In this document: positions 1-64,000 of the stretch, piece by piece
How the letters are laid out: every line of letters starts with the position of its first letter
Position numbering within the stretch: the first letter of the stretch is position 1
From: Psammoneis japonica
Taxonomy: Eukaryota
DNA: 64,000 nucleotides
NCBI GenBank assembly: GCA_008632985.1
Contig: QPGO01000103.1
Span: 62,001-126,000, forward strand
Direction: 5' to 3'
Made by a program: the position numbers and the translations under genes
Notes under the pieces: model-generated
Database searches by the model: none
The model's input: only the letters and a program-made list of their open reading frames with translations
Told to the model about the DNA's origin: nothing

Positions 1-647
1 ATGGCACTGCCTTTGGGAAGAAAGGACCCGCTGCCGATGTCATAGACATACACATCATCTACTGCTGCAATGACTGCCACCTGTCCGTCCTTGCTGAGCG
101 CCACCTGTGAACCAAAATCACTAGTTCCACTTCCTTCCACCCGATCTTTGAACTCCCAGACTGTCCCATTCCAGTGGTACAAGTACGCCGCGCCACTACG
201 AGCACCGTTTGGGTAGGCATATGCTCCCACAAGCAAGGTGGTACCGCCGCTGTCGAGGTCTAGGCTGAATCCAAACTCATCAAGCTCGTTCTCGCCTTGG
301 AGGGGCATTCCACTCATGAGCTGCCAGTTGCCTTGGGTAAACTCAAAACAATAGACGTCCCCTGGCACGGTTCCGAAACGGTGTGACGCGGCCAGCCTCG
401 GCGTGGTTCCCTCATACATGGCCAGAGCGATCAAGTTGAATGAAAAGAACTCATCAGGGGTCGTGCTCTGAATGGTTGGACCCAGCGGCTGAAATCCATC
501 CGGCTGAAGCAGCCGAGTAGGCGAACCCTGCTGAGATTTCTTTTCAACATGATCAAGTCCACCAAGTTCATCTCGTCCGCTCGAGACGGAAGCAGCAGCC
601 ACGCCTAACACTGAAGCAACAACCGAGGCAACAAGAATTGTCTTCAT
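1..647 (-). CDS. Secreted FG-GAP/beta-propeller repeat protein, 3' end outside the window
   Basis: Manual translation from ATG 647: signal peptide MKTILVASVVASVLGVAAA, then FG-GAP-like repeats DEFGFSLDLDSGGTTLLVGA, GAAYLYHWNG, DFGSQVALSKDGQVAVIAA; frame open to the window edge. Confidence 0.75.
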   Translation of the reverse strand, partial: MKTILVASVVASVLGVAAASVSSGRDELGGLDHVEKKSQQGSPTRLLQPDGFQPLGPTIQSTTPDEFFSFNLIALAMYEGTTPRLAASHRFGTVPGDVYCFEFTQGNWQLMSGMPLQGENELDEFGFSLDLDSGGTTLLVGAYAYPNGARSGAAYLYHWNGTVWEFKDRVEGSGTSDFGSQVALSKDGQVAVIAAVDDVYVYDIGSGSFLPKGSA

Positions 648-1232
648 CCTGGGACGCAGTTCGAGGAGAGCCAATACATTGTGTGCATTAGCTCTTGGTA
701 CATCGAGATGAATTGGAATGGGAATGGACCATACGCATACGCGGATTGCTGGGTCTTGGTCTTGGTAGTCGCGGGACCTAAAGTCCGGGTCGACGTCATC
801 AGCGAACTTCATTTCATGCACATCTACGCATTTTAGGATGTTCATTGCAATGACGTTATTTAGTTTTGTCTCCTTTCTGATTTCGCGAATTTCTACTAAA
901 TGTCAAAATGTCGGAATCTTTTTACATTTATTTAGATGTTAATGTTATAAAAGTATATTTAACTAAAAAGTCATTAATTTAGTCTATTGAATGCTTTCGT
1001 GAATGAACAGAAAGGAAAAGGCTCATAATGGCGGGAAAAGAAACGCGTTCTTGGGGGTCGTTGTTCCGTTGAATTCTCCCACCAAATCATTCGTACCGGT
1101 ACGAACTCGCTCAACGTGGTGTCAAAGAAAAGCAACCATTACGCCTGAATCCATGCCCAAGCCCTTTTATTGCCAAAAATATATATTCCTGAGCTTAAAC
1201 CAAAAGACACAGCACAAAACGTTTATTGAAAA

Positions 1233-2684
1233 ATGGCGGACTTCATGATGGACAAGATCGGAATGGAGGATGACATCAACGTGAATGGCATGAAACCTCC
1301 CAGAGACAACGCCATGCGGAGTAGGTTTCGCCGGAAGGGTCGTCGGGCGTCGGGGCGATCCTTGTTTTCATCATCAGATGCACAGTCCGTCGTGTCTGCA
1401 CCAGTGCAAAACTATGATGCGGCAAGCAGATCATACTATGATTATAGAATTACTGCCGTCGAATCAGCGGCACCTGCACGAGCACGAGCACGAAACTCTG
1501 GAATGAGTCTGAGTGGTCCAGGAGAATCTGTACCTCCGAGTTTGTCAAATCAGGCCGACTCAGGTCTGTGATGGTCGTCTATGATTGCAAATACGCGCAG
1601 AACCAAAACTCGCTCACCATTCATCACCCTTTTTTCGTTTTTTTCGTTTCGTTCAGCACTCATTTCTCGCCTTAAGCAGCAGGGTTACAGTACAGGTTTG
1701 GCAATGGCTTTAGCTTCCAACTCGAATGCATTTCATCATCGAATTTGGGTAGTAGATAACTCCGGTTCCATGATGGTTGGAGATGGTCGTCGCATTGTAG
1801 CAACGTCGAGCGGAAAGATAACCGAACAAAGAGTGACGCGATGGGAGGAGATTCAGGAGACCGTGGTGTATCATTGCCAAATGGCTGCTCTCCTAAAGAC
1901 TCCAACTGTGTTCAATCTCTTGAATAGTCCGGGTGTTCAAGTGGGTCCGCAGCGATTCAGTGTAGGAGAACGGGGCCGAAATGTTGGAGCTGATATTCAA
2001 AAGGCAACCGCCATTATGCAAAGGGCTCGACCAGAGGGTGTGACTCCTCTCACTGCGCATATTTGGGAGATTGAAAACTCGATAAGAAGCATGGCCACGC
2101 GACTCCGGAAACGAGGTCAGAGAATCGCGATAATCTTGGCCACGGATGGACTTCCAACAGATGCTGATGGGTACGGCGGTGATGAAATTACACAAGAATT
2201 TATTTCGTCGCTTCGGTCGTTGGAGGGGCTACCAGTGTGGCTTGTGATTCGATTGTGTACGGACCAGCACGAGGTAACCAGTTTTTACAATAATTTGGAT
2301 TCTCAGCTGGAGCTGCAACTCGAAGTTTTGGATGACTTCCTCGGAGAGGCAAAGGAGGTATATCAACACAACAAGTGGTTGAACTATGCTCTCCCAATGC
2401 ACCGTTGCCGGGAATTAGGATACCACGACAGATTGTTTGATTTGATTGACGAGAGACCATTAACCATTGGTGAACTGCGTGATTTTTGTGTACTTTTGTT
2501 TGGTGTCAATGAAGCAATCATTCCAGATCCGTACACCGACTGGAGAGACTTTCTTACCTTTGTCAAGGACCAATTGAAGCGGGAGATTGAACACTGGAAT
2601 CCTGTCAAGAAGAAGGTGCAGCCATGGATTAATGTCAAAGCCTTGAACAAAATTTACGGACGCGGAACATGTACAATAATGTGA
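1233..2684 (+). CDS. von Willebrand factor A domain protein, 2 exons (intron 1564-1656)
   Basis: MIDAS-like motif VVDNSGSM, GVTPL, ILATDGLP; the GT..AG intron joins ORFs 1233-1571 and 1581-2684 in frame. Confidence 0.8.
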
Positions 2685-2887
2685 TGTGACGAAACGCCCG
2701 ACCGTGACAATGCTCGTTAGTGGAAAGACTTGTCAAGATTATCATTCTGTAAATGAAAGCGCAACTGAGAGATTTTCTGAAATATATATGGCTGGTAGGC
2801 TACCTATATCCTGTTTTCTGATCTTTTGTCCCTTGGAGGTTTATGATTCATAGTTGTGACGCTTGTGTGAATAAACGAAATAATGTA

Positions 2888-5800
2888 TTATACGGGTTGC
2901 ATCGGATTTTGCTTTAGTTCGTCTGTTGCCACCAAGAGGTTGCATTCAACGATTGGCGAGCGACCGTCAACCCGACTCCAGTGATCATTCCACATTTGAA
3001 TATGACGCAACTGCTCTGGCGTCAACGAAAAGTTTGGAGATGCCCTCCACCAGGTTTCGACGTTGCCTTCACTCTCAATGACCTGTGTCATGACATCGGA
3101 AGAAGTTTGGAGAATGAGGAGAATCGATGCAAGCGGCTCGCCGTTTTCCAAGAAAATGACGTTCTCTGCGACGTGAGCGTCAAAGCCGGAGATCCACACT
3201 ACATGGTTCTCCAGCATGAGAATACAGATAACATAAACCCGCAGACAAAACGGCGGATCACGGGTCTCGAAGAGAGACAAGAAGTCGGCCGCGATGTTCA
3301 AGAATCGGTGTACAAGAGGTATGTCCCGCCACCTAACGTTTGGTCCGAGAGCTTGAAGTGAGTCTTCGTTGCGTGTATGAGTGGGCAAGCCGCCTTGTTG
3401 TGTTTCGACACTAGTGAAAGTCACGCTTCGCTTCGTTTGGAAGGTGTCGCCGCGTTTGGGAAGTACCAAGCTTTCTCCAGTGTGCTTGATGGCATGTGTG
3501 ATTTTCCACGACGCGGTATCGACAATGTTGGCGACACCGTCGCTGCTGGCAAATACAACCGAGTCTTCATTGTTGCTCCAGCTGAGACAGCCAACATCAC
3601 CAACCTCTTCAATTCCTGAAGTATATGAGTGCATCTCGTCCACTTCTGTCCAACAAAGGGTATCAATAACAGTGCATCCCTACAAGCCAATAATAGCAAA
3701 GAGATTTAGAGAAAGTTGCCGACCTCAACAACTACCAATCTTGACGCTTTAACGTCCTTCTTACCCGTTTTCCACCCGTCCCACAGTATCCCAAGTACCG
3801 TCCCGTTGAGCTCCATCGAATATCGGAGACACAGTAAGTCACATCAATCTGATGACAAAGCACCCATCCACCCTTAGCACTGTAAATTGAAATCTTTGTG
3901 TCCTCGCCTCCGACAGCTAAAAAAGCGTTGAGTTGGAAAGAAACAAAAATGAGGACCAACGAAGAGATAAGAAAGTTGCTACGTGAAACGATGCAACTTA
4001 CCAAGATATTTGCCTTTGGCACTAAAGGCGACAGAAGAGACAGCCCTGTTGCCCCGTGAGATTTCAGCATGCGGAACATAAAAGTTAGAATCGATAACCT
4101 TCTCTGCATCATGAATTGTAAGCAGTCCATCGGATCGTCCAACGGCAAGATTGTTTCTACTCCAACTTAGCGCTTGCACTTCTCCATCACGTTCGTCCAT
4201 TTCTCCAACAATGCTCCAGCGCTTTTTCCTTCCAAGAAATGTTACCACGCCATCCGACGAGCCGACCGCTAAGCACTCATCGAGCTTACTGAACCCGAGC
4301 ACGTTGACAAACGAGGCAAACCGTATCTCCTTGACTACACGCCAGCTAGACGCGGCAAAAATGTGAACCAACTGACCCCCACCTAAAGCGAGAAACCTGC
4401 TTTTTCGAGAAAACTGAAGTGTGGCAACCGGATGGGCGAGTTTGAACTTCTGCTCAGCGCATCAACACCAAGCGGATGGTTAGTCACTTCACGACGAAAC
4501 GAGGAAGACAGAGAAGTCCGTCAGTTGCATTTCTTACCGCGACAAGTCTCCAGTCTGTAGTACGAAAAACCAACAATCTTCCAGCACCAGATACCATTGC
4601 CATGAACGATGACGGCTCCCCTTTCTTTGCACTGCTAAATGCTACAGCTGTAATTGGCATGTCTACGTCGGACTCATCTAGCGAAATATCCGGAGTAGAT
4701 TTTTGATCAAAGCTCTCGTCCATAACACGAAAGTCCTCCCTCAAGACCCACTCATTCGGAGATGCTACCAGCGCACTTGATCCGTCGTTCGACGAAACAT
4801 CATCACCTGAAGTATCACAAACTGAAAACGTGCCAGCGCCAGGCTCGTTCACTTGGAGAGCAGTCTTAAACAACGCCACGGTTCGATCTTCGCCACCAAT
4901 AGCAAGAATGTTCTCTTCCCAACAAACGCAATTGATACCACCAACGCGGTGCAACTTGTGGATAACGGCAAAGGTCTTCGACTCCACAAGAGAGCATACC
5001 GCATCCGAGCCACCTACGGCCAAGAATGATCCGTCCATATTCCAGCTCATCGAAGTCACGGTGCGCTGCGTTGCAACTTGTTCGCCAGTACGTTTTCGAC
5101 TTTGAACTACTTTGCTCGCCCTCTCGTTAAAAGCAGCATCATATACTGAGACCGTTCCATCCTTGCATCCAATCGCAACGTGGCTTCCGTCTGGGTTCCA
5201 CCTTACGGAATGAATTGAAGATGGACGCCGAATCTCGCCCATCACTTCCCATGAATCATTCAATATTGTGCAACATTTATCACTCCCCGCAACGGCAAGT
5301 GTTGAGCCCTTAGGACTCCAGTCCAAACAAAACACTAATCCAGAGAGTGAGATCTCGTTGATAATCTTAAGGGACGGACTTTGACTCGCCGTATTGACTG
5401 AAGCAATGGTTACTTTTCCATCATACCCACCCATGGCCAACAACGTGCCGTTTGGGTGAAACTGGACTGCATAAACTCGATCTTCTCGTTCCAACCTAGT
5501 TGCTACTTCCACCCCGGTCAGTGACGCCGTTTCGTCTAATCCCTTTCGAAATTGTAAACGGAGCAAACTTGCAAGGCAATCATCACCGGCGACAACAAGG
5601 AATTTCCTATCTGGAGAGAAACTCAAGCAGCGGGCTCTGCCCTCTAGCCTTACTTCTTGAACTGAACCATGCTTCTTGATGCCACCGTTGTGAGTGCGCA
5701 CACTTTTTGGAGAAGAGGCTCCATTGAAAATCTCGGCCACAGCAACTGCCCCATCCTCTGAACCAGTAGCCAACAGGATGGAATAATTGCAGTCTTTGTC

Positions 5801-6433
5801 TGGTTTTGAAATCGCACAACAGGTGATCTTCGATGTTCGTGCAATTTCATCCCATACAACTCCACTGGGTGACATCATATCAAAACTAGTTTTTCCTGGC
5901 TTCGGCAATGACTCGATGTTGCTCGTATCCTTGCTCGTCTCATCCATCATGTCAGTATAGTAGTCCTTAACGCGCCATGCACTGTTAGAGGATACAGAGG
6001 AAGCGGTGTCAGACGCACGTATAGGTCCTTCACGTGGCGATGGAAGCTTCGCGATAGGCGTTCTTGTTAAATCCTGTCCGTTGCTGGAGCTGAAGGAAGT
6101 AGGGCTCAAGGACGAAGTATCCAGCGACGAGAGCTGCGGAAGAGGACCCAAATGTAGATTTCTGTCGATAAGAAAGCCAGCATCTTCTCGTTCTTGACAA
6201 ACCATACCTCCCACGTAGCTTTGGGCGTATGTCCGGCCCTCCAGATTTGTGCTGGGCTCTGAAACGGGCGGAAAGGATAACATGGATCTGTGTTTTCTTC
6301 GTAAACGCCATCGTCTCGGGGCGTCAGATGTAGTGTTTCGTGCACGTACTCTGTCAAAATAACGGGGATTATGCTCGTCGAGTCTTTCATGTCCTACGAC
6401 AGTATTGACGCTCCTTGATTTGGTGTTTCCCAT
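2888..6433 (-). CDS. Large multi-exon WD40-repeat protein
   Basis: Many WD40 blades (VYAVQFHPNGTLLAMGGYDGKV, IHSVRWNPDGSHVAIGCKDGTVSVYD, VQALSWSRNNLAVGRSDG) across ORFs 4484-6433, 3979-4371, 3732-4148 and 2888-3643, with GTAAG donors near 4537, 4001 and 3765; exact 3' end uncertain. Confidence 0.85.
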
Positions 6434-6939
6434 CTTGCTCTGTGGGGATCAGGTCGAGAAGCGGTGAACCAACAAGCAGCACCAGAGCGCCGTCACTCAT
6501 AAACAGAAAATGTGAAAGAATCTCTTCTTCGAGTTTCCACGACGCGACCCAACGATTCGAAAGAAAGACATCGTTTGAACAAAAACTTGAATTCAAACAA
6601 CTCCGCGTCTCACGAAAACTTAGAATTCAAACATTCAAAAACGGGAACCGCGCCGTCCAGACGAATGGTGCGCCGTCACCTGCCACCTCATCTTTCTGAA
6701 CCATCAACTAAAAAACAATTTAAGTCACATTCTCGTCTATGCTATCAGCATCGCACCAGTCACACCCTGGATACACGTCCGCCGTCGTGGCCGCACTCAT
6801 GTGTGACGAAACGGTGGACAGTGTCCATTGGCAGATGGGATGGGATTGGGGATACATCATCATGCATCCCGTTCAATTTGTCATACCAAATAACGACGTA
6901 GGCTCAACGTTGGAATTAAATTTTCGAAAACCGGCTTAG

Positions 6940-8280
6940 TCCGATTGTTCAAATTGTTCAACTGCTCCATCCAGGATCCAGGTGCCGACCGCAGTTGCAC
7001 ACTGCATCGTCACAGACCCACAGTGCTGACCACTTCTGCTGTAGTGATCCAAGCCAGCCACACGCCGCACAAGTGCCATTGGTTGAGCAGCTGTTTCGCA
7101 CCCATTGTTGGAGCACTGTCCCTCGTGTCAAGTTGGAGCCCCACTCAAATTTGTCAAACCAGGTCATTCATGTCCGAAAAACTCAAAACCACACAGCCCA
7201 AAAAGAAGTGAACAGAAGGCAATGAACGTGCTCAGCATCCATGTGTGAGCACAAGCAGGCTGTGTCATGCCCAATTTTTCAAACATGTGGGCTGTGCCCA
7301 AGCTGTGTCATCTCATGGCTGAACTCAAAAACTTTGCACAAGCTTTGCACTTGAGCTGCTTGCCAATGTGCACTCAGAGCAGTGCAAGAAGCGAGAAGGC
7401 AGAGCTCATTGCACTGTTGTCATGCTGAATGTGGTGCCTGTTTGTTGTCAGAACATGACCAATCTTTCACTCAAGATTGAGACATTCTGTCCAGCACCCC
7501 ATGTTGGGCCCCTGGGAAGAGCGCGTTGTCAAGCCATTTTGGCGCAGCTTGGGGCGCTTCCAGACAACACATGTCTTGTTGCTTGCTTCTTGCTTGGCAA
7601 GTGCTTGCAGGGTTGACAAACAAGCAATGCTCACAGACTCACCCATTGCTTTTTCATGCTTTGGGTTCCATCTTGGCTGATGTCAGTTGAGTGTTTGCCC
7701 CCCAACTCCGCACAGGTCTGCACTGGGCCACAACCATGCAAGCCAAGCTTGTTGTGGTTGTTGAGCTCACAGCTGGAGCAAAATCTCCTGGAGCTTAGAA
7801 AGTTTGAGAGCTCTGCTCAAAACAGTCTCCAGCTGGTCAAAAACCCAGTCACTTAAATGACCACATCCAAAACTCAAAACCGCGGCCTTCACAAATTTTG
7901 AGAGCACCTGATGCATGTGTCACTGTGTCTGTTTGCTGGCACAAGCAGGCTTTGTCACACCCAGCTTTCAAACAAAGCAAAGACTCCACAACATCCAAGA
8001 AAAGCTGGCACCATCATGAGCTCAAACTTCAAACAAGAAGACCTGCATTTGCACTGTGGACCAACTGTGCACTCAGAGCAGAGAATGGCAAGAAGTGAGA
8101 AGGCAGAGCTCACTGCATCATTTTCATGCTAAACATTGTGCCCCCCGATCATTGCCAGAACACCAGTGTGGCTGCACCCTGCCGCACACACCAAGAAGCT
8201 TAGAGGATGACCTTGCACGAATCGAGGAACATGCAAATTCTCCTTGCTCAATGCCGTGGCTTTCGAAAAAAGACATGCGT
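6940..8280. other. TpA- and CpG-depleted degenerate island 1 (probable decayed repeat)
   Basis: Only about four TA dinucleotides by eye in ~1.3 kb, strong TG/CA excess, only Cys/His-rich junk ORFs; normal composition on both sides. Confidence 0.8.
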
Positions 8281-8460
8281 TTCACGATTATACAACGACA
8301 TAAAGCTTTGACAACATCAGAACCATCTTTAGATATCTCTTTACTATCTCATTCAGTTCATCAAAACTAAATCACGTAGTCGCGACCTATTTGTAAGCAT
8401 GCGTTCCGTCCCCACCCACCTCTGTCAGACTGACTCCTTCGCACTATGGTAGCTGGCAAC

Positions 8461-9753
8461 TTACAGCTCTCCTCTCATAGTGACTGATACCTTTTCCCGG
8501 TTACCATATAGGATGGTGAGATTAATCCGTCGGTTCTCGTAGCCCTTTGCAAATCTGCAGTTATCTGTCTTATGAAAAAGGAATGAATCAAAGAGAACAG
8601 CTCGGTTTTGACGATAGGGGATGGTTACGTTTGCAAAGTCGGTGGGCTTGAGTAAATTTTCTTCAATAAATTCCCAATTTGCATTGAACTCTTTGAAGCC
8701 CCAATGATCGGGAGGTTTCGCAGTGAAAACAACCAGCCCGCCCGACGTGGGATCGAGATTGGCTTGGTCAGGTGTAATCCAAATGTTGACATTCACAGCA
8801 GCATCGTCGGCATGGGTGTGAATGCCAGTCGTTGCATCCTCTTGAGAGGACTCATATTTGTACACCCACATCTCTTTCATTGCGTGTTCTTTCATGACTC
8901 GCGGCATCGCTTTGTTCAGTTCAAAGGCAATGGCCAACATGAGTTTGTCATGCATTCCGTCACTAATATAACTCCCCAAATACCGTCCGAAACGTGGTAA
9001 TTTGGCTTCATAGTAGAATGTACTCATCAGAAGGTAGTCATATACTCTCTGCAAGACCTCCGGAGACAGAAGGTTATCAATGACAACAATTCCAGGGTGC
9101 TCGTATCCCTCTTCTTCTCCAAACCACTGACGTTCAATCTTTCCAAAGTCGATCGAAGGATTTAGTAACGGCACTGGCAATTGATTGCCATGCTTTCCCA
9201 TCACTTCAGGGCCAAACTCAGGAACGAAGAGAGCACGATTATAAAATGGTAGAATCTCCATGTCCTCCTGTTGAAATTTGTAGAACTCCTCTTCTTCCTG
9301 AAATTTAGTGTCGTCCATTCGCCGCAATACAGATTGATAAAGTCCGGGCAAGGTGACCTGGAGTAGCTTCTGCGTTTGTTCATTCATGTTCAGCTTATCG
9401 GTAGCCACAAGCCATTGAAATTGCTCAATGTCATGCAAGAGTTTGTGCCTCGTCGTGACGTTAAATCCTCCACCTATCTCGCGAATAGGGGGACGTCGAC
9501 GGCGCCTGCTTGGTTGCATGCTGCGTTCGCTGCTGTCAAACATGCTCTTGAGCCTCTCATGTAAGCCAGTAAGGTCGCGATCTTTTGAGTACCATGATAC
9601 TAACTCCCAGTAGGTTTTGAATTGGGGAGGCTCTTTTGATTCCGTGGACGTACTTGCGGCCACACTCGCTGTATGAAGCAAGAGGAAGAGACAAGCTGCC
9701 CACAACAAACTTTTCACTCTGCGACAGATCCCCGTGTCCAAAACTAGTCTCAT
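8461..9753 (-). CDS. 2-oxoglutarate/Fe(II)-dependent oxygenase-like protein, probably ER/secretory
   Basis: HxD motif (HTHADDAAVNVNIW), distal His (LFHKTD), RRINLT; N-terminal hydrophobic signal; C-terminal RGEL resembling an ER-retention signal. Confidence 0.75.
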   Translation of the reverse strand: MRLVLDTGICRRVKSLLWAACLFLLLHTASVAASTSTESKEPPQFKTYWELVSWYSKDRDLTGLHERLKSMFDSSERSMQPSRRRRRPPIREIGGGFNVTTRHKLLHDIEQFQWLVATDKLNMNEQTQKLLQVTLPGLYQSVLRRMDDTKFQEEEEFYKFQQEDMEILPFYNRALFVPEFGPEVMGKHGNQLPVPLLNPSIDFGKIERQWFGEEEGYEHPGIVVIDNLLSPEVLQRVYDYLLMSTFYYEAKLPRFGRYLGSYISDGMHDKLMLAIAFELNKAMPRVMKEHAMKEMWVYKYESSQEDATTGIHTHADDAAVNVNIWITPDQANLDPTSGGLVVFTAKPPDHWGFKEFNANWEFIEENLLKPTDFANVTIPYRQNRAVLFDSFLFHKTDNCRFAKGYENRRINLTILYGNREKVSVTMRGEL

Positions 9754-10342
9754 TACGCAGAACTTGACTTATCCTATGGGAAAGAAGCAGTGACACTGTC
9801 ACTCGTTGTGTTTATCCGTTGAGTGATGGTGCAAGGCATTTGCTGTTCTGAGTTTTGGATATGACCGCAATCAAAAATCCAAAATTCCAAAATGTTGCTG
9901 TCGCTGAATCGCGGTTCGCGGCTGTTTATTTATGTCATACTACGTGCTTCGTAGACTCTACGGAGGATTAAAATGTTTCAAAAATTAAATTTGGGCACGA
10001 AGACCTCATCGAGCAACTGCATGGTTCAAACAAACCCCATCATACTGTACGTATCCCCGCCAATCCGTATCTTTTATGTGGTTACAAAGAGGGCATAATG
10101 CCGTGTAGACTGTCTCTCTCAGCACTGAAGTGCACTGCATTAGCCAGCGACAAACATTCAAAATACTTCTACCAATAATGAACTCTACAACAGGATAAAT
10201 TCACTAGTTTCCATCCTTCTCACAGTCCCCGACACCTGCCCGTGACAAACACTGTTGTAAAGAAGTTCTGCTGGTAATACCGGTAGCTGCCCGAACTCTG
10301 AATGACGGTCAAAGCTTCTGCGTTCTTCTTCTCCCTTGATCT

Positions 10343-11428
10343 CTAATCCCGCTTTGGGCGTCCTCCTGTCTTTTTGATAGGTCCTACGGGTAAGGAAAAA
10401 CCAAAGAGCTTGCCTCCAGCATAGATAACATACATGGCACTCGCGACGATGGCAGCCAAGAAAGGTGCAACCCAGTATACAAAGTAGTGACCAATGTGGC
10501 GCGGGAATTCATAAGTGGTGCCGACTCCAAAGACATCCCAAGACGTCGCAAGCATGGGATTCATGGCAGGTCCAGAGGTAGGGAAGAACTCAATTAGGCA
10601 CCGGATACCAATGGCCGTCAAGCTCTGCTTGATCCAGTAGTGGTAAGAACCAAAGTGCCACTCCCAATTCACGATATAGATCAGCCACATGAGCAACAAA
10701 GTAGCACAGAACTCAGAAATAAAAGGCTCGAAATGATGCTCATCATCGTCTGCGATATTGTACTCAGGTCCTCCAAAGGGCACCCAGCCATAGTAATCGG
10801 AAAGCGCGTGGAAAATTGGAAAACTTCAGACAGATTTCGCATACAGTTCAGGCGAGAGTGAGTACACAGCATTGTCATATGCCTTGAGGAGTGCAATACA
10901 TCTGATGGAATTGCTTGAGGAAATGAAGAAAAGGATTTCCCGTACGTACCTGATCAACCCTCCACCCATCTGAGCCGCTATGCGAACAACTGCCTCGGTG
11001 TAGCTTGTTTTACCCAGTGCCCACATGCTCACGCTCACCGCAGGATTAACATGAGGTCCTGTTCAGATACAAACAAGGTCAGTATACCATGAAGCGAGTG
11101 CATATCGATTAGATTTCTATCGCGAAAAGTGCGAAAATTAGAAAGAAAAAAAAACGGCTGTCGTACCTCCAGCAATGTAGTCAGCGGCGATAACACCCAA
11201 AAAGTGGGATGTATAAGCCATGCGAATGCTCTCTGTTCCGATCCATTTTCCAGCAGAAAAGGTACAAATAATCATGAGGCAGCTCCCCAAGAATTCGGTA
11301 AAATAGGTACGCAGCATCGATCCTTCGTTGATGAATGCAACGGTAACCGACAAGATCAATCCTGGCGGGAGATAATCTACGACATCGCGAATGATGGAGA
11401 AGAGAGATAGAACAACGGGCTTGACCAT
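10343..11428 (-). CDS. Aquaporin / MIP family channel, 3 exons
   Basis: TEFLGSCLM, GPHVNPAVS (first NPA), GPAMNPMLA (variant second motif), YFVYWVAPFLAA; introns ~11166-11060 and ~10949-10825. Confidence 0.9.
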
Positions 11429-12049
11429 GTTTGGCTTGTTACGATAGAACAGAATGTCACCAACCGCCAGTCGTCGCCGAGTGTGTTGTTTACAAGTCGC
11501 TGTTAGTATTGCTTCCGTTGCTTTGAGCTTGGTGGCCGCGGGAAGCGGGCGGAACCGCGGAACCTCGAACATCGAAATTCGCGAAGCGCGCGCAAAGATT
11601 CAAAACTTCAAGCAGAGTTCAAGTGAAAATGCAAGTCACACGTGGAGGCATGAGATCAGCTCTATGCAATAACATCATTCTGAGAGTTACCGTCTCTTAG
11701 CTAGAGTAGAGTAGAGGTATTGCCTTCGAGTAGATGGTGTGTAAGAGGAAAACGCCACTTTCGTACTGTAAAGAGTAGGTTCTAATGCTTAACAGATGAA
11801 CCAATGAGACCGCGAAACTCTGTGTTGTACCACACCTATTTTAGGTTTTTCGTTGCTTTGTTGAACTACAGTAACGTTGAGTGCTATGTCTCTCGAGCGT
11901 CGGTCTATGTTTTGGGATCCCTAAACCACTGCCATCATAATTTCCACTATCGTGCGATAGCTATTGTTTTTCTTTCTCTGTTTGAACTTGTGATTTCGCC
12001 TTTGCGACTGAGCTGTAGTTCTTAGGATGACTTTGCGCTAGACACACCT

Positions 12050-12865
12050 TCAATTGTATGAGTCGAGAAGCCCAAACTCTGTGGAACCTCCACCGCCTCC
12101 AATTCCCGGGTCCCCGCCACCTGAAGCAGCTAACAAAAGTACTATCAATAACAGGGCTCCTCCTCCAGCGACCGCCAGAGTTTGTGGATCAAGCTCAAGC
12201 GCCTCGTCTGCTGGTTCCGGGGTCAGGATATCGATAAGGTTCTGGGCTGACGTTGCTGTGCACTCATCCATTCCTTCATCAATTTCGATGTGAGAAGCCT
12301 TTCCATCCTGTACCACCATGGCAAACCGTTTGGAACGAACACCAAGGCCAAAGCCCATATCATCGACCATTCCCATCTGACGAACTAGTTCACCGTCTCC
12401 ATCAGAAACCATTGTAAGGGGGCTCTCAGATTCATCCTTGATACCTAGGTCTTTTCTCCATGCTGTATTCACCCACTCGTCGTTGGTAGTCAGCACAGCA
12501 ATAGTCTTTACACCCAAGTCTCTCAGCTTTGGGGCACAATTAACAAAGCCCGGCAAGTGTGTTGTGGAACACGTAGGGGTAAAGGCACCGGGCATACCCA
12601 CAAGGATAGATGTACCCTCGCCCATGACCTCTTGAATCGTCAGTGGGATGCTCTCACCGTCGGCAACGACCTGTACATCAACTTCTGGCAACGTGTCGCC
12701 GACCGCGATCGTTTCGGGCACATTCAATTTGCGTTTCTTCCGAAAGCGGCCCAGAATGCCCATGTTCAAAGGCGCTCCCCTGGCAATGCTGGAGCGACCG
12801 GAGGGAACAAACGCAGCTGAACATACCAGAAATAGAGAAATAACAAAAAGAACAAAAGACTTCAT
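12050..12865 (-). CDS. Type II (Prx5-like) peroxiredoxin with plastid-type presequence and C-terminal hydrophobic tail
   Basis: Active site VGMPGAFTPTCSTTHLPGF and GLGVRSKRFAMVV; presequence MKSFVLFVISLFLVCSAAF-VP starting at ATG 12865. Confidence 0.88.
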   Translation of the reverse strand: MKSFVLFVISLFLVCSAAFVPSGRSSIARGAPLNMGILGRFRKKRKLNVPETIAVGDTLPEVDVQVVADGESIPLTIQEVMGEGTSILVGMPGAFTPTCSTTHLPGFVNCAPKLRDLGVKTIAVLTTNDEWVNTAWRKDLGIKDESESPLTMVSDGDGELVRQMGMVDDMGFGLGVRSKRFAMVVQDGKASHIEIDEGMDECTATSAQNLIDILTPEPADEALELDPQTLAVAGGGALLLIVLLLAASGGGDPGIGGGGGSTEFGLLDSYN

Positions 12866-13032
12866 CTTGTGGATTGAATAAAAGTGGTGGCCGAGGTGCC
12901 TCAACGGCAGGTGGCAGGTGCAAGGTGGTGGGTGGATGGTGGCGGCATTTTGTTCTTTTTGAAGCGCGATCTTCCAAAAGATACGCTTCGTCCGTTCGTG
13001 CCACCGTTTAGCGGATGGAATTTGCCGCCGAC

Positions 13033-13042
13033 ATGACGTCAT
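13033..13042. promoter_or_regulatory. Palindromic CRE-like bZIP site ATGACGTCAT in a divergent promoter
   Basis: Perfect 10-bp palindrome containing TGACGT (the known aureochrome/bZIP core) between the peroxiredoxin and hydrolase starts; function inferred only. Confidence 0.3.
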
Positions 13043-13128
13043 AGTTGAACTCGACATGCACTACCGTAGATAGATTGTGCGGATGATGAACATAAAATAC
13101 AGAAGGTACATAGAGTTAGAGTCCGAAG

Positions 13129-14486
13129 ATGAAAGAGTCTCGCCAAGAACCGCTTTTACCCTATAGGGACACCTTACGACAAGCGAAAGTGTTCCTGGTG
13201 TTGCTAGTCTTGCTAGTGTTGAGGTTCGAGGGATTCGTGGAATCCTTCATCACGGGGAATCGTCCAAAAAGCATAGCACCTCGTGCCTGTAGAGGAGTCC
13301 GAAGCTTCCCATTGCTGCATGTCGCCGTCACCGAGGAAAGCACATCTCTCAGCGAATCAACTAAAAAACTCGACGACGAGCCTTTGCCCTCAAGGCTGCT
13401 GACAAAACAGACGACATGCAGCATAGAGAAGAATTTGACCAGCAGGAGATCGTTTTTGCGACGAAAGCAAACCGAAAAGCAGACTTTAAGATTCACTCTT
13501 GATTACGACGAAGTATCTCTTGGTGAAACGCCTAGTACTACTGGAATCTTATTGATTCATCCTATTGGCGTGGGAATTGGAAAATGGTTTTATTCACGCT
13601 TGATCAAAGCCATGTCTGCTCTCTACTCGAGTAGAAAAAACCCGACAACTTGTTGATCGTCGCTCCGGATCTGTTAGGATCAGGTACGGCTTGCAGTCCC
13701 ACAAGTGATGGAGTAGAGCTTGACAAGCTACCCTTGCTGAATTTGACCGATTGGACAGATGAAATACTCAACGTCATATCGGACGTTCAAGAGCAACACC
13801 CGTCCATTGGTCGATGGTGTCTTGTTGCCAATGGCGGATGTTCTCCCATTGCTTTGCAAGTAGCCGCACGAACTCTTGATGGTACCATGAAATCTAGTAG
13901 CCAAATCAACGTGACAAATATCGTTCTTTCGTCTGTTCCACGGTTGCCGTTCTTCACAAGACCGAATAACGAGCCCGCAAAGGTGGCAAAGTCCTACAAG
14001 ACTCTGTGCGGGGTCGCGGGCAAGCTGTTTTGGTGGTATTCATGTCGCAAGGACGGAAAGTTTATCAAGACATTTAGTGAAAAGAACTTGGTGGCCGATC
14101 CAGACAATTTGGGAGACTTGTGGCCGAAGAACTGCATCGAAACTGCAAAAGCTCGCAACGGCAAGAGCAAATTCTCAACCTTTGCGTTTCTTGCTGGAGC
14201 ACTACAGGACGGATGCGAAGCCAGTCTGAATACCCTCAAAGACAGCCATGTACAAGTTGATATACTTAAAGGCAGGGATGTTCGACAGAATCTTGCAAGG
14301 AGTTGGTTCTGGTCCAAGAGGAAAAGAAAGGCCAAGAATGTAGCTATGTCAAAGCCGCGAAAGACGATTCGAGATCTCCTGGAAGAAAACGGAAACGGTG
14401 GAAGAGAAGTTCTTATTGGAGGACGAGTCAGCTTGGCTCACGAAGATCCGTATGGATACGCAAATGCTATTTATGAATTTCTCTAG
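13129..14486 (+). CDS. Alpha/beta-hydrolase fold protein, likely plastid-targeted; one frameshift near 13635-13641
   Basis: LLIHPIGVG in the first ORF and IVAPDLLGSG, LVANGG, LAHEDP in the second; the frames differ by -1 at an A6 run. Confidence 0.72.
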
Positions 14487-14787
14487 AGCCTGACGCTGAT
14501 GCCAAGCCACCCGCACAAACTTGATCGTACCGTAGTAAGACAGATGAGTGATTCTTGGCGTGTGGTCTGTGGCAAAATCTCTTCCTAGCTACTAGAGAGA
14601 GAGTTGGGTTTGATGTACAGTAGAGAAGACCGCGACCCTAGACCATAGACTCGCGTCTAAATCGTCGCGACTGAGAACAGTGCAAAGGTAATTCAACATG
14701 ATGATACCCAGTAGGCAGGTGTTCCCGACAGAGGCGATACTATTTTCACAACAACTTTATTTTAAAAAGGCTAATCGACTGTCTCAC

Positions 14788-15635
14788 TTAGACAAGCTCG
14801 ATAATTGCCATCTTGGCGTTATCACCTTGCCTGGCCACTGTCCTCAAAACTCGAGTGTATCCTCCGTTACGGTCGCCATAACGATCAGGAGCAGCCTCAA
14901 AGAGCGAGTGCACCAGATTCTTATCGTAAATCCAGGCCAAAGCTTGACGACGAGCGTGCAAGTCTCCTCTCTTTCCCAATTCAATCATGTGATCCACGTG
15001 CTTCCTGACAGCCTTGGCTCTGACAAGGGTTGTCTTGATGCGTCCGTGCCGAATAACTTCCGTCGTGAGAGCGCGAAGCAAGGCCTTGCGTTGATCCGCA
15101 GGCTTTCCAAGCTTCTTAAATCCGTGGCGGTGCCTCATCATTTTTAAAGTGGATTTTCCAGGGGCAGTACGAGAAAAAGCAACAGGTTCCATTGTCGACA
15201 AGGAGGTTCCAACAAAGGAGGTACCTCCAGTGACTGATTAGGGAAAGAACAAAAACAGAACGCAAAAGCCATGAGAAAACACAGTTTTGACGGCAGAAGA
15301 ACGAGGAACAACGAGTTACGCCGATAAAAGCGTCGAAAGACAAGCACAATTCAACAGTGTCGAAGGAACCAACCGATAGCGGTGCCGCTGTCAACAAATG
15401 AAGGCGTTTCCCATTTTTTAGTTTTGTTCCCATCATTTCTATGGCACATTTCTCAGGCGTTTGTAAGTCACCCGTCAAGAAGTAGGAACGAGACCAACGG
15501 GCAAACATCGCAATGGCGGTATTTTTCTCGAATTCGATCCCAAAAACACAGTCAATCGAGACAGTATCATTCAAATCACATACCAAAGGCGGATGCACCC
15601 GCCACAAAGAGGGCGAGAAGGGCAAGGACACGCAT
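14788..15635 (-). CDS. rpl17: Plastid-targeted 50S ribosomal protein L17, 2 exons (intron ~15583-15233)
   Basis: [22 protein letters not shown]...IKTTLVRAK...RNGGYTRV...[14 protein letters not shown]; exon 1 encodes [17 protein letters not shown]. Confidence 0.95.
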
Positions 15636-15926
15636 GGTGATGGTCGTTGTGACAGCACTTCTGTGTGAAACCTGCGGCGACGACTGATGTGTGCGAGTAC
15701 GTCAGCCTCACCGTGAAATTCCGTACATTTCTACGTGTGGTGATGTGAGGCCATCGAATGCATTTCAGCGCCTTTACGTCATTCTATTTTTTACGGTATC
15801 TTCATACTACAGATACTCAAATCATGGAATCCTAAAATCACATCGCGCCTTTTCTGCGTTTCGGGAGAGTGATGTCTGCGAGCACACAACTGACGCATCG
15901 GACAGAAAATACCGTTGCTTTTGACC

Positions 15927-16553
15927 ATGAAGACTGCTTTTGTTTTTTCCACCATGCTCGTTGGGGCGTCGGCCTTTGGTATGTTATTTTGTGGTTTATA
16001 TTGTGTGAAAAGAATCGATGCGAAAAGCGATGAGTTGGTGTCGTTTGACGATCTGCGACCTCATCGCGTGTTCATCTCGCAGTTCTCGCGTGAGAGCTCG
16101 AATAATTCGAACGATTTTCGTAGTTTCATCAAGTTTCTTCATTGCCATGAATTCTTACTAATTTTGTTCTTGTTTCTGCTTTTATCTCTGGAAACTATAG
16201 GAGTCGTGCCACAAACAACTTCTCGTTTCAATACGGCTCTGCGCCCAAAGTTGCCAGAAGAGGATATGACTGCCGATATGTTGGAAATCCAAAAGATCAA
16301 AGAAAAGTGGGGAGAAGTTCGTCACATGGACCGAGAAGAAGCCGAAAAGACGTTGGACGCGGAATGGCTTGAGGCGTACAACCGATTCTATGAAAGGTAT
16401 GAAAAAGATATGGAATCAATGTTGGAAATTACCCAAAAGATGGAAAAGATGATTACGCCGCCACAGGTGGAAAAGAAAAGCAAGGGACAACGCAAGAGAG
16501 ATGCATACGCCAAGGTACAAGCTCGTGAAGCTGCTCGTGCTGCCAAACAGTAA
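15927..16553 (+). CDS. Plastid-targeted small charged/coiled-coil hypothetical protein (intron 15979-16200)
   Basis: MKTAFVFSTMLVGASAF-G presequence, GTATGT donor, CTATAG acceptor, basic C-terminus KKSKGQRKRDAYAK. Confidence 0.75.
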   Translation: MKTAFVFSTMLVGASAFGMLFCGLYCVKRIDAKSDELVSFDDLRPHRVFISQFSRESSNNSNDFRSFIKFLHCHEFLLILFLFLLLSLETIGVVPQTTSRFNTALRPKLPEEDMTADMLEIQKIKEKWGEVRHMDREEAEKTLDAEWLEAYNRFYERYEKDMESMLEITQKMEKMITPPQVEKKSKGQRKRDAYAKVQAREAARAAKQ

Positions 16554-16704
16554 AAGTATGGGCATCGCAATCATTTTTCCCTGTTAAGAATGTAAAGTAG
16601 CCAGTTCGGTCAAATGTTGTGAATCGTTGGTAGCTGGGTGCTTTATATCAAGACATCACCTTTTACAACAGGTCATCACAACGCATAGGTTCTTCGTGTA
16701 GCAG

Positions 16705-17217
16705 TTACTTATCGACAATGCCCATGTGAACGTTCAAAAGCTGCGCAAAGTCGTGTTCATCCCCGCCCTCGTGCGGGACGGGAACAAAGGCGCCCAATTC
16801 GTTCCACGCGTTTAGATTTCCCTGTAAATGTGAGGGCTCATCCACGACGAACAAGTGCCCCCGCTTTGCCATGGCATTTGCCAGTTCGGTCTGATGATTG
16901 TCCATGAGAAGCGTATTGATTACAACAACCAACTTTTTTCCGAGTCGCAGTGCCTCCATGACGGTTCCTGCACCCGCGTGGCTTAGAATCAAGTCGGCTT
17001 GTTTCATGTCTTGTTCCAAGGATGGTTGAAACGAATAAGAGGAGCATTGGATTGGACAATTCTTTGTTGGAAATGCAGGTTCCGATCCTTTACCGTACTG
17101 GATCACCAACTGAGTGAAACCGTTGGACGCCATCCAATTTAGGGCTAAAGGTTGTGTTACAGCTTCGATAAGTAGATCAAACTTTGTTGTTCCAACTGTA
17201 ACAAAGATCGACTTCAT
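16705..17217 (-). CDS. ALG13: UDP-GlcNAc transferase subunit ALG13 (GT28 C-terminal domain)
   Basis: IFVTVGTTKFD, LVIQYG, ADLILSHAGAGT, VVINTLLMDNHQTELA. Confidence 0.93.
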   Translation of the reverse strand: MKSIFVTVGTTKFDLLIEAVTQPLALNWMASNGFTQLVIQYGKGSEPAFPTKNCPIQCSSYSFQPSLEQDMKQADLILSHAGAGTVMEALRLGKKLVVVINTLLMDNHQTELANAMAKRGHLFVVDEPSHLQGNLNAWNELGAFVPVPHEGGDEHDFAQLLNVHMGIVDK

Positions 17218-17676
17218 CTTGCTCTCTCTTTGTCGTTGCGTTTTGCAGTCTCTAATATGAATTGTATGGAAAAACTGGGGAATTGTGCAGGTATGGCTGG
17301 TAGAGGTAGCTAGACTAGCATCAGATTTTTTGCTTCTTTCGGATTTTTTCCTTCATGAATTGACTTGCATTTCCAAACAGCCACTTTCGGCACCCGTGTT
17401 GCAATACAGTCGTCGTTGGGGATGTAAAAGTGAAAGGGCAACACGAAAAATGTGTTGTCGGTTGGAGGTTTCGCGATTTGGAGATTGTAAGTTGTCGGAG
17501 GGAAAATCGCACGATCTTTTTGCGCGCGAAAAGTCGTCAACTGAGCGATCACTGACGCAACGACGAACCCGAGACCCAGCCAAGCACATCAACTGGGCCA
17601 GACAACTTCGTGGTGCAATCATTGTGTAATTGCTTTTGCGTGGTGTTCTGCTTTTATCGAAGAGTTTTGAAAGAGC

Positions 17677-18490
17677 ATGAAAGCAGCTGCTTTAGTCGTA
17701 GGTCTCAACTTGGTGAGCGTCACGTGGTCCTTTTCGCCACCTGATCATCGCGTGGGAATCCGCATTGACACTCATGTTTCTCCCATCACCGAGAGTTGTG
17801 TCATGGACGACCGTCGTGAAGCCATGTTTTCACTTGGGGGGGTCATGACGAGTTTAATGCCGCTAACCTCAAATGCATTGGTACGCAAGCACTTTTTTGA
17901 TACATCACATAGAAGAATCACTTTTCTGGTCTCACATTTTGATCCCGTGCTCGCACTCATTCGTTTTTGCACAGGTCAAGGGCAACACACCTCCATCCAA
18001 GGCGCTGTCGGAGGAGTATCGCCAAGGCACGGCTGCCTTGGGAAATTCAGAAGAGGCTGCTCCCATTCCTCGTGAAGCATACACCAAACTAGGTTCGGGT
18101 GTCGTGTACGCTGATATCCGTGCGGGTAGTGGCGCAGAAGTTGCCAAGGAAGGATCCCGTGTCAATCTCCAGTGGGTCCTTCGACGGGGAAACGGTTACT
18201 TTGTAGATTCGTCCGAAGAGAATGATTCGGTTCCATTCATCTTTACCGTTGGAGATGGTAATGCGATCAAGGGTGTCGACGAGGGTATTCGTGGAATGAA
18301 AGCGGGAGGTGTGCGACGTTTGCTCATTCCCATCAATCTAGCCTATGTGGATGGGCTAGATGATGGCAAACCGGGCCCTCTGCCAAATGGGTTTGGTCCA
18401 AGACAACAGATGCGACGTGTGCAAAGCATACGAAAGGATGTTCCCGGTGAATACGTCTTTCTGGAAGTTCAGCTAACTCGACTTCGCTAG
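17677..18490 (+). CDS. FKBP-type peptidyl-prolyl isomerase, plastid/thylakoid-type (intron 17881-17974)
   Basis: GYFVDSS, PFIFTVGDGNAIKGVDEGIRGMKAGGVRRLLIPINLAY; signal peptide followed by a DRREAM twin-Arg-like segment. Confidence 0.88.
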
Positions 18491-18693
18491 GCATACTGTA
18501 CTTTGAGAACGCAGCTACAAATCAATCGCAACATTCTTTCCAGAAGGAAACTGACACCATAGCGTTTATCAAAACACACGTCCGTCTTCTCCGAAACCTC
18601 TACCTAACGACATAAAGTGAATAATACCGATAGTGGAAGAGTGAAAGACACGATCAAGACGAATCTCTAGTAGCATCTACAACCCAATTGTGT

Positions 18694-19353
18694 CTAGACG
18701 ACCTTCTTGTCCTGGTCAAAGTTACCGGCTTCAAATCTCTTGTATAGCTTTTCGATTTCTTGCATAAGTCCAACTTCATCAAACATACCCTCGACATCAA
18801 AGAACTGTCCAACACTCCACTTTCCCTCCACCCGTTCCTTTTTGGATAGAGTTCCATCCTGTAACTTCTTTCCCTGAAACTCAATAATGACCGTGTAAAA
18901 CTCAGAAAAACGAGGCAAATCCGAACGAATTCGTAGTCCATACTGGCTCATGTCCTTGTTCTTGGGCGTTTCCTTGGTGGACGGCTTTGTCAAGAGGATA
19001 CAATCTTGATCAATAAAGGTCGTGATGAGTTGCAGCACTCCGCTCAGCATAAAATAGACGCAGCAGCACACACCCAAGAGCGGACGCGAGTCTGGAAAGG
19101 GCACCGGACTAAACTGAGCCACCACTGCAAAAAGACACGCCACTGTCATTATGGTAAGTTTGATATTGTCGAGACGATAATCCTCTTCGACTTGCTCCAG
19201 AATGGCATTTGCGACGGTTTCGTCCAGCACTTGCTTGAGTTTGACCATGTCACCGACATCGACCTGCAACAGTTCCATTTCGTCTTCTTCATAGTCATTG
19301 TCGTCTTTCTCGACAGGTACTGCTGAGATGGGTTTGTTCTTGCTCTTTGCCAT
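18694..19353 (-). CDS. SPCS2: Signal peptidase complex subunit 2 (SPC25 family)
   Basis: KLKQVLDE, DNIKLTIM, two transmembrane segments, RSDLPRFSEFY, SVGQFFDVEG. Confidence 0.82.
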   Translation of the reverse strand: MAKSKNKPISAVPVEKDDNDYEEDEMELLQVDVGDMVKLKQVLDETVANAILEQVEEDYRLDNIKLTIMTVACLFAVVAQFSPVPFPDSRPLLGVCCCVYFMLSGVLQLITTFIDQDCILLTKPSTKETPKNKDMSQYGLRIRSDLPRFSEFYTVIIEFQGKKLQDGTLSKKERVEGKWSVGQFFDVEGMFDEVGLMQEIEKLYKRFEAGNFDQDKKVV

Positions 19354-19716
19354 GATATTAGTTCTTGCAATTGTAAGAGACAGCGAGAGCGATGAGCGGC
19401 GGCGGATGGAGTGAGTGTAGAAATGGGCGCCGCGTTACTGTAAATTTCCTACGTGCGTTCTGTATTGAGAACGGCGTAGAATAGGTTATGGTTTCACGAA
19501 GCTGAGTGAATGTGCCACGTGTAGAAGAAGGGACAGACGGACACAACCAACGGGCCACCGGCCGTACCGCACGGACGCCGACTCGCTTGACTTTGAATTA
19601 ATTTGGTCAAGGACCACAATCATGGAATCGACGGAGAGATAGTACCTACTACTAGCTAGTAGCTAGATGGATGCAAGTAGCTCCTTTACGCAAGTAGACT
19701 TCAGCTTTAGAAAGGT

Positions 19717-22700
19717 TTATAGTGCTAGAATGGACTTATTTCTTCGGGATGGTCTCGTTTTTCTTCCTCTTCGTTTCCTATCGGCTTGACCAAAGCCCAG
19801 CCACGACCTTGTTCGTGGCATCCTTCGGGGTTCAAACTCGTCATCCTCCTTCTTGGCACGTGGCGATGGATGAAAGGCATCACCAAACCAATTCTTGAAA
19901 AACTTTTTTCGCAATGTATCTAGCCACAAGATACTCGAGCTGAGACCGACAATGTAAAGCAAATCAAGAAAACTCAAGCCTTCTGTTTGGAAGACTTCTT
20001 GGAGCGGAGGAAAGTAAATCACCGCGAGTTGGCCGAGAACTGAGCCACCGACGGCCCACAGGAATGCTGGATTCGAATAGATGCTAAGTTCGTAAAAGCA
20101 ACGCTCAGACGAACGGCAAACGTAGGCGTTGAACAAGTCACAGTTGACAAAGGTCATAAACGTCATGGTCGTGTCACGCCTTGTGATGTGGCCATCATCG
20201 AGTTCGTTAGAAAAGACTTTCAAAGTCATGAATACAATCAAGGCTGCACTTGATACGGCTCGGGCCAAAAGCGCACCAGTTACAATCGGATCATCAGCCT
20301 TACGAGGCTTTGCATTCAAGATTTTTTCATCGACAGGTTCAACGCCCAAACTTTGCGCGGGCGGGCCGTCCATGATGATGTTGATCCACAAAATCTGCAT
20401 GGCATTGAGTGGAGACGGCAAGCCACATGCAGTCGCAATCGCATTCATTGTGAGAGCTGCAAAGGATGTGGACAGCTGAAACGCCAGAAAGTTCCGAATG
20501 TTGAAGAAAATGCCCTTTCCTTCGGCAACCGCGTGAGTAATGGTGGCGAAATCGTCATCGGCAAGAACAACGTCGGCAGCTTCCTTCGCTACATCTGTGC
20601 CACCCTTTCCCATGGCAATACCAATGTCGGCACCCTTCAGAGCAGTGGCATCGTTTACACCATCTCCCGTCATGGCCACAATTTCGTCCTGCTGCTGCAA
20701 GGCACGAACGAGCGCGAGTTTGTGACGAGGAACCACCCGGTAAAAGACTCTTACGCCGACAATCGACTCGGCAAGGTTTGCGGGAGGAATAGAGTCCAGT
20801 TCCTCACCAGACAAGGCAAGGCTCGCACCAAACTCCACGTCTTGCAAGTCGATTTCCGACGAGTGTTGATGATGCAAAAGCATGGCGTGGTTGATGCCAG
20901 AACTGTTTGGGCTTGAAGAGTGGTGCGATCGACTACTACTGAGATCACTGCCAAGAATGCCACACCGCCCAGCAATGGCAAGCGCCGTTTCTTTGGAATC
21001 ACCCGTTACCATAAGAACCTTGACACCTCCACGTCGTAGTTGCTTCACAGATTCTTCAACGCCTTCGCGAGGTGGGTCTTCTACTGCCATGAGACCCGCA
21101 AACGTCAAATCATCCAAGGAAGCGCCATAGGCCATAGCTAAAACACGGAGCCCAATCGAAGCCATTCTGCGAGAGTGATTCAATACTCTTGCCTTCAAGT
21201 CTTCTGTTAATTCGGACGTTGATCCGTCTGCTTCGGTGTACGTCTTGCTCTCTCCCAACACAGATTCAGGCATGCCCTTGACAAAGTAGAGACTTCCATC
21301 ATGTGCATGATGAGAGGCCGTGACGTCGGTGACACTGTTGCTTCTCCATCTACGTACAGGAGGCGTTGCCTTTACAGCCTCTCGTTCTGTTGCCTTGACA
21401 AATGCCTCACAGGGATGAGTTCCACTGACCGGTCGGGCGCGGACTTCCATACGCTTGCGATCCGATGTGAATGGAACTTCTTGAAGTCGATGATAGAGGG
21501 GTCGAGGATCGGGCACTCCCGCCTTGACGGACGCCACGAGGAGCGCCAATTCTGTTGGTTGTCCCGACAGCGTGCCACCCGTCCTGCCCTCAATGCTATC
21601 GTCAACGTGTGAAACCACAGTGGCGTTGTTGCACAAACTAGCAACGTGAAAGAGCGCCGACAAGGCACCAAATTCGGGGCAATTCTTCGAGACTGGCTTT
21701 GTTCTGAGAGACGGTTCCAAGGCATATGGATCTTCTGCCTGAACCAGAGATCCATTGTTCGGATCGTATCCAACACCGGTAAACCCAAAGACTGCTCTAG
21801 GGTATGCAAGCACATAGAGTGAGCGAGCCGTCATTTCATTCTGTGTCAGAGTTCCCGTCTTGTCACTCGCCACAACCGTGGCACATCCCAAAGACTCAAC
21901 GGCGGGAAGCTTTTTCACAATTGCATTCATACGCGCCATTCTCAAGACACCCAACGCCAACGTTACAGTGACGCAAATGGGCAATCCCTCTGGAATGGCA
22001 GCCACAGCCAAGGAAACCGCCACAGTGACAGTTTCCAGAAAAGGTCGACCCATGAGCCATCCCAAAAAGGCAATCACGCCAATGGCCAGACTAGAAAAGC
22101 CCGCCAAACGTTTGCCCAATTCATCAATTTTGATTTGGAGGGGCGACTTGCGTGCCGTGACGGAATTGAGTTCCGTGGCCACCTTGCCAAATTCGGTATG
22201 TTTGCCTGTTGCCACGACGAGGGCACGGCCACGGCCTGATGTTACCAGAGTGCCACAAAACACGATATTACCCTGTTGTGTCAGGGTTGGAATGGCACTC
22301 AGTGTGAGTCCTTCACCCGTTTTGGATACCGGGTGATTTTCACCCGTCAGGGATGATTCGTCCAAGGCGAGCTCCACCGAGTCGACGACGCGACAATCAG
22401 CAGGAACGCGACTGTATTAGAGGGAAAACGGGATTGCCATGTAAGAAAAAAATTACCATGCATAGAACAAACAACAAAGTCAGCATAAAATAACGTACTC
22501 TCCCGTCGCCAACAATACCAAATCTCCCACAACGAGCTCTTGCGCAAAGAACCCGTCCATCACCTTTCCATCACGAAGCACTGTGCACGTGTGCGGCACC
22601 AAGTGCGCCAACTTTTCAAGCGCTGCTTCGGAACGATATTCTTGAACCGCCGCCACCAAGGAAACAATCAATAGCGCAATACCAATACTGATGGCATCGG

Positions 22701-23013
22701 CTGAATTACCCAAAAAGATGGAAATACCCGCAGACGATAAAAGCATGAGAATTAACGGCTCCTTGAGCTGTCCCACCAACGCGGTCCAGATCGGTGGTAA
22801 GCACGGAGACATTCGAGCAATGAGGCTTTTTTGATGTAGCGGATCGTCTTCATCTCCGTGCATCACGTTGGAACCAAATATGGCACGCAGAGACGGGACA
22901 TAGCGCGATGACCAGCCCCGGCTTAGCAAGTGTTCGTGGTGAGAATCGTCTCCGCGACTGCTCGGAGCGAGCGACGCCAAGTGACGAGCCACCTCTTCGG
23001 CCTGCCATGACAT
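19717..23013 (-). CDS. P-type IIA Ca2+/Mn2+-transporting ATPase (SPCA/PMR1-like), intron 22498-22412
   Basis: GDRVPAD across the splice, LTGE, AIPEGLP, DKTGTLT, TGDGVND, QILWINIIMDGPPAQSLGVEP. Confidence 0.95.
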
Positions 23014-25975
23014 TCCTCCGCACGACCATATGGATAAGAGGACGTCATTTTATGAATGGATATATAGAGTAGCAAGTGTTGTCGAGTGGTTGAAAGATGA
23101 ACAAGACGTTTGTTGTGTTTGCAGTGTTTTCAGTTTTTTCGTTGTTTTTTTCTGTTTGTGACGAATGACCGAAAAGCGCACGCGATCGCGAGTCGTTTCA
23201 AAACCACGTCGTAGAAAACCTACTAAGCTCTACGTACGAGGTATTCTGTAAAAAACGAACTCGCGATAACTAAAAAAATATCACCGTCCGTTGAGTTAGT
23301 CCTGGCGATCACCCGGGAATCGAATGCCGGTGCTAATCTCCACATCATCCAAAAACATCAAACGAAAACGCAACACCAACACGCAACACGCCAACCCAAA
23401 ACTTTTTGAAGAAAATTGACAGCAGTGAATGCTACTCTAAGAGAATAACCATGGAAGACGAAAGAATAAAACTTCCTTCACTGACCCTGGTCACCCACCA
23501 TGGTGGGGCAAACACGCAACAAGAAGCTGGTTGGTGTTGGGTGCAACCCAGGGTCGAATCGCTGGGCCAAGCACGAGTGGAAGACACCAAGGCAATCACG
23601 CAGTCATTGGCAAACAATGTCTTCCACCAAGCAATGTGCCTGGAGATCTCCTTTTCGATGCCGAATGGATCTGAGAAAGAAGTCACACTGCGCGGCCAGA
23701 TGGCTGGGGGACTCATTTGTGGGGGACATCAACTTGACTTCATCGCTGGCAGACAATGTGTGCTGTTCTCAATCAAAATAAAAAGAACACTCTGCAGCAT
23801 TGATGACATCATTCTGCTTCAAGGCTGCACCTCATGCAGCACTTCACAATGCCACCAACACGTGGAAAAGATGAGACACCACGTGACACACGCACAGCAA
23901 CGCTCTCTGTTGTGAGTGTGCCCTCTCCTCGCATGAAGAGAAAAGCACCATCAAGTTTCCTGAAGACCATCGGGAATGGACAGACAATGACTTGATTGAA
24001 GTCTTTCCAGCTGCAGGAGAGGGAGGACAAGGCATTTGTTTGGAAGTTGCACGACACAGGAACACACAAGACACATCACAGGAAACACCACATTTCATTT
24101 TGCATCACTCTTGTTTTTGGCTTACAATGTGTCTTTCGCCACAGTTGCCTTGGCCTCTTTGTTGCTGAGACCTGGTCACAACAGAAAGAGTGCAAAACAG
24201 GCATTTTGAAATCCACAGGGAAAAGGGAAGTTTTCCATTTTCTTCTCCTGCCAAAGCCATTTTCATGCAAGACAAACCCAAAATGTGATGAGGAGGGAAT
24301 TTGTGTGAGAGCACTGCACAACACATTTGTTGGGTTTGGGACTCTTTTCTGCCTTTTTGATCAAGTGTCAACAACTCATCTCAAGATTTCTGTTTTCAGA
24401 AGAATGTCTTTTAAAAAAGATGGGTTGGTGACAGTCATGCAATCATCAGAACAGAAGTCTTTGCAAGCACTTGAATGTTCAGAATTTAATGTGCTGCAGC
24501 ACTGCTCACCGATGCTCAGTTGCATCATGAAGGACATCTGCACTGGCTCACAAACACAAGGTCACAGCATGTGTTCCAGGCATTTCATGAGCCTGTGCCA
24601 GGGCTGTGCAGACTTCTCCTCCCATGTTGGGAGTGGACTTCTGCGTGTGAGATTCTGAGGTGAGCCCTGCAATCATGTGTGAGATGACCAGTTGGCCATG
24701 ATTGCTCAATTCTTGCCCACTGCACAGCTGTGCCTTCAAGCACAGCTTGCAATGAGAACAAAAGAATCTTTTTCTGTTTTAAGACAGAGATGTGCAGTGT
24801 GATTGTTCTGGAGTGAGGCAGGCCACAACTCCAAACAGCGCGCAACAATCAGCTGCTTGTGCCTTGCTTGCTTGTGTGCCATCATCTTCACAGCTCCAAT
24901 CACAGAGCCCTTGGCACTTTCTTTTTGCTCAGTGCCATCTTGAGATCTTTTTCTTGCATGGTGCTCTGGGTGCTCAAGCAATTTTGATGGAATCACATGA
25001 CTTTTGGTGTCTCAGCACTGAGTGTGCATTTTGCGCCAACACAAAACACTTCTCTGGCTGCTCTTGCCCATGCTCTTGTGAGTTGTCTCTCTCACCCCAG
25101 ATGTTTCATGCAGTTGCAAACAGCAGAGGGCAGCTGGGCACTTGTGTCTAAGAAGCAAACTGGTCAAAAATCTGTGCCTGAGTCAAGTTTGGTTTCCTCT
25201 CCTCAAGTTTCACTTTGTTGCTCTCTTGACCAGCTGAGTGCCGTTTGAGATGGGGCTTCAAATGACCTGTTTTTCTGCCTGTCATTGCCACCTTTGCCTT
25301 CAGATCATCTCCCAAGCTCACAATGTGTTGCCTTTGTTTGCACAGAGCTTCAAACATGCCTGTGTGTGAGCTGCTGATGATGCCAACATGTGCTGCAGCA
25401 CAAGTTCAATGTGGCAGCTCTGTTCTGGCCTGCTGTGTGGCTGCACTTTCATGAATGGCTTGCACAAGAATGAAAGATTCTTCTCCATGATGTTTGGATG
25501 AATGATGTTTGGCATTTAGATGGAGGTGAAAGTGGCTTGGATGTTTTGAAGGGAAGCAGGCCATGACTGCCATGCCAGCTTTGTGAAAATTCTCTGTCAC
25601 TTGCATCTCCGCATTTGTTTCCAAAAATGTCTTGACTGCCATCACAGGTGTTGGCCCTTTGTTTCCTCAGTTGTTTCATAAATTCTGCTCTGGGCACCAG
25701 GCCAATTTTGACAGAATCCTTGGGACTTTTGATGTTGTGTTTCAGCAGCACTGGGTGTGCAAATGTTTGTTGCAAAGATGCACCAAGCATGTCTCATCTC
25801 CATGCTCACGTGCAAGTTGTCTCTCACTCTGGCTGTTTTCCACGTGGATGCAGATGGAAGTTGATCAAGCACTTCTGCCTGAGAAACAAATTGGCCACAA
25901 TCTCTGCATTTGGCTGAGCTTCTCCAACTTTTCTTGAGATGGTGAATTCATTCTCCTTTTCTTCCTGCAGCAACT

Positions 25976-26054
25976 GGACTCTCTCTAACCACATGATCTG
26001 TTTTTCTCTGCTGTGGACTCTCTCTAACCATGATCTGTTTTTCTCTGCCATGGA
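25976..26054. repeat. ~40-bp tandem duplication
   Basis: ggactctctctaacc(ac)atgatctgtttttctctgc present twice. Confidence 0.85.
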
Positions 26055-27865
26055 AATCACACTTGGGTGATGATGCTGTGGCTTTGATGCAACAGAGAAG
26101 GAAAAAGAGGCATTTTGACAAGAAAATGGAGATGATGAATTGAAGGAAGAATGCAACAAACTGCAAGGTGAAATGGGCTAAAAATGCAAAAACAAATGCA
26201 ACAGTGCTCCATCTTGATTGACAAGGGACAAGGTTTTTCACTGCACACAGAGGCCACAAAGCAGCGCGGCACATGTTTGGATCTGCCCAGGATTTGCCAA
26301 TGTGGCGGTGAATCACACAGATTTTGCAGACTGTGGTGCTGAGTGGGCAGCAGATTGTGGAGCAAACTTGGCTCTCTTTGTGGCCACCAGAGCTTGTGGC
26401 ACCTTTGAAAGCTGCCTCAATGGGCTCTTGGCTGGCTCAAAAACTGTGTTTTCTTGCTTTTTAGAGTTCCAAAAGATCATGCAGCAATTGAGCATCTGCA
26501 CTTGCCAGCTGCAGCCAGGGCTCAGCTCTTTGGCATTTTATAGATTGTTGACACAGGCACAGAAACACTGTCATTTCAACACTTCAAGTGTGCGCAAAGT
26601 GAGTCTGGCTTTTTGGCCAAGCAATGATCTTTGCTCAAACAAATCTCTGGCAAATGTGCCACTGCAAAAATCAATGGACTTGCTTGGTGCAAGGGATGAG
26701 CTGTGGAGCATGCTGTTTGGTGACATCATCTGCACTGGTGCTGATGAAACAACAATGTTGTTGTTGTCAATGCCAAGTCACATTTTTTGACAGAGGCTCA
26801 CCACCACCAGCCAGTTTCACCCTGAACAAGGCTTTGCATCAATCAAAGTGTGATGTCCAACAGAGTGCTCCACCACCTTTTTGTTTGACTCTTTTGTTTG
26901 AGCCACAATGCACCCAAAGTGCACAGGATTTGTCAAAATTGAATGAGAGCATGCCCCACCACACTTCACACCCTTTCTTCACAGAATTTGGAAACCTTGG
27001 TTGACACACACACACACTGGTGGCTTGTGCACCTTTCTTTGGGTGTCGCCAGCTGGCTTTGTCCAAAGCATTGCCACACTGAAAAGCACATTGAGCTGGC
27101 ATTTCACCAACCTCATTTGCATTGTCATCATCATCTAAAAAGAAGAAAAAACTGTGAAGTCATCAAAACAGGGCAGTGAATCATGGATTTTTCAGTGCAG
27201 AGCTGACCCCTCCACAGCACTGTGCAGAAGTGACCCAGCACACTTTTGCACCAAGATGCTGGACCAGGCATTTTGCAAGAGAGTTTGGGGTTGTGAGCAC
27301 CCAAAAAAAATCTGGCAATGACATTTTTTTGGTTTTTGGGGCTGAATGATTTCTGCAACCCTGTTCTGAATGGAAACTTGAAATGTCTGCACCTTTCTGT
27401 CTTTCTCCCCATGACAGTGAAAACACACACACACATGCGCAGCAGGAGGATGCGCACACACAGCCTGCACAAAAGCAAGGAGCACAAAGGAAGATGGCCC
27501 TCCAGCATGTCGGCTCTTGCTCTGGGGTGGGAACCATGGACAAAAAGTGAGGAGTGTGTGGAGCTTGGGTCAGTGGGCCATGCTGCTGACATGCACAAGT
27601 GCAAATCTTTTTGCAGTCTGCCCCTCGACCATTTGCTGCCAACCATTTTTCTAAAATGTGGCCACTCTGTCAACCAGCAAAAACATTGTGCATGTTTGAA
27701 AGATGCCAGCATCAAATCCACTTCTTGGCTTTGCACAAAGCACACACTTCCTGGTCTGTTGGCCACAACACCCATCTCTTCATCATCTGTGTTAAAGGAA
27801 AACAAACTCCAAGCATGTCACAGATCACCACACTTGCCAGCAGGTTGGCCACAGCTGTGCTGGGC

Positions 27866-27901
27866 AACAACAACAACAACAACAATGATGATGATGATGA
27901 T
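27866..27901. repeat. Compound microsatellite (AAC)6 AAT (GAT)5
   Basis: Read directly from the sequence. Confidence 0.9.
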
Positions 27902-29094
27902 GCAATCACAATGACAGCAGCAACAGTGCTGTCCACAGAAAAAGATGACCATGCTTGGCAGCACTTGACAAAGGCACTGGGGTGCTCACAATGTGTCACT
28001 TGGAATGACCCACCCTTCAACAAACAGCACACAAAATGTGGGGACTTCCATCTGGGGTGATGCCAAAAACATTTGCTTTGGAGCTGTCTGTGTGAAGGCG
28101 GACTTTGCCCATCAATTTTTGCAGCTCCAGCAAGTGATTTGGCTTCAAGCCCCAATGATGACAGCAAAGCTGTCAATGAAGATCTGTCTTGTGATGATTG
28201 TAAAAATGACTTGGTCCTTTGTGGCAACGACAAAAGAAGATCAAGATTTGCTTCTTCTTGTCTGTGGTGGGGCCCCTTCTTTTTGTTTGCAGTTGTGCTT
28301 GAAACTGCAGTTTGTCTGTTTTAAATGGCACAGCTGATTGATGGTGTGGTGCCATGTCAGAACAAGTGCTTGCAGCCACACAAGTTTTGCACATCACCTT
28401 GTCACACCATGCATTTGTGCTCAAAATTAACAGCGGCCCTCCTGGCATTGCAGCAGTGCAGCCATGCTGTGCAAACTCAAACATGCTGCTGTTGTGCGCC
28501 ATCTTCATTTCAAGAGTTGGTCATGACAATCATGTGTGTTGGTTGTTTGGCTTCAATGCATGATGAAACAATGCTGAGTGTGGCATGGCAGGCCCTCAGC
28601 ACATTGTGCAAAATTGAGCATGTGCTCAATTTGAGTGGGTGTGCTGGCGAACATTTCAGAAATGTTGTCATCTTTTTGATGGACAGCAGGAGCCAAGAAG
28701 TGCACCACGTTGGCTGGCTTTGCTCTGGCCAACAAAGCCTCTGCAGCACCACACCATTTCTGCTCACTTTGCCCTCCTGCAAGAAAGCCTCAGACAAAAC
28801 AGCTAATGGCTGGTGTGAGCTGCTCTTTTGTCACAGCAAGCCAGCACAAGAAAATCTGTCAAGGTGCAAAACACTCACTCCTTGTCTGACGTGATGCTTT
28901 CTTTGCTGCCAAGCAGGCACAGGCCCATTGTGCAGTGCACAAAATGGGGATTTTCTGTCAGCAGAATGCGCAGCACATTGCGCAGAGTGCGCACTGCGTA
29001 GAATGCATGTGGTGCAGTGCCAGGTTCAGTGCAACCATGCTTTGTTGCCGGCAACATGGCAATGACACCATTTGTTGCTTTTTGACTGCATTTT

Positions 29095-29400
29095 GCTGCG
29101 CCACATTGCCAGTGCATCACATTGCCACTGCACCACATTGGCCACATTGCTGCTGCACTGCATTGCCACTGAATCACACCCCTTTTGCCAACAAGAAAAA
29201 AGACACAACAAAATTGCATTGTGCAAGTGCACTCAAGCTGAGAAGAGCTCTCTCGACTCTGGGCTTCTCTTGCAGCACCGCCAACAGCCTTGATTGACAT
29301 CATGTCCTTTGTGCAAACAAGAAAAAAGATGCAACAAAATGGCATCATGCAACATGTTGTGCTGGGCTGTCTCAACAACATGTGCTTGAGCTGAGAAAAA
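29095..29400. repeat. Degenerate short tandem array (cacattgcc-like units) followed by two diverged copies of a 50-80 bp segment
   Basis: cacattg recurs at 29101-29170; aacaagaaaaaaga..caacaaaat.gcat..tgcaa...agctgagaa occurs at 29190 and 29316. Confidence 0.75.
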
Positions 29401-30445
29401 AATTGCTCGCTTGACTGGAGCACTGGAAAGTTGCGCAAGGACCACCAGCTGGAGCTCAGCTTCAGATGTGGATGAACGCATCTCATGTGGTGAACACACC
29501 GCCATTCCCAAACCCTCATTGCAACCTCTGCATCATCTTCTTTCCAAGCCAGTTGGTCCATGTGTTCTTCAAAGTGGCTTGGATTGTGCTCCTCTCCAGC
29601 TTCTTCCTGCTTTTCAGCCTGGGAGGCTCGCTGTGGCACACCTCTTTTGGGAGACCAAAAGCAAGTTCTTCAAAGCAGCTGCAGCGGTGCTCTGTGCCAG
29701 AGTTGCCACAAATGGCAAGAACTGTGTGGGTGCAAGCACACTCTCTCTGTTTGCAACTTGTCCAAGATGGGGTGCAGCAAACACTTGGGCAACTTTCGTC
29801 GTGACAGCCAGCCAGGCAGATCTGCTTGCTGGCACTCAGGAATGGGGCCCTGCTCCACCTGCACTGTCGGGCGGTCACCCCTCAGTCTCTGTCTGTCTTG
29901 TCTCCGTTTGTCTTGCAGTGCTGTGCCATGCCGGCCATTGTTTTTGTCCGAATCATCTTGGACTTGAGATTTGTCTCCACGACATACAACATGTCCTTCT
30001 GTTATAAGTAAGATATGTCTGAAAGTCATTTGATTCTCGCAGAAGAAGTCTCTCGTGAACAAAGATTTGTCTAGGAAGGACAAAATGCCGCGTGCTCAGG
30101 CGTGCTGATTTTTTGCAGTTTTGACCGAAACAGGGAGGCTTGAACGATTGCCGGCCATTCTTGACGACCGAGGCAGAGATTGCCTCAAGCTCGACGTCTG
30201 TTGTCGACTTGAAGAGGTAAAGCAACGGCTACGAGAGCGAGTTGAATCATTTCTATCTCAGATTGACCGAGCAAGAGGGTCAGTTTGGTTCCGCTCGTGA
30301 TCTCTGTTCTGCCATAAAAAACGAGAACTCCTCTCTGCTCACGATCAACAATCGCAAATCAATTATCATAAAACCGAGCTAATTGACCACATGACCAAGA
30401 GAATTCCTTTCTACAACGAAATACTGACGATACGACCACGTGACG

Positions 30446-33012
30446 ATGCTTTTGACCTTTACGTTGCTGTCACTATTGCACTTTACAAGCTTTGTCACCG
30501 GCGAAGATCCGTGGCGCTTCATAGTTCTTGCGGATTGGCATAATGCTGAGCCGTTTGTGCAACACCCCATTCTCGACGTGAACGATCCTCCGCCTCAATC
30601 TGGAGGTAGTAAAAAGATCCGTACTTTGAAGCACATTAAAGAAAAATATGGAGGCGAGTTGGTACTATTGCCAGGGGATGCCGAAAGCGGAAAGTGGTAT
30701 CGACCAGAGTTACTCGAGGAACTCAACGTGAGCACACAGGAAGCAGTGGTTCGCGAAGCGGGGAGGCGCTGCTACAGTAGTATGAAGCTGGTGTTTAAGG
30801 AAGCGGGGTATTCCAAGTTGCTGATGGCAGTCGGCGATCATGAATTGGGAGGGTACGTTGAAACGAACGTGACTAGTCTCTCTTTTTCGTCCAGTTCGCA
30901 TAACCTCGACTTGTGTTTGTACCACAGAAATATTTGGTTCTCGGGGCTTCCCAAAACTGCTTTGGTCCCAAACTTTCGACAAATCTTTATTCAGCAATTC
31001 AACCGAGATGATCAAGGAGAATTCCTTTACAGAGATCCCATTGGAAGTAAGTGCAAAGGGAATCGACTCATTCATTTTGAGATGATCTCATGGTCTGACT
31101 GTTGCACACTGTCGCTATGCTTGACTTTAGATGCCCACTCTCGCCCCTTTGGAACTATCTTTCAAAGAACATCCTATGCCCACAGGCACAAGAATGTTCT
31201 CTTCGTCACGGTTGACGCTTTTACGTCTCTGCCCTACGATTATCATGACCTTGAGAGAGGTATGGGTGGCGAAGGTACCATCACCTGTATTGTCACCGGC
31301 GAGCATCTGAGGTGGTTCAAGAGGTAAGATCATCTACTACGCTTTTCTTTTCAGAAGTGGTTTGTGATTTAATTCAATCTCTCACCTTCTGGACTTGCGC
31401 GTTATCAGAGTGTTGTCGGAGGCTAGAATGGATCCTGGCATCAAACACATTATGGTGCAAACGCACTTACCAATTATGCAGCCGGTTCGTAAAATCGGAT
31501 GTACTGGTCAATATATGGACGGCGCAGAAAACTCAGACTTCTTCAAGGCTATGCGAGAGTACAATGTGGATGTCTATTGGGCTGGAGAAGTAAGTGAAAA
31601 ACAAGACAATGATGGGAAATTTGTTGAAGTGGTATCTCACCGATGCCTTTTTCGTTCAGGTACATGCCAACACTGCCACGAAAGACGACAATTCGAACGT
31701 TCTTCAGGTTGTGTCTAGGTGAGAAAAAATTGTCTACACTTGACCTTATTGTTGTGATATGAAACCAGCGTTTTCAACTCTTGCATGTTTTGATTTGTCT
31801 GTTGCGCAGAGGAAACGGTGCTGAGAACTTTATATCAGTGGAAATATCCGACGAGATTATCAATGTCACTCAGTACAACGAAGTCGGGAGGAAACCATCG
31901 CATAACAGGAACTATGAATTCTACGGCCAGGTCATTGTTGATAAATCTGGCGAGACGACGAGAATTGAGTCAACTGGGTCTCTGAAACTCTTGAATCGAA
32001 AACGTGCCATGTTGTATTTCCCACTTGAAAACACCGTGAAACTGTCCGAGAATCCAGTCCTTGGTCTGCATCATGACGATTCGGACACTACTCTGGTGCA
32101 ACGCAAGGTTACCATTCTCGGGACTGAATGTAGGGATTCTTTCCCCAACATGGGCGCTTATGGACGTAAGTTTTCATCTTGCCTTTCATTCTTCTACATT
32201 TGTTTTCACTCACCTAGCGTCCTTGTGATTATGTAACAGAACCATACGATGCTCAGACTGGACAAGTTGTTCTTCGAAAAGGAGTCATTGGTAAAGCGGC
32301 CGAATTCAATTTAAATAGTCGGATTGCCATCGAAGCGTACGTGCTCTTTCGTGTAGTGCTTGTAATGATGTTACGTTGTACGTATCGAATTCCCGTGGAC
32401 TGTATTTCTGACGATTGGCATTCTCCATGCGCATTGGATAGATTCGGTCCTCATAGCGGTGGTGTGCAAGTTGCGTACGCTCTCTGGTTCAAGACGCAGC
32501 ATGCACATCGGAACCAGGTTCTTATTCATTACGGCAGTCATCATAGAGTAAAAGAAGGCCGATACAGGAACTCTGTGTTTTCGCTGACACTTGATCGTGG
32601 CGGCGTTCTTGCGCTTCGTGCCAACAAGAATATGACTTTGATCGGGATTCCCGCCGATGAAGGTTTGAATCTGGCAGACAACGAATGGCATCACGCGGCG
32701 ATAGCAATGCCGAGAAATAGCTGCCGTCTTTCTGAGGTAAGGATGTACGTTGACGGAAAAGAGGTCGCGACCCGGGTTGATGGAGTCGACAACTATTTGT
32801 TTCTTGATCTGGCGGGGTGTATAAGCGTTGGTGGGTTCGGCTATAGCAGACGTGAAGTTTACGAGAAGCTACTTAAAAGGCATGAATCCTACGTTGGCCT
32901 CATTGATGAGGTATATGTTTGGGCGGGTACTAGTTTGTCGCCCGAGCAGGTTGCGGCACTTGCAGAGAAGCCATCTCCTGCTTCCCGATTCATGCGGGGG
33001 CTAAGATATTAA
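30446..33012 (+). CDS. Secreted metallophosphoesterase fused to a C-terminal LamG/ConA-like domain, multi-exon
   Basis: Signal peptide; FIVLADWH, LLPGD, VGDHELG, QTHLP, AGE|VH; C-terminal ADNEWHHAAI..RMYVDG..GLIDEVYVW; several GT-AG introns. Confidence 0.82.
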
Positions 33013-35399
33013 GCTGAACCAGCATGGCATACCTCGGCGTGGCAGTTGAAGCGATCGCCATGTTTGTGCGGTAAAGAAGTACCATAGTTACGTCACCCCA
33101 AGGAACGAGTGCGATAGTAAGTGTTCAAGTAGTTTTACATGTTTCTAAATAGATGTTCTTTTGTAATTTCTCTCGAACGATCGAACTCAGCTCCTTTCAC
33201 TATCATGCTTCGTAAACCACAACGAGACGCTATGCTGATAGTGAACGAAGCATCATTCAACATTCCCATGCTGTGCTTTTTCCCTCTTATATTTTGCTGC
33301 TTCGCCGGTAGAAATAGAAAACACCTTCTCATACCTGTAACCCATTGGGTTTGCGATGTGAAAAGCGATGCAAAGAGCTGGTTGCACCACTGGTGGAGCC
33401 ATTTCATTTTTGTTGGTCCCTCTGCTTTGAACACCTTGTGGCTCATCTTTCTGCCAAAACAACACAATGACAACAGAGAGCAGCAGGTGTTTTTCCCACC
33501 ATCTCCCACTGTTCTTTTTCAGAGATGGTCCATTGTTGCTCCATATCATCAACTCATGCACTCATTTGGTCTGAGAGACCTGCAAAGCTTTCCAGATGTG
33601 GTGGGCCACACTGGTGCCATGGCTTGAGCGACAGAAAATTTCAGCTGCAGCCAACCAGCCTTGCACGTTGTTGACAAATCATGTCAAGAAGTCATCATGC
33701 ACAAAAAAGATGAGTTTCCTTGTTTTGCATTTGTGCGCTGTGGATGCAGCTCAGCTGATTGTGGAACAATTTGAAAACAAGAGCTCAGGTGTGTCATGCT
33801 TTCTGTTGAAAAGTGTCCCAAAACTTTCCGCCAAGAGCTGGGGTGAGTCTTTTGCAGGGTTTGTGCTCCTCTGCACAAACCAATCAAGTGCCAAGCATTT
33901 TTTTTGAAACACTGCACAAGGGCAAGTTTGATGAGACAATGACTGCTCCCTTGCCACTCTTGACAACTGCAGCGCTGATGGCAAGGCCCACAGATGACAG
34001 CAGCTGCAAATCAAAGAGCAATGGAGAGCAAAGAATCAATGTGCCAAGCACTCTTTCTCTGGGGCTGTTCCCAAGAAAAACTCTTCCAAGCTGTCAGACA
34101 GAAGGTGACAAGTCAATGCTGACAGATGATGCCAACTCAAGCCAGAAGGAATGCAAAAACAGCCACAAGTTTGGTCAGCAACAATGACAGTGATGGTGAG
34201 TGCAACAGCAATGCACCTGCAGAAGTGGCCCACACATCAAAAAAAAAAGATGGGCAGCCAGCATTTTCTGTGACAGCATTTGTCATTCAGCGAGGGTGCA
34301 CAAAATGCCCAGGTGTGGTGTGTGTTTTTCATTTTGGAAAAAAGGTCACTGAGCTGTGACAAATTTGTGTGAAAACTTGGACATGTTTGTGCCATGTCTG
34401 CATTGTCATGAGAGCATTGATTGTTGAGCCAAACAGCAGCAAATCAGTCCAAATGGCTGAGGCATTGTCCTGTCAATGCACAATGGTGTGTGTGACACCA
34501 GGGATTGTCAGGGAATCTTTTTCTGGGTTTTGTCATGCACTGCGCACATGAAAGATGTGCCACAACTCTCTGCAGAACAACAGCCATACATGAGCACATT
34601 GCCAAAGAACAACAGAGCTGTCCACAAGAGTGACACAGTTTTTGTTGTTTGTTGTCATGCTGCAGCAACATCAGCTGGGTGTGGGGGCACAGTGCACAGG
34701 AGGCAGAAGTTCATCATCAAGTTCTTGTCAAAGCTGTGTGACTGCCAGTGTGGTGGCAAAAACTTGCCAGAAGCAAAATTTGTGAAAGCCATGGCAGATG
34801 CCAAGAAAGAGGGAGATGGCAGAGATGGCAGTGCAAAACATGATGAACTTGATGACTGTGACAATGCCTGCCATGCAGAGGCTGGGCAGAAAGAGAGTTT
34901 GACACAGGTCTTTTTGGATGAGATGGTGACAGCTTGCTGCTCCACCAAGGAGCCATGCTGCCATCTGGCAGTGACAGCACACCAAGGGAGTCTGACAACT
35001 GTGACTGGACACAGCCAGAAGAGCCAGAGTTTGGCAATGTTGACAACCCTTGTTGGCATGGCTTGCACATCCACACCAAGCAGCCAGAGCTTGAGAGCTC
35101 TGGCTCAAAGCACTGAAAATGGTGCCACTCTCTGTCAACAGGCATGGCTCCTGTGCCAGTTGACACAAGTGGTGAACAGGCAACCAACAACTGACATTTC
35201 TGCTGAGCAGGTTGGGAAGTTGGAGAACAAAACAAGGAAGAGATGGGGACCCTCCCAGGCAGGCACAAAGGGGCAGTGCTGGCAGCAGAAATGAAAAAAA
35301 GCACCCTGGCAGTGGAGGCAGCAGCTTGTTGCTGGAAAAGCTGACCTGGTTCTTTTAACATCAATGTGCCAAAAAAGCCAGGGATGACAAATGAGTGCA

Positions 35400-35880
35400 T
35401 CCAAAACAAGGGTGCTCTGTTTTTCTTTCTGCTGCTTTTGCCCATTTGCTCAGTGGAGGAATTGGGTGTGGAAAGGACCCAAGGAAGATGCTTTGCATCA
35501 AAGCTGTGAAATTTTCCAGTGTGCATGCTGAGAGAGATTTGGATCTTGGCAACATGCACCAGCACAATTTCAAGTCAGCAGCTGCTGAAGATGATGGAGT
35601 TCAAGATCAAAGCAACAGAGCAATCTGCTGCTAATGGATGGGAGGGACAGACTGCAACAAAGATGCAATTGATGCCATGACTCACACCCAAATCAAGCAA
35701 GTTCACAAATTGTGTCCCAATGATGCAGCACCCCAATGCGGCAAGCCTGGCCACCATTCTGCCCACAAGTGTGACATGATTTGTGGTGCCCTGGCGCACA
35801 ATGTCAATGTTTTGTTGTTGAGTGCACTGAGGTGGATTTGTGCAGTGACAAAATGTTGAGCAGGCAAAAGTCAATGTTGC
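35400..35880 (+). mobile_element. Decayed piggyBac-like transposase fragment
   Basis: AMTHTQIKQVHKLCPND..GHHSAHKCDMICGALAHNVN..VDLCSDK resembles in spacing the piggyBac segment M-x3-F-x2-I..N-D..K..(ls)iDE; recognised from memory, not by search. Confidence 0.45.
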
Positions 35881-37689
35881 CAAAAGCAAATCCCGCTGGG
35901 CTTCCTGCAATGATCAGAGCCCTTGCCTTGGCAATCTGCAATGGCAGTGGGTCGCCGAAGGTGTCAATGCAAACTTTGGACACTCGCACAATGACAGGCA
36001 CCTGCTGATGCCAAATGACAAATTCCAAATGACTCACTCTAAAGAATCAGATAAAAAACAAAGGCCAGGGGTGGATGATGGTGGAGCTCTTCTCACAGAG
36101 AGTTGCTCAGCAAACCACATCAGGAGTCAAAACATCTTTCTTTCAACACATCTGGGAACCTTGTGATGTCCCAGATCTGGGTGCTCCAACACAATCCTGC
36201 TGCTTGCATTGATGTTTTAAAATTTGGTCCAACGGTGCTGAGAATGGACCTTCTGCAACAGCAACCAGATTGTCGTCATCAGCCACTTTTGTTGCTTCAG
36301 CACTGACATCTGACAAGTCAGAATGTTGCAGGTTGGCAGCGCACTGTCCCCTGCATTGACAAAGAAGTCAACCATGTTGTCAAATGAGTTTGCAATGCCT
36401 TGCAGGCTCTCCAGAAAATGCCCTGCACAGGCACAACAAAAACTGTCATTGAGGATTCAACTCTGTGGAGCACCACCAACCATTGGTTTTCTTGAGGAGA
36501 GTCAACTCAAAAAACTCCATCAAGTGACAAATCCATTCCAATGTGGCCTTGGCTTGGTTGATGTCATGGCGGAAGAACAATGCTGGCTTCTTCACATCAC
36601 AGATGATGCCATCTGCATCCTGCATGGGTCCACAACAACCCATTTTGTCTTCAGGATGATTGGTGTTGAGCTTGCAAGGGGAGCGCAAACCCCGAATTTG
36701 TCTGTGCTGTCACATGCAGGACAACTGGCCATTGGTGTGTTGCTCAGCTGTGCAATGTCGTGCTTGTCCAGGGCTGGTTGCTGCTTGCATTTGCCATCCC
36801 TCCTGGACTCCGCAATGCACTCACCCTTGATGTGCTCATCACCCTCATCAAGTCACATGCTCAAAGTCACAACAGCAACATGCATTGCTTTGCTTGTGGC
36901 TTGGCTTCCAACAATCTGCCAACATTCCTTGGTCTTGAGTGCACGCCAAGAAACCACATGATTCAAACTCAATGGATGTGCTCCAGTTGTCATGTGCAGA
37001 AAACATTGGCACAGCAGTGAATGCACACTTGCAAATTTCTGTGCTCCACATCTCTGCACTTTCATGTGTGCTTGCCATCATGCTGTGCCTCCTCATCTGT
37101 GGGGCACTCCACTTCATTTGAAGGGATGGGATCTCACTGCAAGCAGACATGCGACCGTCCCTCTCTTCCTTTGCATCAACAACCAACTGACACAAATCAA
37201 AAACATCATGTCAGACACAGGGGTCATTGCTCAACTGACTCTTTCCACTTTTGAGCCATTGATCCACCTCAGTGCTTGCCACTTGGAATTCCTCATTTCT
37301 GAGTTCCTTCCATTGTTGTGACATTTGTTTGCAGGCTGCTCTCCACTCTCATTGCACATGGCTCCTGCTGCAAACAGCCTCTCTCACATGTCTCCCACAG
37401 GTCTCTAAACTCACACCAGCAATTCCATGACCACCATTGAGTGATCTTGTCAAGGGGTGCATTGAACTCATTGCTGGGTTCATCTGCACATTCTGTCTCC
37501 TCATTCATGGTTGATGGATGTTTCTGGAAGAACAAAACACTGACAACACAAATTGTGGTTGGCTGAATCTTGAAGTTCTGGACAACCACATGCTGCATCA
37601 GAATTCTTGCACAATGCTGTCACAAACATGAAACATTCCTGTGTCACAATTGCAATTGACAGCTCTCAACAGCCTGTTTGAACTTTCAA

Positions 37690-40500
37690 AACCTTCTGCC
37701 CTGCAATGGCTCAGTCATGAAGTTGCTGAGCACATCATCAGTTGGACAGCACTTGCCCTCAATTTGCCATTCTTGACATGATTGGCAACAAAGAAATGCC
37801 AAACATTCAGTGCTCTGGATTCCTTCCCAGCGCTGCTGTGCCCACTCATTTCCAACAGCATGGTGCTCTTGTCATCCTGGTGCAGGACATTCTTGTCAAT
37901 CACATGTGCCCCTGGTGCTCCATGAACAACTTTGTCCACAGAATCACAGCCATTGCATCATTGACTCCTGCAACAAGTTCAGCCTCTGTGCTGCTCCGGG
38001 TGTTGAGCTTCTGGCATTTTGATGTGACACGCACTGCTGCTCCATTGCCCATGGTTGCAACCCCTGCTTCCATGTGACTCTCAAAACCAGGGTGCAGCAC
38101 AAACAGTGCATCTGTGCACCACTTGATTGCTTGGAGGTCCTTTGCACTCGGTGCAGGCAGTGACTCAAAATTTTGTGTCCGGTTTAAAAATGCTTGATGC
38201 AACTGACTGGTGTTTTCCCCAGCCCTTGCTTGTTGGTGGGCTCTCTGACCTGTGTGAGCAATGCTGTGACAGCAGGGTGTGCATCCATGTGGCCTCTCTT
38301 GGGTGCAAACAGTCCTTTGGCCACCCACATGTGTGGAGTGCCTTTGCTTCATTGGCCAGCAATCTTGTGCCACCTGCAGTGTCAAATGGGTTATCTCCAG
38401 CTGGCGCATCAGGGCAGGATCCACACTCTTGATCTGTTCTGGGAGCTGATTGATCATCTTGCAAATGCAGCTGGTCATGTTGACTTTCACCTTGCCCTTG
38501 TGGCTGAAATCCAGGATGAAATCAAAGCAGTTGTGCTTCTTTCCTTGTGCTGCAATGACCATCTTGTTGAGCCAGCTCAAGAGTTTGTCATTTGCTTCTG
38601 GACTCTTGTGGCTTGAGCAGGTCATCCACATAGAAAAACACAGTGAGCTGCTTGCCATTGACTGTTTGAGTGGCAACGCATGGATCATGTGGGTTGAACT
38701 TGAGCCAACTTTCTCCCAAGTCTTTGCAAAATTGCTCATGCCACAGAAGAGCTGCAACTGACATGCCATGTGTGGCTCCAAAGACTTGGATGCAGATGGC
38801 TCTCTTTCCCTTTTCTATGACCGCCAATGGTCTGCACAGGTTGGGATCAATGCTTGCTGGGCTTGTTGGCACTCCTGCAATTTTCATCATGATGCTGTCT
38901 TCACCCTCCTCTGGCTCTGGAGCCAATGTCTGAATGAATGCACTCAGTGCATTGGCGCTCATTCTGGCTCAGCACAAAGGCACACAGCCCAATGTTGTTG
39001 ACTCTGAATGCCGTGGCTTGCTTGTCAATCTTCTTGTCTGGCAGCTGGAGCTCATCTGCCACTGGGTTGTCATGTGTTGTTCAGCGCTTGCTCTTCATGT
39101 CCTCCACAAACTGAGGATGTTTGCCACTGCTTTCTCTGTTGCAAGCTTTCTGTGTCCACCCATCCGGGCATGGTGGCTGCAGTCATCTTCTGGGGTGTTC
39201 ACTCCTGGCTGTGTTTGCTTGTGGACATGTCAATCTTGATCATCTTGGCCAGCTGCACATTGTGCGCCAATCTCTGGCTTGCTGCCATGCTGAGGGTGGA
39301 GCCATTGTCAAGGATGATCTCATCCCTGTCAATGCCTGTGCTGGCCATTGGCTTGATCTGTGGCACTCATTTCTGGTTTTTTGTTTGCCAGCTGCAGCCC
39401 ATGCCATGAAGCACTCCTGCTCCAGCTGGAATGGGTTGATCTGTTGGATCCAGTGATGTTGATGCTCACGTTGTTCCCTTCCACCAACAAGTGGTCATCA
39501 CACCTCCAGCTCATTTCTGTGCATGATTCTGCGCCCCAATGTTTGGCTTCCTTCTGGCACTCTTGAACCAATTGTCACGTGCAACGCTGCTTCAACACCT
39601 GCAGTCTGGGGACTTGTGACTCAGTTTGCCACAGCAGTGTGACACATTGTGGTGTCATTCTGGCCACTCTTCTGGGCATGCTCTGGTCCTTTGTGTTGTT
39701 GGGTCAATTTGTTGTTGTTGTTGCCATTGCTGCTCTTGTCATCTCTGCATTCATTGTTCCTCCTCCTGTGTTGATTGTAAGAAGATCTTTGTCTTTTGGA
39801 TGGTTCAGCAGTGCATCCTTTGCCTTCTCTAGAGTCTTTCTTGGACAGGCATCTTTGCCTGAACCACAGTCTCTGACAAAGCTCTTCTTCAGACTCTTGT
39901 GGCAATGATTGCCACTGTTCTCCACAAACAGACATGTTGTCCACACCTCAAATGCTGACTTCTTTAGCTCATCTTTAAGAGTCATTTTGGCATCTTGGCA
40001 ATCCTTGGCATTGGAGACAAACCCACCCAGCATTCTGTCTCCCAATCCTTTGCTGCTTGCAGCATCTTGCTGATTCTTGAATCTTGAGAGGCGGCAATTG
40101 TTCAACATCTTGTTCTCTTGTTGGCTCACATCTGGAATGTTCTTCAGGGCCTTGACAACAATTGCATGGAGTGGATGTCAACCTCTCATTGTGTCAAAAG
40201 CAAGGGCAGGATTGGACCAGCTTCAGCAATTTAATCAAGTTGTTCCCAATGTTGAGGCAACTGGATTGGCTTGCACTCTTTGCTTCACATTTGCTTGGTG
40301 CTGCAGTCATTCAAATTCTTGGTGAGTGCAGTTGTCTTTTTTGCTTTGAGCTGCTTTGCTTTCTTGTGGTGGTCACTTGGCTCTGCTTGTGCTGGTGTTG
40401 TAGTCTCCAGCACCTTCTGGTGTCCCTTGGCTGCCTCTTCAGGCACTTTTTCCTTGAACACATTTGAGCAATTGATCATGGGAGGCTGAGACAGCTGGCA
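37690..40500 (-). mobile_element. Decayed Ty1/Copia LTR retrotransposon (gag, RT and RNase H remnants)
   Basis: RT: FNPHDPCVA, FFYVDDL, GKKHNC..LDFS..GKVKVNM; RNase H: QKLNTRSSTEAELV, LHQDDKSTMLLE..SRALNVWHFF; gag-like GKDACP.KTLEKAKDALLNH; many frameshifts; LTRs not identified. Confidence 0.9.
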
Positions 40501-41845
40501 CTTGCTTCTGCCATGCTGCTGATGCTGAGGCTCAGTGAGTGAGGTGTTGTTTGGTTGGGTGTTCTCCATGTTTCACATGTGCGGAGCCAACAATGCCATG
40601 CCCACACTTTGTTTGCACAGAAAGATTGCACCTGACATGAAGGGTGGCAGGGCAGTCAAAGCATGAAGGAGCTGAGCCCACTTCAATCTTGAGGCAACCC
40701 AAGAAGAAGAAACAAACAAACAAAGAACACTGCAAAAAGCAGCAAATCTGGACATTTGGAGGACAAACAATGGAGGAATCCTCTCTAAAAATCCACCAAA
40801 AAGGGCAAGCTGCACAACAGCAAAGAGAAGCACTGCACCAGTGAGTGGTGCATTGCTGTCCACAAGGCCACCTGCCTTGAGTGGCTCCAAAAAATGACCT
40901 TGCCCACATCATCCAAAATGACCACACATGTCCTGGGTCCTGGTGCAGACTGCAGGAGGATGCACATGCAGGCTTCAGACATGCACAAGAAAGACAAGGA
41001 GGGGGCTGTCACTGCATGGCAAGAAACCAGCAACTCTCTTTCTCTTGGCAGTCAAAATGAAGGACTGTCCACTGCAAGGAAAAGTGAGGCAACCTTGAAG
41101 GCAAAGGAAGGTTGGCTTGAGGAAAAAATCAAAGCCAAATCCCACACTCATCCAACCAGAGCAAAGCCAAGTGCAGCAGTTGAAAACATGACTTTGCCAT
41201 GGATTGAAGCAGCAGCACAAAAACATTGTCTTGCACTGGGAAATCTGAGGCTGGGCAGATGCTCCCCAACAACTGGGGAGAAGCAAAGGCAAAGGATGTC
41301 AACAAGAGATGCAACAGGGTCATGCACTCTTGTGAAGCTGGCATGACAAGGTGCCCAACAAATTTGGCACTGTCCCTCCCATGGCATTTTGCAACAAAGA
41401 CCATGTTTCAACATTGCAAGAGCCCAAAAGGGAGCACACCTTGGGCAAAAAGGGAGGGTGCACAATGCATGGTGGCATCTGAGCTGGGGAAAAGGAGAAG
41501 GAGCAGCTTGCCATGCATGAGATGTGCAACCAAGTGCACAAAAGACAAGTTTGACAGCAACCATCCCTTTGAATGCATTGCTGTCATGGAAGTGTCAAGG
41601 ACCACCAACTCTTGGGGCAGTGAGCTCACAAATGATGCAACAGGAAGGAAAGCAGCAGCGCCAGCTGTGCGCTTGCATTGACAACTTCAAAGGGTGCTCA
41701 AAACAGTGTGTCAAAGACATGGTTGCTCTGACCCACAAGCTGTGCTTCTTGACAGAGTGGCAGGAGAAGTTGGACCCAAAGCAGCCTTTTGACATTTTGA
41801 CCAACAAAACATGGAGGCAAGGCATCACACTGGGGACTTCATGAT

Positions 41846-41886
<41 letters not shown>

Positions 41887-42294
41887 CACANNNNNNNNNN
41901 NNNNNNNNNNNNNNNNNNNNNNNNNNNNNNNNNNNNNNNNNNNNNNNNNNNNNNNNNNNNNNNNNNNNNNNNNNNNNNNNNNNNNNNNNNNNNNNNNNNN
42001 NNNNNNNNNNNNNNNNNNNNNNNNNNNNNNNNNNNNNNNNNNNNNNNNNNNNNNNNNNNNNNNNNNNNNNNNNNNNNNNNNNNNNNNNNNNNNNNNNNNN
42101 NNNNNNNNNNNNNNNNNNNNNNNNNNNNNNNNNNNNNNNNNNNNNNNNNNNNNNNNNNNNNNNNNNNNNNNNNNNNNNNNNNNNNNNNNNNNNNNNNNNN
42201 NNNNNNNNNNNNNNNNNNNNNNNNNNNNNNNNNNNNNNNNNNNNNNNNNNNNNNNNNNNNNNNNNNNNNNNCACACACACACACACACACACAC
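41846..42294. repeat. (CA)n microsatellite flanking an N gap (41891-42271)
   Basis: CA repeats on both sides of the N run. Confidence 0.95.
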
Positions 42295-43525
42295 CAAAAG
42301 CCCCTGTCAGTGCTGTTGACAACCTGGCAAGGATCCAGCCAGTGAGCACAGCGCAGCTTGTGCAGCCATCTTTGATGAGAGACAGCGGCAGAGTGCAGAG
42401 ACAGCAGAAACACTGGCAGCAATGCAGCAGGCAAAGATGCGGTGACTCCACCCACAAGAAGTCAGATGGTTTTTGATGAAATTCATGCAGAGGATGAGGA
42501 GGAGGGTTGGCTCTGCAGCCCTCAAGCTTTGCCCTCAGCAGAGTCAATCTTGGGTTGGCGACTTTGTCCCTTGGAAGTTGACAGTGTGCGCTGTCCTTGC
42601 AGCTTCAGCAGCAGCAGCTGAAGCTCCAGACCTCAGAGCAGTGATCAGGGTGCGCACAATTTCATCTCAGCTGGCTGTTTGACATTGTTCATGCGCACCA
42701 ATCCATGCAGCAAGACAACCTGCCACTCATCCTTTTTTCTTCTTTGGAAGAAATGAGGGGAGATGCTGCTCAAGAATCGAGCAGTGCTGCAGCTTGCTGG
42801 ATGTTGTCACCAAGTGCAACCCATGGTTGGCTGCCAAAAGAAGGGCGGTGTGGGGTGGGGCGGGGCTGGGGAGAGACCCCTGCTCTGCCATTGGACCGCG
42901 CTGCACAGACACCTGGTGGGAGCAACCAAACATTTCAGTGGGGTTGTCTTTTTCACAAAAAAATGTTGCGTTGAAAGATGACCTGCCACCCACTGGCTGC
43001 TGGTTGGATTTCATGTGTGCAGCTGGCAACCAAAGCTCTGTGGCAAAGAGAGGTGCCGTGTGTGCCGAGCCCCTGATGATGGAAAAATCCACCACCCAGC
43101 TGAAAAAACTCAGCCCAACTCACCTTGTCTTGGGGCGGAATGGCCACAGTTTGCAAAAGAAGAAATGGAACGAACCTTGGCTAAAAGGAAATTATGAGAA
43201 AGCATGCACAGGTAGAATCATGAGCCAAACCCGACAGTGTCATCACCGATGAAACACATCAGCCTGACATGATCAGATGGACGGCAAAGCCAGACTTCCG
43301 TGTGACGATCAGACCGTCAGAATTCGCTCGGTCCGTCCGTCCGCGGCGCTCGCTCGTGTTTCGGTCTCGAGCCTCTCGACGATGAGCGACGCGAGCGCAA
43401 GAAAAGAGCAACGCGAACACCACAGCAGAACAACAACACGACTTGGTACTTCTATTTGATCATGAATGTAACATGTCTGCGATTTGCGACTACACAACAC
43501 TATTTATCAATTATAACGTCGAGTC

Positions 43526-44545
43526 ATGAATCGCCGTGCACTGAGAAGATTGCACTCCAGTGATGCCAAAGCTCTAGCAGAATTCTACCGCGAACCGCGT
43601 CGAAGCAACTGGTTTGAAGAACAGAGGAGATTGATACCATTCCTCGAAGACTTGATCGTTTGCGGTGCCAACATTCTGACAGGTCGATTGCGTTCGAACG
43701 ACCCGAGTTTTACGGAGCTTGTCCTCTCTAAGAGCGAATCTTCCTATTATTACGTCAGAGACTCAGAGAACCCAAGGCTGCAGAATAGGCTTGCAGAGTT
43801 GTTGGACGCCTTGCGAGCTAATTGCACTCTGCAGCGCGCAAAAATTGATAATGACTTTGTGAGTGTCTTATCCGAAGAGGAATGTGGTTTGCTCGTTTCC
43901 ACGCTATTGCAAATAAAGACATTCAAGGAGTTATACTTTGAAGAATGCCATATGTGTCCGTGTAACGTTCCAGCATCAGCCCTCGAGGAAATACTTCGAC
44001 ATGACCGACTGGAGCGTCTGGGACTAGCTCAGGCAAAATCTCCTGGTGACCACATTGGGTGGCACGAAGATCGGACCGATACATCTGTCATTGAATTCGC
44101 TCACATTTTCATGACGGCAGGTCGTAGTGCCACGCCCAGGGTCATTGAGATCGGACCAGTCAAATCTACCGCTGGCCTTGCTGCGCTTGAAGAACTTGTC
44201 AGGGTTAACCGCAGCGTTGAGGGGTTGACTTTCACCTGTGCGAGCGTTTCTAGTCCGGATCTTCAAAAGCGCCTGAAGGGGAAGATTGCCATGCATCTCT
44301 GCTTGAATCGAGCTGGATGGGTGCGGTTGTTGCCACTACCAGGGGAGGAAGTCTCCATGCAAGACCGCTGCGAGGTGATTTTGGAAGCATGCTGCATGGG
44401 ATCGGATGATGGCACCGCTGCTTCATTAGGCGCAGTGTTCGTTTTGATTCGCGACGAACCCAATGTAGTCAGTTTCTGGGTTCCTGATATGATCCCGGAC
44501 AAAATGACTGACTGGGCTGGACAAAGTCACAAGTTGCCAGTATAG
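43526..44545 (+). CDS. RNI-like/leucine-rich repeat protein of an expanded diatom-type family
   Basis: Intact 339-aa ORF with normal codon content; RLRSNDPSFTELVL, DALRANCTLQ, C-terminal LCLNRAG..RLL. Confidence 0.6.
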   Translation: MNRRALRRLHSSDAKALAEFYREPRRSNWFEEQRRLIPFLEDLIVCGANILTGRLRSNDPSFTELVLSKSESSYYYVRDSENPRLQNRLAELLDALRANCTLQRAKIDNDFVSVLSEEECGLLVSTLLQIKTFKELYFEECHMCPCNVPASALEEILRHDRLERLGLAQAKSPGDHIGWHEDRTDTSVIEFAHIFMTAGRSATPRVIEIGPVKSTAGLAALEELVRVNRSVEGLTFTCASVSSPDLQKRLKGKIAMHLCLNRAGWVRLLPLPGEEVSMQDRCEVILEACCMGSDDGTAASLGAVFVLIRDEPNVVSFWVPDMIPDKMTDWAGQSHKLPV

Positions 44546-45371
44546 AGTGATTCAGTTAATCCATATGGTAGAGGGTGATGTGCCAGCCGGCGAACGCTAT
44601 CGAGGGAGGTGGCCTTGAACTCGTTGTAACATCCGAGTTTTTCCTCAGCCTCGGGGCCAGTCACCACCATGATAAATGGCATTATCTCGTAGCCACATTC
44701 GAATGCCGCCTTGAAATACTAGTACGAAGGTTTCGTTTGAATTGATTCTGCACCTATCTACAGTGTGAAGATCATCTTGTTCTTGCTACTTGTAGTGCAA
44801 ATCAGCTCCTACGAATGAGCGACATGTACTCCCCTCGTATTCATAATTTGATCAACGTGAAACTCCGAACCAACTCCTTTGCCCCCGTGTATTAATACCG
44901 GTTTTGCTTGATGGGATTTAGAGGAAAAGCATGGACTTCTCCTCCACAGTTCTGAACTGCAATTCCTACTTGAAGAATTTTGACGCATAGGCATACAAAT
45001 TGAGGAAATAATCTAAAGTTGTACAGTAGTAGATGTTGTGTGGAAAGCTACAACTGGTCAAGCACTCTAGCCGTGATCTTCCCCAAGGAGAACATTGTCA
45101 ACCTTCTTACTGCCTCGATGTGCGCCACGTTTCCAACACTGACCCACGGTCTAAGCTTTGCCATACCACATCCTCGATCTAATCGTGGACGTTCCAATAC
45201 AAACGAATCTCGTCAATGCTTCCAAATTCAAGATTTGCCGACGCGGAGCACAAAACCCGGAGCTCGTCTCCCAAAGCATCCGAACACACCCCAATGCTAG
45301 CTTTGACACATAACGTCCTCGATCCAATCGCAAACGTTCAACGCGACGACCTTCTGTGAAGAATGATCTCA

Positions 45372-47561
45372 TTAGTACCCCCAAAATTCAAGATTCGCCA
45401 ATGCCGAGCGCAAAAGCCGGAGCTCCTTTCCCAACGGCATGCCGACGTACTCGGCAATCAGCTTTCTAAAGCCAACATTTGTCTCGTGTCCACGGTCCAA
45501 CCGTGTTAACTTGCAGCGCTTGGCGGGAGCGACATGTGGAGTGACAATGTCAATACCACGAAGAAACTCGCAAATAAAAATGTCGGCAACGCTGAGCCTC
45601 TTGCGGACCTCGACCGCGAACTCGACAAGATTGGAGAAGTCTTTGGAGTAGAGACTGTGGCGAAAGACTTGGAGCGTCTTTCGGCTCGAGCCAATGGCAA
45701 GTAGCAATAAATCAAACTCATCTCGAAACTTTTTGCCGACAATCTTGATGGATCTTGCCTCCACTTCAATCGCCGCCTCAACGAAATCGCGGTCTTCAAC
45801 TGGAGCAAGTTCGAGTTCGAAATAAGGCAAAGAAGCGCGTAGATGAGCGAGGTGCACTTCATGGTCTGCGCTGTGACATTCTTTCACAATTCGTTCCAAC
45901 TCGCTTCCGCAAGTAATGGCCCCACCACATTGAATATAGGTCAATAGTACACTACGGTCGCGGAACACATCAAGGGGCAGATAATCGAGCAACCAACTAA
46001 GAAATTTCTCTTCACTTGCCGATTCAATGATCTGTCTGACAATTCCGAAGTCTTGCATAAGCAGTTGCTCCATCACTTGCTCCGGTATGAATCTAAGAGT
46101 GTACGGCAGCTCCGAAATATCTTTTGAAGTCAGTGTAGCCAACACAAGATCAGGATCGAGTTTAAGCCGTAAGCTGCAATGTTCAAAGTGTTGCGCATTG
46201 AAAGCACATGCAGCCGCCATGACTGTCTTGTTTTCCCGAATCCGCTGCGACGAAACCTCAAAGAAATAAGCCTCGCACTTTTCTGCTACAGCAAGCATAG
46301 CTTCGGGATTGTCAGAGAGCTCCGGGCAACAGTCCAGCACCATCTCTGTCGTTGAATCGCACAGTGAGCCATCTGAAGTCAGCACTGCGAGTCCTACTTC
46401 CGGTATTTTTTTGATGTCTTCGGGTAGATTTCGATACAGTCCACTCGAACACCTAATGAGTTTCATAAAGAGAGGACGGTTCTGATAATACATATCATGG
46501 AGATTGGGAATTTCTGATAGTCCATTCTGCACGGCCAGGAGAATCAAATTATCGTCCATTTGATCCCGCCCGCTTGCGTGCTCCAACATTGCTCCTCCTC
46601 CATTCGACAGAATGACCCGCAGATTCTTTCGCTTGAGTAGTCGTGTTCGTGTCGATCCCTCTGGCACGTACTGTAACGCCATTCCGTCTTGCTTGCAGGC
46701 TGCCATGGCCACGTCAAAGTCTTCCAGAAGACACGGATCTGATACAAAACGAAGGTTTGATCCACGTTTCTTGACGGCTGCCATGACAATATCTTCATCC
46801 GAGAGCAATGGCTCCAAAAGTTCGCTCAGATGCTCGTATTCCCGCGAGCACTCTTTTGAACTTTTCCTAATGGATGTCAAGACGAGTCGGTGGTCCATTT
46901 GAAGTTTGGAAGAGGTGAACTTGACACACCTGATGCCGTGGCTTCGATTGAGCGCCACTCGGACAAGTGAACGATCGCCACGTAACTTCTTGGACGCGAA
47001 CCTCAGTGCAAAGGGAGCAAAGTCGAACTTCTGTCGAATCGCCGTCAGCACCAACTCTCGATCGTTCTTCAACCGCGTTGACGCAAATTCCAGCGCCCAC
47101 GGATTCTTGCTACAGACAGACATCATGACTTCCTTGTCGTTGCGAAATTTTGACGGAACGCAAAAGCATCGATTTTTGTAGTAATCTTCAAAGTCGTCGA
47201 GCTCCAAGCGAGCCATGAAGACCTCCTTATCGTTCTGAATCGTCTTTGGGTATTTTCGTTCAAACATGTTCCATCTCATGCTGTCAGGTACAACGTCGCT
47301 CTTCAGCGCTATCAACACGTTTTCCTTGTATTTCTGTCCACTCCAATACTGGTAACTATACGCATAATTGGCATCACATAGCAATGACGCCCTGCGTGTG
47401 CGTTTTTCGTGCTCTGCCGACAACGCTCCGACTCGGCTTCGCTTTAACTCCATGTCTCGGCACAATTCCATCATTTCTGTCGTGCGACTCAAGCCAGCAT
47501 CGCTGCTTTCCTCCTCTTCCACTGAACTCATTTCTGTCCGTTCTCTAAAGCCCCTCATCAA
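45372..47561 (-). CDS. DUF4116-repeat protein
   Basis: Repeated units DKEVMMSVCSKNPWALEFASTRLKNDRELVLTAI, DEDIVMAAVKKRGSNLRFVS, DFDVAMAACKQDGMALQYV in a 729-aa ORF; start codon uncertain. Confidence 0.85.
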   Translation of the reverse strand: MMRGFRERTEMSSVEEEESSDAGLSRTTEMMELCRDMELKRSRVGALSAEHEKRTRRASLLCDANYAYSYQYWSGQKYKENVLIALKSDVVPDSMRWNMFERKYPKTIQNDKEVFMARLELDDFEDYYKNRCFCVPSKFRNDKEVMMSVCSKNPWALEFASTRLKNDRELVLTAIRQKFDFAPFALRFASKKLRGDRSLVRVALNRSHGIRCVKFTSSKLQMDHRLVLTSIRKSSKECSREYEHLSELLEPLLSDEDIVMAAVKKRGSNLRFVSDPCLLEDFDVAMAACKQDGMALQYVPEGSTRTRLLKRKNLRVILSNGGGAMLEHASGRDQMDDNLILLAVQNGLSEIPNLHDMYYQNRPLFMKLIRCSSGLYRNLPEDIKKIPEVGLAVLTSDGSLCDSTTEMVLDCCPELSDNPEAMLAVAEKCEAYFFEVSSQRIRENKTVMAAACAFNAQHFEHCSLRLKLDPDLVLATLTSKDISELPYTLRFIPEQVMEQLLMQDFGIVRQIIESASEEKFLSWLLDYLPLDVFRDRSVLLTYIQCGGAITCGSELERIVKECHSADHEVHLAHLRASLPYFELELAPVEDRDFVEAAIEVEARSIKIVGKKFRDEFDLLLLAIGSSRKTLQVFRHSLYSKDFSNLVEFAVEVRKRLSVADIFICEFLRGIDIVTPHVAPAKRCKLTRLDRGHETNVGFRKLIAEYVGMPLGKELRLLRSALANLEFWGY

Positions 47562-47869
47562 TCAAAGCACGTGAAGTAGCAACGTCGTTTCCCTTGTCGG
47601 CTCGTTGCTTCTCGAGGTTGCTGTTGCCGTCGATGTTACCGGCAGTGGTATGTTGATGTGTCGGATGTCAGATCGACAATGCTGCGATTCCATCATGCGC
47701 GCTCCTGCGCCGTATCAATTGTGCGTTGCTTTGCACGTGACTTCTTCTTGGCGGGAAGTTTTGAACCACCGGAGGGATGGTCGGACGGTTCCGTGAAGAC
47801 ACCTTCTTGCTTCGTCGTCTCCTCGTTCGGCGTTCCTTCTACTCCAGTGGCATTAGCTACATAATTGCA

Positions 47870-49320
47870 GTTCTCGCAGGCAAAGAAAGCCAAGCAGTGA
47901 CAGTGTGCTGTGATGGACACAGTGCACCACCAGCCATCTGGCATTGTCTGTGGTGGCAAGCAGAGCACCCAGGAAGAATGAAAAAGAGCTGTGCTGTTTC
48001 GCTTGTGATGCGATTTCTCTCATCCTCTGCATGCTCAGCCCCGCGGGCCCAGCACTGAGGAAAGTGCCCTCACTGTCTTTGAAAAAGTGACAGTTTTCAG
48101 ATTCACACATGATGGGCACCCCACATTTGACAAAGGGCAGCCGCCAGAGAGCACAAGAGAGATTGACAAAAGAGAGAGTGTTTGCCCCCCTCTCTTTTGC
48201 CACCCAACCAGCTGCAACATGCAGCTGGGTGGGGAGAAGTTTCTCCCCCACAAACACACAGCTCACATTGCAGAGCTGAGCACCACTTTCATGAAGAGCA
48301 ATGTTGGGTCAGGAGTTGGATCTGTTGCACACGCACGATTCTCTCACAAAAACAAAACAAAAAACTTCAAAGTCTCTGGAGGCTCACAATGCCCTCAATG
48401 TTCATGCATCAGCACGTCACAAGTTTTCCCAAGCTCATGCTTCTTCCAACACTTGATGCTGAAATGACTCCAAGGAACAAATCAGAGCACCAATGTCCAG
48501 CAGGGGGCGTCACCATCACCCCCCCCCCCCCCCGCTGAAAAGCTGGCGAGCCTTCTTGGCTGCTGGCAAGCTTTGTCAAGCTTCTCTCTTGTCACCAAAA
48601 CTTTTTTCTGCCATCACAACAGCACAAAAATTGCACTTGCCACACAAAGCTCACGACAAAAAAGACCAAATTGGGGGCCAAGCTTCCTCTCTTTTTTGGC
48701 GAAGCCTCGCTGGCAAAATTTGTGGCTGCAGCATTGCACTTGTGATGGAGACTCTGTTCAACTGCAACAATGGCCCTCTTTTGAATTGGCACACAGCACC
48801 AGAGGAACAGTGTGTCTTTGCAATCTCTTGCCCCTCTTGTGTTGCTGGTGAGGTCGTCTCAAAATTTTCTGATCGGCTGCAGCAAGCACCGCTTGTTTTG
48901 GTGTCTTCTTTTTTGACCCTGTGGCGGCATGCCTTGAAGAGCTGGCCAGGACTTGGCTTTGCTTGTTTCTGGTGCAGCAGCTTCTGCATTGTTTTGATCA
49001 CACTGCACCAGCCCTGCAGCCCCCCCCCCCTCTCCAAAAATCAAAAATTCAGCAGCTGTTTTCTCTTGCAGTGCTGTGCAAGCTTCTCAGCTGCTCTTTT
49101 CTCAGAGCTCGTCTTTTGCCATTTCTCATCTCATTGTCTCCAATGTTGTTGGGCCAATGCACTTTGCAAGTGCAGTGCATTTTGCTGGGTGACAATGTTT
49201 TCAAGAGAAGGAACTGCGTGATCATGTTGTTGTGCTGTGTCATGGTTTGGGGGATGAAGAATCAGCCTGCTGTTCTCGCGTTTTGTCTCTCATTGCTTTT
49301 TTCAATTTCAAATTGATTTT
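47870..49320. other. TpA- and CpG-depleted degenerate island 4
   Basis: Essentially no TA by eye over ~1.45 kb, TG/CA excess, poly-C runs near 48517-48533 and 49020-49030. Confidence 0.85.
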
Positions 49321-49714
49321 TGCTACTTTTCAGAAAAATGCCAAAAAATTGGCAATGCACTTTTCAGTAAGAAAAGGGATGCCCCCAAAGGATATCGTGC
49401 GTGCTACCCAGCACTATTTGAGGTGCTTTAGACAAAGGGGGACTTTAATGATTACTACTTACCCCCCCATGAGTCTTGTTGCCACCATTGGCTAAAAATT
49501 TCGCGACGCGGCATCTCTAATGCGTGCCAGCAACACCACGCATGACACGCACACACAAAAAGCCAACTGCGTTGCTGTCGCTGTTGTGGTTCTTTGCGTC
49601 TCCAAGCTTTCCGAGACGTGTTCGACATCCACCCATCCGACACGGTTGTGCTTTGAATTATTGAGAGGAAGCAGTGTGCGTGCACATATGTCTTAGAAAT
49701 TCATAGAGTTGGGA

Positions 49715-50396
49715 ATGCATTGGAAGACTATCGTTTGTCCTTTTCGTAGCCGACGGTCATCGGATGCCAAGAACAGTAGCATGAAGAAACTATCATCGCC
49801 CAAAAAATCGAAGAAGCGTCGTGGAATATGGAGGGATGATGGAGTTTCCACCAGTGCTGCGAGTACCTTTAGTAGCATGGATGAGGAACCCATTCAGCTA
49901 GGAGAGGATGCGCCGCCCACCGCACCGTGGAGAATAGGTACGTTTCTGAACTTGTTTTGTATTGTTCTAGTTATTTCGTTTTAAGTTGTATTTGACGGCA
50001 TAGTCGCTCATGTGACCATCTCCCATCCTTATTGTCTCTTCTTACACAGAGAATATTCGTTCAAACGGACCTCCGTCCGAATCCGAGTGGTGGACCAAGA
50101 CGCCTGAAGCAAAAAGCATAAGCATTGACCCGGACATTGAGATTAGCTCAGAGGAAGAAGAGTCTTCCTCCACTACCGACGAGAGTCCCGAGTTTATCAA
50201 TTGTGGATTAGAATCGTGGCAAAAAGTGCAGCAGGCATGGAGGGTACAAACCGTAACGGAAGAGCCACCTCGCCCCCCTCCCGTCAATCGCGTGGCTGTG
50301 GCGGACGGATTGTCTCACATTTCGCGTCATTATGAATTACCCGGACCCATGAGGCTGACGGATGTGATTGGCATTTATCAGGAGATTTGGGAATAG
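49715..50396 (+). CDS. Gag1-like clamp (DUF4050-like) small protein (intron ~49938-50049)
   Basis: Second exon reads FINCGLESWQKVQQAW...YELPGPMRLTDVIGIYQEIWE*, matching my recollection of the family pattern. Confidence 0.6.
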
Positions 50397-50819
50397 ATGC
50401 TATACTATTTATACTTTCTTGCATGTTGAGAGAGTCTATTTGGCGCTCTCCTTTTTATAAAGAGAATTGTTTTATCACACCTAGTATTTTTTTCGAATCG
50501 ACCAGAAGACCGAGAACACGACAGGTGACAACTTTGTCCAAAGAGTATTATTCTAGCAAAACAGGTACCTGGTAGCCTAGTTGTGGAACAACTAAAGTAC
50601 TCATCAATGTGTTGAACAACGGCAGCGATCGCACCCTTCTGTCTCCTCCTCCTCTCCCTGTACTGTACGCCATCGAGCATCTACAAATTAAAGCCAGTGT
50701 GAACACGAAAAACTACAAAACAGAAAAAAGTCAAACAACAACTCTCTTCCTATAGATTTTCATGTATTCGTGTCCAACGAGAATCGTCCTCTCCCCATTC
50801 AAAGCAACCCCTCCCTCTC

Positions 50820-52118
50820 TTAATGGGTGCCATTGTACTCTTCCATTTCACGCAGATAACGAGCCTTATCCTCCTCGGCTTTCTTGTCCCACTTGGCACG
50901 CTCCTTGGGAGAAAGCTGCTTGAACTCGGCCGAAATGAGTTTGGCAAGATCGCCAAAGGACGCGTCGGGGTTTTGCTCCTTGATGGTGGGACGCGTCGCA
51001 ATCGAGTACAAGAAGAACGCACTCATGTTGCGCTTGGGCATGTTGGGGTCCCTCTTTTGCTTCTTCTTGCGCTTGCCTTCGCCACCACCCGTGGGATCCT
51101 CGGCCGGCACGTAGTGCTTCATCTCCTCCTGGTAGTGCAATGGAGAGTAATTGAAAAATGTGTGAGCAAACTGATAAGGCGTACTGTAGCGACTAACTGC
51201 TGTATTCATGTAATCTTACCTGATAACGGATCTTGTCCTTTTCAGCCTTGGACTGCCACTTCTTCGCCTCCTTGTCCGGAAGTTCCTTGAACTGAGCCGA
51301 CAAGATCTTGGCCTAAAGTAAGGGGACGGCAAACAAAGAAAATGTTAGACGCTAGACAAAACACGAAAAAAGGACCACACGTCCGACCGTCGTCATTCGC
51401 GCGTCACACGCGTCAGAACTTCAAGTCGGTTCGAATCATTCGATTCCTCATGACACGAACAAGCCAGCGCGTCAACAGAACTCTCTGTAGAAACCATACG
51501 ACGTTCTACACAAGATCGCAGATCCATCTTTGTCGTGTAGAAAATGTACCAGTTTCTACAGAGAATTGCCATCTGTTGTTTTGCGTGCGTTTACGCCTTG
51601 CTTTTTGCTCTCTCGCGATGCCTTCGTGGTTTGCCAAAGCCGTCGTACTTTGCCGCGATGTTGACAACACTACACGGTCAAAGCACGAGGCATCACACAC
51701 ATACTATGCACAACATGGTGACAACACGGGATATGCGAAAACGACAATCAAACACGTGCTTTCCTGATGAAATGACAGTCCTTACGCTCCATATGCGAAT
51801 CCCAACGCATTGACACACATGCAATGTTCGCCGTATCGCAATGGTGATTCAATCCTATATATTCAAACGAGACACACAAAAGATACGCCCAAAACTTACA
51901 ATATCACCAAAAGCCGCATCGGGATTGTCCTGCTTGACCTGAGCACGGTAGGCCTGAGAGTACAAGAAGAAGGCACTCATGTTGCGCTTGGGCCTGTTGG
52001 GGTCTTTCCATTTCTTCTGCTTACGGCCCCTCTTGTTATCGACAACTTCTTCCTGATCCGACTCTTCTTCCGTCTCGGATCCAGACACGCCGCTCTCTTC
52101 TTCCTCACTCGAACTCAT
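50820..52118 (-). CDS. Two-HMG-box chromatin protein; exons 52118-51900, 51312-51220, 51128-50820
   Basis: KDPNRPKRNMSAFFLY and RDPNMPKRNMSAFFLY boxes; canonical GTAAG donors with in-frame joins. Confidence 0.93.
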
Positions 52119-52382
52119 AGTAACAATGCTTAGTTGTTGTTCGAATCACAAACGGCTGGTTCAATTTTATGTCGTTGGCAAAAAAGTGACACGCAGAAGG
52201 AGAATCTTCTTGCCAGCGTTCATCATTGCCTTCCGTAGACTTTTACACGGTGTCAGTACGGGTGAAAATTCTCGTGTAGACATCACGTGAAGTTTGCACG
52301 TGTGGTGTTTGAATCCGAGTTGTATGGTTTGCCGGGACTTTGGGTGTGGCGCGACCCACTGACTTTTGTCTGTGCAGCATTT

Positions 52383-52394
52383 TTTGGCGCGAAA
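52383..52394. promoter_or_regulatory. Overlapping double E2F-type site TTTGGCGCGAAA
   Basis: Matches TTTSSCGC on both strands, ~110 nt upstream of the RFC4 start codon. Confidence 0.45.
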
Positions 52395-52504
52395 TATCTT
52401 GGACTTAGAATTATGTACTGGTTGTACATACGCATCTCACAGTACATTTCCAGGTAGATCTCGTTTCTCGGGCCTTTCGATCTCATCACAAACAACACCC
52501 CACC

Positions 52505-53718
52505 ATGGCGTCCACAGCAACTGCAGCCGCTTCTTCATCCGCCAAACCATGGGTCGAACGATATCGCCCTCAAAGTCTCAAGGACATTTCTCATCAAACC
52601 GAAGTCGTCTCGACCCTCCAGAACGCTACAAAAACGGGCCGACTGCCGCACTTGCTGTTTTATGGCCCACCGGGCACAGGCAAAACCAGTGTCGCTCTGG
52701 CCTTATGTCGTCAATTGTGGCATCCCGATCAATGGCGCCGTCGCGTATTAGAGTTGAATGCCAGTGACGAACGTGGTATTTCTGTGGTGCGAGACAAAAT
52801 CAAGCACTTTGCCAGTTTGGCGGTTGGAAAGCAAGCACCGAGTAGTGCCAAGAGTTTTTTCAAGAAAAAGAGTAACGACGACGACATGGATGTAGAGGAG
52901 GAGGAAAAGCAGTATCCGAATCCTCCATTTAAAATCATCATTTTGGATGAGGCTGATACAGTCACGCCAGATGCGCAAGCAGCATTGAGACGAATTATTG
53001 TAAGTTCTGTGCTTTTGTATGGCGTTTTTCTTAGCTCGTTATTTCTAATATGCGACTTACGCTCTTGTGCGTTTCACTCTTGTGCGTTTCACTCGACTAC
53101 TTTTTTTATTAGGAATCACATTCACGCATTACTCGTTTTATATTGATTTGCAACTACGTCACTCGCATCATCGAACCCTTGGCGTCGCGTTGTGCCAAGT
53201 TTCGATTCCAACCACTCCCACCCGACAGCATGAAGGCCCGTCTCGCCAGCATTGCGCAAGCCGAAGATTGCAATGTGGGCGATACCGAAATTCAAGAAAT
53301 TTTGGACGTATCCAAGGGAGACATGCGTCGAGCGGTGACAACGTTGCAATCCATTCATGTCGTGAGCGGGGACGGCGACATTACCATGGATCATATTGCC
53401 GAAATTGCTGGATTGCCTCCTCCCAGTGTGGTGGACGAACTGTGGAAGGCTTTGGAATCCAACACGTTTAAAACCATGCAAGCCGCCGTGGAGGATGTGT
53501 GTGCCAATGGATTTGCCGCCAAGACCATCTTGGTGGCGCTCTTGGATAAGGTGGTCAATTCGACGGATTTGAATGAATTGTCCAAGGCGGAATTGTCGAT
53601 TCGGATTGCCGAGTCGGAAAAGAATCTGGTTGACGGAGCAGATGAGTACCTGCAACTCATGACGGTGTGCAGTTTGACCATGACGTGCATGGAAAAATCC
53701 AAATTAGCAAAGCAGTAA
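52505..53718 (+). CDS. RFC4: Replication factor C small subunit (human RFC4 / yeast Rfc2 type), intron 53000-53112
   Basis: [52 protein letters not shown]. Confidence 0.93.
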
Positions 53719-53865
53719 GAGCATGTATTTTGCGAGAAAAGGGGGCATACCACTAGTTTGAGATAAGGATAGGAATATGATACAGAAAGTTCTTTGATCA
53801 CAATAGCACATTATTAGAAAGTGAAACTTCACAAACAACAAGTCTTTGACAAATGGTAACGCAGC

Positions 53866-55221
53866 TCATGATGTCTCCTCTGCCTCCTTGGCTTTCTTCT
53901 TCAGTACGGCCACGGCGCCATTTGCGCCCGTGAAGATGGAGAAGAAAGCAGCCATGTATATTGCACTGTTGAGGATGCCTTCGTACCAGTAAACTGCAAG
54001 GAACACACAAAAGACACAAAAATCAGAGTAAGACCTTATTCCACACAACAAAAGAACCTACTTTTCACACCTCCTTCTCAAATCAAAACTTACAAGCCAT
54101 GGACGCAAACACGGCAGACACGACAAAGTTTAGCGTAACAAAGGTTGATCCCTCGAGTCGGTTACGATCGGCAGCATCCTTGAGCGTGTACAAGAGCCCC
54201 ACCAAGACGGAAAGTTTAGCAAATCTAGCCACGCGTGAACCAATCACCACTGTACTCGCTCGATGCTGGATGGAATTATGATCAGAAAGACGTGTCGTTT
54301 TGTGTGAGACTGCAACAAATCACGATATCTCTAAATGCTTCAACTCAAGACGAATCATACTTACACGAATCATCATGACTAATACTTCGCTCAATTTGAG
54401 CAACTTGGCTAGCCCAAAGAAAATGGTACCAATCAAATAGACCAAGGCATTGTAATTCTCAAACTTGCGCAAGCCTTTCCACACATTTTTGTTGCCCTCC
54501 TTGAGTTCCTCCAATAATGCCTTTAGTATTTCCTTCTTGTCTTTGGTTCTTCAATACCGCTCCACTCTTCCATCCTCGAAACGTTGGTCCAAGAGTCAAA
54601 ATGTTGGCAAGTCCAAAGAGCGCATAGGAAAAGGTTGGAAATTGACGTGTCAATAGCCATCGCACCACAAGCGAAACGACAATACCGGAACAAAGCACTG
54701 CATACTCGAACGCCAAAGTGTTGAGACGCTTGTACGTGTCACTGCTCAATCGATCGTTTGCCGCGGCACCACTGAGAAGAAAGGTTGTGCGGCACCCATG
54801 AATGGACCCGTGGCGGAATACAAGACATCAATGTTGAAGGGGCCGTGGCGTAAAATCATAAAGATCACCGTGTCGTGTACGCGAGGGATGACACTTGATA
54901 CTCCTCGACAAGTGTCAAGACTTTATTGTTGTTATTGTTGTTGTTTTTTGATTCGTCTTCCTTTTGTTCTTCACTGGAATCATCAGATGTTGACGATAAG
55001 AGAAAGGGTTGTCGAATGTTGCTATTTGTTCTGAAACTCGAATGAGGCTTCGCAAGCCTTGGTGTAGATCTTGCGATGCGGTAATTGGGATACACGGATT
55101 GAAACCCATGAGCGCCTATAATTGCCAAGGCAATCAATGATAGACGTAAGGAGCACATCATGATGGACAGAAACGACCAACGGCGGGATGCTTTTATTAG
55201 CGAGCCCATCATCATTGTCAT
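53866..55221 (-). CDS. Multi-exon membrane protein with signal/transit peptide; several apparent frameshifts
   Basis: Signal ..LIALAIIGAHGF; internal repeat GAAANDRLSSDTYKRLN and DAADRNRLEGSTFVTLN; hydrophobic segments; frame breaks near 54870, 54785 and 54520; start uncertain. Confidence 0.55.
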
Positions 55222-55517
55222 GATGGTATGTTGTGTGTTGTCAACGCGAGGCAAGATCGACCTCGCGCAGCGCGCGCTGCGCGGGGAGGATTTAAGATCC
55301 GTCCGCTCGTCGTACGTTTCTCTTTTTGAAAAATTCGAAACGCGCATGCGCACGTCTGCGGCGGCGAGGCTACATTCCGACAAAAGGTCGCATTTCGCAT
55401 TGAAGTTGTTGTTGTTGGCTGTTGAGGGCAAGCTCTCGTGTAAGGAGTCACAAAGGAAGCTCAAGAGCTTCTATTATTGTTGATAAGTTTTTATTTTGAA
55501 AAAGAGATTGACAAACA

Positions 55518-57565
55518 ATGTCGGAAGAATTAGCAAAAGCAGTCGATAGCAAGTTGTCTGTATCGGATGGAGGCGTTGCCATGCACGGCCAAGCTCCTCC
55601 CGTGGTGAACCGCTTGTACAATCGTCATCGCATCCGCATCAAGGAAGTCTTGTCGGACGCAACCTTGCTTCATCAAACCGTCACAGTGGCAGGTTGGGCA
55701 CGCACGACTCGTAATGCCAACAAGGGTCAGCTGCTCTTTGTGGTGCTCAACGACGGCTCGTGTGACGCGTCGCTTCAGTGTGTGCTCGATACGGAAACGA
55801 CGCAAGGCTTTGACGAGTGCAAGGCCAGTGGCGGTGCGGGTGCCTCGTTTCGTTTGGAGGGAACCGTGGTTCCCTCGCAAGGAGAAGGTCAAGCGGTTGA
55901 ACTGCAAGTCACGACGGGAACTCTCCTCGGAGCCGTCTATGGTGGAAACCGCGAGGGCACCGAGGTGGGTGCTGCCCTTTATCCCATTCCGAAAAAGAGC
56001 AACACGCTCGAGTACATGAGAGAGCAGGCGCACATGAGACCCCGTACGCGAGTCCATGCCGCCGCCATGCGGATCCGTCACGCCATGGCGTTTGCGACGC
56101 ACAACTTTTTCAACAATCACGGATTCTTGTACATTCATACGCCCATTGTCACGTGTGCCGATTGTGAGGGTGCGGGGGAGCAATTTGCCGTCACCACCAT
56201 GCTTGGAGCGGATCATTTGAAACCCGATGTGAAGCTTCCAATCCATGAGCCTCCTCCTGTGAGTAATATGCGTATGCTGTCATGATGAGATTTCTAGTTC
56301 TTTGTCTTAGCTACTCTTACATAATATGTTCCTCTGTTTCTTCTTCTCAATGCTACCTTTTCATGTCGTTTTTCTCTCACAGCCCGAAGACCCTAACAAG
56401 AAGATTTCCAAATCGGAACTCAAACGCCTCAAAAAGTTGGAAGGCAAAAAGAAAAAGGCGCAAGAAGAATCCATCAAACCACAAGACGTCAAGGTCCCCA
56501 ACGCGGTCGATTACAGCCAGGACTTTTTTGGTCGTCGTGCCAACTTGACGGTTAGTGGACAGCTCAATGTCGAGACGCATGCCTGTGCCTTGAGCGATGT
56601 CTACACGTTTGGTCCCACCTTTCGTGCGGAAAACAGTCACACGGCAAGGCACTTGTCCGAGTTTTGGATGATTGAACCCGAAATTGCCTTTGCCAATTTG
56701 GAGGATGACATTAATTTGGCCGAAGATTATCTCAAGTATTGTGTCCAGTATGCATTGGAAATGTGTGCCGAGGACTTGGAATACTTTGAGACCAATCCAA
56801 ACGGAGAGGAGGGACTGCGAGACCGTCTTCGTAACGTTTTGGATAACCCCTTCAAGGTGAGTGAGTAGTAGCGACTGTCTTTTTTGGAACGCGAGACACA
56901 ATCGTAATGACGAAGAAACCATCAATGGGAATCTCTCTGAAACAAACGTGTAGAGAACATATTTGGAGAGTGGCCCTTTCTTGGGCCTGCTCGGAACGAT
57001 GAAACCGCTCGTACTCGTTTGACGCAATAGTGTCGGTAACTGCGCGTTCTCATCATCCCTTTTCTTTCTTTCTCTACAGCGTCTCACTTACACGGAGGCC
57101 ATTGAGATTCTCCAAAAGGCGGTTGCCGAGGACGGCGCAGAGTTTGAGGAAAAACCAGAATGGGGCATTGACCTTCCCTCGGAACACGAGCGATACTTGT
57201 GCGAAAAGGTTTTCAAAATGCCCGTGGTTCTTACCGACTATCCCAAGGGGATCAAGGCCTTTTACATGAAACTCAACGACGATGGCAAGACTGTCGCTGC
57301 CGCGGATATTCTTGTACCAAAGATTGGCGAAATCATTGGTGGATCGCAGAGGGAGCATCGCCGTGAAGTCTTGGTGCAGCGTTGCATCGAGTCTGGCTTG
57401 GACCCCAAGGCGATTTGGTGGTATGTGGATCTACGCAAGTACGGTACCATCCCTCATGCTGGTTTTGGACTTGGATTTGAGAGGTTGATTCTCTTTATTA
57501 CCGGACTCCAGAACATTCGTGATGTCATTCCCTTCCCTCGCTGGGCTGGAAATGCCGAGTTTTAG
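55518..57565 (+). CDS. asnS: Asparaginyl-tRNA synthetase; exons 55518-56258, 56383-56856, 57080-57565
   Basis: [65 protein letters not shown]. Confidence 0.96.
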
Positions 57566-57704
57566 GCACATGTGCGACGCAACAATGAAATTGTGGTGAA
57601 AGCGTAGTGTTGCTCGTTAGTCTACAGTCAGGTCTTCATCATGTCTCCCTGCTTGCCTCGTTTAATTGAAAGACTGTTTAGGTTACTTTTGGTGACATCC
57701 TAGA

Positions 57705-58400
57705 TTACCGGATCCGTCTTTTTCTTTCTTCCGCCTTTTCCTCGGTCCGTTTACGAATGTTCTCCTTTCCCTCGCGTTGAAGCGGATTTAGCGCTTGATC
57801 CTCTAACATTTCTTGCTGATCCATGGCAGCTTTTTCATCCGCAACTATAGTTGCGCTTAGCTTTTTCTCAACGTCCGGTGGAGGCAGATACCGTCCTTTC
57901 GCCCACGCCCGAATTCTGTCCTCATCAATAACAACAGGAACTTTTTCCTTTGCGCCCTCTTCTTCCTCCTCATCCTCTGCGTCGGATGCTTTCTGCTCAC
58001 TTGTGGGAATGCTTACAATCTGACGACTTTCGCGATGATACAACAGTGGAGGCATTCTCGAAGAAAGCATTCCGTAGCCTTTTTGAACCATGGGATCGCG
58101 CATCACGTCTAACCGTTCGACTGTGACACCAAGCTCCTTTTCTACTTCTGTTACAACCCTTTCCAATTCGTCACCTATGACACAAATAAATCGGAAGATA
58201 CTTAGAATACGCATTCTACTAGTTAGTCTCATCTTTTCAATAATCCGAATGGACTTACTTTCAGGGGACGTTCCATGGGGCATTTTGTAAAAGAGAAGTG
58301 GTGTGTACTTTTTTTGTCGTGACAAAAAAGGCAGTCGTCCAGCGTTGGCGACAGCAATGGATAGGAATAACGCAACCAATAACACACAGAACCGTAACAT
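57705..58400 (-). CDS. Hypothetical protein with signal peptide and possible thioredoxin-like fold (intron ~58258-58175)
   Basis: Signal MLRFCVLLVALFLSIAVANA; EKELGVTVERLDV, PPLLYHRES, RIRAWAKG. Confidence 0.6.
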   Translation of the reverse strand: MLRFCVLLVALFLSIAVANAGRLPFLSRQKKYTPLLFYKMPHGTSPESKSIRIIEKMRLTSRMRILSIFRFICVIGDELERVVTEVEKELGVTVERLDVMRDPMVQKGYGMLSSRMPPLLYHRESRQIVSIPTSEQKASDAEDEEEEEGAKEKVPVVIDEDRIRAWAKGRYLPPPDVEKKLSATIVADEKAAMDQQEMLEDQALNPLQREGKENIRKRTEEKAEERKRRIR

Positions 58401-58894
58401 TTTTCCCTTGTAATCAAAAGAGTTGAATTGGATACACCTTGATGCTGCTTGGTTGCAATAACATCATCTTTGCTCACCGCTCTCGAGTTTAAAGTTGGTC
58501 GTTGGTCCACGCGGAACTTGACCTCACAAACTTCCTTCCGGTATCTGGCTCATAACCTTCAGATTCAATCAGTCCAGACATTTTGTGACATAGTGAATAT
58601 ACTGCTTCCTAATGTAGGAAGGACACGTTCTACAATGTCTCTTTAGCACCACATAAATATCTTTTTATTAGAAATTTAAGAACTATAGGCAGTCATTCAA
58701 TGCCAGTTCATTGCGGTCACTTTTTCAATCACGGGGCAACACGGCGCAATTCTGCAACAAGAGAAGCGTTTGTAGGTGTCATCATTCTTTTTCTCCCGCT
58801 TCTGTTCACGAAACAGGTCACAAGTGCCTCCCGTTTGTTGCCAGAACACTACATTCTTGTTGATTCACTCCGTTCCAACGTACGCAGCTCCATC

Positions 58895-59219
58895 ATGTCC
58901 AAGGCTCTTGAATACATTGGGTCTGTTTTACAGCTCGACTCTGAAAAAGTTGGATCAAAAGGAGGGTCTTCGGGAGAATCCTTGAGGGACGAGTTTCGAA
59001 ACAACAGTCTCTTAACCTACAAGCGGGTAGTTCATTTCGTCGTTTCGATGCGCCGGCTTCCAACAAGGCGTCAAGTGGAGGCAAGCTAGACGCTGTGGAG
59101 GAGAAGAATGGCGGAAAGTAGTGCAGGATGGAGACTCAAGACGACGGCTGGTGACAGAACAGTGTATCGAAGCCCGTATTGAAGAAGGACTCGTGTCAAT
59201 GGCGTTTTTCAACGAGTAG
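58895..59219 (+). CDS. Possible small hypothetical protein, structure unresolved
   Basis: MSKALEYIGSVLQLDSE.. reads protein-like but the downstream frame is ambiguous. Confidence 0.25.
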
Positions 59220-59858
59220 ACCGTTGCGCTTTCGTCGTCTCTCTTGCGATGTAAAAGACAATTGTAAACTAAAGAAAATACATAATTCACGACTACAACT
59301 CTTAGAGAATCGATAATAGAGAACAACAATACCAAAGGTCGTTGTCGTCTAGAATATACCATGCTATGTTGCAGACAACTCCAATAGGGCCCTAGTGTAA
59401 GTTTGGTGGCATCGGATCTCACTGTTACAAATCAGTTTGTTAGAAACGAACAAACGGCTGTGCCTTCACTTTTGACCCCCGCCGCCAACCGTCCCCCCCC
59501 CCNCCCCCCCCCCCCAAGTAGCTTCCTAGAGTTGAAAGACTTTGGCCACAGAGGCATGTAATGCATACACGGCAACTTGAAACGGCTATGGTCTAAGTAC
59601 AAGTGCCATCCAAAACAACTTTGTTCCTGCCCGGCTACTTTTTCTCCTCCCGATCCCTGCCCATCGCCCGTCATCGCATGCGTCATGGTCATTCGATCCC
59701 GTGGACTAAAAACCTGCCACCCCTTTTTCAACTTGAAGCGTGATGCGAAATAAAATGGCAATGAAGCTGAGCTTACCGTAGCCCTCGATCCTAGGTATCC
59801 CTGCGTTTTCATCACTAATTGATACTCAAAGAAGGACCTGAAGAAGCGGTGTTACACA

Positions 59859-61121
59859 ATGAATATAAATGCGGCTCTTCTTCGGGCAGCAAGTCGACTC
59901 GGGTCGTTGACATCGAGAGCTAGCTCAGAACACCAAGTTTCGCGCTCTTTTGGCCGGCGTTGTTGCTTACTTACGAGCAGGCGTTACCGCTCTAGCTCAT
60001 CATTCTCGAGTGATGCAGCAGCGAGCATGCAAGAAAAGCACCAGCCAGAGAAAAGTCGACGAACATCCTATGAAAAAGCTGAACCTACTTTTCATCGCAA
60101 TCCCGTAGTTCCGTATCCGCAATCGGCAAAACGAACAGTTCCAAATCACATTGTTTTCCCTCCCTATGCCAAGGCTGGTCGCGTACCGCTGTTTCCGGAT
60201 CAAATCTATATTCATAATGAGGCTTCTATACAAAGAATGAGTAAGGCTGCCAGACTTGCACGCAAGGTGTTGGACATGGCGTGTGCCTTGGCAGTTCAGG
60301 GTGTCACCACTGATTCAATTGACGAGGCAGTTCACAAAGCCATTATCGAAGCCGGAGCCTATCCTTCACCTTTGAATTATCACGGATTTCCTAAATCGTT
60401 GTGCTCGTCTATTAATGAAGTGATTTGTCATGGCATACCCGATACTCGGCCGCTGGAGATGGGTGATGTTGTATCCTTTGATGCGTCATGCTATTTGAAC
60501 GGAGTTCACGGAGACAACTGTGCCACTGTTATCGTTGGGGATTCCTCCTCATCTATGAGGAGTCTACTGGAAGTGACTGGCGAGGCGTTCCGTATAAAAC
60601 AGACTTTGATTCCGAAGGTGAACGAGAACATTTTGAGAATGCAAGACGGTTGGTCAACGCTACTCGCGAATCACTGTACGCTGCCATTGAAACGTGTAAA
60701 CCAGGTGGTTGTCTCAGCCATATCGGAGGCGCCATTCATGACGTGGCTGACAGTTATGGATTCGATACCGTCCAAAAGTACCGAGGACACGGGATATCTC
60801 ATGAATTTCATTGCATGCCATACGTGAAGGTACGTGCTTGATTCTACTCCGCATGATGGTATTTCGATGCCAGCACGTGCTAAAGGTCTCTGTTTTCCTC
60901 TTGCTCAATAGCACTATCGCAATAATGATGCCTTGAAGTTAATACCTGGCATGATCTTCACAATCGAACCGATGCTTACAGAGGGTTCTCCAGAGTGCAC
61001 TGAATGGGATGATGATTGGACCGTCGTCACTGTAGACGGAGGTTTGGCAGCACAATTTGAACACACCGTGCTTATTACCGAATCAGGAGTTGAAATTTTG
61101 ACGGTTCCAGAGGACAGCTAA
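59859..61121 (+). CDS. map: Methionine aminopeptidase type I, organellar (likely mitochondrial); frameshift ~60545, intron 60830-60911
   Basis: [56 protein letters not shown]; Arg/Ser-rich N-terminal transit peptide. Confidence 0.93.
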
Positions 61122-61227
61122 GGTGTATCTGCGTACATCGTCGATATACTCTCTAGGGTTGCATAATGTTAAAAAAAACTTCTATCTTATCAACCATCCG
61201 TTCTTGACTTCAAAGTGAAAAGCGCCG

Positions 61228-63995
61228 CTAGACAAAAACTCGTTTCATTTCAATCGAGTAGCACTCAATGACATCTCCTTCTTGAAAGTCGCTAAAGCCA
61301 TCGAGCCCCAATCCACATTCTTCGCCACGTCTAACATCGTCGACGTTTTCTTTGACACGCTTGAGACTCGAGGCACGGATAGTTTCGCCAGGCGGAGAAA
61401 CTCTCTCCCCGTTTCTCAAAACTCGATAATGACAGTCCAAAGTAGTACGGGAATCCGATACAGTCTTGTCTTTGTGCAAGGTACCATCCAAGACATTCAA
61501 ACCAGCAATGACTTCAGCATTGCGCTTGTTGTTGATATTGAAAACTGCCTTGACAGTGGCGCTACCGTGGACGACTTCAACTGGTGCTGGTGGTAAATGC
61601 TGAGCAAATACATCCTTGGCGTCATCCAACAAGGAGTAAATGACATTGTGACTGCGAACAGTAACACCGTCATTCTCCGCCAATTGCACCGTCGATTTGT
61701 CGTTAAGATTGTCCAAGCCAAAGGAAAAGATGGCGGCGCCGCTTTGTTGTGCCAACGCCACGTCCGATGTCAATATCGGACCAATTCCCATGCCTACCGG
61801 ATCGACGACGATATCATAATTAGACGACATGGACCCTACCTCGAGCAATGAGTCTCTCACTGCCGCCAGAGTGCCATCGGCGTCTGCTTTATCAACACTG
61901 GTATCCGTATGGTGTTGCTTTTGCGTCTCCTTCAATGTCGTACTTGTCTTCCGCCATTGCGGTCATGTGGACTGTCTTTGATGCGGTACCTGTAACTTGA
62001 AAATCAGGATCCGTATCATTCTGAGTTCGAAAGCTCAAGTCTTTCGCGCTTTTATCCAAGTGCTCCTGTCTCTTTTCGACCAATCTCTTTGCCTTTTCTT
62101 CAGAGGATACACAAACGACCGGATCGCCAGCCTTGGGAAGCGACTCAAATCCAATTATACGGACGGTTGAGACGGTGTCGCGTTGTTTAATGTCTTGCCA
62201 TAAACTACAACCAGGAAAAGAAGAGAAACTCATGGTAAGCTTGAAGCAACCACGCAAACAGCATCAAGAAATGATCAGCTGCTACTCACCATCCTTCAGG
62301 ATCTTAACTTTGCCTGAATGAACACCACTAACCACTACATTGCCTCGTTCCAGTGAGCCCCATCGTACAATACAATCGGCGACTACACCCAGACCCTTCT
62401 CGATGCGAGCATCCATGACAATACCTTCGGCTCGCGCATCGTGGTCTGCACGTAAGTCCATAACCTCACTCTGAAGCACCAAGCCTTCAATCAATTCATC
62501 CAAACCCTCTCCGGTCAAACCCGACACAGGAATGAGTTGCACGGGCGGACCATACTCGCTTTCCGAGTCGGACGATGCCAATTCTTCCGTCACAATACCG
62601 TGCTCCAGCAGCTGGTTTGCAATTCTCATTTTGCTCTCGTCCACGTCCACTCCTGGCTTGTCGATCTTTGTCATGGCCACTACTAGAGAAATGGCGCCGC
62701 CACCTGCTTCCGCAACGATGGACTTGTAAAAGTCCAAAATCTCCACCGTCTGTCGCGAGACTCCATCATCGGCAGCCACCACCAGCACAATCACATCGGC
62801 GGCGTGGGACCCAGAATGGCGCATGGATTTGAACGCGGCATGACCAGGCGTATCCAAAAACGTAACGGCGGCTTTTTTACTCTCGAGTTCAATCTGAAAG
62901 GCACTAATGACTTGCGTGATACCGCCAGCCTCGGTACCCGCGACATCACCCTTGTGCTGTTGCGTTGTGGCAGCCTTTTTGCCCTTTTTCTTCTTTTTCT
63001 TTTTGCCACTGCTCGCCTGTACCGGCTGACTCTGTCTTCGCAAGGCGTCCGTCAAGGTTGTCTTTCCGTGATCAACGTGGCCCATGCAAGCGACAACCGG
63101 TGGACGAGGCGGAAAGCTCTCGTATACATTTTCAGTAGCAGCAGCTTCTTCTTCTTCGGCGCCCGCAGCCCGCCGTTGTAGCAACAAGTTGACATCATCC
63201 TCGACACGAAACGCTCCTTTTCGTTGATCCCGTACAGGTTCGTATCCCAATTCCATAGTGACAAGTTCCATTGTATCGACATCCATTTCATAATTTCCTT
63301 GTGGCAGTTGCGTTCTCCCATGTCTTGCAAGACGTTTAGTATGGTTTGTTTGTTCACTTGCACGATACTCGAAAACACGGCAACACTACACGCACTTCGG
63401 GGCAAGAGCACTTGCAAATCGTCTTCTTGTTTGCCTTGTTGCTTTAACACAATATTCTTTGTTTGTGCAGATGCTGGAAAGAACGTCTTGGGAGCTTTTT
63501 GTATGCGTTGGTAGCGTTCCCGACGCTCCTGTTGTTCCTTTTTCCGTACCTCTTGCTTTTGACGAAACTCTTTGGCTCCACCCTGACGCCATGCTTGCTT
63601 TTGAGCCGTGGCTCCTTCTACTATTACTGGTGGGGATTGTCGTTGAAGACTGTTTTGAAAGGCTTCTCTTAACGAGAAACATTCGTCATGTCGGCGTGTC
63701 CCGTCAGTTTTGTTGTTGTTGTTGGCGTCGCAGAAATGGGACTTGTTGGTCCGGGTAGCTTGGGTGGGGACCTGGTACGCCATGTCGGTTCCGGCATGTT
63801 GGAAACAGTATTGCTTTTCAAAGCTTGTGTTTCCTTTTGGAAATTATCTTTTCGGAAAACAGGGGGCGATGAAGCGCCATTCTTTCTCCAGCCGCTCCTT
63901 GGTTGGTTTTCATTGGCAGCACGGTTCAAGTTGTTCCTCAGTGGTGGTGGTGGCTTGGATGGCCCTCGAAGAACATTCTTGTTGGGTGGTCGCAT
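61228..63995 (-). CDS. infB: Organellar translation initiation factor IF-2; several frameshifts; start may lie beyond the window
   Basis: RPPVVACMGHVDHGKTTL, EAGGITQ, FLDTPGHAAF, KADADGTL.AV, HNVIYSLLDD, V..GEECGL; intron ~62289-62207. Confidence 0.92.
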
Positions 63996-64000
63996 TTTTG

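Follow-up and report, generated by a model that had tools for sequence, protein, structure and literature searches.

How can long tracts of a diatom genome lose nearly all of their TpA and most of their CpG dinucleotides, while the sequence on either side keeps both? This question is raised by a 64,000-nucleotide stretch of Psammoneis japonica DNA (QPGO01000103.1:62001-126000, referred to here as the window), in which four such islands are found. In our reading, the islands are probably old, silenced inserted DNA of the nuclear genome, at least part of it of the Ty1/copia type, in which two transition processes would have acted in place and come near their end state. The direct basis of this reading is formed by the composition of the islands, their sharp borders, their support in sequencing reads, the way in which Tyr and Arg codons have changed, the resolution of sites into either TG or CA, the symmetry of the strands and the effects of neighboring bases.

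Composition, borders and read support of the islands

Table 1. Features of the window, with dinucleotide values as observed/expected ratios and GC as content.
Feature	Position	Strand	TA	CG	TG	CA	GC	Remarks
Island 1	6940..8280	.	0.06	0.30	1.92	1.71	0.497	Origin unclassified
Diverged direct repeat, island 1	7344-7450 and 8042-8154	+						87.6% identity in purine/pyrimidine space; mostly TG<->CA swaps
Island 2	23470..29985	.	0.05	0.18	1.86	1.87	0.476	Origin unclassified
Diverged direct repeat, island 2	24697-24774 and 25410-25486	+						91% identity in purine/pyrimidine space; 8 TG<->CA double swaps in 88 columns
Diverged tandem repeat, island 2	29173-29226 and 29299-29352	+						3 TG<->CA double swaps in 55 columns
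Island 3 (main finding)	33345..43190	.	0.03	0.12	1.97	1.94	0.469	Holds the Copia-type pol remnant
Decayed Ty1/copia-type pol remnant	37656..39001	-						Reverse transcriptase end carrying a YVDD-type motif, plus RNase H and C-terminus; in three frames
(CA)n/(TG)n microsatellite	41839..42300	.						Surrounds a 381-N assembly gap at 41891-42271, where reads appear cut
Island 4	47870..49320	.	0.00	0.26	1.65	1.70	0.494	Origin unclassified

A preliminary description of this DNA had pointed to four islands in which TA is almost absent, CG is rare and TG and CA dominate, set in normal flanks and with no obvious reduction of GC, and the counts bear it out on all of these points. Pooled over 18,773 non-N bases, the islands contain 47 TA and 178 CG, where about 720 and 1,103 would be expected at the frequencies of the flanks (binomial log10 p of -243 and -273, respectively), together with 2166 TG and 2172 CA. 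In the flanks, which comprise 44,845 bases of the same window, we counted 1720 TA (observed/expected 0.56), 2635 CG (1.03), 3145 TG (1.16) and 3312 CA (1.15). GC content is 0.485 in the islands and 0.478 in the flanks.

The borders of the islands are sharp and can be placed with a precision of a few tens of bases. While the longest TA-free gap in the flanks measures 237 bp (mean 26, 1,687 gaps), gaps within the islands reach 1,188, 1,462 and 2,396 bp, of which the second is a single run in island 4 and the third spans the N gap; across the whole window, every TA-free run of more than 240 bp belongs to one of the four islands. It should be noted that the two losses differ in their spatial extent. 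TA stays at 0.00-0.06 everywhere in the islands, margins and short islands included, whereas CG, at 0.09-0.11 in the island cores, is less depleted in the two short islands and at the margins (0.48 at 23470-23980, 0.28 at 29001-29985 and 0.26 at 42272-43190).

Both dinucleotides were said to end as TG or CA, and a simple conversion model agrees with this. When the flank sequence has 95% of its TA and 88% of its CG converted 50:50 to TG and CA, the predicted ratios are 1.89 for TG and 1.84 for CA, as compared to 1.86 and 1.84 in the islands, and over all 16 dinucleotides the model correlates with the islands at r 0.97 (unmutated flank, r 0.67). The TA and CG lost are thus covered by the TG and CA gained, with little room left for transversion products. 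The model falls short on GpC (observed 1.35, predicted 1.06, or 1.21 with context weights) and predicts a GC content of 0.463, as against the 0.485 observed. Secondary A-to-G change at ApC was considered as the source of the GpC excess and rejected: NGC trinucleotides are up in all four islands, but the drop in NAC is too small.

Support from reads, called for in the preliminary description, comes from contigs that carry the same sequences. In a public DNA run (X1; one run of one study, possibly from the assembly's strain, though not identical to the assembly), a contig of 6,536 bp spans 22440-28972 with 8 letters different from the window, and a contig of 4,989 bp spans 32908-37895 with 4 letters different and crosses the left border of island 3, both at a word depth of about 70x. 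The islands are therefore not an artefact of assembly. Of the four differences from X1 listed for the islands, three are TA/TG, CG/TG and CG/CA, namely the predicted classes, and the erasure of TA and CG is possibly still active. Counted at a likeness of at least 85%, positions 23326-28629 and 33271-35259 present single-copy depth in X1 (about 70), and 28630-29955 in island 2 (depth 285-341) and 35260-40563 in island 3 (depth 140-540) are multi-copy. Older island copies may have diverged past the 85% threshold of this count. Contigs of a further run, X2, which look like transcripts, were aligned with the flanks only.

Origin of the islands and direction of change

The islands had been described as the product of a repeat-targeted, transposon-restricted process, and this part of the description is not established, as much of islands 2 and 3 shows single-copy depth and only 37656-39001 is recognizably transposon-derived among all four islands. 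A phmmer search with the open reading frame (ORF) at 37903-38814 (minus strand) returned 1,046 matches at E<=1e-3, the best at 2.1e-23, and tblastn with 25 long homologues covered 37656-39001 only. Many of these homologues carry PF07727, and two, from Cylindrotheca, are named Ty1/copia. The ORF at 38591-38968 (minus strand) contains a YVDD-type motif and a weak RVT_2 match (E 0.11). Judged by these homologies, the segment is a copia-type reverse transcriptase with RNase H, in truncated form. Nucleotide and purine/pyrimidine repeat searches and homologue searches found no LTRs, integrase, gag or protease for the remnant in island 3, and the N-terminal 628 residues of the polyprotein L001, a near-intact relative obtained from a metagenome scan, have no match at E<0.1 inside this island.

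Elsewhere, homology is scarce. Pfam at E<=0.01 recognized 0 of the 150 island ORFs of at least 70 aa, and at E<=1, applied to 60 selected and mostly longer ORFs of the 150, the weak RVT_2 match was the only meaningful one. For a viral origin of islands 2 and 4, three of the 150 ORFs were tried and none had a relative in viral_contigs. Comparison of the islands by blastn gave only two short internal repeats, to which a purine/pyrimidine-recoded search added one, with no LTRs.

Relatives of the Copia element in a representative library share 33-62% identity with it. In a search of 5.8 billion proteins, identity was 29-39% along most of the query and rose to 53-63% in no more than its last third, while L001 reaches 63% in its best segment and 26-63% overall. 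As no closer intact copy was found, codon-by-codon ancestry was not possible, and the change was thus polarized by consensus columns of Copia-type homologues. With 152 homologues, all nine Tyr-consensus columns are changed in the island (TGC 4, CAT 4, CAC 1); with 269, none of 13 is retained (TGC 5, CAT 5, CAC 2, TTT 1), and 12 of the 13 hold transition products only. L001, which serves as a control and has a normal composition (TA 0.55, CG 0.94), retains Tyr in 8 of 13 columns. Arg is retained in 5 of 12 island columns, another five reading CAA, CAG, CAC or TGG, as compared to 12 of 14 in L001, eight of them as CGN. For conserved columns other than Tyr and Arg, retention is 152/236 in the island and 217/253 in L001. 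This comparison supports a mutational loss of TA, in which Tyr codons were turned into TGC, CAT or CAC, and with it the earlier suggestion of a second, island-restricted A:T-to-G:C process at TpA.

The internal repeats point in the same direction. Together, the three pairs show 14 TG<->CA double swaps and 20 transversions in 245 aligned columns; the pair in island 1 presents 3 double swaps, one TA-versus-TG/CA difference and two CG-versus-TG/CA differences. The same ancestral site thus ended as TG in one copy and as CA in the other, and the double swaps imply that the process acted after the repeat copies had diverged.

Two processes acting in place, and the alternatives

Throughout the islands, TG and CA are balanced (TG:CA counts of 137:166, 766:746, 1017:972, 97:90 and 145:157) and their order is unclustered, with runs-test z values of -2.1 to +2.2 and lag autocorrelations of about 0. 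Strand-processive editing is ruled out by these values, and the equal and unclustered numbers point to action in place on double-stranded DNA. Survival relative to the flanks depends on the 3' neighbor. For TA, it is 0.066 in TAA, 0.034 in TAG, 0.012 in TAT and 0.007 in TAC (p ~1e-6, from 46 residual TA), so that conversion follows the order C > T > G > A; for CG, it is 0.126 in CGC and 0.042-0.064 in the others. These different neighbor rules, taken with the different spatial footprints, argue for two processes.

The first and more complete process would convert TpA to TpG or CpA by A-to-G change on either strand. We infer that an enzyme deaminates adenine in DNA to inosine; the targeted adenine deaminase of the preliminary description is a reasonable candidate. 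Such an activity would require a 5' T and favor a 3' pyrimidine (C > T > G > A), and would presumably be directed by the chromatin or foreign status of the islands rather than by repetition as such. The second process, needed in addition to the first and unable to explain the pattern alone since TA is removed too, would act on transposon DNA methylated at CpG, where deamination of 5-methylcytosine leaves TpG or CpA in place of CpG, and would be weaker at island margins. CpG methylation is described for LTR elements of diatoms (PMC2806351, PMC9998398). As TG and CA are substrates of neither process, both stop there, and as the first gains G:C and the second loses it, GC content hardly shifts.

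The preliminary description knew of no account of such a pattern. The first process would, however, be of the same kind as one measured directly in the chlorarachniophyte Bigelowiella natans, where TpA-to-TpG/CpA hypermutation strikes integrated foreign DNA: according to the available text of Mettrop et al. (bioRxiv 10.64898/2026.01.13.699255, 14 Apr 2026), 231 of 302 nuclear mutations in mutation-accumulation lines fell in two integrated viral regions, and 230 of the 231 were A-to-G or T-to-C, all at TpA, at a rate of ~6e-7, a rise of ~1000-fold in the region's de novo mutation rate. The same text describes 124 clusters of TpA-poor, CpA+TpG-rich 1-kb windows, enriched in RT and DDE domains, and its authors propose an ADAT2-like deaminase.

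As TA is its own reverse complement, the sequence cannot separate A-to-G change on one strand from T-to-C change on the other. A dioxygenase or other modifier that attacks thymine at TpA within silenced DNA, and produces for example 5-hydroxymethyl- or 5-formyluracil that mispairs with G, would thus fit every sequence observation equally, TA-to-CA on one strand being TA-to-TG on the other, and the same enzyme class acting on 5-methylcytosine could add to the loss of CpG. Thymine modification at TpA occurs in other protists, and 5-formyluracil is mutagenic. We nonetheless consider this chemistry unlikely, as the difference in neighbor preferences between TA and CG does not speak for a single pyrimidine-directed enzyme and as the B. 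natans authors, in the available text, prefer adenine deamination, although as a proposal (10.64898/2026.01.13.699255).

Adenine deamination should also be weighed against slow decay, in which methylated, compact chromatin mutates with its usual context-dependent bias over a very long time and no dedicated enzyme is needed. The islands are indeed old, given 20 transversions in 245 repeat columns and only 152 of 236 conserved columns retained, and most of their sequence no longer matches any family; a slower process would be compatible with this age. It is, however, quite improbable. With TA at 0.03-0.06 beside flanks of 0.56, and with borders of tens of bases, removal of TA must outpace its creation many times, TA is more fully removed than methylated CG, and in B. 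natans the same signature corresponds to a 1000-fold rise in rate in real time, as far as the available account goes.

The preliminary description had offered, as its first candidate, error-prone patch repair by a Pol-eta-like polymerase at the T:G mismatches of deaminated CpG. TA is a known Pol-eta hotspot, and this repair would connect TA loss with methylated CpG and could eliminate TA as CpG is being restored. AA, the other WA motif, is not depleted though (1.26 in the islands, 1.17 in the flanks), the balance of TG and CA against lost TA and CG leaves little room for A-to-T or A-to-C products, 12 of the 13 Tyr columns hold transitions only, and the margins and short islands, which show the weakest loss of CG, have lost TA just as completely. 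Of the 231 B. natans events, 230 were transitions, and the available text does not mention CpG. We therefore find this suggestion very hard to maintain.

Still less can be said for hyperediting of retroelement RNA or cDNA by an ADAR-like or APOBEC-like enzyme before integration, which might be suggested by the retrotransposon in part of one island and is highly improbable: such editing is strand-specific, yet every island has TG and CA in equal numbers and without clustering, the same ancestral site became TG in one repeat copy and CA in its partner, and islands with no retroelement signal have the same pattern. Finally, many RNA viruses avoid both TA and CG and modified bases can give systematic miscalls, but an original avoidance of these dinucleotides by the elements (for example under selection against UpA/CpG-sensing nucleases) or an error of sequencing or assembly caused by modified bases can hardly be credited, as Tyr codons are replaced and not avoided, the pol frame is split into three, TA and CG are at normal levels in L001, and the X1 contigs show the same sequence with few differences.

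Relation to known systems and implications

The likeness to B. natans, within the available text of the preprint, extends to the TpA-to-TpG/CpA change as the only product of the TpA process, on both strands and in normal surroundings, to reverse-transcriptase-bearing sequence among the targets and to single-copy DNA as a possible target. The footprint of TpA-poor, CpA+TpG-rich 1-kb window runs is shared as well, with TA at 0.00-0.07 and TG and CA each at 1.62-2.59 in windows 24001-29001 (n=6) and 34001-42001 (n=9); islands 1 and 4 do not have the length that the three-window rule requires. What is new here is the diatom (stramenopile) host as opposed to a rhizarian, the near-saturation (TA 0.00-0.06, as compared to a Rho of 0.45 in the B. 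natans NCLDV region), the retrotransposon target, the coupling to CpG loss, of which the available text makes no mention, and the 3'-neighbor order C > T > G > A, which it does not report. The B. natans spectrum is almost purely AT-to-GC, while the islands add GC-to-AT at CpG (CG 0.12-0.30; Arg CGN to CAA, CAG, CAC or TGG). The mutation rate was measured in B. natans, whereas the islands are known from their footprint.

Fungal RIP is likewise a regional, defense-like transition hypermutation that wrecks mobile DNA and ends at borders. It changes C to T mainly at CpA, creates TpA and lowers GC, whereas the islands lose TpA (0.00-0.06) and keep a GC of 0.485 beside flanks of 0.478. RIP also acts only on duplicated sequence; in X1, at a likeness of at least 85%, parts of the islands are single-copy (~70) and others multi-copy, and older copies may be more diverged. 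Vertebrate-type CpG decay of methylated transposons would account for the CG half of the pattern but cannot remove TA, the loss of which exceeds that of CG. In E. coli, very-short-patch repair, accompanied by CTAG scarcity, is T:G-directed and turns TA words into CA or TG words; unlike the islands, it is genome-wide, bound to a 5-base motif and modest, a side effect of bacterial repair and not regional. APOBEC3 and ADAR hyperediting resembles the islands in its deaminase-made transitions with a neighbor preference, but it acts on single-stranded cDNA or RNA in strand-pure runs, whereas the islands are strand-symmetric and unclustered. ADAR favors a 5' U (as cited in the available text of 10.64898/2026.01.13.699255). 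Diatom DNMT4, a relative of fungal RID, is without a known function according to the available text of PMC9998398. No report of TA loss in diatom transposons was found among the literature matches listed, the query for TpA and diatoms being unspecific, and by term search TpA or TA loss does not occur in the available text of PMC2806351, PMC9998398 and PMC6604790.

One can tentatively go further and ask whether these islands belong to an ancient genome immunity of the SAR group, in which chromatin-targeted adenine editing at TpA in diatoms, homologous to that of B. natans, would combine with CpG methylation to bring mobile DNA to a dead TG/CA state; we regard this as a possibility rather than an expectation. 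Under such a reading, the preference for a 3' C or T would point to a TadA/ADAT2-like enzyme. The natural tRNA substrate of TadA/ADAT2 reads U-A-C.

For genome analysis, TA-free, TG/CA-rich runs would provide a simple marker for old mobile or viral DNA that lies beyond homology search, and transposon annotation and dating would be biased in such genomes, as illustrated by Pfam significance in 0 of the 150 island ORFs. The coupling to CpG loss and the neighbor preferences are testable clues to the mechanism. If the process is of the same kind as in B. natans, targeted A-to-G hypermutation of invading DNA is not the quirk of one alga. It would then extend to the diatoms, which are a major group and open to experiment, could run to completion, and would offer a second lineage in which to search for the enzyme.

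Composition of the islands and their support in reads

The preliminary description had pointed to four islands in which TA is almost absent, CG is rare and TG/CA dominate, with GC not obviously reduced, between flanks of normal TA and abundant CG. Sliding 1-kb windows and per-island counts reproduced this picture. The observed/expected (o/e) ratios in the islands are 0.00-0.06 for TA, 0.12-0.30 for CG and 1.65-1.97 for TG and CA, with a GC content of 0.47-0.50, while the flanks (the rest of the window) present 0.56 for TA, 1.03 for CG, 1.16 for TG, 1.15 for CA and a GC content of 0.478. In the pooled islands (18,773 bases), we counted 47 TA and 178 CG, where flank frequencies predict 720 and 1,103, respectively (binomial log10 p -243 and -273). 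TA-free gaps within islands extend to 1,188, 1,462 and 2,396 bp; the longest of 1,687 gaps in the flanks is 237 bp, and no TA-free run above 240 bp was found in the window outside the islands. The borders could be resolved to a few tens of bases. TA is absent up to the island edges, and CG loss weakens at the margins (o/e 0.48, 0.28 and 0.26 versus 0.09-0.11 in the cores), as it does in the two short islands when compared to the cores of the larger ones.

Coordinates of islands and other features in the window
Feature	Position	Strand	Remarks
Island 1	6940-8280		
Island 2	23470-29985		
Island 3	33345-43190		
Island 4	47870-49320		
Ty1/copia-type pol, C-terminal part	37656-39001	-	RT end with YVDD-type motif, then RNase H; three frames
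P-type Ca2+-ATPase (type 2C) ORF	19720-22377	-	Best relatives 82%, named diatoms 60-67%
TA-free stretch	43232-43439		234 bp, very CG-rich, directly outside island 3
(CA)n/(TG)n microsatellite	41839-42300		Flanks a 381-N gap on both sides
Direct repeats	51004-51071 / 51958-52025; 45224-45274 / 45384-45434		Short, 84-87% identity, normal-composition DNA outside islands

It should be noted that TA-free runs without TG/CA excess are not to be scored as islands, as the stretch adjoining island 3 shows, this being normal CpG-dense DNA. With TG/CA steps at this density, (CA)n/(TG)n tracts are to be expected as a by-product. In an unrelated metagenome contig, the initial 500 bases (L002:1-500) present CpG decay without TA loss, in contrast to the islands (CG 0.27, TG 1.58, CA 1.55, TA a normal 0.89; GC 0.45 versus 0.34-0.39 in the remainder). 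The direct repeats could represent a tandem family or segments of genes that were duplicated.

Read data, to which the preliminary description had looked for support, do carry sequence of islands 2 and 3. In run X1, a public DNA run assembled to contigs, 96% of the words sampled from 32400-41800 are present. Its contigs, at about 70x word depth, span 22440-28972 (8 other letters) and, across the left border of island 3, also 32908-37895 (4 other letters). As run X1 is not identical to the assembly, the island sequence is supported beyond one assembly, at the level of one run from one study. The best named relatives of the flanking Ca2+-ATPase are diatoms only (Nitzschia inconspicua 67%, Cylindrotheca fusiformis 65%, Seminavis robusta and Thalassiosira pseudonana 63% each, and others), and the window is thus diatom DNA, not that of Bigelowiella natans.

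As to the flanking genes, 30172-32982 occurs in run X1 in two forms at about equal depth (e.g., 63/130 at many places in 30354-30744), while the islands and 22000-23325 present a single form at about 70x. A contig from run X2, a run with transcript-like contigs, agrees with the divergent one of the two, with 61 other letters over 678 bases; they represent either two alleles that differ strongly or this gene and a close paralogue. Run X2 contigs also omit 87 bases at 22411-22499, with ends CT..AC, which read GT..AG on the other, minus strand, as well as a number of 78-87-base stretches in 30849-32243, which look like short spliceosomal introns.

Content of the islands and direction of change

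The pol remnant is the sole island segment that can be named. A phmmer search with ORF 37903-38814(-) gave 1,046 matches at E<=1e-3 (best 2.1e-23), and tblastn matches with 25 long homologues were confined to the remnant. Many of its relatives carry PF07727 and two, from Cylindrotheca, are named Ty1/copia. LTRs, integrase and gag were not found for the remnant, none of 150 island ORFs of at least 70 aa had a Pfam match at E<=0.01, and three long island ORFs found no relative in viral_contigs. The "repeat" label of the preliminary description is shown only for the parts with raised run X1 depth, namely 28630-29955 (285-341) and 35260-40563 (140-540); over 23326-28629 and 33271-35259, depth is single-copy (about 70). 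The islands can fairly be described as inserted, decayed DNA.

To polarise the changes, we read island codons at columns where Copia-type homologues agree on the residue. In a set of 152 proteins (minimum of 15 per column, consensus of at least 60%), all nine Tyr columns were changed in the island, to TGC (4), CAT (4) and CAC (1), while 128 of 186 columns for other residues were retained. In a larger set of 269 proteins (minimum of 30 per column), Tyr was retained in none of 13 columns, which read TGC (5), CAT (5), CAC (2) and TTT (1); 12 of the 13 thus bear out the proposal that TpA ends as TpG/CpA. L001, a metagenome contig of 4,060 bp with a 933-aa open frame and a near-intact relative, retains Tyr in 8 of the 13 as TAC or TAT. 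For Arg, the island retains 5 of 12 columns (AGR in four, CGG in one), while CAA, CAG, CAC or TGG is read at five of those lost, as compared to 12 of 14 retained in L001, eight as CGN. Relatives of the element, moreover, are not TA-poor, contrary to the first refuting outcome set out in the preliminary description; the composition of L001 is ordinary (TA 0.55, CG 0.94, GC content 0.465). Taken with the Tyr and Arg columns, this indicates that TA and CG were once there and were then converted.

Mass balance, neighbours and strand symmetry

We modelled conversion on flank sequence, with 95% of its TA and 88% of its CG each turned 50:50 into TG or CA, assuming flank-like ancestors. The model yields TG 1.89, CA 1.84 and a GC content of 0.463 (observed 1.86, 1.84 and 0.485), and correlates with the islands across the 16 dinucleotides at r 0.97, as compared to 0.67 for untouched flank. 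With L001 as substrate, TG is 1.90 and CA 1.76. The TG/CA mass balance leaves little room for transversion products. GpC, nonetheless, is 1.35-1.40 in all four islands (1.01 in flanks, 0.92 in L001), against predictions of 1.06 from the simple model and 1.21 with context-weighted strand choice. Every island has all four NGC trinucleotides raised and NAC down only slightly; AGC/GCT reaches 1.5-2.1 times its modelled value in each, and island GC content lies 0.02 above the model. This excess would reflect either different starting DNA or a further AT->GC component.

TA survival relative to flanks is 0.066 for TAA, 0.034 for TAG, 0.012 for TAT and 0.007 for TAC (46 residual TA, p about 1e-6). The trinucleotides from which TA could arise anew hardly differ in frequency, so that it is in the rate of removal that these contexts differ. 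Among residual CG, CGC/GCG is over-represented (0.126 versus 0.042-0.064). TA and CG thus differ in neighbour rules as well as in spatial footprint, which supports the second process beside CG loss that had been proposed from the sequence.

Three short internal repeats, easier to detect after purine/pyrimidine recoding, gave 245 aligned columns with 46 transitions, 20 transversions and 14 TG<->CA double swaps, as well as one TA-versus-TG/CA and two CG-versus-TG/CA differences. The double swaps imply that an identical ancestral site was resolved separately after the copies parted, as TG in one and CA in the other. TG and CA are equal in number along the islands (137:166, 766:746, 1017:972, 97:90 and 145:157) and randomly ordered (runs-test z -2.1 to +2.2, autocorrelation about 0). 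This symmetry speaks for double-stranded DNA having been hit in place, many times and independently. Among the best-supported differences between window and run X1, four lie in islands, and three of these are TA/TG (28805), CG/TG (24933) and CG/CA (28748), which hints, on a very small number, at both processes being recent or ongoing.

Mechanism and precedent

The tRNA substrate of TadA has a U-A-C context, which the 3' C/T preference at TpA appears to recall. The best reading would be that silenced inserted DNA is the target of adenine deamination at TpA (A to I, which is read as G) and that 5-methylcytosine is deaminated at CpG alongside; as TA is self-complementary, the sequence cannot separate adenine- from thymine-directed chemistry. 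A slow passive bias would agree with the age of the islands, as seen in the 20 transversions among the 245 repeat columns and in the retention of 152/236 conserved columns (217/253 in L001), but is a poor fit to such sharp borders and so deep a TA loss. Pol-eta-like patch repair of T:G mismatches, a candidate of the preliminary description, is disfavoured: AA is undepleted (1.26 in islands versus 1.17 in flanks), transversions hardly fit in the mass balance, 12 of the 13 Tyr columns hold transition products only and TA loss is no less complete at the sites of weakest CG loss. The equal, randomly ordered TG/CA speaks against a strand-specific editing of RNA or cDNA prior to integration.

The CpG half of the deamination reading rests on the CpG methylation reported for diatom LTR elements (PMC2806351; PMC9998398, both in the portions available), and the TpA half on B. 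natans. For this rhizarian alga, the available portion of a preprint (bioRxiv 10.64898/2026.01.13.699255) reports 15 mutation-accumulation lines, with 231 of 302 nuclear mutations located in two regions of integrated viral DNA. Of these 231, 230 are A->G or T->C, and each of the 230 lies at a TpA; the rate is about 6e-7 per site per generation, with the mutations arising in some lines only. The genome holds 124 clusters of TpA-poor, CpA+TpG-rich 1-kb windows, RT and DDE domains are enriched among TpA-poor genes, and the authors name an ADAT2-like candidate. CpG, diatoms and the wider sequence context of TpA do not appear in that portion. The TpA process is therefore already known, in a preprint, although the preliminary description knew of none. 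For diatoms, no report was found in the literature searched, where the TpA plus diatom query was unspecific, and TpA or TA loss did not occur by term search in the available portions of PMC2806351 (diatom retrotransposons), PMC9998398 (DNA methyltransferases) and PMC6604790 (diatom mutation rate). New here are a second, distant host, the near-saturation of TA loss, a retrotransposon among the targets, the coupling with CpG loss such that both end as TG/CA, the strand symmetry without runs and the neighbour order at TpA.

Follow-up and report, generated by a model that had tools for sequence, protein, structure and literature searches.

The minus strand of the window (the whole stretch of 64,000 nucleotides analysed) carries what its similarities at the protein level identify as a degenerate Ty1/Copia element in a diatom genome. 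This relic, to judge from its reading frames dead and integrase-deleted, very probably underwent in-situ transition hypermutation at TpA and CpG after integration, on both strands, together with the 9.9-kb repeat-derived block that surrounds it. The change has a direction, is specific to these dinucleotides, falls symmetrically on the two strands, is confined to sharp blocks beside spared host genes, and is present in the sequencing reads. The initial annotation had located the relic at 37715-39900; it does lie there, but the element reaches further, from 37665 to 40324.

That the host is a diatom is reflected in a Ca-ATPase gene in the window, which is 62–67% identical to named diatom proteins. 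We based the Copia assignment on 137 database homologues (E ≤ 1e-3), with PF07727 (RVT_2) present in 119 of the 120 listed. A Pfam scan of the element's nine ORFs returned no relevant family at E ≤ 0.1, a failure that we attribute to hypermutation and frameshifts. We therefore give all domain positions as aligned to a profile that we built from 48 full-length relatives, our reference set, and that three minus-strand frames matched with E = 8e-64, 6e-54 and 2e-13. An RVT_2-type reverse transcriptase (RT) followed by RNase H was found with this profile (RT, E = 8e-34; RT/RNase H, E = 2.8e-46). The closest full-length relatives are 33–39% identical (HMMER, 1046 matches, none better than 1e-30), so ancestral codons were deduced from proteins and not from DNA.

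The order along the minus strand is gag, zinc knuckle, protease, RT and RNase H, as in Copia, but the integrase, which in Copia elements precedes RT, is deleted (Table 1). The reading frame is broken by at least five frameshifts, plus in-frame stops. The zinc knuckle aligned at a posterior of 9.8 with its Cys and His residues intact, and the protease active site reads L-D-N-G-S-T where the relatives have D-S-G-S-T, a mutated form of the D(S/T)G motif. About 725 profile positions (about 527–1250) are absent, comprising the remainder of the protease and the entire integrase, and tblastn with the 48 full-length relatives gave no integrase-region match anywhere in the window. A pair of LTRs around the relic was found neither by nucleotide self-BLAST nor by BLAST after purine/pyrimidine collapse, and a transition-tolerant local alignment of the flanks scored 235, against 291–363 in eight shuffles. 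An N gap near 41860–42271, with (CA)n on its flanks, could conceal one LTR. As no LTRs were found, the block edges cannot be matched to the element ends. A Copia-type polyprotein in a diatom host is also what characterises CoDi1-7, and a CCHC knuckle in gag is described for some CoDi6 families (Maumus et al. 2009, PMC2806351); the relic differs in having neither an integrase nor detectable LTRs. A Cylindrotheca fusiformis protein is among the relatives found and, like the diatom host, points towards the CoDi lineages.

Table 1. Positions in the window of the TpA- and CpG-depleted blocks and of the recognisable parts of the Copia relic (o/e, observed/expected).
Feature	Positions	Strand	Details
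Block B1	7064-8218		TA o/e 0.06, CG o/e 0.25; internal direct repeat
Block B2	23663-29905		TA o/e 0.05, CG o/e 0.18
Block B3 (holds the Copia relic)	33316-43182		TA o/e 0.03, CG o/e 0.11, CA and TG ~1.89 each
Block B4	47841-49393		TA o/e 0.00, CG o/e 0.25 (over 48001-49250)
Polyprotein C-terminal part	37665-37900	-	two further frames (37757-37900, 37665-37754); one in-frame stop; profile
RNase H domain	37906-38223	-	frame 2; profile
RT–RNase H linker	38232-38333	-	profile domain E = 1e-9; third frame (frame 0) only, flanked by two more frameshifts
RT, second part, past frameshift	38332-38616	-	frame 2; profile
RT, first part, to (Y/H)VDD box	38615-38962	-	frame 1; profile E = 8e-34
Internal-deletion junction	38963-39100	-	profile position 526 (window 39101), then 1251 (window 38962) after 138 bases
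Protease core	39244-39327	-	profile positions 458-485, mean posterior 9.8
Gag CCHC zinc knuckle	39562-39654	-	profile positions 350-380; frame differs from gag core
Gag region	39791-40324	-	tblastn matches of relatives and profile alignment
Gag well-aligned core	39842-40192	-	profile positions 183-297; one in-frame stop

The initial annotation proposed that the change was systematic in the Copia relic. This is so, with 6 TA against 72 expected and 17 CG against 139 expected over 37715-39900 (from the window background ratio; Poisson p = 1e-23 and 3e-39), but it is a property of the whole 9.9-kb block B3 and of three other blocks, not of the element alone. Across the four blocks, TA o/e is 0.00–0.06 and CG o/e 0.11–0.25, against a window background of 0.56 and 1.03, with edges sharp to ~250 bp, and the ordinary intergenic DNA of the window is not depleted. 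TpA is more completely erased than CpG in all four, and G+C is unchanged (0.475–0.498 in the blocks, 0.479 in the background). Blocks B1, B2 and B4 show no similarity to the relic, and a Pfam search of 70 ORFs of at least 100 aa from the other depleted regions gave no transposon-related family and a single weak Abhydrolase_2 match at a block edge; the one block with identified content is B3. Because TAA and TAG stops have gone, long false ORFs occur in all six frames: a stretch of 8 kb contains 109 stop-to-stop frames of 50 aa or more.

The direction of the change can be read from the tyrosines. The ORF at 37900-38781 (minus strand, 293 aa from TTG; 304 aa from stop to stop, 37900-38814), which had been flagged as free of tyrosine, indeed contains none, and its 18 His and 14 Cys amount to 10.5% of its residues, where 270 relatives have a median of 3.8%. 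The motif changes quoted with it are all present in the alignment to the 48-relative profile. In RT and RNase H, AlYGm of the relatives corresponds to ATHGM in the relic, LlwY to LLWH, NpYDpC to NPHDPC, hdY to HNC, kwyvD to KWCTD, qGy to QGH, lyqD to LHQD and nirYFF to NVWHFF, while in gag qYP.kt corresponds to ACPRKT. Compared with the 48 full-length relatives, none of 18 conserved Tyr columns is kept (9 Cys, 7 His, 1 Leu, 1 Phe), whereas 198 of 315 other conserved columns (63%) are (Fisher p = 4.3e-8), so that tyrosine was lost faster than other residues. The losses are spread over the polyprotein. Four conserved tyrosines of gag are now Cys, Cys, His and Cys, that of the zinc knuckle is His (CAC), those of the first part of RT are Cys, Cys, His, His, His and Leu, two in its second part are both Cys, and those of RNase H are Phe, Cys and His. 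They include invariant RT and RNase H positions, with Tyr in 48 of 48 relatives. The relatives themselves are not already His or Cys at these sites: in a wider set of 22 columns, those with Tyr in 54% or more of the 48 relatives, 0 to 7 of the 48 carry either residue (among the five commonest residues listed per column).

Since TAY always contains TpA, its conversion would give His (CAY) or Cys (TGY), and 16 of the 18 conserved Tyr codons are now of these two kinds; the remaining two, replaced by Leu and Phe, are not single transitions. The sole Tyr codon of the RT reading path (TAT, 38630-38632, in a neighbouring frame) stands where 48 of 48 relatives have His and is a C-to-T change that created a TpA. 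A Tyr-to-His/Cys record in a conserved polyprotein thus gives the direction directly, which dinucleotide statistics alone cannot do.

According to the reading that we prefer, the Copia element would have integrated and then, with the 9.9-kb block, been hypermutated at specific dinucleotides on both strands, nearly every TpA becoming CpA or TpG and nearly every CpG becoming TpG or CpA. CGN arginine codons would be expected to yield Gln, His, Cys or Trp, and TA or CG pairs across codon boundaries would give Ile to Val, Lys to Glu, Thr to Ala, Asp to Asn and similar changes. The replacements agree with this in part. Six of 11 replaced Arg columns have become Gln, His, Cys or Trp (CGN to CAN/TGN), which fits the earlier suggestion that Arg-to-Trp and Arg-to-His changes are CpG outcomes. 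Val became Ala through GTA to GCA, and Ile became Val after a codon with T as its last base. At 37796-37804, adjacent Ile-to-Val, Arg-to-Trp and Tyr-to-His changes are all TA or CG transitions. Outside tyrosine the TA/CG context is modest (37 of 65 single-transition replacements, against a chance level of 0.39–0.57), and only G-to-A changes preceded by C stand out (15 of 20, against a baseline of 0.42); for 54 of 135 replaced conserved columns, no single transition explains the replacement. We also imposed full TA/CG conversion on the real codons of 51 intact relatives, and the retention by residue type predicted by this forward model correlated with that observed (Spearman 0.65, p = 0.002; without Tyr, 0.59, p = 0.007). 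The Tyr-column tests and the forward model together support the direction first proposed, that TA was present and was then mutated on either strand.

The two strands were affected equally. In the 22 Tyr columns, 11 codons are now TGY (Cys) and nine CAY (His), with one Leu and one Phe, and the plus strand of block B3 has 1085 CA and 1087 TG; both strands were hit, which indicates that the process acted on DNA. Editing of the RNA or cDNA during retrotransposition, ADAR-like (A-to-I) or APOBEC-like (C-to-U), followed by integration, would suit a retrotransposon, and in animals it likewise produces deaminase-driven transition clusters in retroelement sequence; ADAR favours a 5′ U before the edited A according to a preprint (10.64898/2026.01.13.699255), and LTR elements are known targets of APOBEC editing (PMC4866542). 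Such editing acts on RNA or single-stranded cDNA, however, is strand-asymmetric and stays inside the element, whereas the footprint here is symmetric and runs kilobases past the element across the 9.9-kb block, into parts with no second copy at ≥80% likeness, with three dissimilar blocks depleted as well. It also varies between integrated copies, and even the window and a contig of the same locus differ by one TG/CA swap (38211-12) and one TA/CA difference (TA in the window, CA in the contig, at 33544). We rejected one-strand editing of RNA or cDNA on the symmetry of the footprint, and consider any editing before integration very improbable.

A comparison of copies points the same way. We found 449 contigs at least 80% alike, which define a repeated family over about 35.8–40.4 kb; the parts of the block at 33.2–35.8 and 40.4–41.8 kb are single-copy at this likeness and are as depleted as the repeated parts, so repetition is no more than a possible trigger. 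At 37804/37805 the relic has T|GTT (Asn-Val) and at least ten other contigs have C|ATT (Asn-Ile). Because 46 of 48 relatives have Ile, the ancestral pair was T|A, resolved differently in different copies. Further TG/CA swaps occur at 37069/70, 38211/12 and 39970/71, which makes four such swaps among the 40 differences listed (417 more exist). Where the relic has TG, the CA of other copies, at one well-supported site, indicates that mutation struck each copy on its own, at the DNA level and on either strand.

The reads also bear on whether the pattern could be a sequencing or assembly artefact, such as systematic miscalls at modified bases. On some platforms, modified bases can be miscalled in a motif-specific way. 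The reads of one run, assembled into unitig-type contigs at a k-mer depth of 41–72, nevertheless tile and reproduce 33200-41800, with seven letter differences in all between the window and the six same-locus contigs listed. The assembly contains sized N gaps, typical of paired-read scaffolding, and a partial signature appears in metagenome contigs from other projects. The artefact was rejected, as the reads agree, and we give it practically no credence. The run is probably from the source sample and is not an independent biological replicate.

A native composition is conceivable as well, in which an active Copia lineage avoids UpA and CpG, for instance against host nucleases or sensors. Suppression of CpG and UpA is common in RNA viruses and retroviruses, and the databases contain other Tyr-poor Copia ORFs. 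Against this, all 18 conserved tyrosines are lost even where every relative has one, the frame is broken at least five times and the integrase is gone, the choice between CA and TG at one site differs among copies, and unrelated neighbouring sequence is compositionally alike. The broken element and the variable CA/TG choice led us to reject adaptive composition, which is extremely improbable.

A slower route to the same composition would be passive decay without a dedicated defence, where context-dependent mutation or repair bias in silenced, CpG-methylated heterochromatin (5-methylcytosine deamination plus a T:A-to-C:G bias at TpA) gradually removes both dinucleotides from unselected DNA. The element is old and broken, with its frameshifts, in-frame stops and integrase deletion, methylation-driven CpG loss is ordinary, TpA is already under-represented in the background, and the equal depletion of single-copy and repeated parts of the block would also fit. 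The extent of the change argues otherwise: TA is depleted by ~94%, yet 63% of the other conserved residues agree with those of relatives that share just 33–39% identity, so the rate at TA must far exceed the general rate. Nor would decay predict the sharp block edges beside spared intergenic DNA. Partly mutated environmental copies, moreover, have lost 60–75% of conserved tyrosines and kept 80–88% of other conserved residues. Two metagenome contigs from other projects appear from their codons to be intermediate stages of the same signature: L043 keeps 5 of 19 tyrosines (5 His, 8 Cys) with 80% of other conserved residues kept, and L034 keeps 5 of 13 (5 His, 2 Cys). Four database proteins, P0152, P0226, P0188 and P0170, display this pattern too. 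The comparable signature in Bigelowiella natans is, according to the preprint on it, episodic and ~1000 times the background rate, at ~6e-7 per site per generation (10.64898/2026.01.13.699255). On balance we regard passive decay as improbable. Among the DNA of 80 metagenomic relatives, TA o/e ranges from 0.28 to 0.90, none near the value of block B3, and depletion of TA and of CG is weakly correlated across these loci (Spearman 0.20, p = 0.07). L034 and L024, which are 77% identical over 674 bp and too diverged to decide the matter, differ at 12 CA/TA, seven TA/TG, nine CG/TG and five CA/TG sites.

Hypermutation after integration thus remains our preferred reading, and its closest known counterparts differ from it in instructive ways. 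RIP of fungi is RID/DNMT-dependent and makes DNA AT-rich. It resembles the process here as a dinucleotide-specific transition hypermutation of integrated repeats on both strands that kills transposons through missense and nonsense changes. G+C is unchanged in the blocks, however, and the dependence on duplication that belongs to RIP is not shown for them. RIP changes C:G to T:A, mostly at CpA, and thereby creates TpA, according to PMC2621366, whereas here A:T becomes G:C and TpA is destroyed. Fungal-type RIP was therefore rejected as running in the wrong direction, with TpA nearly absent, CpA doubled and G+C unaltered. Many diatoms do have DNMT4 enzymes related to RID, described in PMC9998398 as of function not known. 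The symmetric decay of methylated CpG to TpG/CpA in silenced transposon DNA, as in vertebrates and plants, would account for the CpG half but leaves TpA, the more fully erased dinucleotide here. Diatom LTR retrotransposons are CpG-methylated, according to two reports (PMC2806351; PMC9998398), and we infer that the CpG half arose by 5-methylcytosine deamination in such DNA.

For the TpA half, the nearest precedent is the chlorarachniophyte B. natans. In its mutation-accumulation lines, 230 of 231 mutations in two integrated viral regions were A/T to G/C, all at TpA and giving TpG/CpA, and its TpA-depleted coding sequences are enriched in RT and DDE domains, as set out in the preprint (Mettrop et al. 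2026, bioRxiv 10.64898/2026.01.13.699255). The likenesses are several. TpA is changed to TpG or CpA depending on strand, an A:T-to-G:C change which here has hit both strands about equally; discrete blocks of foreign DNA lie beside normal host sequence; the long-term footprint is TpA depletion with CpA/TpG enrichment, and the clusters take in ORFs for reverse transcriptase and DDE transposase; and annotation now fails for many of the ORFs hit. Among the differences, B. natans is a rhizarian and the present host a stramenopile, the insert there is a giant virus or virophage and here a retrotransposon relic, and the NCLDV region has an o/e of 0.45 where block B3 is near saturation at 0.03. In B. 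natans a rate was measured and CpG was unaffected, whereas here there is a footprint alone and CpG is depleted in the same blocks. The coupling of TpA and CpG loss thus falls outside that precedent, and the CpG loss may be either a second process on the same DNA or a variant of the B. natans type.

We infer, from the footprint and this one preprint on a distant lineage, that the TpA half may have been produced by a mutator of the B. natans kind, one that targets silenced DNA of mobile or foreign origin. Its most plausible chemistry would be adenine deamination at 5′-TpA, and we tentatively put forward an adenine deaminase as the enzyme responsible, with a chance somewhat below even. Rather doubtful, though worth stating, is a single coupled system of genome defence in diatoms, a mutator that would find silenced mobile DNA and remove from it both TpA and CpG, the self-complementary pyrimidine-purine dinucleotides. 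One possible form would be a DNA deaminase of the ADAT/TadA kind, acting on A at TpA and on C at CpG; another would be a symmetric, heritable base modification at TpA, paralleling 5-methylcytosine and marking sites for conversion. If true, the editing of integrated DNA at TpA would go back far in the SAR supergroup (stramenopiles, alveolates, rhizarians), as a trait common to stramenopiles and rhizarians, and nature would possess an adenine editor that is specific for TpA and works on double-stranded chromosomal DNA.

Full-text searches of a literature collection found no paper on TpA-directed or TpA-plus-CpG hypermutation in diatoms and none that links such hypermutation to CpG loss, and a 2025 preprint on diatom transposons (10.1101/2025.10.24.684338) makes no mention of dinucleotides, RIP, deamination, hypermutation, CpG or TpA. 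So far the 2026 chlorarachniophyte preprint is the one report of hypermutation directed at TpA in integrated foreign DNA, and the diatom would be a second, distant lineage. Relics of this kind evade Pfam-based transposon annotation. The joint loss of TpA and CpG raises the question of whether one silencing-linked process or two are at work on the same chromatin. Base-editing research would have an interest in a naturally occurring adenine mutator that is specific for TpA and acts on chromosomal DNA, and a search for the enzyme by comparative genomics becomes practical, by asking what footprint-bearing diatoms share with Bigelowiella. A saturated footprint in a diatom extends the phenomenon to a group that ranks among the main primary producers of the ocean.

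The open reading frame (ORF) in which the initial annotation had noticed an absence of tyrosine lies on the minus strand; between its bounding stops it spans 37900–38814 (304 aa), and counted from a TTG at 38781 it has 293 aa. It is indeed Tyr-free, and His and Cys together make up 10.5% of its residues; the median for 270 relatives from the databases is 3.8%. A Pfam scan left this ORF and eight neighbouring ORFs unrecognised at E ≤ 0.1. A word-indexed search with the element, a degenerate Ty1/Copia retrotransposon, returned 137 homologues (E ≤ 1e-3); among the matches listed, 119 of 120 homologues carried PF07727, the Ty1/Copia reverse transcriptase (RT) domain, at 31–39% identity, and one was a named Cylindrotheca fusiformis protein. 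HMMER, run in full against 1.8 billion representative proteins, brought up no closer relative.

A profile made from the 48 aligned homologues with lengths of 1500 aa or more was run over the three minus-strand frames of 37301–40700. Between window positions 39101 and 38962 the alignment skips from profile position 526 to 1251, so the integrase and its surroundings, ∼725 profile positions, have been deleted. The RT/RNase H part is split into six segments in alternating frames, which implies five frameshifts, and contains one in-frame stop. The Copia element is dead. No pair of long terminal repeats (LTRs) was found by nucleotide self-BLAST, by BLAST after transitions were collapsed to purine/pyrimidine, or by transition-tolerant local alignment of the element flanks (score 235, compared with 291–363 for eight shuffles); an N gap near 41860–42271 may conceal one LTR.

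Features of the window and dinucleotide observed/expected (o/e) ratios; block ratios were computed over the rounded limits 7001–8250, 23501–30000, 33401–43000 and 48001–49250
Feature	Position	Strand	TA o/e	CG o/e	Remark
Block B1	7064–8218		0.06	0.25	
P-type Ca-ATPase ORF	19717–22053	minus			
Block B2	23663–29905		0.05	0.18	
Block B3	33316–43182		0.03	0.11	
Copia element	∼37665–40324	minus			span from profile and tblastn
RT + RNase H	37665–38962	minus			
Protease core	39244–39327	minus			D-N-G in place of D-S-G
CCHC knuckle	39562–39654	minus			frame differs from gag core
gag	39791–40324	minus			tblastn matches; core 39842–40192 well aligned
Block B4	47841–49393		0.00	0.25	
Window outside blocks			0.56	1.03	

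The profile alignments contain every motif that the initial annotation had quoted; in each, the relatives show Tyr and the window shows His or Cys. We counted a column as conserved when one residue was shared by 60% or more of the 48 relatives and the element was aligned there with a posterior of at least 7. None of the 18 conserved Tyr columns was kept (nine now Cys, seven His, one Leu and one Phe), compared with 198 of 315 conserved non-Tyr columns (Fisher p = 4.3e-8). Relaxing the threshold (54% Tyr, any posterior) gave 22 columns, comprising 11 TGY, nine CAY, one Leu and one Phe. The relatives do not already carry His or Cys at the Tyr columns (at most 7 of 48, among the five commonest residues listed per column), and conserved His (7/9) and Cys (5/8) were mostly retained. 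The 16 changes to Cys or His support the direction that had been proposed, from TAY to CAY or TGY. Arg, for which CpG outcomes had likewise been proposed, was kept in 4 of 15 columns, with six of the 11 replacements being Gln, His, Cys or Trp, as expected from CGN→CAN or TGN. Across all 135 replaced conserved columns, a single transition suffices for 81, 53 of them in a TA or CG context, while 54 require more than one. Of 20 G→A changes, 15 followed a C (baseline 0.42), and for the remaining transition classes the context excess over baselines of 0.39–0.57 was modest.

In a forward test, the actual codons of 51 intact metagenomic relatives, with the bases adjoining them, were used to predict residue survival under complete TA/CG conversion. 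Predicted retention was 0.00 for Tyr, 0.41 for Arg, 0.73 for Ile and 0.77 for Thr, with Phe, His, Gln, Cys and Trp at the top (1.00). Predicted and observed retention were correlated (Spearman 0.65, p = 0.002), also with Tyr left out (0.59, p = 0.007). The sole Tyr codon on the RT path, a minus-strand TAT (38630–38632), belongs to the catalytic YVDD box, which reads HVDD, with His, in each of the 48 relatives. Here C→T has created a TpA, against the block-wide trend, and this change may be later than the hypermutation.

The element lies within one of four blocks nearly devoid of TpA and CpG, all with sharp edges in their dinucleotide ratios. At 37715–39900, 72 TA and 139 CG would be expected, but 6 and 17, respectively, are present. 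TpA is erased more completely than CpG in all four blocks, CA and TG are enriched (o/e ∼1.7–1.95), and G+C is the same in the blocks (0.475–0.498) and the background (0.479). On the plus strand, CA and TG are balanced at 1085 and 1087 in B3, and 744 and 765 in B2. This strand symmetry, together with the spread beyond the element, excludes one-strand editing of RNA or cDNA. The change is a property of the block and not of the element, whose TA ratio is far beyond the range of its own family (80 metagenomic relatives at the DNA level, TA o/e 0.28–0.90, CG o/e 0.03–1.32). No nucleotide similarity was found among the blocks, the Copia block included, and no transposon-related Pfam family was detected in 70 ORFs (≥ 100 aa) taken from block regions outside the element. 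The Ca-ATPase ORF is 62–67% identical to named pennate and centric diatom proteins (best database match 82%), which indicates that the host is a diatom, and the remaining host genes in the window appear normal.

Several further features of the blocks were observed. B1 and B2 contain internal direct repeats (7147–7450 against 7841–8154, 80% over 320 columns; 24674–25207 against 25387–25938, 78% over 561 columns; both purine/pyrimidine-collapsed) that are clearer once transitions are collapsed, and could be LTR-like or tandem units diverged via TA/CG conversion. The loss of TAA and TAG, with TGA the one stop left, has opened up long reading frames in all six frames of 35000–43000 (109 stop-to-stop frames with 50 aa or more across 8 kb); gene callers would yield many false ORFs here. 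The N gap in B3 (about 41840–42300), which holds nearly all of the 382 N in the window, has (CA)n/(TG)n microsatellite on both sides, a repeat that the CA/TG-rich conversion product may favour.

Of the words sampled from the stretch, 93% occur in the public sequencing run X1, which is probably the source sample. Contigs derived from its reads (k-mer depth 41–72) tile 33200–41800, which excludes an assembly or polishing artefact; the window differs from the six same-locus contigs listed by seven letters in total. At 80% likeness, 449 contigs place on the stretch and pile up on ∼35.8–40.4 kb, so the Copia family is repeated in the P. japonica genome. Two other parts of B3 (33200–35780 and 40375–41800) have single-copy depth (about 41–79) at ≥ 80% likeness and are as free of TA and CG as the repeated part; present-day repetition is therefore unnecessary for the footprint.

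Differences among the contigs comprised 304 transitions and 153 transversions, with at least four adjacent TG↔CA swaps among the 40 difference rows listed (417 further rows). The most informative swap is at 37804/37805, where the coding strand of the window reads AAT|GTT (Asn-Val) and at least ten other contigs read AAC|ATT (Asn-Ile). Since the relatives have Asn (45/48) and Ile (46/48) at these codons, the ancestor had T|A, which became TG in the window copy and CA elsewhere. Although few, such sites argue for integrated DNA having been mutated separately in each copy. At 38211/38212 the window has TG and the X1 contig covering the B3 locus itself has CA; at 33544 the window retains one of the few TA in B3, where the covering contig has CA. 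Both differences may be allelic or strain-specific and stem from the same process, which would hint at recent or ongoing activity; copy-by-copy mutation is possibly still going on.

Broken frames and copy-specific choices of CA or TG exclude a native composition low in UpA and CpG. The changes (TA→CA or TG, and CG→TG or CA) affect integrated DNA on both strands equally, are confined to the blocks and approach saturation, and much of the remaining sequence is recognisable despite this. Hypermutation of block DNA in situ at TpA and CpG is thus a reading we hold with good confidence.

Partial or complete replacement of Tyr by His or Cys was also found in related Copia DNA, namely three metagenome contigs (L043, L034 and L024), which show moderate TA and CG depletion too (L043, TA o/e 0.28 and CG o/e 0.66), and four database proteins. 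Other conserved residues were retained at 61–92% across the seven sequences, so the process extends beyond the P. japonica locus to other eukaryote DNA. Another metagenomic Copia contig, L047 (G+C 32%), has a CpG o/e of 0.03 and a normal TpA ratio (0.85); the two depletions are thus separable in other hosts.

Fate of conserved Tyr columns in related Copia sequences
Sequence	Tyr columns	Tyr	His	Cys	Other conserved residues retained
L043	19	5	5	8	80%
L034	13	5	5	2	88%
L024	9	5	2	1	92%
P0152	17	1	8	5	
P0226	11	0	3	5	
P0188	5		2	3	
P0170	19	5	5	7	

The CpG half of the footprint would be explained by deamination of 5mC. Diatom LTR elements carry CpG methylation (PMC2806351; PMC9998398). DNMT4, related to the RIP enzyme RID, is present in many diatoms (PMC9998398).

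For the TpA half, the footprint hints, tentatively, at an adenine-deaminase enzyme as the mechanism. ADAT and TadA naturally deaminate tRNA A34 beside U33, a 5'-UA context, so a preference for TpA would be natural for such enzymes. Alternatively, T→C at TpA could arise via a modified thymine, for example 5hmU, a base with a transposon-silencing role in dinoflagellates (PMC11572971). The closest precedent is the TpA-directed hypermutation of foreign DNA in Bigelowiella natans, and a mutator of this kind would account for the TpA loss. In mutation-accumulation lines of B. natans, two integrated viral regions had gained 231 mutations, of which 230 were A/T→G/C, all of these at TpA, at ∼6e-7 per site per generation and in some lines only; TpA-depleted, CpA- and TpG-enriched clusters with RT/DDE ORFs occur elsewhere in its genome, and adenine deamination by an ADAT2-like enzyme is the mechanism that its authors propose, with Bn78255 as their candidate (bioRxiv 10.64898/2026.01.13.699255). 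The text of this preprint mentions neither CpG nor diatoms, and full-text literature searches found no report of the footprint in diatoms or of coupled TpA and CpG loss. TpA-directed hypermutation of foreign DNA is already known from one preprint, and the P. japonica case, seen as a footprint only, is a variant of it that differs in its new lineage, retrotransposon target, saturation and added loss of CpG.
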